The translations under genes and the position numbers were made by a program. This document shows, in pieces, positions 1-32,000 of a stretch of DNA of 32,000 nucleotides. Source of the stretch: Planctopirus limnophila DSM 3776 (lineage in GTDB: Bacteria; Planctomycetota; Planctomycetia; Planctomycetales; Planctomycetaceae); assembly GCF_000092105.1 (NCBI RefSeq), contig NC_014148.1:420001-452000 (forward strand), in the 5' to 3' direction. Position 1 is the first letter of the stretch. Every line of letters starts with the position of its first letter. A model generated the notes under the pieces. It was given only the letters and a program-made list of their open reading frames with translations. It searched no databases and was not told the DNA's origin.

Positions 1-1
1 C

Positions 2-1288
2 GGGTTGTCTGCCGGTGCTGCTTTTGGCTGCAAATACCCGGCACTCCTCTTCGTGGTCATCCCCATCGGCCTGGCAACGATCATTCGGTTTCCACGTTTC
101 CATAAGACCGACAGCTCTGCGAGTGAAAATCCATCAGCCAGGTCACGCAGCACATGGTGGGTCTGGCCACTGGTCTTTTCTGCCGGCGTGCTCGTCTTTG
201 CTGGCCCCTGGCTGATTAAAAACTTCTGGCAAACCGGGAACCCCGTTTATCCCCTGCTCTACTCTGTCTTTGGTGGCCTCGACTGGAATGCGGCACTCAA
301 TGAAAAATGGAGGCGTGGGCATGCCCCACCCCATTATTCGCCCCTTTCGTTTGTTACCGATGTTTACGACATCCTGGCCCGCAGTGATTGGCAAAGTGGC
401 CTCATTCTGCTGGGCTTACCTCTCTGCTGGATTTTGCCTGCCGCTCGCAAAAAAAATCATGAACAACCCGAGGATTCCCCAGGCGTTCTCCTCCTGGCTC
501 TCTTGTTTCTGGCATGGTTCTATGCCACCTGGTGGTTGTTCACACACCGGATTGACCGCTTCTGGGCACCAATGCTCCCTCTGCTCTGCCTGATCTCGGC
601 TGCAGGGCTAACGCGCTTTTCTCAGAGTGTCCCCCATGCAGTCAGGCAATCCCTGATGGTCCTGCTAGGGGCATCGGCAGTCTTCAATTTCTCGATCAAC
701 ACCGGCCCCGTCGGTAACTACAACTCATGGCTGACCAAACTCTCTGCGGCCAGCGATTTCACTGCGAGAACCACTTGCCCCGAGATCGCCGCCATCAATC
801 AGGCTATTGAGGAGGGTGCACTTCCCCAAGACATTCGCGTCCTCATGGTCGGAGAGGCAGAAATCTTCGATGCACGTTTCGATTTGAGATACAACACCGT
901 CTTCGATGTATGTTTACTGGAAGAGTGGTGTACTCACCCAGACGGCCAGTGGCGTACCGCCGATGAGATTCGGGCGCGCCTGGCACAAGCAGGCATTACC
1001 CATCTCTTCGTCAATTGGCGGGAAATTCTGCGTTATCGAACGAGCTATGGCTACACCGACTTTGCGAATCCCAGGAGCATCGAAAAGCTCCAGCAGATGC
1101 AGCTGATTGGCGATCCGCTTCGATGGCCCGAAGGGATTGGTGAACGAAATGCCGACGATCTTTCCGTTACAGACCGTCAACTGATTGAAAACTGGGCACC
1201 GCAATTGATTCAAGGCCTCGGTTCCAATCAGAAGCTGATTACGGCACAACTCTTTCCAGTCATGACACGGCCCATCGAGGCGAAGTGA
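2..1288 (+). CDS. Integral membrane protein, C-terminal part (5' end outside window); possibly a GT-C/ArnT-PMT-like glycosyltransferase family member
   Basis: The frame is open from the window edge to the stop at 1286-1288. The N-terminal half has several hydrophobic segments (LLFVVIPIGLATII, WVWPLVFSAGVLVFAGPWL, LLLALLFLAWFYATWWLF) and is followed by a soluble C-terminal domain. The family assignment rests only on this topology. Confidence 0.6.
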   Translation, partial: GLSAGAAFGCKYPALLFVVIPIGLATIIRFPRFHKTDSSASENPSARSRSTWWVWPLVFSAGVLVFAGPWLIKNFWQTGNPVYPLLYSVFGGLDWNAALNEKWRRGHAPPHYSPLSFVTDVYDILARSDWQSGLILLGLPLCWILPAARKKNHEQPEDSPGVLLLALLFLAWFYATWWLFTHRIDRFWAPMLPLLCLISAAGLTRFSQSVPHAVRQSLMVLLGASAVFNFSINTGPVGNYNSWLTKLSAASDFTARTTCPEIAAINQAIEEGALPQDIRVLMVGEAEIFDARFDLRYNTVFDVCLLEEWCTHPDGQWRTADEIRARLAQAGITHLFVNWREILRYRTSYGYTDFANPRSIEKLQQMQLIGDPLRWPEGIGERNADDLSVTDRQLIENWAPQLIQGLGSNQKLITAQLFPVMTRPIEAK

Positions 1289-1336
1289 TTACCTGTTATA
1301 CGGATTCCAATATTCAACGGCGTTCCTTGGTATGGC

Positions 1337-1440
1337 GTGGCTGGGGTTGAGCGTCTTCGCGAACCCCCAGTTCGTACCGAAAATACGAAAATCCGAAAAT
1401 CCGAAAATCGCTGGGGGTTCGAAGACTCAACCCCAGCCAC
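1337..1440. repeat. Long imperfect palindrome (two inverted copies of a GTGGCTGGGG...CCCCCAG hairpin unit) with a tandem 8-mer loop; possible bidirectional terminator or REP pair
   Basis: The left arm is 1337-1370 (gtggctggggttgagcgtcttcgcgaacccccag). The right arm is 1411-1440 and is its reverse complement apart from two CG insertions. The 40 nt loop holds about 4 copies of cgaaaat(a/c). The element sits between convergent genes that end at 1288 (+) and 1520 (-). Confidence 0.8.
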
Positions 1441-1519
1441 CCGCCGAGTCAGACTCATCCAGGCCATCACCATGATGAGTCCGGCCCCCATGAGTCGAAG
1501 GAAGTAGCCGTCGAAAAAC

Positions 1520-2473
1520 TCAGGCTTTGCGATAGACGATTCCCGTATCAATTAACTGAAAGCCACTCGAAATCAGCACAGCCATCGCAGCCGGGTCTTC
1601 CATGTTGGCGTGAGCCTCCATCAGGTCGACCTGGTCATCTTTGAGTTGTTTGCTGACATCGCATAACAGAGCCTGTCCATAGCCTTGCCGGCGATGTTCA
1701 GGAGCCACATGAATCCCATGCAGACCAATCGCCCGCTGTTGCCATTTGCTCGAATACATATCGAGCCCACAGATGGTCACCCAGCCGACGGGTAGATCCT
1801 GTTTTTTGAGGACCAGTCCCAGCCTGGCCGTTTCGAGACGACCTCGATTGGTAAGCGTCCAGAAGTCGCGCGGGACAGGATCATCCAGCAATCGCAATTC
1901 CGTCGATCGGCGGACACGCATCAGCCGCACATTGATTGGATCTCGCTGACCAATTACTCGCTGGAACACCCCGATCATGCTCTGCGGACGATAACCGAGG
2001 GATGTAAAGAACGGCTTCGCGAGAACATCTGATTCCAGAAATCCAGAGGCTTCGCTGCCGCCATACAGACCACTCCAGTAAGGATTGAAAGGGTCTGCCG
2101 GCCCGGCCAGTAAAACCTGGGCACCATGCGAGAGAAGATAACCTTCCGCCTGTTGAACCAATGCTCGTCCAATGCCGCGCCCACGAAAAGCCGGGTGAAC
2201 GACCAGAGCACAGATCACACCTGTCGTCGAATCGACCGAGGCGCGATTGCTGCCGACACCAAATCCGGCATGGACAAAGCCAGCCGGCTGACCATCCACA
2301 AACGCCAGGATCAAGCCATGCCGGTCAAAGTGAGGCTGCGAGAGCACGAAAAAGTCGAGCTCGTCCGTTCCGTGCATGATTACCGCACCACGACCCAGCT
2401 CCGCACTATTCCATAGTTCGGCTATCACGGGGACATCATGGTTTCGAAACGAACGAAACTCCAACAAACTCAC
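1520..2473 (-). CDS. GNAT family N-acetyltransferase (two GNAT-like halves)
   Basis: The ORF is 317 aa with a GTG start. Acetyl-CoA binding motifs of the Q/RxxGxG/A type occur twice (FRGRGIGRALVQQAE and HRRQGYGQALLCDV). Confidence 0.85.
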   Translation of the reverse strand: MSLLEFRSFRNHDVPVIAELWNSAELGRGAVIMHGTDELDFFVLSQPHFDRHGLILAFVDGQPAGFVHAGFGVGSNRASVDSTTGVICALVVHPAFRGRGIGRALVQQAEGYLLSHGAQVLLAGPADPFNPYWSGLYGGSEASGFLESDVLAKPFFTSLGYRPQSMIGVFQRVIGQRDPINVRLMRVRRSTELRLLDDPVPRDFWTLTNRGRLETARLGLVLKKQDLPVGWVTICGLDMYSSKWQQRAIGLHGIHVAPEHRRQGYGQALLCDVSKQLKDDQVDLMEAHANMEDPAAMAVLISSGFQLIDTGIVYRKA

Positions 2474-2645
2474 TCCCTGGTTTTGATTGCAATCTAGTCA
2501 GATCAACTTCACGCGGAGAAGATGTCTTTCTGAACCCTTTCCATTTCACACGATCATCATCAATCACAGTTTAATCATGCAACAAGGTCGCATGGAATGT
2601 CCACGCGACCTTGTTGTGATCGACAAGTTTTCACCGATTTCTCGT

Positions 2646-3605
2646 TTAGCGGCTGCAAACCTTCTCAGCAGCTGCCACAATCGCTTCGGCAGTCAGACCG
2701 TACTTCTTGAGCAGGCCTTCCGGATCGCCACTCTCGGCATATGTGTTGCCGATGTTGACGAACTCAATCGGGCAAGGTGCCAACTGGGCAGTGACTGAAG
2801 CCACAGCCGAACCCACACCACCGTGCGGCAGATGTTCTTCAGCCACCACGAGGCGACCTGTTTCTTTGACTGCCTTCACGATCGCTTCCTGGTCGATTGG
2901 TGAAACAGTGTGGAGATCGAGCACTCGAGCCGTGATTCCCTTGGCTTCGAGGGCGACAGCCGCATCGAGAGCAATACCTACCATCAGGCCATTGGCAATA
3001 ATGGTGAGGTTCTTCCCATCGCGCAGCTGATTGGCTTTGCCAATTGTCAGCACTGAATCCGGGCCATAAATTTCAGGCACATCAATTCGGCCACAACGCA
3101 AATAGACCGGCCCATGATGCTCCAGCATTCCTTTCACAAGGTGTTTCGTACTGGGTGCATCGGCAGGGACGACAACCGCCACGCCTGGCAATGCCGACAT
3201 CAAAGCAATGTCTTCAATGGCCATTTGCGAGGCACCGTCTTCACCAATTGAAATCCCGGCGTGAGAACCCACCATCTTGACATTCAGATGCGGGTAAGCC
3301 ACGCACATGCGAATCTGGTCGTAGGCATTGCAAGTCAGGAAGGCAGCAAAGCTGGAAACCACAGGAATCTTACCCGCAGCAGCCAGACCAGCCGCCACGC
3401 CCACCATATTGCTCTCGGCAATACCCACGTTAAATCCACGCTCAGGGAAGGCTTTGGCAAAGACTTCCGTGCGTGTGGAGTTACCCACGTCGCCATCGAC
3501 AGTCACGACAGTGGGAAATTCATTGCCCAGTTCTTTCAGCGCGGTTCCGAACGCATCACGTACGGCCTTGCCCAGCTTCAGACCGGCTGCTTGTCCGATT
3601 GTCAT
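2646..3605 (-). CDS. Transketolase, C-terminal (pyrimidine-binding plus C-terminal domain) subunit of a split enzyme
   Basis: The 319 aa product starts MTIGQAAGLKLGKAVRDAFG. It contains IAESNMVGVAAGLA and GSHAGISIGEDGASQM, which are typical of transketolase Pyr domains. It lies directly downstream of the N-terminal subunit gene. Confidence 0.95.
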   Translation of the reverse strand: MTIGQAAGLKLGKAVRDAFGTALKELGNEFPTVVTVDGDVGNSTRTEVFAKAFPERGFNVGIAESNMVGVAAGLAAAGKIPVVSSFAAFLTCNAYDQIRMCVAYPHLNVKMVGSHAGISIGEDGASQMAIEDIALMSALPGVAVVVPADAPSTKHLVKGMLEHHGPVYLRCGRIDVPEIYGPDSVLTIGKANQLRDGKNLTIIANGLMVGIALDAAVALEAKGITARVLDLHTVSPIDQEAIVKAVKETGRLVVAEEHLPHGGVGSAVASVTAQLAPCPIEFVNIGNTYAESGDPEGLLKKYGLTAEAIVAAAEKVCSR

Positions 3606-3678
3606 TTGAAAAATCCTGTTCTACAGGCATGAACTTGAAGTACGGGAAAATAACAGCAGCAACAAGAAATTGTGCGAA

Positions 3679-4521
3679 CTAATCGGCCAGCAAGGCCAAT
3701 GCCTTCTCGGCCAGCTCTTTGGAAAGCGGCTTGCCGTGATAGTTCAGATCGCCGGTTGGGGCCAGGATCGGCAGAATGCCAAAGCCCTTCTGTGTCTGCG
3801 AGACAATCGCCGTCGGACGATCTTTGACGGAACGGGCGATCTTCAGAGCGGCGATCACCTGCTCGATATCGTTGCCATTAATGGTCTGAACGTGCCAGCC
3901 GAAAGCTTCGATTTTGGGCTGGAACTCGGTGAGCTTGAGAACGTCCTTGGTGGCTCCCGTCTGCTGATATCCGTTCTGATCGACGATCGCGGTCAGGTTC
4001 GCCAGCTTGTACTTCTCGGCAGAAGCGAGAGCTTCCCAAACCTGGCCTTCGCCCATTTCTCCGTCACCCAGCATGACGTAGGTATGAGCTGAAAGACCAT
4101 CCATGTGGCAGGCCAGTGCATGACCAATGCCTACGGAAAGCCCCTGCCCGAGCGAGCCCGTCGAAGCTTCGATGCAATCGAGTCGCTTCATATTGGGATG
4201 ACCTTCGAGCCGGCTGCCCAGCTTGCGGAGTGTCATCAGTTCTTCGACAGGGAAGTAACCACATTCTGCCAAGGCGGCATAGAGCACGGGAACTGCATGT
4301 CCCTTGCTGAGAATGAAGCGGTCACGGTTATTCCAGCGAGGCTGTGCAGGGTCGTGCTGCATAAACCCGCCAAAAAACAGCGCGGTCACCATCTCCACGG
4401 CAGACATACTACTGCTGGGATGGCCACTGCCAGCTTCGGTGGTCATGCGGACAATGTGTCGACGCAGCACCTTGGTTTTGGCTTTCATCTCGTCCAGCGA
4501 CAGCGGCTTGAAAATGGCCAC
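3679..4521 (-). CDS. Transketolase, N-terminal (thiamine-diphosphate binding) subunit of a split enzyme
   Basis: The product contains GSGHPSSSMS, ILSKGHA and LGDGEMGEGQVWEA, the TPP-binding GDG motif. The track ORF runs up to 4737, but its N-terminal 70 aa look non-coding. I favour the GTG at 4521, which is preceded by GAAGGA. The ATG at 4488 is an alternative start. The stop is TAG at 3679-3681. Confidence 0.85.
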   Translation of the reverse strand: MAIFKPLSLDEMKAKTKVLRRHIVRMTTEAGSGHPSSSMSAVEMVTALFFGGFMQHDPAQPRWNNRDRFILSKGHAVPVLYAALAECGYFPVEELMTLRKLGSRLEGHPNMKRLDCIEASTGSLGQGLSVGIGHALACHMDGLSAHTYVMLGDGEMGEGQVWEALASAEKYKLANLTAIVDQNGYQQTGATKDVLKLTEFQPKIEAFGWHVQTINGNDIEQVIAALKIARSVKDRPTAIVSQTQKGFGILPILAPTGDLNYHGKPLSKELAEKALALLAD

Positions 4522-5057
4522 TCGATATTCCTTCGATGGGAGGCGACGGGAAAACTTGTTCAATAGCAGGTCTTCAGGCAGCCAGTGGACACCATGTCTC
4601 CAGAAATTCACCCAACCGCCTGTCAGCGCTTCCGGGCGAAATGGTTGACATACTGCCAATTCCGCTTGATTCCTTGCCCGCCGAATCCTAACGCTGAAGA
4701 AAACCAGCAGCAAGCCTGCACGGCTGAACCCATGCAAACTTGGCAGGTTTCTGCTTCCAAAAATGAATTCACGTTAAAATTCAGCCTTACATTCCAAAAA
4801 TCTGTGACGTCAGAAATTCAAGAGGGATGCAAAAATCGCTCGTGGAAACTCAGCAGACGGGTTCGTTGGCGCGAATTCCACTCCTTCGGGCTGCTGCGCG
4901 ATGGAATTCCCAGTTCCTGACAATCAATGATTGAATGAACGATATCGATGTGGCATTGTGACGAACGAATTTGCTGCAGGATTTTTCTAATCCTGACTGT
5001 CATCAGCGATTTTGACTGTCTTCATATTCTTACTGACGGATTGGATCTCTTCGAGCG

Positions 5058-5480
5058 ATGACACTTCGCCACCCCACCGTCACCAATCCTGAACCAACAG
5101 ACGAAGAGCTTCTGGCCTGGCTGGATGAGACCGTTTCCTTGCCACGCAGTGCTCAAATTGAGCATCTCGTCAGGCAGTCGACTGAACTTCAGAGCCGACT
5201 GAACGGACTGCGGCAAACGCGCCAGAGCGGTGCTTTAACGCTGGGCGAAATCTGGCGAAGTCATCGCGTGGGGTGTTTTTCCCGGGAAATTCTGGCTCGT
5301 TACGCGAGAAATGAAGGCGGGGCCGGCCTCTCTGAACAGATCCGTTTTCATCTCGAAACGGTGGAATGCGTCTGGTGTCAGGCGGTCTGGGAATCACTCT
5401 CGGAAGACGATCTTTCACGAACTGACCGCGTTTTCCAGACTTCAGCCGGCCAATGGAACCATCAGGACGGAACTCACTGA
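5058..5480 (+). CDS. Hypothetical protein (140 aa) with a C-terminal Cys pair (ECVWC)
   Basis: It has an ATG start and codon usage similar to neighbouring genes. No competing ORF of equal quality overlaps it. I do not recognise a family. Confidence 0.5.
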   Translation: MTLRHPTVTNPEPTDEELLAWLDETVSLPRSAQIEHLVRQSTELQSRLNGLRQTRQSGALTLGEIWRSHRVGCFSREILARYARNEGGAGLSEQIRFHLETVECVWCQAVWESLSEDDLSRTDRVFQTSAGQWNHQDGTH

Positions 5481-5602
5481 AATTCTGGCCTAGAGTGCAA
5501 AACCAGTTCCTCACAGGTCGGAAAAATCCGATGTGGAGGTCGTGGATGCAAGTTTTCAGTGAAAAATTGCCAAACTTGAAGGATTTCAAGGAATTTCGCA
5601 TC

Positions 5603-5631
5603 TTGACGAGCGAATTTTTTCTCTTAACAAT
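5603..5631 (+). promoter_or_regulatory. Candidate sigma-70-type promoter upstream of csrA
   Basis: TTGACG at 5603-5608 is followed by a 16-17 nt spacer and then TAACAAT at 5625-5631, about 100 nt upstream of the csrA start. This is a motif match only. Confidence 0.25.
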
Positions 5632-5733
5632 TGACGTATTGAACGTTTCTTACGGTTTTGTCAAGGCTGAGGCGAAAGTTGTCGGTGAAGTTGACGCAGC
5701 ATCGCGGAACTGCGATTGCCACGGAGCATGGTT

Positions 5734-5952
5734 ATGTTGGTTCTCTCACGAAAAAAGCTTGAAAGCATTGTAATTGATGAGCAGATCATCATTACTGTGG
5801 TCGAGATTCGGGGAGACAAAGTCCGGCTGGGGATCGAGGCCCCCCGGGACATTTCCATCAAGCGCTGCGAACTCGAAGATCGCCATCAGTCTGAGCCTCC
5901 CGTCGCGGGTGAGGCTGCCGTCAATGGCGGCCAGCCAGTGCCCGATCATTAG
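5734..5952 (+). CDS. csrA: Carbon storage regulator CsrA (RNA-binding translational regulator)
   Basis: MLVLSRKKLESIVIDEQIIITVVEIRGDKVRLGIEAPRDISIKRCEL matches the CsrA signature (MLxLxRK...VRLGIxAP). GGAG at 5722-5725 lies 8 nt before the ATG at 5734. The upstream TTG at 5716 in the track is unlikely to be the start. Confidence 0.9.
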   Translation: MLVLSRKKLESIVIDEQIIITVVEIRGDKVRLGIEAPRDISIKRCELEDRHQSEPPVAGEAAVNGGQPVPDH

Positions 5953-6151
5953 CCACTGGAAAAAGCTCAGAATTCACCAGCCGCCTGAGCCGCGTTGTTT
6001 GTTCACTCGGATTTTCGAAGCAAACGATTCCCCAGCTGGCAAACAGTCTTCGGTCCGAACGGCAGAATTCTCGCGATTCAAAAATCCAGACCAGGATTCT
6101 TGTCGGAACACTTGCCTGCCTCCGACAGAGCAGCTACATTTCTAAGCACTG

Positions 6152-6224
6152 GGCCCCATCGTCTAGAGGCCTAGGACATTGGATTTTCAGTCCAAGAACT
6201 GGGGTTCGAATCCCCATGGGGTCA
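6152..6224 (+). tRNA. tRNA-Glu (anticodon UUC)
   Basis: A hand-folded cloverleaf fits. The acceptor stem is GGCCCCA/TGGGGTC and the D arm is GTCTAGAGGCCTAGGAC, as in E. coli tRNA-Glu. The anticodon stem is TTGGA/TCCAA with loop TTTTCAG, giving anticodon TTC. The T arm is TGGGG-TTCGAAT-CCCCA and the discriminator base is A. CCA is not encoded. Confidence 0.95.
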
Positions 6225-6269
6225 GTACATCGACTTTGCTGTTGTCCTCGGCAAATGTTCAACGAATAA

Positions 6270-6304
6270 AGCTCCTGATGCGTCAGGGGCTTTTTTCGTT
6301 TTTA
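6270..6304 (+). terminator. Rho-independent terminator after tRNA-Glu
   Basis: The stem is gctcctga/tcaggggc with loop tgcg (6271-6290). It is followed by ttttttcgttttt. Confidence 0.75.
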
Positions 6305-6493
6305 TCGAGACCTTCAGGCATGAGTTGATTTTTGAAGACTGCTTCGTGTTCTCACGGTAGAACTTTGTGCTTGCGGGGAGTGTGAATTGACTCCCGGGGA
6401 ATGACAGTTTCCTGCAACAGAGCGTCTCTTCAAAAGGGTCTCCCGGCAACGAAGCTTCCCTTCCATCGAGTGTCCTCTCAATAGAGCGTTACA

Positions 6494-7582
6494 GTGACCA
6501 CGCTTCCTCCAACGACGTTTTCTCCAGATTACGCCACTGCCCGGCAGCGATTTCAGCAATCAGCGTCTCGGCTCGGCTGGAGGTTGGAGTCCTATTCGAT
6601 CGGTCTTCATGGCCCGACTGGCGAAGAGTTAGAGTTCGATGTCGCCCTATCGCATGGCGAAGTGACCGACAAGGTTCTGGTCGTTTCATCGGGTCTGCAT
6701 GGCGTCGAAGGATTTTTTGGCTCAGCAGTCCAGGTGGCCTGTATGGAGCATTGGCTCAGTACCGAAGCTCCCTCGGTGAAATGTCTCTTTCTCCATGGGC
6801 TCAACGCCTATGGATTTGCCTGGCTTCGTCGCTTCGATGAAAGCAATGTAGACCCTAATCGCAACTTTCTGCTTCCCGGCGAACACTTCGAAGGTGCTCC
6901 GGATGGTTATCAGCAGCTGGATCGATTTCTGAACCCGCGACATTCCCCATCACCATGGGAACCATTCACCTTAAAGGCTTTGTGGCTGATTGCTCGCTAC
7001 GGCATGCCGGCACTGAGGCAGTCGATTGCCGGCGGACAATACACGTTCCCTCAAGGTCTTTTCTTCGGTGGAAAGGGGCCATCACGCTCACAGCAAATTC
7101 TACGTGAACACATGCCGCTCTGGCTCAATGGATGCCGGCAGGTCGCTCATCTCGACTTTCATACGGGATTAGGCCGCTTTACTACTCACAAGCTGTTAAT
7201 CGATTACCCCTTGAGTGAAGCGCAGCGAAACTGGTTCTCCCACTGGTTTGGTGCCGATTCCTTTGAAGCCATCGATTCGGCTGAGATGGCTTACGAGGCC
7301 CGCGGTGGATTTGGCCGCTGGTGTGTCTCGCAACGGTTAGCTGCCAACTACCTGTTTGCCTGCGCTGAGTTCGGTACTTACGGTGGGATTCAAGTTTTAG
7401 CAGGCTTAAGGGCTGAAAATCAGGCCCATCATTGGGGCAGCCCGCAAGATCCATCGACGATCCGGGCGAAACGACGCTTGATGGAGCTGTTTTGCCCGGC
7501 ATCACCAACATGGCGATCCCAATGTGTCACGTCTGGGCAAAGATTGATTGAGCAGGCCCTGCAAGGATTATTGCAATCATGA
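6494..7582 (+). CDS. M14 family zinc carboxypeptidase-like protein (DUF2817-type)
   Basis: The ORF is 362 aa with a GTG start. It contains SSGLHGVEGF (an HxxE zinc-ligand context), NVDPNRNF and HLDFHTG, which are characteristic of the succinylglutamate desuccinylase/M14-like fold. Confidence 0.8.
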   Translation: MTTLPPTTFSPDYATARQRFQQSASRLGWRLESYSIGLHGPTGEELEFDVALSHGEVTDKVLVVSSGLHGVEGFFGSAVQVACMEHWLSTEAPSVKCLFLHGLNAYGFAWLRRFDESNVDPNRNFLLPGEHFEGAPDGYQQLDRFLNPRHSPSPWEPFTLKALWLIARYGMPALRQSIAGGQYTFPQGLFFGGKGPSRSQQILREHMPLWLNGCRQVAHLDFHTGLGRFTTHKLLIDYPLSEAQRNWFSHWFGADSFEAIDSAEMAYEARGGFGRWCVSQRLAANYLFACAEFGTYGGIQVLAGLRAENQAHHWGSPQDPSTIRAKRRLMELFCPASPTWRSQCVTSGQRLIEQALQGLLQS

Positions 7583-7659
7583 ATTGCCGGCAGTCGTTCA
7601 TCCAAAACTGAGCCAGTTCACAGTGGAACACTGCAGTGCGGCTTCACGATCTTTACTTT

Positions 7660-7833
7660 ACGAGCCGGAAGCGTCAGCGACGGGCATTTCCCAATTTCTT
7701 TTTCGACTATTAAATTTCGCCATCAAATCGACTTGCCGTGGTACTAGCGGAAATTGAGAGTCCCCGTCGCTCACGCTTCCGGCTCGTGGATGGTTATTGG
7801 GGGGTTCGCGAACCGTAGACCGATAACAGTGCC
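7660..7833 (+). repeat. REP/MITE-like element: 25 nt inverted repeat (7660-7684 vs 7763-7788) plus an ~83 nt repeat unit (7751-7833), copy 1
   Basis: acgagccggaagcgtcagcgacggg at 7660-7684 is the reverse complement of ccccgtcgctcacgcttccggctcgt at 7763-7788, with 1 mismatch. The unit at 7751-7833 recurs at 13609-13691. Confidence 0.8.
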
Positions 7834-8026
7834 ATTCGGGTCGGGACTCGTTTCTGCTTCCCGCTGCGATGGCTGTCAGGCTGGAGGTGATGGACACACG
7901 TCGGGTCGTGATTGTGAAGGTTGCGGCATCGTATGGCGACGAAGTGCGGTGTAGCATGGAATCGTAATCAGCGGTTCGTCGCAACTCATTTGCCCGTCTG
8001 ACGCATCAAGATTGACAAGTCCATGC

Positions 8027-8085
8027 CGCACCGCAAAACTGCGGTAATCTTCTACCGCACTTCGGCGGTCGAATACCTGTTCGGC
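8027..8085 (+). other. Left boundary of the cassette array: imperfect hairpin followed by an R'-type core GTTCGGC, with no matching R''; possibly a truncated attC or an attI-like junction
   Basis: GTTCGGC at 8079-8085 is identical to the R' boxes of attC1 and attC6. The hairpin is accgcaaaactgcggta / taccgcacttcggcggt (8027-8069). I found no GCCGAAC-type partner within about 150 nt upstream. Confidence 0.4.
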
Positions 8086-8101
8086 GGGCGAGGTCTTGAA
8101 G

Positions 8102-8521
8102 GTGGCTGACAGATTCCGAGACAAACGATGGCGCAACTTCCGCCGACGTGCCGATTACGCCCCGCAGAACGTCTACCGCCATCGCACCCACGGATGGGAG
8201 TACATCCCGGTCCATCCGTTTGGTGATGAACCGGAGGTTTTAGCGCGACTCGGGCTGCGCCCGGAAGACTGCCGAACGGCCGATGCCTGGTGGGGCATCG
8301 ACGGCGACGCTACGCTGCTGGAGTCGGGGGTCGTGGGCACGCTGCCGGGCCCGGCTCGGCTGTTTGCCAAGCCAATGCCTCACGCAGACGAGCGGTGGGT
8401 GTACTTGGTCGCGGTGTTCGATGCCCCGTTTGTAACCCGCGTCGAGTTCGAGGCGGTGATGGTCAGGTTCGTGGAGGCCGGGTTCCCCGACGCGACGCAG
8501 TTCGATTGGCGGGTGGGGTGA
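8102..8521 (+). CDS. Cassette 1: hypothetical protein, G+C-rich
   Basis: Third codon positions in this frame are strongly G/C-biased. GAGG at 8090-8093 lies 8 nt before the GTG at 8102, and the TTG at 8096 is an alternative start. No family was recognised. Confidence 0.6.
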   Translation: MADRFRDKRWRNFRRRADYAPQNVYRHRTHGWEYIPVHPFGDEPEVLARLGLRPEDCRTADAWWGIDGDATLLESGVVGTLPGPARLFAKPMPHADERWVYLVAVFDAPFVTRVEFEAVMVRFVEAGFPDATQFDWRVG

Positions 8522-8542
8522 TCGTCCCTACCGCTCCCAGAC

Positions 8543-8633
8543 GCCGAACTAGGCGCCCAACCGGACGCCGGGGAGGCACTGCAGCGTCAACCAAATCATG
8601 CCGGCCCGTCGCCGGTTAGCTTCGTAGTTCGGC
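8543..8633 (+). repeat. attC site 1 (91 bp)
   Basis: R'' is GCCGAAC at 8543-8549 and R' is GTTCGGC at 8627-8633, an exact reverse complement. The inner arms pair over AACCGG / CCGGTT with bulges. Confidence 0.8.
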
Positions 8634-8662
8634 ATACATACTGAAAAATTAGAGCGCCTACC

Positions 8663-9262
8663 TTGACTCCTATTTCGACGCTGCCATACGAACAATCTCT
8701 GCTTGCGTTGATTCGCAAAGGTGAGAGCGTCGAGCTTGAACTGAAAACGACCGTTCCGAGTCCGACCGCGCTCGCACAACTCATCTCTGGATTTGCAAAC
8801 GCATCAGGCGGCACAATCATCATTGGCGTGCAAGAGCCAGATACCGTTGTCGGATGCGACTGGCAGACCGTTTCTCGGGCATTTGAAAGAGCGCAGCAAC
8901 AACTAAACCCAGTACCGGATTGCTACCTTCATCAGGCGACGATTTCAGGCAAGATTGTCGGTGTCCTGAATATCGCGAAATCGTCGAAGCCAGTGGTGTC
9001 ATCAGGTGGAGCGTTTGTTCGCGAGGGAGATCGCACTCGTCCGATTACCGCACCAGAGATCGAGCAGCGCTTGGCCACGCCCGGTGCAATTGATACATCG
9101 GCGATTTCAAAAGCGTTGGCGGACAATACTGCAACAATTGAACGGCTCACCGCAGCGATTTCTCGCGCCCAAAGCCTTCATGGGCAGTGGCTTGGTTACG
9201 CAATCGGGTTTGTGTTGGGTATCTTGCTTCTGTCATTGCAAGCTTCATCTACGCCGTCCTAA
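8663..9262 (+). CDS. Cassette 2: AlbA_2 (Schlafen-like, divergent AAA/DNA-binding) domain protein with a C-terminal transmembrane helix
   Basis: GESVELELKTTVPSPTALAQLISGFANASGGTIIIGV matches the AlbA_2 signature (E-x-x-x-[LV]-E-[FL]-K ... AFANxxGGxxxIGV). The C-terminus WLGYAIGFVLGILLLSL is hydrophobic. The only start available is TTG, so the start position is uncertain. Confidence 0.7.
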   Translation: MTPISTLPYEQSLLALIRKGESVELELKTTVPSPTALAQLISGFANASGGTIIIGVQEPDTVVGCDWQTVSRAFERAQQQLNPVPDCYLHQATISGKIVGVLNIAKSSKPVVSSGGAFVREGDRTRPITAPEIEQRLATPGAIDTSAISKALADNTATIERLTAAISRAQSLHGQWLGYAIGFVLGILLLSLQASSTPS

Positions 9263-9286
9263 CGGCCAACAATGCCGGACAATAAT

Positions 9287-9377
9287 GCCGAACAATCGGT
9301 TCAACCGGAGCCGCGGGCCGCGCGGTTTCTGAATTCAAGGTTGGTTGGCCGCGGCCCGGTTAACCGTGACGTTCTGC
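9287..9377 (+). repeat. attC site 2 (91 bp)
   Basis: R'' is GCCGAAC at 9287-9293 and R' is GTTCTGC at 9371-9377. The arms GGTT-C-AACCGG-A-GCCGCGG-GCC and GGCCGCGGCCCGGTTAACC pair, leaving three unpaired bases in the left arm. The core is nearly identical to that of attC5. Confidence 0.85.
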
Positions 9378-9395
9378 CAAGACTGGAGAAGCTTC

Positions 9396-10064
9396 ATGCG
9401 AACTAGCCTTCCTGTTCTGATAGCCTGCGTCTTGGTCGCGGCATCTGGCAAAGCCCAAGACAAAGATGAGCGTCAGGTGGACGTCCCCAAATTGATCAAC
9501 GCACTTGCGTCGGAAAATCCAGCACCAACGGAACGTAGCGGACCGGATCTCAAATTTCCTTCCGGCTATGATCGCAAGAAACAAGCCCCAGTTCGAAGCG
9601 CGAAGAGCCAGCTCAAGGCTTTGGGGCCTGCTGCGTTCAAGTCACTTATTGAAAATTGGGGCGACCAGCGGTACTGCTTAACGTATTCCGTTGGAATCAA
9701 CGGATACATGAAAAATGCGACCGTCGGAAAAATGTGCCGAGTTATTGTGTACGACCAGATTCAACCTTACGGAATATGGCCTCGCACAGAAGGCGACCCG
9801 CGCGGCAAGCCAAAGCGGCCGTCTTATCCCGGCGTGTTCCTGAATGATCAAAAAGCTGCGACAAGATGGCTGGAAGAGCACAAAGACAAATCACTTTTTG
9901 AGATTCAATTGATGGTCATCGATTGGGTCATCGCACGGGAATCCGAGAGCCCGAAAGACTTTACTGACGAAGAACGCGCAGTCATGCGGGAAATTCGAGA
10001 AAAGCTCGTTGAATCGAAGAAGCCGATGACACGGGGCAATTACTACATGGATGATTATGACTGA
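9396..10064 (+). CDS. Cassette 3: secreted hypothetical protein (signal peptide)
   Basis: The ATG at 9396 is preceded by GGAGA. The N-terminus MRTSLPVLIACVLVAASGKAQ is a typical Sec signal. The track's longer ORF from 9345 begins inside attC2. Confidence 0.65.
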   Translation: MRTSLPVLIACVLVAASGKAQDKDERQVDVPKLINALASENPAPTERSGPDLKFPSGYDRKKQAPVRSAKSQLKALGPAAFKSLIENWGDQRYCLTYSVGINGYMKNATVGKMCRVIVYDQIQPYGIWPRTEGDPRGKPKRPSYPGVFLNDQKAATRWLEEHKDKSLFEIQLMVIDWVIARESESPKDFTDEERAVMREIREKLVESKKPMTRGNYYMDDYD

Positions 10065-10071
10065 AGTAAAG

Positions 10072-10163
10072 GCAGAACAAAGCGTTGGACGCGGAGCCGC
10101 CGATCGCGTCGTTCCTGAAGTCAATGTTGATTGGCGGCGGCCCGGTCAACGCCACCGTTATGC
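10072..10163 (+). repeat. attC site 3 (92 bp)
   Basis: R'' is GCAGAAC at 10072-10078 and R' is GTTATGC at 10157-10163. The arms GCGTTGGAC..GCCGCCG and CGGCGGC..GTCAACGC pair, with bulged bases. Confidence 0.85.
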
Positions 10164-10852
10164 GAAAAAAGATGTCCTCCCTTGCTGACTTCAAAGAATT
10201 GGTCGACCACATTTGCAAGCGTCACCGAATGTACGTTTGCGACGGGACGTTCTACGAAGTTGCCGCATACATCCAAGGGTTTGCAGCCGCGATGACGGAA
10301 TCACCATTCGGAGGTGAAAATAGATTTGCGTTCAACGAGTACGTCACTCTAGCCTGTGGATTCCCGGCAAAACTGGCCTGGCCGTTTGTACTGAAGAAGG
10401 CAACACAAACTGACGAAGATGCGATTGCCAAATTGCACACATTGTTGACCGCTTACATCGAAGCAGTTGACGGAAACCGTGTCGCACAACTGCTTTCAAC
10501 CGAACGAATGAATGGTTCGGTGCGAGATGCTGAACCTCAGGTCATTTGCTGGCGACTATTTTCGAGGGCGCTTCATCGCGGTGATCAAATAGAGATCGAG
10601 AAACATGCATTGCAACGTGACGACATTCAAATTCTATGGTCGAGTAGTTATCCTGCTGACTTGATTCCAAAGATGGATGAAATCGCGGAATCCTATTCGA
10701 TTCCAGTGCTGTTTGTCTCCGACGATGGAATGCTATCACGTGTGATGACACCGGATTTTGGCGAGATCGAGTTGGAAATGCTCGACGGATCTTGGAAGAT
10801 CGACCCCAGCCCAATAATCCGGCAACGAATCTATGCCAATACGAAGACATAG
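10160..10852 (+). CDS. Cassette 4: hypothetical protein
   Basis: The ATG at 10160 lies inside the R' box GTTATGC, and the ATG at 10172 is an alternative start. The frame is open to the TAG at 10850-10852. No family was recognised. Confidence 0.6.
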   Translation: MRKKMSSLADFKELVDHICKRHRMYVCDGTFYEVAAYIQGFAAAMTESPFGGENRFAFNEYVTLACGFPAKLAWPFVLKKATQTDEDAIAKLHTLLTAYIEAVDGNRVAQLLSTERMNGSVRDAEPQVICWRLFSRALHRGDQIEIEKHALQRDDIQILWSSSYPADLIPKMDEIAESYSIPVLFVSDDGMLSRVMTPDFGEIELEMLDGSWKIDPSPIIRQRIYANTKT

Positions 10853-10858
10853 GGAATC

Positions 10859-10948
10859 GCGTAACAATCCGATGGACCGAAGCGGTGGATCGGCCGCTTC
10901 CTGATGGAAAATTTATTTGCCACCGCTCGGTCATCGGTGGCGTTACGC
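10859..10948 (+). repeat. attC site 4 (90 bp)
   Basis: R'' is GCGTAAC at 10859-10865 and R' is GTTACGC at 10942-10948, an exact reverse complement. The arms CCGATG-G-ACCGA-A-GCGGTGG and CCACCGCTCGGTCATCGG pair, with two bulged bases. Confidence 0.85.
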
Positions 10949-10969
10949 CCCAACAACAACTCGGTCGTT

Positions 10970-11485
10970 ATGATCCCTGACTACTCGATGGAATTGTGCT
11001 TTTCCGAGTCTGGCAAGGCTCTCGTCCGATCGCGTGTAGCAGACCTTTGTGACGACGAGTCTGCAGACATTGTCCGAGAGCTTCCTTTCGACGATGCGAA
11101 AGTGGCTGTCGAAATTTGTTTACTCGCACCACCTAATGCCCCGCACGAGATGCTTGACGGGTTCTCCGTTCAGAACGGTGTCTCATCCTGCGGGATTGTC
11201 GATCTTGAATACTCACCAACGAGCCAGTACAGCCAGATCAACGGAAGCTTTAGTCTCGAATTCTGGCCACGAACTCGGCGGCTGCAATACATCTTCTTCG
11301 CTTCAATGACATTCCGAACCCAAATTACGAAGCTTCTTGCCGAGTGTGGCGGAACATGGGGTGCTATTATATTTGAATCGTCGCTTCCAATTGAGTTTTG
11401 GTCTCGCGAACGGGGGCGATTTAATGATGACCGGCCAGATAGACAAGATGGCAAGCTATTGCTACCGTCGGAACTAAAATCCTAA
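10970..11485 (+). CDS. Cassette 5: hypothetical protein
   Basis: The first ATG after the attC4 R' box is at 10970, and 10988 is an alternative start. The frame is open to the TAA at 11483-11485. No family was recognised. Confidence 0.55.
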   Translation: MIPDYSMELCFSESGKALVRSRVADLCDDESADIVRELPFDDAKVAVEICLLAPPNAPHEMLDGFSVQNGVSSCGIVDLEYSPTSQYSQINGSFSLEFWPRTRRLQYIFFASMTFRTQITKLLAECGGTWGAIIFESSLPIEFWSRERGRFNDDRPDRQDGKLLLPSELKS

Positions 11486-11488
11486 ATG

Positions 11489-11580
11489 GCATAACAAGCC
11501 GTTGCACACGGAGCCGCGGGCCGCGCGGTTTCTGAAATCAATGTTGGTTAGCCGCGGCCCGGTGAACCGGGTCGTTATGG
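11489..11580 (+). repeat. attC site 5 (92 bp)
   Basis: R'' is GCATAAC at 11489-11495 and R' is GTTATGG at 11574-11580. By hand alignment the core ggagccgcgggccgcgcggtttctgaaatcaatgttggttagccgcggcccggt differs from the attC2 core at only 3 positions. Confidence 0.85.
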
Positions 11581-11590
11581 CCAGAAAATC

Positions 11591-11920
11591 ATGAAACTAG
11601 GAAAACCGGAAATCAGTTTGGCCGTCTCTGACATCAAAGCGTCTTTAGTGTTTTACGAGGCACTCGGATTCAAGCGTGTCGAAGGAGCCGAAGAGGAAAA
11701 GTGGGTTGTTGTAGCACAACCAGACCTCCGAATTGGATTATATGAAGGTCACGTTGATGCGAATTCATTGACCTTTTTCGGAGGCGATATAGAAGCGATC
11801 TCGGTAAAGCTTCATGAAGCAGGTTTCGAACTCAAACAGGGTCCCGAAACTGAAGAAGATGGTAGCATTGGAGCGAAAGCAGTCGATCCAGACGGGAATC
11901 TGATCTATTTCAATACGTAA
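11591..11920 (+). CDS. Cassette 6: VOC family protein (glyoxalase/bleomycin-resistance/dioxygenase fold)
   Basis: The 109 aa product starts with the pattern LAVSDIKASLVFYEALGF and ends with AVDPDGNLIYF. Both are typical of the paired beta-alpha-beta-beta-beta VOC fold. Confidence 0.85.
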   Translation: MKLGKPEISLAVSDIKASLVFYEALGFKRVEGAEEEKWVVVAQPDLRIGLYEGHVDANSLTFFGGDIEAISVKLHEAGFELKQGPETEEDGSIGAKAVDPDGNLIYFNT

Positions 11921-11930
11921 CCCATCACGG

Positions 11931-12023
11931 CCATAACAAAACGGATGCAGGCAACGGCTCGAATGGCGTCTGTCGTGTGATCGACGCCTCCCGCTCGCCG
12001 TCGCCTGATCCGGGGCGTTCGGC
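11931..12023 (+). repeat. attC site 6 (93 bp)
   Basis: R'' is CCATAAC at 11931-11937 and R' is GTTCGGC at 12017-12023. The arms CGGAT-G-CAGGCAACGGC and GCCGTCGCCTGATCCG pair, as do GGCGTC and GACGCC around the loop tgtcgtgtgatc. Confidence 0.75.
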
Positions 12024-12082
12024 GGCGAAGGGCTTTCGCGGGTGATACGGATGTCTTTAGGCCACAATGGAGGCTTCGGCGG

Positions 12083-12634
12083 ATGTTGTCGAGAGACGGT
12101 GCCCGGCTGCAAGTATTCCTTGACCTCCAACGGCATGGGCCGCGGCGGGGGCCCGAGGAACTTGTCATCCTTGACGAGCATACAATTGAGCGGCCGTGGG
12201 GTTGGGTGTTCTTTTTCACCACTCGTGGCTGCCGTGATGGTGATCTCACATACGCCGTTGGCGGAAACGCCCCCTACATGGTCAACCGAGATGGCAGCAT
12301 ACGTCTTGCTGGGACAGGTCGTCCGATAGAGGATTACATTCGAGAGTACGAGTCTGAATTGGAACGGCAGTCAGGTGCATGGGAGTTGGTCATCAGTGAG
12401 CCGTCACCATGCTCAACAACGGCTGCAAAAAGCATCCGCGCGGCGCTCGGTCTATCGATTGCTGAAGTAGGTGCTATTCGCCATCGCCTGCCGGGTCTCG
12501 TTTCGGCCGGGGCATACGCAGACCTCGAACCCTTGTATGGGCGTCTGGTGGACGCTGGCATACGGGCGGAAATCCGGAAAGCTAAGGTGAACGAGGCCGA
12601 ACAAGACGCTGCACCTGACCGCGGCGGCGGGTAA
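12083..12634 (+). CDS. Cassette 7: Imm35/YrhB-like immunity-type domain fused to a ribosomal L7/L12 C-terminal-like domain, G+C-rich
   Basis: The N-terminal half (ERPWGWVFFFTTR...GGNAPYMVNRDGSI...IEDYIREYE) resembles the YrhB/Imm35 family. The C-terminal part (AAKSIRAALGLSIAEVGAIR...LVDAGIRAEIRK) aligns by eye with the L7/L12 CTD (IKAVRGATGLGLKEAKDLV...LEEAGAEVEVK). GGAGG lies 10 nt upstream of the ATG. Confidence 0.7.
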   Translation: MLSRDGARLQVFLDLQRHGPRRGPEELVILDEHTIERPWGWVFFFTTRGCRDGDLTYAVGGNAPYMVNRDGSIRLAGTGRPIEDYIREYESELERQSGAWELVISEPSPCSTTAAKSIRAALGLSIAEVGAIRHRLPGLVSAGAYADLEPLYGRLVDAGIRAEIRKAKVNEAEQDAAPDRGGG

Positions 12635-12696
12635 TATGATTCAGAGATCAGCGTCTCACTCGCCGCCCGGCAGGTGAGCAAAAGCGTTCGTCTTCG

Positions 12697-12778
12697 GCAG
12701 AATGTGACAAGATCAAATGGGACAGCGGGGGGATTCGGAACGTCAGATCAACAAAACCCCCGCCCGCCTGAGTTCTGC
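12697..12778 (+). repeat. attC site 7 (82 bp, degenerate); right end of the array
   Basis: R'' is GCAGAAT at 12697-12703 and R' is GTTCTGC at 12772-12778. The inner stem is GCGGGGG / CCCCCGC. Arm lengths are asymmetric, so this is the weakest site. Confidence 0.4.
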
Positions 12779-12901
12779 AGATCGTCGTCAGAACCCATGA
12801 GTTCTGTTTGATTTGCGTTAGTCTATATCTGGATGGCAACGCTTTGGTTATGCTCACTGGAAACAGTTCGCCGAATCCCTTCACAAGGTCATCCGATCCC
12901 C

Positions 12902-13366
12902 ATGAGTATCTTCGATACGATTAAAGGCTGGTTGAACATCGGGGGAGTGAAAGTCGCCCTGCAGCTTGATAACAAACAGATTGCCTGTTCGGGCAACGAG
13001 ATCGCTGGTTCGGTCGAGCTTTCTTCCAAGGGTGAGAAAGAAATTCTGAGGCTCACGTATCGGTTTTTGACTCGACATATCACCGGCACCGGCCAGGCCC
13101 GCTCTGTCGTCGATAAGATTATCGCCGAGACTGTCGAAGAGGTTCCGTTCCAGATGACTGCAGGCGAAATCAAGACGCTGCGGTTCGCGATTCCCTATGT
13201 GATTCCCCCGGAATTTTATGAAACCGGCGGCGTGCTTGGGGCCCTTGGCAAGGCAGGTGCCCTGGTCGTTAACGCCCGACGCTCTTGGCACGTTATGGTG
13301 GTTTGCGACGTACGCGGTACGGCCCTGGACCCGATGTCTATGGTCGAGGTCAAATTGGTCGAATGA
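12902..13366 (+). CDS. SpoOM (Spo0M) family protein, arrestin-like fold
   Basis: MSIFDTIKGWLNIGGVKVALQLDNKQIACSGNEIAGSVEL resembles the N-terminus of the sporulation-control Spo0M family. The ATG at 12902 is preferred over the track start at 12833. Confidence 0.7.
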   Translation: MSIFDTIKGWLNIGGVKVALQLDNKQIACSGNEIAGSVELSSKGEKEILRLTYRFLTRHITGTGQARSVVDKIIAETVEEVPFQMTAGEIKTLRFAIPYVIPPEFYETGGVLGALGKAGALVVNARRSWHVMVVCDVRGTALDPMSMVEVKLVE

Positions 13367-13608
13367 TTTCGCTTGAGTCAATTGAAAGATGGCAATTGGC
13401 AGGTACGCCGGCAGCGCTGGGTGGCACAGGTTGCTCGTCCGCGAGCTACCTGTGTGCCGGAGGCAAAAGAGGTTTGGCTGCCGCAAGCACTGCAATGTGA
13501 GTCCCTGAGGATCACAGATGGGACTCTGCAAGAAAGCGACTCTGCCAGTGCCCTCTGGTGGCTTGGCCGCCCCTGTAGAAACCGGAATTTCAACCGGGCC
13601 ACCCTGCC

Positions 13609-13691
13609 GAAACTGAGAGTCCCCGTCGCTGACGCTTCCGGCTCGTGGATGGATTTTAGAGGGTTCGCGAGCCGTAGACCGATTACTGAGC
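13609..13691 (+). repeat. REP-like ~83 nt repeat unit, copy 2 (direct repeat of 7751-7833)
   Basis: Hand alignment to 7751-7833 gives about 10 mismatches over about 83 nt. The shared core is gagtccccgtcgct(c/g)acgcttccggctcgtggatgg...ggttcgcga(a/g)ccgtagaccgat. Confidence 0.8.
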
Positions 13692-13826
13692 CCCTTGCTT
13701 TTCAAGGATGTCGTCCATCGCAGGCAGGCCCTTTGCATTTGTTGTTCAACCGACATGGCTCACCTTCGATCTACAACCGTGTTCTCAGAGCATTCCCACT
13801 GATCTTCGCGATAAACGACCCTTGGA

Positions 13827-14279
13827 TCAATCACTAAGTTGAGGCCCTTCGGGGGGTTTCAGGAAGGCGAAGAAGATGCAGATGAGGTAGGTGCCATAGA
13901 CGACGGCGGGAAACACCCAGGCTTCAGCAGGTTCATCATTGGCAAAATTGAAGATCGCGACTGTCCCTTCACAGAGCATCAGCAGGGCAATGGCACAGCC
14001 GAGGAAAAACTGTCGCCAGAGGGGAGGTGTGGATATTCCCAGCCGGCGAAACTGTCTGTAGCCGATCGAAGATCGAACCAATGCCGCGATGATCGGCACC
14101 AGGACGACGACACTGATCACTGCCAGATCATTGCCCCGAGCCAACATTTGAACGAACAAAGGGAGAGTTGCCATAATTCCCGGCAAGATCCCGTCCCAGG
14201 CAATGATCTGTTTCCAACTCACCCCAGCACCTCTCCTTCGCTGATGACCAGCAATCGTGGGCTCACTTGCCGCTTCCAT
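13827..14279 (-). CDS. Hypothetical membrane protein (about 4 TM segments)
   Basis: The 150 aa ORF has hydrophobic stretches (ILPGIMATLPLFV, VISVVVLVPIIAALV, FFLGCAIALLMLCEGTVAIF, VFPAVVYGTYLICIFFAF). No family was recognised. Confidence 0.55.
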   Translation of the reverse strand: MEAASEPTIAGHQRRRGAGVSWKQIIAWDGILPGIMATLPLFVQMLARGNDLAVISVVVLVPIIAALVRSSIGYRQFRRLGISTPPLWRQFFLGCAIALLMLCEGTVAIFNFANDEPAEAWVFPAVVYGTYLICIFFAFLKPPEGPQLSD

Positions 14280-14347
14280 GGGCCGCGTATCATGCGATCA
14301 TCAAGGCAGGCAATCATACCTTTGCAGCCCGGTAGCCCGGTAGCGCG

Positions 14348-15026
14348 GTAGGGTGGGTTAAGGCTTTGCGCAACCCACCATCATCTCACACATCCCGCAA
14401 TTGTGATGAACACATCCCCGGCATCACTCAAAATCACTGAATTCGTCGTTGTCCCATGAAATCGTGCGGCCCCACTCCAGGGTATATTCACCAGCTTGCA
14501 CGAACCGATGAAATGAGCTCCAAGGCCAATCGGCAACGCGGTTCACCAAGCCGTGCTTCAGCGGATTGGCGTGGATGTAATCGATGCAGCGTTTCAAATC
14601 CTCTTCGTCGCGACAAGTGTGTTCGTAAAAGCGTCGTTGCCAGATCGCCTGCTCACCTCTCGACTGGCGGCTGGTGCTGGGCGTGACATCGGCATTCCCT
14701 TCTTGAAGCCATGCCTTGGTGAAATACATTTTGATCAACCTCCAGCGGCGGGAATAGTCAACATCGTTGCGGGGCAATGTCCAGACAGTGTGCAGGTGAT
14801 CGGGAAGCAGCACGATCGCAACAATCTCAAAGGGATGCTTTCTGTGAACAGTGCGTATCGCCTGACGCAAATGGTGACGGGCGGTATCGGTCGTCAAAAT
14901 CGGACGGCGGCGTTCTGTTACGACCGTGAAGAAGAACGTTCGGCCGTTGTAGTTCCGGCGATAATCGCTCATGGTAATTCTGATCATTAGGGTTGGCGGG
15001 TTGCGCAGAGCCTTAACCCACCCTAC
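14348..15026 (-). mobile_element. RAYT unit: IS200-like tyrosine transposase gene flanked by 29 bp inverted hairpin (REP-like) repeats
   Basis: gtagggtgggttaaggctttgcgcaaccc at 14348-14376 is matched by the reverse complement of 14998-15026, with 1 mismatch. Each copy can fold as GGTGGGTT-loop-AACCCACC. Short tandem repeats lie outside both repeats (cggtagc on the left, tacgac on the right). Confidence 0.7.
14424..14972 (-). CDS. REP-associated tyrosine transposase (RAYT; IS200/Y1 HUH family)
   Basis: MSDYRRNYNGRTFFFTVVT...VLLPDHLHTVW carries the HUH motif (HLH), and CIDYIHANPLKHGLV carries the catalytic Tyr context. The ATG at 14972 was checked against the sequence. The track's 39 aa N-terminal extension is a read-through of the REP hairpin. 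Confidence 0.85.
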   Translation of the reverse strand: MSDYRRNYNGRTFFFTVVTERRRPILTTDTARHHLRQAIRTVHRKHPFEIVAIVLLPDHLHTVWTLPRNDVDYSRRWRLIKMYFTKAWLQEGNADVTPSTSRQSRGEQAIWQRRFYEHTCRDEEDLKRCIDYIHANPLKHGLVNRVADWPWSSFHRFVQAGEYTLEWGRTISWDNDEFSDFE

Positions 15027-15304
15027 GACTACGACTCCAACGACTCCACTACACTTTCTTGTCTTTGCAGATTCCCTTCTGATCGCCATTGGGCAAGCCG
15101 AACGACTGATTTGTCATCGACTGCTTGCGGAACTCATTCCTGCCAAACTTTCCATCATTCACTCGACAGTTATGGATTATCGACTCCTGAACAGCTAAAA
15201 CATTGACAGTTGTCGATATGTGAAAGTCGTCTGTTGATCCATCGATGATTTCATCACGTCAGACCGATTTCGACATCTGAATCACAACTCTGGCAGTCAA
15301 CCGC

Positions 15305-18300
15305 ATGACAGATCAGACGTGCCAGAAAACAGTTTGTAGAAGGGTTTTCATCGAGATGTACCAGTCTGTATGGCCTTCGTTAACGTTTTCTTTGTGTCTG
15401 CTTGCGTCAACGTCAGCGAATGCTGGCGAAGCGGTTCTTGTAGAAGCACCACCTGAGAAGTCGGCCGGAATCGTGGTGGCCAATCTTGAGCAAACCCCGG
15501 CGAAACAGCCGGCTCAAACGGCCGCAGCAAAGCAACCACCAGCTGCTCCAGTGAAGCAGCCTGTCCGTTTTGTACGCATTGAACTGCCCGGCGAAAAACG
15601 CATTCTCACTTTGGCAGAAGTTGAAGTCTTCAGCGCGGGGAAAAACATCGCCCGCGAGGGAAAAGCCACACAGTCGAGCACTCATGGCGATGGGGTGGCT
15701 TCCCGGGCTGTGGATGGCAACAAACACCCCGATTGGAGCAAAGGGGGGCAGACTCACACTTCTGATGATGGAGAGCAGCAACCCTGGTGGGAACTCGATC
15801 TCGGCAAGCCAGCCAACATTGAGAAGATTGCTGTCTGGAACCGCACTGGTTTTGAAAACCGTCTGTCAGGCTTCTCTCTGATATTGCTTGATGCCGATCG
15901 CAAGGAACTCTTTCGTAAGGCCGATATTGCTGCTCCTCAAGGCCTCGAAATTGACCTCGGCAAAAGTGGTGAACTCCGCTATCTCGCTTACGATGGCAAG
16001 CCCGGCAAAGCGATGCCGAAGGGCGGGGACTCTTCTTCAGGGGCATCTGCTGAACCGCCATTAGCCAATGTCCCGGCTGATTATCGAGACCCCGTCCCTT
16101 TTGCCCTTCAGAAAGACGATGTCGTCGCCATTCTGGGCAACGGATTGGCGGATCGCATGCAGCACGATGGCTGGCTGGAGACGCTCCTTCAGTCTCAACT
16201 CGTGGGGAAAAACGTGCGCATTCGCGATATGAGTGCCAGCGGCGACCGTCCCTACAGCTTTCCAAGAAGTTCCGGCCAGATCTCGATCACTTCATATTTG
16301 CAGCATGTTAAACCCACTGTCGTTTTTGCATTCTTTGGCTACAACGAATCTTTTGATACCAAGCCCGAAGAGTACAAGCGGCAACTCCTCGAGTTTGTCA
16401 AAAAGACCCGTGGAGCTAAGCCGGATGGTAAGGATTTCCCAAGGATTGTCCTCTTCAGCCCGATTGCACAGGAAGATACCGGCAATCCGAATGTCCCCGA
16501 CGGCCGCGCTCAGAACGTGCGCCTGGCGGCTTTGACGCGTGCGACACAAGAGGCTGCCCAGGAAGCTGGTGTCGCCTTTATCGATCTTTTCCATCCATCG
16601 TTGAAACTGTATGAGAAGGCCTCGCAGCCGCTCACGATCAACAGTGTGCATCTGACGGAAGAAGGGAATCGTCAACTGGCGGAAGTGATTGCTTCTGAAC
16701 TTCTGGGCAAGCCTGTCAGTTCGTCACAGGCTTCGGAAAAGTTACGCCAGGCTGTCCTCGATAAGAACCTGCATTGGTGGAATCGCTATCGAGCCTCGGA
16801 TGGCAACGATGTCTGGGGAAGTCGTTCGACGTTGACGTTCGTCAATAATCAAAGCAACGCCGATGTTTTGAAGCCTGAACTCGAGATGCTCGATGTGATG
16901 ACAGCCAACCGCGATGAAGTGGTCTGGGCTCGTGCCGCAGGGAAAGACAAAGCGGTCGATGACAGCAATGTTCCGCCGGCGGTGCCTGTTATTTCGAATG
17001 TGGGTGGTGGGAGCAAAAGCTCCAGTGCCATGAAGGAAGGCACACTCAGTTACATCAGCGGTGAAGAGGGGTTGAAGCAGCTGGCTGTTGCGAAAGGATT
17101 CGAAGTCAGTCTCTTCGCCGATGAGCAGCGATTTCCACAGTTGGTGAATCCTGTCCAGTTGCAGTTCGATACGAAAGATCGACTCTGGGCAGCGGTCTGG
17201 CCAACCTATCCCAAGTGGGAACCACATCAGGAAATGACCGATGCGTTGATTATCCTGCACGATGACAACGGCGATGGTGTGGCTGATCGTTCAACCGAGT
17301 TTGCCAAAGTTCAGAATCCTCTGGGTTTTGAGTTCTGGAATGACGGGGTCATCGTCACCTGTCAGTCGGAACTGCTGTTCCTGCAGGATACCAATGGCGA
17401 CGATTTGGCTGATCGCCGGATCACGTTGCTGCAGGGGCTGGATTCTTCCGATACTCACCATGGTGCCAACAATCTGATCTATGGCCCGGATGGTGGAATC
17501 TACTGGCAGAGCGGTGTCTTCATGGTGCACAACCACGAGCATCCTTGGGGGCCTTCGCTGCAATCGACGGCTTCAGCCATGTACCGGTTTGATCCACGAC
17601 GATTTACGATCTCCATGCATGCAATCAATTCTCCCAATCCCCACGGGACATCTTTCGATTACTGGGGCTATCAGTACGCGACAGATGGAACGGGTGGAAA
17701 TGCCTATCAGGTTCGACCCGAAGGCAATGGATTCAAGATGCACCAACTCCTGAAGAAGGAAGTGCGTCCTGTCACTGCCAGTGAGATCGTCAGCAGTTCG
17801 CATTTCCCCGAATCGATGCAGGGCGATTTCCTCATCTGCAACGTGATTGGCTTTCTGGGCATTAAGCATTACGACCTGGAACGTAATCCCGAAACAGGAA
17901 CGGTCTGGGGTGAGCCTGCCGGCGATCAGCTCACGGTGACAGTCACTAATGCCAATGGAAGCAAAACCGAAGACAAGTCGCGTGGCCTGTTAATGAGCGG
18001 CGACAAGAACTTCAGACCCTCGGATGCCATTTTCGCACCTGATGGCACGCTCTACTTTGCTGACTGGCACAATGCGATTATCGGTCACATGCAGCACAAC
18101 GTGCGCGATCCTAATCGCGATCATTCGCATGGCAGGATCTATCGCGTGAAAGCGGTGGATCGACCACTGCAGAAACCAGTGCCCATCGATGGCCAGCCGA
18201 TTGCCAAACTGCTCGATAACCTCAAATCGCCGGTCGATGGCATTCGTCATCGTACACGAGTGGAATTGAGCGAGCGTGATTCGAAAGAAGTCATTGCAGC

Positions 18301-19528
18301 TACGAAAGAGTGGATCAAGCAGTTCGACCCGAACAAGCGGGAAGATGCCCATCATCTGCTGGAAGCTCTCTGGCTGCATCAGCAGCACAACGTCAAGGAT
18401 CTGCAGCTTCTGGAAATGGTGTTGAATTCGCCTGAGCCTCATGCCCGCAATGCCGCCAAGACGGTCAAGCATTTCTGGTTCAACGTCGAGAAGACTTTGC
18501 GCGGTGGCATTGTCGCAGGTGCGGAACTCGCCTCGTCACAGAAGTCAGGCATCTTGAGCGACACGCCCGAGCTGACCACAATTCGCATCGCGACGATTCC
18601 CGAGAAGATGATGTACGATGTGAAAGAACTCACCGTGAAGCCGGGCAAGAAGGTGAGGCTCAAGTTCGCGAATTACGACTTTATGCCCCACAACATTCTT
18701 CTGGTCAAACCCGGCACGGCTGATGATGTTGGAATTGCGGCGATCAACCTTGGCGCACGCGGATTTGATAAAGGCTTCGTGCCTGAAAGTACCGATATCC
18801 TCTGGCACAGCTCGCTGGTCGATTTTGGTCAGGAACAGGTCATTGAGTTCACTGCTCCTACCGAAGAAGGGGCTTATCCTTACATCTGCTCGTTCCCCGG
18901 TCATCATCGACTCATGCGGGGCATGCTGTTTGTGACGAATGATCTCAAGGCGTTTCTGGCGAAGAATCCGCAGCAGGAGATCAAAGTGACCGAGTGGAAG
19001 CTCGACGACTTTGCCGCCGATCTGAAGCGAGTCAGTCAGCATCGCAACTTCGCCGAAGGGAAAAAGCACTTTACGACCTTAGGCTGTGTGCAATGCCACC
19101 GTCTTGGCAAAGACGAATCAACTGCAACACCTGCACTTGATGGCATTGCTCAGGCCGTTGGGCCGAACATCGATGAAGTGGTCAAGAAGTACAAACGCGA
19201 TCCGAATGTGCTGTTGCGAGAAATTCTCGAATCTTCCCGTAACATCGACGAGAAGTACCGTCAGGTTGTCGTGGTGCTCGATGATGGAAAGTCTTATACA
19301 GGCGTTGTCGCGGCGGAAGACAATAACACGTTAACGCTGCTCGCCGGTAGCCCGCCCAAGCGCGTTGATATTCCCAAGAAGTCGATTGATGACCGCGTCG
19401 CTTCTCCAGTTTCCATCATGCCCAGTGGCTTGCTGAATACGCTCGACAAAGAGCAGATTCTGGATTTGATGGCCTATCTATTGGCCGCAGGGAATGCGCA
19501 CGATTCCGCCTTCCACCATGGGCATTAA
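15305..19528 (+). CDS. Giant secreted multidomain protein: discoidin (F5/8 type C), SGNH-hydrolase-like, glucose/sorbosone-dehydrogenase-like beta-propeller, HEAT-like, cupredoxin and cytochrome c domains (PVC-type heme-binding CxxCH protein)
   Basis: The N-terminus is signal-like and is followed by an A/P/Q-rich linker. FVRIELPGEKRILTLAEVEVF...AVDGN is discoidin-like. The cupredoxin ligand pattern is FMPHN...YICSFPGHHRLMRGM. The heme motif is CVQCH at the C-terminus, with a distal SIMPSGL Met. The ATG at 15356 is an alternative start. Confidence 0.9.
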   Translation: MTDQTCQKTVCRRVFIEMYQSVWPSLTFSLCLLASTSANAGEAVLVEAPPEKSAGIVVANLEQTPAKQPAQTAAAKQPPAAPVKQPVRFVRIELPGEKRILTLAEVEVFSAGKNIAREGKATQSSTHGDGVASRAVDGNKHPDWSKGGQTHTSDDGEQQPWWELDLGKPANIEKIAVWNRTGFENRLSGFSLILLDADRKELFRKADIAAPQGLEIDLGKSGELRYLAYDGKPGKAMPKGGDSSSGASAEPPLANVPADYRDPVPFALQKDDVVAILGNGLADRMQHDGWLETLLQSQLVGKNVRIRDMSASGDRPYSFPRSSGQISITSYLQHVKPTVVFAFFGYNESFDTKPEEYKRQLLEFVKKTRGAKPDGKDFPRIVLFSPIAQEDTGNPNVPDGRAQNVRLAALTRATQEAAQEAGVAFIDLFHPSLKLYEKASQPLTINSVHLTEEGNRQLAEVIASELLGKPVSSSQASEKLRQAVLDKNLHWWNRYRASDGNDVWGSRSTLTFVNNQSNADVLKPELEMLDVMTANRDEVVWARAAGKDKAVDDSNVPPAVPVISNVGGGSKSSSAMKEGTLSYISGEEGLKQLAVAKGFEVSLFADEQRFPQLVNPVQLQFDTKDRLWAAVWPTYPKWEPHQEMTDALIILHDDNGDGVADRSTEFAKVQNPLGFEFWNDGVIVTCQSELLFLQDTNGDDLADRRITLLQGLDSSDTHHGANNLIYGPDGGIYWQSGVFMVHNHEHPWGPSLQSTASAMYRFDPRRFTISMHAINSPNPHGTSFDYWGYQYATDGTGGNAYQVRPEGNGFKMHQLLKKEVRPVTASEIVSSSHFPESMQGDFLICNVIGFLGIKHYDLERNPETGTVWGEPAGDQLTVTVTNANGSKTEDKSRGLLMSGDKNFRPSDAIFAPDGTLYFADWHNAIIGHMQHNVRDPNRDHSHGRIYRVKAVDRPLQKPVPIDGQPIAKLLDNLKSPVDGIRHRTRVELSERDSKEVIAATKEWIKQFDPNKREDAHHLLEALWLHQQHNVKDLQLLEMVLNSPEPHARNAAKTVKHFWFNVEKTLRGGIVAGAELASSQKSGILSDTPELTTIRIATIPEKMMYDVKELTVKPGKKVRLKFANYDFMPHNILLVKPGTADDVGIAAINLGARGFDKGFVPESTDILWHSSLVDFGQEQVIEFTAPTEEGAYPYICSFPGHHRLMRGMLFVTNDLKAFLAKNPQQEIKVTEWKLDDFAADLKRVSQHRNFAEGKKHFTTLGCVQCHRLGKDESTATPALDGIAQAVGPNIDEVVKKYKRDPNVLLREILESSRNIDEKYRQVVVVLDDGKSYTGVVAAEDNNTLTLLAGSPPKRVDIPKKSIDDRVASPVSIMPSGLLNTLDKEQILDLMAYLLAAGNAHDSAFHHGH

Positions 19529-19543
19529 TCGCTGACGGGATAA

Positions 19544-19590
19544 GGCTGGCCATGATCTTGTCTTTGATGATGGCCAGCCTGTTTTCCTTT
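19544..19590 (+). terminator. Rho-independent terminator after the giant gene
   Basis: The stem is ggctggccat / atggccagcc (19544-19579) and is followed by tgttttcctttc. Confidence 0.7.
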
Positions 19591-19643
19591 CGGGATAGCC
19601 ATCGGTTTGAGAGTGGTATCATCCATAGCGGATTGGTGACATT

Positions 19644-21152
19644 GTGACGATTCGTTCAAAGGCCCTTGCCATGCCGCTCTATCTAGCGATGACGCTATTG
19701 ATTCTGCTGATTGGAAGTCCATGGGTGCAGGCGGCACCTCCGAATATCGTCATTCTGTACGCGGATGATATGGGCTATGGCGATCTTCACATTCAGAATC
19801 CAGAGTCCCGGATCCCCACACCACATCTTGACCGACTCGCCCGACAAGGGACTCGCTTTACCGATGCCCACAGTTCGTCTGGCATCTGTACGCCCAGTCG
19901 ATATGCACTATTGCAGGGGCGATATCACTGGCGCAAGTTTCACGGCATCGTGAACTCGTTCGACCCTCCCGTGCTTGACGATGAAAAGCTGACGATTGCC
20001 GAACTTTTGAAAACCAAGGGATACCGAACGGCCTGTATCGGTAAATGGCACCTGGGCTGGGATTGGAATGCCATTAAGAAACAAGGTGTAAAACCGACTG
20101 ACAAAGCCGGTTTTGCCGCTGATGCTTTTGACTGGAGCCAACCCATTCCGGGTGGGCCACGATCACACGGGTTTGACTACTACTTTGGCGATGACGTCCC
20201 GAACTTTCCGCCCTATGCCTGGTTTGAGAATGATCGTGTCATCACGACACCGACCGTCACTTTAAAAACGACAGCACCCACTGCAGAAGGAAGCTGGGAG
20301 GCTCGGCCGGGCCCGGCTGTTCAAGACTGGGATTTCTGGGCTGTCATGCCCACACTCACGCAAAAAGCCGAGCAGTGGATCAGCGAGCAGAAAGCCGATC
20401 AACCGTTCTTTCTCTACTTCCCTTTCACTTCGCCGCATGCCCCGATTGTGCCGACATCGGATTTCACAGGTAAATCACAGGCTGGTGGCTATGGCGACTT
20501 TATGTTCCAGACAGACGACACGGTCGGCCGCGTGCTGGCGGCTCTTGAGAAGCATGGGTTTTCGGAAAATACACTCGTGATTTTCACGGCTGATAATGGC
20601 CCTGAGCGCTACGCTTACGATCGGATTCGAAACTTTGGTCATCGCAGCATGGGCCCACTGCGCGGGCTGAAACGCGACATCTGGGAAGGTGGACATCGTG
20701 TGCCGATGATTGTCCGCTGGCCGGGTGTAGTCCCCGCTGAAAAGGTGTGTGATGAACTCATCAGTCAGATCGATCTCTTCGCAACCATTGCGGCTGTTGT
20801 TGATGCAGAAATCGCTCCAGGCTCCGCAGAAGACAGCTACAATCAACTGGAATTGCTCAAAGGGACTGGTTCCAGTGCTCGCCAGACTCTGGTTCACAAC
20901 ACGAATCCCAAAGGCTATGCCCTCCGGCATGGTGACTGGGTACTGATCGACGCCAAAACTGGTGCGGTCAGTCAGGTTCCCAAGTGGTTCGATGAAGCCA
21001 ATGGTTACACCAGCCACTCATTGCCGGGTGAACTCTATAACTTGAAGGACGACCTCGCTCAGCGTCAGAATCTGTATGCTGAGAATCCTGAAAAAGTTGC
21101 TGAGTTGAAAGCTCTACTCGGAAAAATTCAGGCCCAGGGCCAGGTTCGCTGA
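19644..21152 (+). CDS. Arylsulfatase (formylglycine-dependent sulfatase family), secreted
   Basis: The product has a signal peptide, then [14 protein letters not shown] and the CTPSR formylglycine motif ([17 protein letters not shown]), and also GKWHLG. The start is the GTG at 19644, or alternatively the ATG at 19671. Confidence 0.95.
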
Positions 21153-21384
21153 CCTTCTTTTCAAATGATCCCGGTTTGGTGATCTCCGTATAAGTTTATC
21201 ACTGCTGTTGGAGACCGGGAGTAACCGCCAGCAGCAGCTTCAATTGCGTTCACAGATTGACGCTGTTGATTCCTCGCGTGGAATGGCTTTTACTGGTAAT
21301 GCGTGGTGCTGAAGATTTGCAGTTCCAGTACTTCAGCTAACCTTCGACATGGTGCATGATTCCATCCGATTGAAAGTGACTTGA

Positions 21385-22077
21385 GTGGAGACTTTGGCGG
21401 AGCCAACTTCTGCAACGAAAGGTGATCTGCAGCTCCTGGTGGCTGGTGAAACCCTGCGGTTACTTCCAGAAAAAGCCATCTATTGGGAGCGATGCTCGAC
21501 ATTACTGGTCGCTGATACCCACTGGGGCAAGGCAGCCAGTTTTCGGGCTGCCTCGATTCCCATCCCCCAGGGAACGACTCAGGCCGATCTGGAACGACTG
21601 AGCCAGGTCATCGAGCGAACTCACGCCACTCGCCTGATCGTGCTGGGCGACTTATTGCACAGCCGCGAGGGAAGATCGGCGGCGACATTCGAGAAAGTCA
21701 CGCAGTGGCGCCGAAGACACGAAAATCTCCGCATCGAACTCATTCAGGGGAACCATGACCTGCAGGCGGGATTGCCACTGGCTGACTGGAAGATCGTTGT
21801 CGCACGTCCTCCCGTTATCGAATTGCCTTTTGTCTGGCAGCATGAGCCAATGCCTCACGCTGAGGGGTTTGTTCTGGCGGGGCATATTCATCCTTCAATT
21901 GTACTGAAGGGTCTGGCCCGGCAAACACTGCGGCTGCCGTGCTTTCATCTGCAGCAGAACCAGTTAACGCTCCCGGCCTTCAGCAGTTTCGCTGGTGGGT
22001 ACAACATTAAGCCTGGCCGGGGAGATCGGATCTTTCCCGTGGCTGACACAGGCGTTGTCGAAATTCCTTGCAATTGA
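21385..22077 (+). CDS. pdeM: Ligase-associated DNA damage response endonuclease PdeM (metallophosphoesterase)
   Basis: LLVADTHWGKAASFR, LIVLGDLLHS and IQGNHD are the PdeM/calcineurin-like metallophosphoesterase motifs. The size is typical at about 230 aa. The start is GTG. Confidence 0.8.
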   Translation: METLAEPTSATKGDLQLLVAGETLRLLPEKAIYWERCSTLLVADTHWGKAASFRAASIPIPQGTTQADLERLSQVIERTHATRLIVLGDLLHSREGRSAATFEKVTQWRRRHENLRIELIQGNHDLQAGLPLADWKIVVARPPVIELPFVWQHEPMPHAEGFVLAGHIHPSIVLKGLARQTLRLPCFHLQQNQLTLPAFSSFAGGYNIKPGRGDRIFPVADTGVVEIPCN

Positions 22078-22111
22078 TTGTCAGGCTGAATTTTCCAAGC
22101 CACACTTGTGC

Positions 22112-22442
22112 CATGCTTGCGGCTCGGAGCTGTCTATTACACACATCTTTTGCCGAAAGGCGTTTTGACGTGTGGCTGGGGTCAAACGTCTTCGTTTGCC
22201 CCCAGTTCTTTGGACTCTGATCGTTTTTGACGAACTGCATGAAAAGTCATGAATCTATGTGTCGGATGCATTTGCGCTGGGGAACTTTGTTGACCAGGGG
22301 GCGGATGAAGACATCCGACCCCTGCCACCCGGGCAAGAACCACGCCCTTCCGCACGGTCTTGATTTTGTGGGCTCCTGGGTCGTGCTACCCATGGGTGGG
22401 TGAAAAGTTGCGTGTCATAGACAGCAGCTCGGAGCAAGCATG
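22112..22442. repeat. 26 nt inverted repeat pair enclosing about 280 nt of non-coding DNA (MITE-like element or structured RNA candidate)
   Basis: catgcttgcggctcggagctgtctat at 22112-22137 is matched by atagacagcagctcggagcaagcatg at 22417-22442. The flanks are exact reverse complements and the core is a near-palindrome. Confidence 0.6.
22172..22205 (+). repeat. Hairpin repeat of the GTGGCTGGGG...CCCCCAG family (single copy); possible pdeM terminator
   Basis: The sequence gtggctggggtcaaacgtcttcgtttgcccccag folds as GGGG-CAAACG tctt CGTTTG-CCCC. It shares its flanks and its TCTT loop with the arms of the 1337-1440 element, but its stem sequence is different while still complementary. Confidence 0.6.
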
Positions 22443-22500
22443 CTTGGTAGACTTCCTGCACTATTGGTTTCTGGGAATGGCGATCATCCAAAAGCCAACG

Positions 22501-22545
22501 AAAAAGTCCGACCTCAACATTCAGAGTCGAGGTCGGACTTTTTAT
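22501..22545 (-). terminator. Rho-independent (bidirectional-looking) terminator downstream of rplU
   Basis: The 11 bp stem agtccgacctc / gaggtcggact (22505-22539) is flanked by A-runs and T-runs on both sides. Confidence 0.75.
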
Positions 22546-22583
22546 TCATCAGCGTCGCTGAAAGATATTCAGCCAGCAGTGAG

Positions 22584-22925
22584 TTATTCAGCAACTGCGA
22601 GGCTAGGCACGTTGACTGCGGTCACCTTGATCTGGGTGTGCTTCTGGCGGTGACCTGTATGACGCTTGCTGCTCTTGCGGCGGCGGAGCTTCTGAATTTC
22701 CAGCTTAGGCCCTTTGAAGAGGCTGTTCACCACTTCGGCTGTGACCGTGGCACCCGACAAGGCTGGAGTGCCAATCAGGCTGTCAGCACCACCGTTGGCC
22801 AGCAGCACCTTATCAAAAGTCAGCACGTCACCCAGATTGGCTTCCTTGCGGTAATCAACCACAAGCACATCGCCCACCGAAACGCGATACTGACGGCTAC
22901 CATCTTCGAAAATTGCAAAAACCAT
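22584..22925 (-). CDS. rplU: 50S ribosomal protein L21
   Basis: MVFAIFEDGSRQYRVSVGDVLVVD...KVLLANGG...KIRRRK-like basic segment matches the L21 pattern (MYAIIxxGGKQYxV). The ATG at 22925 was checked against the sequence. Confidence 0.95.
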   Translation of the reverse strand: MVFAIFEDGSRQYRVSVGDVLVVDYRKEANLGDVLTFDKVLLANGGADSLIGTPALSGATVTAEVVNSLFKGPKLEIQKLRRRKSSKRHTGHRQKHTQIKVTAVNVPSLAVAE

Positions 22926-23033
22926 TTCATGACTCCCGGGGCGGTGCACCAGCCAGCCCGTCTCTGATGTTCAGTCTTTGTCCAGTCAAGGTGCAACTGG
23001 CACTTTTTCAAGTGGAAACGGAGTTTTAACCGA

Positions 23034-24674
23034 CTAGCGACGCGCTTTCGAGTCTTCCGGGGAAGAAAAGCGAATCTCGGTTCCCGATTCACTCGTACAG
23101 AAGAATCGCAAATGTTCAGGTGTCACATTCGAGAGTGAGTTGATGCTGATCGCAACTTCATACTGCTCTTCGAGTTGGCTGATTTCTCGTCGCTTTTTGT
23201 TGTTCAGGTAAGCTCCCACGCGTTCCTGAACATCGACGACAATTCTCGTCACTTCCTGATGGTTGGCATGGAACATGAGTAGCCGCATGACCTCAATCGC
23301 CATGCTTTCGGCAGTCTTGACCTGACCAGTTCCGGCACAGCAGGGGCAGTCTTCGTAGACACTGCGGCGAAGCGAAGGGCGAATCCGCTGCCTTGTCATT
23401 TCCACAAGACCAAAGGGGCTGGTCCTGAGAATCTTGGTACGGGCACGATCGCGGGCCACGGCATCAGCCAATGCTCGCTCAACACCCCGGCGATGACGTT
23501 CTTCACGCATATCGATGAAGTCGTTAACGATCACGCCACCCAAATCGCGGAGACGAATCTGCCGGGCGATTTCTTCGGCTGCGCGCAGATTCATCTGGTA
23601 AGCGTTTTCCTCGGCATTTTCATCCTGACGGAAGCTGCCGCTGTTGACGTCGATGGCCACCAGTGCTTCCGTCTGATCGATGACAATCGATCCGCCACCT
23701 TTAAGCGGAACGTGACGCCGCTGAATGCGGGCAATTTCTTCTTCGACACCATGCTTATGGAAGAGCGGCTCTTTACCGTCGTAGAGCTGCACTCGATCGA
23801 CAGCTCGGGGCAAGACGATCTTCATGAACTCTTTGGCCCGTTCATAGGCCCGAGGTTCATCGATCCAGATATTCTCAATTTCGCTGTTGTAGATGTCGCG
23901 AATCGTGCGGATCATCATGTCGCTCTCCTCGTAGATATCCACGGGAGCGGGGAATTTCCGAATTCGCTTGACGATCACGTTCCACAATCGCAGCAGATAG
24001 TTCATGTCGCGCTGCAGGTCTTTCTGCGAGCGATCAATCCCTGCTGTGCGAATGATAAATCCAAGGCCCTCCGGAGGGCTCAATTCTTTAAGCTGCTGGC
24101 GCAATCGGCGTCGAATCGAGTCATCACCAATTTTGCGACTGACTCCCACACGCTGCAAACCGGGCATCAAGACCAGGTATCGCCCGGGGATACTGATGTA
24201 AGTCGAAAGGGTTGGGCCTTTGTTGCCAATCCCTTCTTTAATGACTTGAATAAGGACTTCACTGCCCCGGCGAAAGATCTCCTGGATGGGAGGCTTGCCG
24301 CGGGATGTCCGATCCAGTCCACGTGGAGCCCGCGGACGACCACGAGGCTTTTCATCCTCTTCGTCGTCATCGTCATCGAAGCTTTCGTCGGGACCGTCGA
24401 CCAGATGCTTATAGTACTGGTACTCAACATCGCTGACGTGGAGGAAGCCATTGCGGCCAACGCCAAAATCAACAAAGGCCGCTTGAATACTGGGCTCGAT
24501 ATTAACAATCCGGCCCTTATAGATGTTGCCGACATAGTTCTCGAGACTGTTACGCTCAACATATAACTCTTCGAGAACGCCATCTTCGAGAATGGCAATT
24601 CGGCTTTCCTCCGGCTGGAGGACGTTCATCAGCATTTCTTTACGCATGGATGACCTTTCAAGGGTCATCCGCAT
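23034..24674 (-). CDS. Ribonuclease E/G family endoribonuclease (Rne/Rng)
   Basis: EMLMNVLQPEESRIAILEDGVLEELYVER...GNIYKGRIVNIEPSIQAAFVDFG is the S1 domain. The DNase-I-like and Zn-link regions follow (CPCCAGTGQV). An acidic/basic insert (DESFDDDDDEEDEKPRGRPRAPRG) follows the S1 segment. The ATG at 24647 (MRKEMLMNV) is a plausible true start. Confidence 0.9.
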   Translation of the reverse strand: MRMTLERSSMRKEMLMNVLQPEESRIAILEDGVLEELYVERNSLENYVGNIYKGRIVNIEPSIQAAFVDFGVGRNGFLHVSDVEYQYYKHLVDGPDESFDDDDDEEDEKPRGRPRAPRGLDRTSRGKPPIQEIFRRGSEVLIQVIKEGIGNKGPTLSTYISIPGRYLVLMPGLQRVGVSRKIGDDSIRRRLRQQLKELSPPEGLGFIIRTAGIDRSQKDLQRDMNYLLRLWNVIVKRIRKFPAPVDIYEESDMMIRTIRDIYNSEIENIWIDEPRAYERAKEFMKIVLPRAVDRVQLYDGKEPLFHKHGVEEEIARIQRRHVPLKGGGSIVIDQTEALVAIDVNSGSFRQDENAEENAYQMNLRAAEEIARQIRLRDLGGVIVNDFIDMREERHRRGVERALADAVARDRARTKILRTSPFGLVEMTRQRIRPSLRRSVYEDCPCCAGTGQVKTAESMAIEVMRLLMFHANHQEVTRIVVDVQERVGAYLNNKKRREISQLEEQYEVAISINSLSNVTPEHLRFFCTSESGTEIRFSSPEDSKARR

Positions 24675-25543
24675 GTCAACACGACAGACCGACCATCAGT
24701 CCCCGGCAACATTGCCTGGATTCTTCAACTGACAACCATGTTCGATTTCGACCTGTCCAACCAGGGTAGCCTTGAATGCCAAGGCTGCCGGCTGATTCCT
24801 GCCATCTCAAAGCCATCTGACCAATTCTCGCTTCGAAACGACGAAGGCGATATTGTCTGATGTCAGGCACTGTATCCCTCTTATGCGAACTCTCGAAATC
24901 CATTGGGAACTGCTGCATTTGCAGGGCAGGCAGTATCGACACCGGTTTCGTCGAGTAAAAAACAGAAGAAGAATTTCCGAAGGGTTGCTGGTGGTGCAGG
25001 TTGTCTCGAAGCAGAACGGGCCTGTTCCTGCGATTGCAGTCAGACCGGAACGAACAGAGAGCAAACACCACCGGGCCCTGCCCGGAGGCAGTCCACAACC
25101 GAAGGGAAGTGCAATTCGAGCAAAGATTGGAAGGACAGTGCACAGAAATCAGGGCCGCTTTTGCTGGCCGACCGTATGCACTGGCGACGCCAATCCCGTG
25201 TGCAGGAAGACAACCATTCCTTAAAGAGACGTAACAGCCCGTAGGCACTTTTCTCTGCACATCGCAGAGTGCCGGGGCATCGTCATCAGCAGGAGACTGG
25301 AGAGACAGGTTGTTCACATGCGGACTAACTAGAGGAATAACCTTCTTTGGCCCGGTCGTTCGCACCAAAGCCACTAAACAAAACTCAATGATCTTTAACT
25401 GTTTTACGGACTTCGAACTCTCCCGAATGGGATCATGCAATGGCAAGGCAACTCTCGGTGCTAGTGCATCATTCCTGCATTCGGCTCTTCAGAGATCACA
25501 GACTTCCGAAAGTATGTCAGAAAATCAAAAACACAAAACCTGA

Positions 25544-27367
25544 TTACGCTGGCGATTCTGGCGACAACTTCCGGTGCTCTCCGCGAAGAAAGCTTTCCAC
25601 ATCGTTCGCTGTTTCCATTCGCAAAACGCGATTTGCCAGGTTTTCTGCTTTTGAAATTGTGAGCTTACGGATCAGCTCTTTGATTTCCGGAATCAGATGG
25701 GGTGTCACACTCAGTTGCCTGAGGCCTAACCCCACCAGAAGCGGAACAAAAAGCGGATCAGAACTCATTTGACCACATACTGATACAGGAATTCCCCGGC
25801 TTTGGCCAGCCTTGACCACAATTTGAATCAGCCGAATGATCGCCGGATCGCCGGCCCGATACAAATTGGCAATCCTCGGATCGCCGCGATCAGAGGCCAG
25901 CGTGTACTGAATCAGATCGTTGGTTCCGATGGAAAAAAAGTCGACTTCGCGGGCAAACTGCTCGGCCATAATCGCTGCTGACGGGACTTCCATCATCATG
26001 CCGACCGGGATGTCACGTCGATAGGCAATCCCTTGTTCTTCCAGATCTTCAAGGACATCTCCCAGGATCATTTTCGCTTGCCGCAGTTCCAGTAATGTGG
26101 AAATGAGCGGGAACATGATGCGGAGATCACCATGACAGGCAGCTCGTGCAATCGCACGAAGCTGAGTGCGAAAGAGATCCAGATGCTGCAGGCTGAGACG
26201 GATACTTCTCAAACTCAGTGCTGGATTCACCCCTTCCGGATATTCCATGCGGAAGCCAATCGGGAGTTTATCTGCTCCCAGATCGAGAGTGCGAATGACG
26301 ACTGGACGATCGGGAAACGCTTTCAGCACTTCGCAATACGAGCGGTAATGATCTTCTTCTGTAGGCTCGGCACTCGCATCCAGATAGAGAAACTCGGTGC
26401 GATACAGGCCAATTCCTTCGCCACCCCGCTGACGGGCCGAGGCCGCTTCGTGCGGAAATTCAATATTGCCGTAAAGTGAAATTCCGACGCCATCGAGTGT
26501 GACGCTCGGCAGAGTGCGGATCGCTTCCAGGCGATTGGAAAAGTTGCGGTGTTCCTGCTCAACCGCACGGTATCGAGCCAGAGTTTCTGCATCAGGATCA
26601 ATAATGACAGCACCGTGGCTGCCATCAATAATAACGGTGTCTGCTCCGGCAACATCCGATAGGAAATTCCCCACTCCCACCACAGCCGGGAGTTCCAGCG
26701 CGCCGGCCAGAATGGCTGTATGGCTGGTGGTACCGCCAACTTCCGTCGCAAACCCAAGAACATAGGCTTTATCGAGGCTCGCGGTCTCACTGGGAGTCAG
26801 GTTATGTGCGAGGATCAGTACTGGCGCCTGGATATTTCGCAGTTCTTCCCGCCGTTCTCCCAGCAATTGCCGGAGAACTCGCTTTTCGAGATCAAAAATA
26901 TCGGTCGCACGCTCAGCCAGATAAGGGACACCAAGATTCTGAAACTTCTTGGCGTACTGACGGAACACGCGGCTGACGGCAAATTCGGGTGAGAAGCATT
27001 TCTGCCGGACGAGCAATTCGATTTCGTCGACAATCCGATGATCCTGCACCATCATCAGATGAGCTGTGAAAATCGCTGCATACTGTTTGCCGAGACGCTC
27101 GCGGGCGACACGCTCGTTTTCTTCAATTTCTGTGCAGACGGCCTGCAGCGAGATGCGAAAGCGATTAATTTCAGCATCGACGGCTGAAACACTCACGAAG
27201 CGTTGAGGAATTCGAAAAGACTCAGCCCCGAGCACCATCGACTGACCAATGGCTACTCCTGGAGAGACGGCAATCCCGTGTTTCACCAGCATGCCGTCCA
27301 ATCCTCCATCGATCCAATTATCAGAAGAGACACTCAATTGCAGAGAATTTTCCTCCGCATGAGTCAT
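25544..27367 (-). CDS. ptsI: Phosphoenolpyruvate-protein phosphotransferase (PTS enzyme I), no GAF domain
   Basis: GGTTSHTAILAGALELPAVVG is the active-site His region. FFSIGTNDLIQYTLA and the PEP-utilising TIM barrel motifs are also present. The product is 607 aa. Confidence 0.95.
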   Translation of the reverse strand: MTHAEENSLQLSVSSDNWIDGGLDGMLVKHGIAVSPGVAIGQSMVLGAESFRIPQRFVSVSAVDAEINRFRISLQAVCTEIEENERVARERLGKQYAAIFTAHLMMVQDHRIVDEIELLVRQKCFSPEFAVSRVFRQYAKKFQNLGVPYLAERATDIFDLEKRVLRQLLGERREELRNIQAPVLILAHNLTPSETASLDKAYVLGFATEVGGTTSHTAILAGALELPAVVGVGNFLSDVAGADTVIIDGSHGAVIIDPDAETLARYRAVEQEHRNFSNRLEAIRTLPSVTLDGVGISLYGNIEFPHEAASARQRGGEGIGLYRTEFLYLDASAEPTEEDHYRSYCEVLKAFPDRPVVIRTLDLGADKLPIGFRMEYPEGVNPALSLRSIRLSLQHLDLFRTQLRAIARAACHGDLRIMFPLISTLLELRQAKMILGDVLEDLEEQGIAYRRDIPVGMMMEVPSAAIMAEQFAREVDFFSIGTNDLIQYTLASDRGDPRIANLYRAGDPAIIRLIQIVVKAGQSRGIPVSVCGQMSSDPLFVPLLVGLGLRQLSVTPHLIPEIKELIRKLTISKAENLANRVLRMETANDVESFLRGEHRKLSPESPA

Positions 27368-27381
27368 GCAGGAGGAATTTA

Positions 27382-27666
27382 TCAGGACGAGGCACTGACC
27401 AGATCATACTCGAACAGGTGTAGAATCGCTTCCACTGCCTCAGGAGCGTCATCACCAGTGACTTCCAGCGTCAGTTCGGCTCCCGGGCCGGCTGCCAGGG
27501 TCATCAGATCGAGTACGCTTTTGGCATCGGCTCGTACGGAACCTTTTGTCAGCCAGACTTGCGAACGAAACTTCAAAGCCGCCTGAGCCACACGGGAACA
27601 AGGGCTCAAATGGAGTCCATGCTCTGTTCGTACGATGACATTTCTGCGGTGAATCATCTGGCTCAT
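27382..27666 (-). CDS. ptsH: Phosphocarrier protein HPr / NPr
   Basis: VIVRTEHGLHLSPCSRV carries the active His context, and DAKSVLDLMTLAAGPGAEL carries the Ser46-like context. The ATG at 27666 was checked against the sequence. The gene ends 14 nt upstream of ptsI. Confidence 0.9.
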   Translation of the reverse strand: MSQMIHRRNVIVRTEHGLHLSPCSRVAQAALKFRSQVWLTKGSVRADAKSVLDLMTLAAGPGAELTLEVTGDDAPEAVEAILHLFEYDLVSASS

Positions 27667-27822
27667 ACCGGCTGCTCCTTTCAGCAACACGGATCAGATC
27701 AGTAACACGAATCGGATCAATGATGATCTCGCCAGGTTTTTCAGGCATCTGTCAGCAAGTACCGGTCAGGGTCTTCTCTCCAACAGATTTTGCTCCCAAG
27801 GAAATGATTCCTGGTCAAAAAA

Positions 27823-28293
27823 CTAGATTTCGTTGTTGTCTGCTTCCTTAAGCAACTCAAGAACCGCTTCGTGTGTCTTCGATTGCCTCAAAAACTTGCA
27901 GAAGTTGTCATTCCTGAGATGCCGGGAAATATTTTCCAATCCACGAAGATGATCGCCCGGACGATCAGGCGGCGAGATCAGCAAAAACATGATGTAGACC
28001 GATTCGCCATCAAGGCTTGCAAAATCTACGCCAGTGTGAGAAAGGGCCACTGTGGCAATCAGTCGATCCACCGAAGGATGCTTCGTGTGAGGCACAGCCA
28101 CACCACGGCCAATCCCGGTGGAACCAAGCTCTTCACGCTTGAGAATTGCCGATACAATCCCCTCTTCATCGCTGGCCGGTACTACTCCCGACTGACAGAG
28201 GCTGGACACCATTGCTCGAATGGCCGCCTCTTTGGTTGTTGCCTGAAGATCGGGCACAATTGCCGCAGGAACAACGAAGTCGCACAACTTCAT
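27823..28293 (-). CDS. ptsN: PTS IIA-like nitrogen-regulatory protein PtsN (EIIA-Ntr/fructose family)
   Basis: [19 protein letters not shown] carries the phosphorylatable His. The size is 156 aa, and the gene lies downstream of hpf, which is the conserved arrangement. Confidence 0.9.
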
Positions 28294-28588
28294 GAAACAC
28301 CTCTGCTTCGGACAACCGGACCCGTTGGACTTTGGCCCAGCCGGGAATATGACAAAAACGGAAAACGTATCAAGCGTTTTGACAAGCAGCTTTGCACTCG
28401 ACTGACGTCGTGTGATGAAACTCCAGTCCTTACCTCATTCTGGTACCGCAATTAAGTACCACTATCAACTCCTGCAACGAAACAGTGTGCCCAGATGGCG
28501 AGTGCAATTCCATCCAGAGGCCGCACTTTCTCTTTTTCTCTGATGACGATTGTTCGTTCAGGAACTGATCATCAACGAGTGATGCTGA

Positions 28589-28933
28589 TTATTTCTCACC
28601 TTCAGCAGGGAGCGTGGCCACATCGGCGGCAGTCGGCCCCCCCTTATGATCCTGCACTTTTTCCTTATATTTATGAATCTGCTGCTCCATCTTGTGCAGA
28701 GCGGCATAGAAGACGGGAATCACTTCGTCGCCTGTATCTGTGGCCACAAAGTCGTGCTTGTGCTCTGCATCCACCAGGATTTCCACAGTCGCCCTGTGAT
28801 GCTCGAAACTTACGGTGACATTGATCGAAGTCACTCGGGCGAAGTAGGTCAACAGCTTTTCGGACTTTTCGCGAATCAACTCTTGAGCTTCGGGACTGAT
28901 CGAACCATGTCGGCTCGTAATCGCTATTTGCAC
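28589..28933 (-). CDS. hpf: Ribosome hibernation promoting factor (HPF/RaiA family, short form)
   Basis: MQIAITSRHGSISPEAQELIREKSEKL...VEILVDAEH...DEVIPVFYAALHKMEQQIHKYKEK matches the sigma-54 modulation protein/S30EA family. The start is GTG, preceded by GAGGAG. Confidence 0.9.
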   Translation of the reverse strand: MQIAITSRHGSISPEAQELIREKSEKLLTYFARVTSINVTVSFEHHRATVEILVDAEHKHDFVATDTGDEVIPVFYAALHKMEQQIHKYKEKVQDHKGGPTAADVATLPAEGEK

Positions 28934-29251
28934 GGTTGAAAACTCCTCAAGAGCGACAGCGGCTCGTCACTCAAAATCCTGTAATCACTCACATCTTCCA
29001 ACGAACCTGTGTCTGGAGGCATCCAAAACAAACGGCATTGATGCAACCAAGCACAGCCATCCTGCGGGTTCGACTTTCGACTCACTGAAACAATGTTCGC
29101 CGATTGTATTGGCAGTCGAACTTGCGTCAATGCAAATCAGCGATTGCAACTCAATGCCAATTCTTCAGTTGCAACTTGCTCTCCTTGAGCAACCTGGCGT
29201 CAGCGACTGCTCGATCAACGTCCCATCACCGTTTTATGGTGCATTTCAGTC

Positions 29252-30520
29252 TCAGTGAGATCCACCTGGCTGGAAAGAATAGATCCCCTTACCACTGCCA
29301 GTGACTGTCATGAAATAGACCTCACCTTTTTCGTCTTCTCCAAAGCTCACAACAGGGAGCTGTTGACTGGGAATGAGATGATTGCCCACAACTTTCTGAG
29401 CCTTGCTGTCGTAATCCAGTGCCCACAGCTTGCCCGAAACGTAATCGGCATAGAGGTACTTCCCCTGCAATTCGGGTACTTTTTCGCCGCGATAGACAAA
29501 TCCACCGGTAATGGATTTTCCCACATCATGGTTGTATTCGAAGATCGGGTCGATCATCCCCTGGCTGCTGCGATTTCCATTTTTCCCAAATGGATGCAAA
29601 CCCTCACGGACACTCCAGCCGTAGTTGCCACCTTTCTGAATGATGTCGATCTCTTCCCACAGATTCTGACCGACATCGGCTGCCCAGAGGACTCCTGTCG
29701 CTCGATCAAATGCCATCCGCCAGACGTTTCTCAATCCCAGTGCATAAATCTCGGGACGGGCACCAGCCTTTTTGACAAATGGATTGTCAGCCGGGATCGC
29801 GTAAGCCTTCCCTGCTTCCCGCTGATTCACATCAATCCGGAGAATCTTCCCCAGCCATGTTTCCAGGTTCTGGCCGTTATTGTGAGGATCACCACCACTG
29901 CCACCATCACCTAAAGCGATATACAGGTAACCGTCGGGACCAAAGGCAATTGTTCCACCGTTGTGATTCCAGTAAGGCTGCGGAATTCGCAGGATTTCTT
30001 CTTCACTTGCCAGATCAACCGTTTGTGGCTGAGTTCCTTTGGCTTTGAACCGGGAAACCACAGAGGTGTGAGGGGCGTCTTTCGTGGTGTAATACACAAA
30101 GAGTTCCCCGTTTTCACGAAAGTTCGGGTGGAACGCCATCCCGAGAAATCCTTCTTCGTTCTCTTTGTCTTTATAGACCACTTTCGAACTAAGATCGAAG
30201 AGGATGTGCGACTTTTGCTTCGCCTGCGTATTCTCAATCACATGCACCACACCTTGCTGTGTGGGGACCACAATCCGGTTAGATCCATCGCCAAAGTTGG
30301 TCAGCAGAATCGGGCGAAATGTCTGCGAAAGACCATCTTCACTGACCGCTTCCCAACCCGACCATTCCACGTTCTCAAAAACCGGGACAACCTTGACTGG
30401 CAGTGCTTTTGTGGAAATTGCCTCTTCTGCTGCGGGACTGCTGGATATCCAGGCCTCTCCGGCACACAGGGTGGTTAACAATGCCATCACAAACAAACCG
30501 TATCGATTCTGAATCAGCAT
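29252..30520 (-). CDS. PQQ-dependent sugar (glucose/sorbosone) dehydrogenase, soluble beta-propeller type, secreted
   Basis: The product has a signal peptide. NHNGGTIAFGPDGYLYIALGDGGSGGDPHNNGQN and GLRNVWRMAFD are hallmark motifs of the YliI/sGDH family. Confidence 0.9.
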   Translation of the reverse strand: MLIQNRYGLFVMALLTTLCAGEAWISSSPAAEEAISTKALPVKVVPVFENVEWSGWEAVSEDGLSQTFRPILLTNFGDGSNRIVVPTQQGVVHVIENTQAKQKSHILFDLSSKVVYKDKENEEGFLGMAFHPNFRENGELFVYYTTKDAPHTSVVSRFKAKGTQPQTVDLASEEEILRIPQPYWNHNGGTIAFGPDGYLYIALGDGGSGGDPHNNGQNLETWLGKILRIDVNQREAGKAYAIPADNPFVKKAGARPEIYALGLRNVWRMAFDRATGVLWAADVGQNLWEEIDIIQKGGNYGWSVREGLHPFGKNGNRSSQGMIDPIFEYNHDVGKSITGGFVYRGEKVPELQGKYLYADYVSGKLWALDYDSKAQKVVGNHLIPSQQLPVVSFGEDEKGEVYFMTVTGSGKGIYSFQPGGSH

Positions 30521-30864
30521 ATCTGTTCCCTGGATAGAAGCCGTCGTTACTGATGGCGCGTCATTGAATCGCAGGCGATCAGGCCCGGGCAGTTCCTTGA
30601 ATCACTTGAAGCAGGCTTGATCTCAACAAGAAATGCAGGCTCCTGCAAGCCGGTACCGGAGATTGAGAAGCACTCTGTTGATATGGGTGGTATTGACACG
30701 ACTCGAAAATCAATGTCGCGCGTTACAAAGGCAAGTGCCTGGGTGAAAGTGATGTTCACACACAGGCACTTGAAGATGGACTCTATTCTGTTGGCTTCTG
30801 CCTTGATCTGACTGTCGAAACCAGAGTCGACCGATCAGTCACAGGGAATCGGATTGCGGCCTGC

Positions 30865-32000
30865 TTACTTCTGCACTTCAGCCACTTCCTGCTGAGAGAG
30901 TTGGTCAAGGACAGAAAGGAGATCTTCTTCGGCTCGCTCCTGACTGGCTCGAACAGCAGACTCAGCGACCAACTGGCCCATGGTTTTCTGGCCCGCAACG
31001 AGTTGAGCAAAGCTGTCGATGGTCATTTCCACCAGAGCGTCGGAATCGTCATTAAGACCAATTTCAGCTCCAACGATGTTCCCCTGGCGAATTCGTAAAT
31101 GCCATTGGCCGCCACCATTACCCAAAAGATTCAGGCTGATGCTGCGATCCTGCTCGTCATACTGAGGATCTCGTGCGGCCTGATCCAGCATCTGCTGGAA
31201 GAATGCGGCCGAATCGAATTCAGGATCGACAGGACGCTTGCTGGGAGATGGAAATCCATCGCGAATGACGATCTTCGAAAGCTCGACGAGCCGACGTCGA
31301 TTCACCGCCGGGCAGGGTAGGTGTGGAGCGGCTTTGAGAGTATTGGTTCGATCAAAGCTCGGGTCATTCTTCCAATAGGAGTTATAAACCCGGATGTGCT
31401 CGTAGAAGATACTTTCAGCTTCGCTCATCTTGTCGAGAGTCGTTCCGACTCCCACGAGATGTGTGTCATAGAAATGACAGGTCTCTTCCAGGATGTCGCG
31501 GATCATGCGGATTGTCACCGGATGCTGTGGCGTGAGATGGTATGTCTGGCCATGGTGCTCCGGGTGTGTGATCACATGGGCCATGACTGCTGAGACCCAA
31601 TCGACAGGCACCAGATGTTTGGTTTCATTGCCATTGAGTGCCAGCCGTACTTTTTGAGCCCCGACCAGGCCCGTTTCGTCAGCATTGAAAGTCTTCACAA
31701 TCGTGTTGCAAAGCTGCAGGGCGGCGTAGTAACCATGATAGGTTGTGGTGTACCCAGTGACCGAATCACCAATAATGATCCCGGGCCGGAAAACGGTCGG
31801 TGAATCCAGAAAATCAGCTTCGCGAACCATCTTTTCCGAAGCGAGCTTACTTTCTTCATAAGCGTTGGAAAGCTCCTGACCAACATCCAGTTCTGTCTCC
31901 AGAACACGCCCTTGACGCTGGCCGGCAATGTAGGCTGTCGAGACGTGGAAGAATTGTCGAATTCCCAGGCTCCGACAAAACTCGAGAACATGTCGAGTCC
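30865..32000 (-). CDS. SDR/thioester-reductase-like NAD-binding protein with a C-terminal extra domain (5' end outside window)
   Basis: The frame stays open upstream of the track's Met at 31830 out to the window edge. My translation of that part is TRHVLEFCRSLGIRQFFHVSTAYIAGQRQGRVLE, which is typical of the NAD_binding_4/epimerase fold (STAY motif). The stop is at 30865-30867. Confidence 0.75.
   Translation of the reverse strand, partial: TRHVLEFCRSLGIRQFFHVSTAYIAGQRQGRVLETELDVGQELSNAYEESKLASEKMVREADFLDSPTVFRPGIIIGDSVTGYTTTYHGYYAALQLCNTIVKTFNADETGLVGAQKVRLALNGNETKHLVPVDWVSAVMAHVITHPEHHGQTYHLTPQHPVTIRMIRDILEETCHFYDTHLVGVGTTLDKMSEAESIFYEHIRVYNSYWKNDPSFDRTNTLKAAPHLPCPAVNRRRLVELSKIVIRDGFPSPSKRPVDPEFDSAAFFQQMLDQAARDPQYDEQDRSISLNLLGNGGGQWHLRIRQGNIVGAEIGLNDDSDALVEMTIDSFAQLVAGQKTMGQLVAESAVRASQERAEEDLLSVLDQLSQQEVAEVQK

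Follow-up and report, generated by a model that had tools for sequence, protein, structure and literature searches.

A putative sedentary chromosomal integron with a deleted integrase gene in a Planctopirus-like planctomycete chromosome

Known integrons and the layout of the locus

Sedentary chromosomal integrons include the Vibrio cholerae superintegron, which holds well over a hundred cassettes and whose attC sites are called VCRs. Folding of the attC bottom strand yields an imperfect hairpin, in which the R and L boxes flank an unpaired central spacer and which also has extrahelical bases and a variable loop; the integrase IntI binds this hairpin and cuts the bottom-strand AAC between its last A and the C, equivalent to G/TT on the top strand (PMC5027507, PMC4889954). 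Recombination between two attC sites excises a circular cassette, and that between attI and attC inserts one beside the promoter Pc (PMC5027507, PMC4889954). CALINs carry 5 attC sites on average, and 15 of the 279 surveyed have a nearby intI pseudogene, detected via its C-terminal domain (Cury et al. 2016, PMC4889954). The element type is known, and integrons are documented in the phylum: planctomycete examples were listed by Boucher 2007, according to the citation in Nemergut 2008 (PMC2426708), and a Planctomycetes-specific attC covariance model exists (Ghaly 2021, PMC8352920). A literature search found no dedicated publication on the Planctopirus locus itself.

Within the 32-kb stretch of DNA analysed (the window), positions 7838–12692 most probably represent, with a probability of about 93% judged from sequence, a sedentary chromosomal integron that has lost its integrase gene by deletion, in the chromosome of a Planctopirus-like planctomycete. 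A 17-codon intI stump on the minus strand is followed by a retained attI region and then by seven plus-strand cassettes (8080–12686), each made of one ORF and one attC. The original prediction, a CALIN-like cassette array whose attC sites have no integrase in sight, was upheld by every test run. Its start at 8079 was correct, this G being the first base of the GTT at which attI crosses over, but its end at 12778 was not, as the last site ends at 12692. The features are as follows, with attC scores from the covariance model R2 described below.

7838–7929, minus strand: 5' remnant of the integrase gene, ΔintI (ATG at 7929–7927; 17 codons, MPQPSQSRPDVCPSPPA; stop at 7878–7876)
7930–8085, plus strand: attI region, the intI–cassette spacer (crossover between G8079 and T8080 of GTTCGGC)
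8080–8627, plus strand: cassette 1 (ORF ending at 8521, start at TTG 8096 or at ATG 8130, at most 141 aa)
8543–8633, plus strand: attC s1 (40.1 bits, E = 2e-8)
8628–9371, plus strand: cassette 2 (ORF 8663–9262, 199 aa, predicted Schlafen AlbA_2 domain, PF04326, E = 2.3e-15)
9287–9377, plus strand: attC s2 (82.6 bits, E = 1e-19)
9372–10157, plus strand: cassette 3 (ORF from ATG 9396 to 10064, 222 aa, no family match)
10072–10163, plus strand: attC s3 (93.3 bits, E = 2e-22)
10158–10942, plus strand: cassette 4 (ORF from ATG 10172 to 10852, about 226 aa, no family match)
10859–10948, plus strand: attC s4 (79.2 bits, E = 1e-18)
10943–11574, plus strand: cassette 5 (ORF 10970–11485, 171 aa by the gene call in L090, no family match)
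11489–11580, plus strand: attC s5 (80.4 bits, E = 5e-19)
11575–12017, plus strand: cassette 6 (ORF 11591–11920, 109 aa, predicted glyoxalase/bleomycin-resistance/VOC fold, PF00903, E = 6.9e-9)
11931–12023, plus strand: attC s6 (26.8 bits, E = 7e-5)
12018–12692, plus strand: cassette 7 (ORF 12083–12634, 183 aa, predicted Imm35 immunity-protein domain)
12596–12692, plus strand: attC s7x, the last of the array (38.9 bits, E = 4e-8; R' GTTCGTC at 12686–12692)

The locus resembles the V. cholerae superintegron in being chromosomal, in its same-strand, single-ORF, mostly uncharacterised cassettes, in its long attC sites (90–97 nt), whose terminal structure is large and variable, in the similarity of attC sites within the array (s2, s3, and s5 have about 60 nt in common), and in having its crossover at G/TT and its attI next to a divergently oriented intI. 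It differs in that the integrase gene is cut to the stump, the array has only 7 cassettes, the attC type is 95–99% identical across planctomycete genera and families rather than confined to one genus, and the first bottom-strand extrahelical base would be C and not G in three sites. Like CALINs, it has two or more attC sites, lacks an intI within 4 kb, and carries cassettes of unknown function and no antibiotic-resistance genes; its 7 sites compare with the published average given above. Unlike a CALIN, the array still adjoins a recognisable attI and the 5' remnant of intI, so that an origin by intI loss is demonstrable, and the remnant lacks the C-terminal domain present in the surveyed pseudogenes. 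The locus therefore goes beyond a bare CALIN and is no orphan attC cluster but a complete integron that has decayed.

Mobile class 1 integrons (intI1/attI1/aadA-type) follow the same recombination logic, with R'' xxxxAAC, R' GTTxxxx, and extrahelical bases at 16 and 23 spaced by 6 bp, whereas the present locus has longer attC sites and no transposon or plasmid context, resistance cassettes, or 3' conserved segment. The planctomycete IntI of L078 and IntI1 share 46% identity. The planctomycete integrons belong to the same phylum and the same attC family, and R2, trained on such arrays, recovers all seven sites. Their integrases carry an N-terminal extension of ~140 aa in the Pirellulaceae arrays and L078; that of L097 (342 aa), from the lineage closest to the attI found here, is without it.

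Anatomy of the attC sites

All seven sites have AAC/GTT boxes and a folding bottom strand. Six of the seven palindromes originally described, s1 to s6, were confirmed, each with its quoted R'' and R' boxes, a single plus-strand ORF in front, and unpaired extra bases always in the left (top-strand) arm. Folding of their bottom strands gave imperfect hairpins with z from −1.3 to −5.6 (s1 −2.6, s4 −5.6; modest for s3, −1.4, and s5, −1.3). In a consensus fold of the seven sites, 12 of 22 pairs show compensatory changes and the AAC...GTT triplets are invariant. R boxes such as GCCGAAC/GTTCGGC break the strict RYYYAAC/GTTRRRY consensus at position 4.

The seventh palindrome, 12697–12778 (GCAGAAT...GTTCTGC), was rejected as an attC: its minimum free energy of −10.2 kcal/mol (z = −0.41) is matched or bettered by 69 of 200 shuffles, it is without L-box pairing, neither covariance model matches it, and the sequence that contains it is ~95% conserved in the P. 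hydrillae backbone. The array's actual seventh site, s7x (GCCGAAC...GTTCGTC), was missing from the earlier list because it overlaps the 3' end of the cassette 7 ORF.

The two extrahelical bases anticipated for each site were found in most sites, at left-arm positions 16 and 23 and separated by a 6-bp stem, the geometry described in PMC5027507, but some sites deviate in free arm alignments: s1 bulges at 23 only, s3 nowhere, s6 once at ~17, and s5 has gaps at about 20, 24, and 30. In s7x, the extra bases fall at top-strand positions 16, 23, and 27. The top-strand A at 23, giving the conserved bottom-strand T, is bulged in s1, s2, s4, and s7x. On the bottom strand, s2 has the usual G as its first extrahelical base, three sites would have C, and in the rest this base is missing or ambiguous. 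In the consensus fold, the columns matching the extra bases stay unpaired in all seven sites.

As a surrogate for the IntegronFinder attC model, we trained R2 on 37 attC sites from arrays adjoining IntI genes or remnants in four other planctomycete genomes (Neorhodopirellula, Novipirellula, Rubripirellula, and a Planctomycetaceae MAG). In its training alignment, 92.9% of cells are paired (29–44% in slid controls) and 18 of 22 pairs are compensatory. A verified full-length integrase adjoins the training array of L078 only; the L025 integrase is cut by the end of the retrieved locus, and L004 and L002 have apparently disrupted ones. Applied to the 32 kb, R2, whose training loci were found via a pattern from the window's own sites, matched precisely seven sites (E = 2e-22 to 7e-5), all scoring above threshold and not scattered over the window. 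A self-trained model returned the seven at E = 5e-25 to 4e-14, and neither model, on both strands of the 32 kb, gave a further match below E ~0.1 save weak reverse-strand echoes of these seven.

The sequence of s3 is 95–99% identical to attC sites of many planctomycete genomes, and the family also forms same-strand arrays adjoining verified integron integrases in L078 and L097 (TIGR02249, 434 and 449.5 bits). These arrays speak against an alternative reading, in which the palindromes are ordinary intergenic repeats of the REP/BIME type or transcription terminators that stabilise mRNA or end transcription between small genes and are unrelated to site-specific recombination. The palindromes are indeed intergenic, GC-rich, imperfect, and uniform in size, and a distinct REP-like repeat lies beside the array (7660–7835 and 13614–13692). 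Yet all seven sites are on one strand and packed into 4.2 kb of the 32 kb, their stems are not followed by a T-tract, and REP elements do not have invariant AAC/GTT triplets with asymmetric bulges at fixed positions. Together with the junctions below, this largely refutes the idea, to which we assign only a minute probability.

Junctions and cassette exchange

At five of the seven junctions, the R'' of a cassette is perfectly complementary to the R' of the preceding site, and at the other two (s3/s4 and s4/s5), 6 of 7 bases are complementary and the one-base deviations are reciprocal. The s1 R'' GCCGAAC is fully complementary to the attI core GTTCGGC, and the s6 R'' CCATAAC is perfect against the upstream R' GTTATGG and agrees at only 4 of 7 positions with its own R'. 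Among the relatives, R'' was perfect against the upstream R' at 29 of 29 junctions, compared with 3 of 35 against its own R' and 8% of random pairs.

Cassettes 1 and 2 recur in L043 at 99.85% identity behind a different attC, the identity running from GTTCGGC to the GTT of s2, that is, between G/TT crossover points. Cassette 4 is common to P. hydrillae (L023 1493–2273, 95.8%). The syntenic P. hydrillae locus has other cassettes, and identity returns exactly at the last R' GTT of the array. The shifted R''/R' complementarity and the cassette blocks ending at G/TT require site-specific recombination, which repeats or terminators would not explain. Published anatomy, covariance models, junction signature, and cassettes common to other genomes agree on the attC identity.

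The attI region and the integrase remnant

Five attI copies, drawn from four genomes, hardly vary up to ...CGAATACCTGTT but part directly after the GTT. In L097, a complete integron, the same spacer lies between the intact integrase and the first cassette (81% mean column identity), and its intI ATG (6213–6215) aligns exactly with window 7927–7929; in L043 and L056, the attI copy abuts intI N-terminal remnants. The translated stump resembles IntI N-termini of the lineage (MPQSSQSQFD.../MPQSSPSKFD...). DNA homology of this region to relatives reaches about 7838, ending near 7838–7862 for L023 and L043. An invariant TTGACA at 8012–8017 is a candidate −35 element of the cassette promoter Pc; a sigma-70 consensus scan of the attI region gave no promoter match. 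ACCGCA motifs are repeated at 8030–8035 and 8054–8059.

The array could in principle be an orphan CALIN that arose by cassette insertion at a secondary chromosomal site and never was an integron platform: no integrase gene is present, and 95% of CALINs in the IntegronFinder survey are without a nearby intI pseudogene (PMC4889954). That history is contradicted by the homology upstream of cassette 1 to attI and ΔintI, with the start codon aligned to that of L097 and conservation ending at the GTT crossover, and we consider it very improbable, if slightly less so than the repeat explanation.

The original claim that the window encodes no tyrosine recombinase was borne out: tblastn with IntI1 and planctomycete IntI proteins had a best E of 0.16, and a Pfam search of 10 larger flanking ORFs, including all four of integrase size, found none; the ORFs at 13.8–29.2 kb were covered by tblastn. 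An intI start and 17 codons in place, followed by a stop and unrelated sequence, indicate that the gene was truncated in situ and did not leave as an intact unit that included its 5' end. These features, and the lack of IntI similarity beyond the stump over 8 kb of upstream and 19 kb of downstream sequence, argue against a functional complete integron, split for instance by inversion or insertion, whose own IntI, encoded beyond the 32 kb, still reshuffles the array. Half of published CALINs lie on IntI-encoding replicons and rearrangement is a recognised origin (PMC4889954); moreover, the cassette content is wholly unlike that of the syntenic P. hydrillae array, yet the intI truncation point is apparently common, a turnover easiest with an integrase acting in trans, and the two-cassette block nearly identical to that of L043 indicates recent movement. 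We regard such a distant integrase as unlikely but a serious candidate. Under the preferred reading of a deleted integrase gene, the array would be unable to reshuffle itself since its cognate intI is gone, and its cassettes would remain open to recombination by any integron integrase provided in trans. Transcription of the cassettes probably starts in the promoter region kept on the attI side.

Cassette cargo

The cargo is typical of chromosomal integrons, consisting of small proteins that are, as originally proposed, mostly uncharacterised; of the defence or immunity functions suggested, an immunity domain appeared in one cassette, and PADLOC gave no defence matches. The other products are predicted to include Schlafen-AlbA_2, secreted, glyoxalase/VOC-fold, and Imm35-type immunity proteins. 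The Imm35 match in cassette 7 (PF15567, E = 8.9e-7) scores 29.4 bits against a cut-off of 27.5, and the cassette 6 ORF has weak FosA and BLMT-family matches far under cut-offs. The cassette 1 ORF had no match in Pfam, NCBIfam, or PADLOC. The cassette 3 protein begins with a signal-peptide-like MRTSLPVLIACVLVAASGKAQ, and its ORF follows a gene call at 1344–2012 of the identical Logan contig L090, equivalent to window 9396–10064. For cassette 4, a longer ORF start at 10085 falls inside s3, and the in-cassette start is the ATG at 10172.

Structure of the attC array

Reading positions 6400-13600 and listing the ORFs, we found seven on the + strand between 8.1 and 12.6 kb. The recombination sites of the seven cassettes and the elements preceding them are as follows.

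Features of the locus (window coordinates), with E values from the covariance model R2
7838-7929, - strand, stump of the integrase gene intI
7930-8085, attI region
8543-8633, + strand, attC of cassette 1 (s1), E 2.1e-8
9287-9377, + strand, attC of cassette 2 (s2), E 1.2e-19
10072-10163, + strand, attC of cassette 3 (s3), E 1.8e-22
10859-10948, + strand, attC of cassette 4 (s4), E 9.6e-19
11489-11580, + strand, attC of cassette 5 (s5), E 4.6e-19
11931-12023, + strand, attC of cassette 6 (s6), E 6.7e-5
12596-12692, + strand, attC of cassette 7 (s7x), E 4.2e-8

In known attC sites, which span 57-141 nt, an R box and an L box are separated by an unpaired central spacer of ~5-6 nt and followed by a stem and a variable terminal structure (PMC5027507). 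The window sites are 90-97 nt long, and alignment of their arms placed a spacer, mostly of 5 nt in the left and 6 nt in the right arm, ahead of a 3-bp L box. The alignment of all seven sites has two invariant triplets, AAC towards the left end and GTT towards the right, and both are likewise invariant in 37 of 37 sites from arrays linked to integrases; some boxes (e.g., GCCGAAC) differ from RYYYAAC at position 4. The bottom strands fold into imperfect hairpins (MFE -18.5 to -26.1 kcal/mol, z -1.3 to -5.6) with extrahelical bases on the left arm, where the original prediction had placed them, and the RNAalifold consensus is a 22-pair hairpin with compensatory changes in 12 of the 22 pairs.

To locate the extra bases, we aligned each left arm with the reverse complement of its own right arm. 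In published sites, extrahelical bases are confined to the R''-L'' arm; a 6-bp stem separates the first, at position 16, from the last, which is a bottom-strand T at position 23 or 24 (PMC5027507). The single-base gaps between the arms all fell in the left (top-strand) arm at every site. Sites s2, s4 and s7x carry bulges at 16 and 23 with a 6-bp stem in between, and a third extra base is present in s2, s5 and s7x. The others vary: s1 is bulged at 23 only, position 16 being a mismatch; s3 is gap-free in the free arm alignment; s5 has gaps at about 20, 24 and 30; and s6 is bulged once, at about 17, with A opposite C as a mismatch at 23. Columns 16 and 23 are unpaired in the consensus fold at all seven sites. 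Position 23 is a top-strand A (bottom-strand T) throughout and bulged in s1, s2, s4 and s7x. As its first extrahelical base, the bottom strand would carry a G at s2 but a C at s4, s6 and s7x. The geometry thus agrees with that published, with one deviation, this predicted C in place of G at three sites. Judged by their boxes, hairpin, extrahelical bases and junction signature, the seven sites are attC sites.

Six of these sites, s1 to s6, had been predicted with their end boxes exactly as we find them. The seventh palindrome proposed originally, 12697-12778, has an MFE of -10.2 kcal/mol (z = -0.41) and 69 of 200 shuffles fold equally well; it lacks L-box pairing, is passed over by the covariance models and lies in conserved backbone, and we rejected it as an attC. 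Directly upstream of it is a site that had been missed, s7x (GCCGAAC...GTTCGTC; MFE -24.4 kcal/mol, z = -3.07), which overlaps the 3' end of the ORF at 12083-12634.

At the gathering threshold, Rfam 15 reported for the window the tRNA at 6152-6224 alone and no attC, and we therefore built covariance models of our own. The first, R1, was made from the seven window sites and, run with filters off on the 32 kb, returned these and no others. A 32-nt pattern from the loop common to s2, s3 and s5 was then used to scan the genome collection and gave 89 stretches, nearly all from Planctomycetota, in 80 of which R1 found a total of 305 sites, arranged in same-strand arrays and spaced by a few hundred bases. 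The second model, R2, serving as a surrogate for IntegronFinder's attC_4.cm, was trained with the window sequence excluded, on 37 sites from four arrays (loci L078, L004, L025 and L002) adjoining IntI genes or remnants; a full-length verified integrase is present in L078 only, that of L025 being cut by the locus end and those of L004 and L002 looking disrupted. In the R2 alignment, 92.9% of cells were paired (29-44% in slid controls) and 18 of 22 pairs showed compensatory changes. With filters off, R2 found exactly seven sites in the 32 kb, all on the + strand, at E values from 1.8e-22 to 6.7e-5; in the rest of the window, 12697-12778 and everything upstream of 8079 included, it matched nothing below E of about 0.1. 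A possible eighth attC, the hairpin at 7937-8067 (pairs I3 and I11), was rejected, as it is unmatched by the models and part of the conserved attI region.

The same palindromes could be read as dispersed repeats of the REP/BIME type, for which one expects copies scattered genome-wide on both strands between unrelated genes. What the search with filters off returned was seven same-strand array sites alone in 32 kb, and the same site family forms same-strand arrays in 80 other loci. Both observations speak against the REP reading.

Genes flanking the array encode transketolases, a tRNA and a DUF2817 protein. The tRNA (57.3 bits in Rfam) precedes the intI stump by 1.6 kb, with the DUF2817 gene (6494-7582) in between. 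A direct repeat of ~80 bp, about 85% identical, brackets the integron segment (7660-7835 and 13614-13692). Both copies contain the core 23-mer GAGCCGGAAGCGTCAGCGACGGG, and the left one has an extra inverted partner giving a hairpin with 25-nt arms (7660-7684 / 7763-7787). Both lie in stretches unconserved with Planctopirus hydrillae, and the 23-mer occurs in none of the 96 loci compared. The repeat could represent an element of the REP/MITE kind in this genome, perhaps connected with the loss of intI.

Cassette junctions, array limits and cargo

In characterized integrons, the attC bottom strand folds into a hairpin, which IntI cuts within its AAC; a cassette is released by recombination between two attC sites and taken up by recombination between attI and attC (PMC5027507, PMC4889954). 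Our sites and boundaries are read from sequence, and the recombination chemistry is taken over from this established biology. As the crossover follows the G of GTT in R', the remaining six bases of each R' belong to the next cassette, and the R'' of cassette n should match the R' of site n-1. Across the window sites, R'' matched the upstream R' at 7, 7, 7, 6, 6, 7 and 7 of 7 bases, in comparison with 7, 6, 6, 7, 6, 4 and 6 for its own R'. In the four training arrays, the match was perfect for 29 of 29 upstream R' boxes but for only 3 of 35 own and 5 of 29 downstream boxes, and for 8% of random pairs.

The rule is broken by one base each, reciprocally, at two junctions only, s3/s4 and s4/s5 (R' at 10157-10163 and 10942-10948): R' of s3 is GTTATGC where GTTACGC is expected, and R' of s4 is GTTACGC where GTTATGC is expected. 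In P. hydrillae, the site preceding the cassette-4 homologue does carry GTTACGC, as expected. A simple crossover between G and TT leaves this reciprocal mismatch unaccounted for.

The same rule and a comparison with a relative set the limits of the array. The first R'', GCCGAAC, matches GTTCGGC at 8079-8085, which makes the originally predicted start, 8079, the first crossover point. The related locus of P. hydrillae JC280 (NZ_LYDR01000039.1; L023) is syntenic on the right side and matches window 12685-13416, 13714-14327 and 15062-16379 at 91-95%, in keeping with a Planctopirus-like chromosome as the source of the window. The last cassettes of the two species differ, and identity of about 95% sets in precisely at 12686, with the R' GTTCGTC. 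This puts the end of the array at 12692 and not, as first proposed, at 12778, and the discarded seventh palindrome is conserved backbone.

Cassettes 1 and 2 (window 8079-9373) recur at 99.85% identity in L043, a MAG contig labelled Planctomyces sp., where the two-cassette block sits several cassettes into an array. The identity starts exactly at GTTCGGC, upstream of which the window has attI and L043 another attC, and stops exactly after the GTT of s2. Blocks common to genomes thus end exactly at the G/TT crossover point, which appears to give indirect, comparative support for recombination by an integron integrase. Cassette 4 is common to the window and P. hydrillae (95.8%), and an identical array is present in read-set assemblies such as SRR017854. 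The GC content is 0.59 at 8-9 kb but 0.50 at 10-11.5 kb, with flanks of about 0.54, and fits a mosaic origin of the array.

Family matches of the cassette proteins
Cassette 1: none
Cassette 2: Schlafen AlbA_2 domain, E 2e-15
Cassette 3: none; signal-peptide-like N-terminus
Cassette 4: none
Cassette 5: none
Cassette 6: glyoxalase/VOC fold, E 7e-9; similarity to FosA and bleomycin-binding (BLMT) proteins sub-threshold only
Cassette 7: Imm35 domain, 29.4 bits (cut-off 27.5)

PADLOC and NCBIfam gave no defence matches for the seven cassette proteins. Apart from the Imm35 immunity domain, the earlier suggestion of defence cargo is thus without support. The seven precisely delimited cassettes, including the one with Imm35 and the one with a VOC/bleomycin-resistance-like fold, could be tested as mobile units.

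The attI region and loss of the integrase gene

The original prediction saw no tyrosine recombinase in the window, and the searches bear this out. For an integrase, tblastn over the whole 32 kb gave nothing better than E = 0.16, and Pfam Phage_integrase was absent from the 10 larger flanking ORFs, all four integrase-sized ones included, and from two - strand ORFs overlapping 7.6-8.1 kb; the rest of the window was covered by tblastn. The IntI1 query matches NF011946 over its full length with 799.5 bits, and finds integrase homologues adjoining several related arrays and none in the window. The L078 protein scores 434 bits against TIGR02249 (cut-off 265) and is a bona fide integron integrase. 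When six planctomycete IntI proteins were used as tblastn queries (word size 2) to look for remnants of intI, only noise was returned, and the stump was found solely by DNA alignment to L097, L043 and L056.

Sequences homologous to window 7838-8086 occur in L023 (two copies), L043 and L056. The five attI copies are near-invariant in the alignment through ...CTACCGCACTTCGGCGGTCGAATACCTGTT and then diverge directly past GTT, as would be expected of attI joined to differing first cassettes. In L043 and L056 the element adjoins N-terminal intI fragments. A homologue search with the intI N-terminus followed by a cluster look-up led to P0114, which is 342 aa long and encoded on L097, a metagenome contig of 10 kb; with 449.5 bits against TIGR02249, it is an integron integrase. 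A stand-alone family of N-terminal IntI domains was considered and rejected: the short homologues proved in alignment to be mostly genes broken off at contig ends, and P0114 was recovered at full length. On L097, R2 finds three attC sites on the strand divergent from intI, and the stretch separating intI from the first cassette can be aligned with window 7910-8081, the alignment ending at GTT.

The ATG of L097 intI aligns exactly with window 7927-7929 on the - strand. Translated leftwards from 7929, the window reads MPQPSQSRPDVCPSPPA followed by a stop, 17 codons in all, while IntI proteins of this lineage start MPQSSQSQFD... About 92 nt of homologous intI DNA are left, and to the left of about 7838 the sequence is unrelated and includes a REP-like hairpin. 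From the stump and the attI homology, we read the locus as a formerly complete integron, with intI deleted except for its first 17 codons. Of a complete integron it retains an attI with the GTT crossover at the integrase-proximal end and lacks an adjoining intI gene, which would encode a tyrosine recombinase with the insertion specific to IntI (TIGR02249). A CALIN is defined as at least two attC sites clustered on one strand with intI absent within 4 kb (PMC4889954); here, seven attCs lie on one strand in 4.2 kb, with no integrase 8 kb upstream or 19 kb downstream.

With the resident IntI gone, the array would be unable to rearrange itself, yet would remain a substrate in trans. The cassettes would be expressed from a promoter in the attI region. 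A TTGACA at 8012-8017 is invariant in all attI copies; as a candidate Pc it is combined with a weak -10 (AAAACT, 17-nt spacer), and a consensus scan gave no match, planctomycete promoters being poorly defined.

Planctomycete integrons and exchange of cassettes

Both integrons and CALINs have been described from Planctomycetes (PMC2426708, PMC4889954), and a Planctomycetes-specific attC model has been published (PMC8352920). Our literature search returned no paper on this locus or on Planctopirus integrons. The Planctopirus locus is an addition to the planctomycete set. In most published CALINs a trace of the integrase has not been found, whereas this locus retains one. It is a clean and resolved case of CALIN origin, with attI, the integrase start codon and the deletion zone visible, and is instructive chiefly in showing how an integron turns into a CALIN; general knowledge of integrons is unchanged by it.

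One copy of the P. hydrillae element (copy B) loses intI homology at the same point, about 7838, and this common truncation point suggests that intI was lost before the P. limnophila locus and P. hydrillae split. The orthologous arrays, seven cassettes in the window and three in P. hydrillae, have no cassettes in common, the P. hydrillae copy of cassette 4 being located in a second, upstream sub-array. The L043 MAG sharing the two-cassette block has an attI just 82% identical, and attC sequences are 95-99% identical across planctomycete orders. On these comparisons, cassettes may have continued to move after the loss of the resident integrase, fed by a phylum-wide cassette pool, a scenario we consider conceivable but rather unlikely. 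If true, the arrays without integrase in Planctomycetota would not be fossils but live parts of a cassette network that spans orders and is mobilized in trans.

The P. hydrillae locus holds two attI-like copies in one array (L023 551-717 and 2301-2549). The second is fused to a shortened attC of the cassette-4 homologue (GCGTAACAATCCGA joined to GGAAAAAGG...), which gives the locus the appearance of two sub-arrays that a rearrangement has brought together.

Sites of the s3 type (10071-10163, ~92 nt) occur at 95-99% identity in L078, L004, L041, L009, L034 and many other loci, with genome labels including Planctomycetaceae, Novipirellula, Rhodopirellula, Pirellula, Stieleria, Lacipirellula and Schlesneria. 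MAGs labelled Phycisphaera, Spartobacteria and Leptolyngbyaceae contribute one contig each, known by the 32-nt loop pattern and the attC-model score, and may reflect mis-binning or cross-phylum cassette transfer.

Integrase frames lie at 1236-2642 (-) in L078, 1924-3135 (-) in L004, 6934-7998 (+) in L025 and 7136-7999 (+) in L002, those of L004 and L002 appearing disrupted in the C-terminal half. The L078 and Pirellulaceae integrases have about 140 extra N-terminal residues ahead of the TIGR02249 region, with the motif ...W.K.WF..L..FH...P.WEF...V..FL..., and the IntI of the L097 lineage (342 aa) is without this extension. IntI1-like matches in L016 (799-2813), L070 (1-1394) and L007 (3327-5360) were rejected as integron integrases, being tyrosine recombinases (about 33% identical to IntI1) paired with IS91-like transposases. 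On these three planctomycete MAG contigs the pairs lie inside or adjoining attC arrays, which hints at an element that is directed to cassette arrays or moves along with them.
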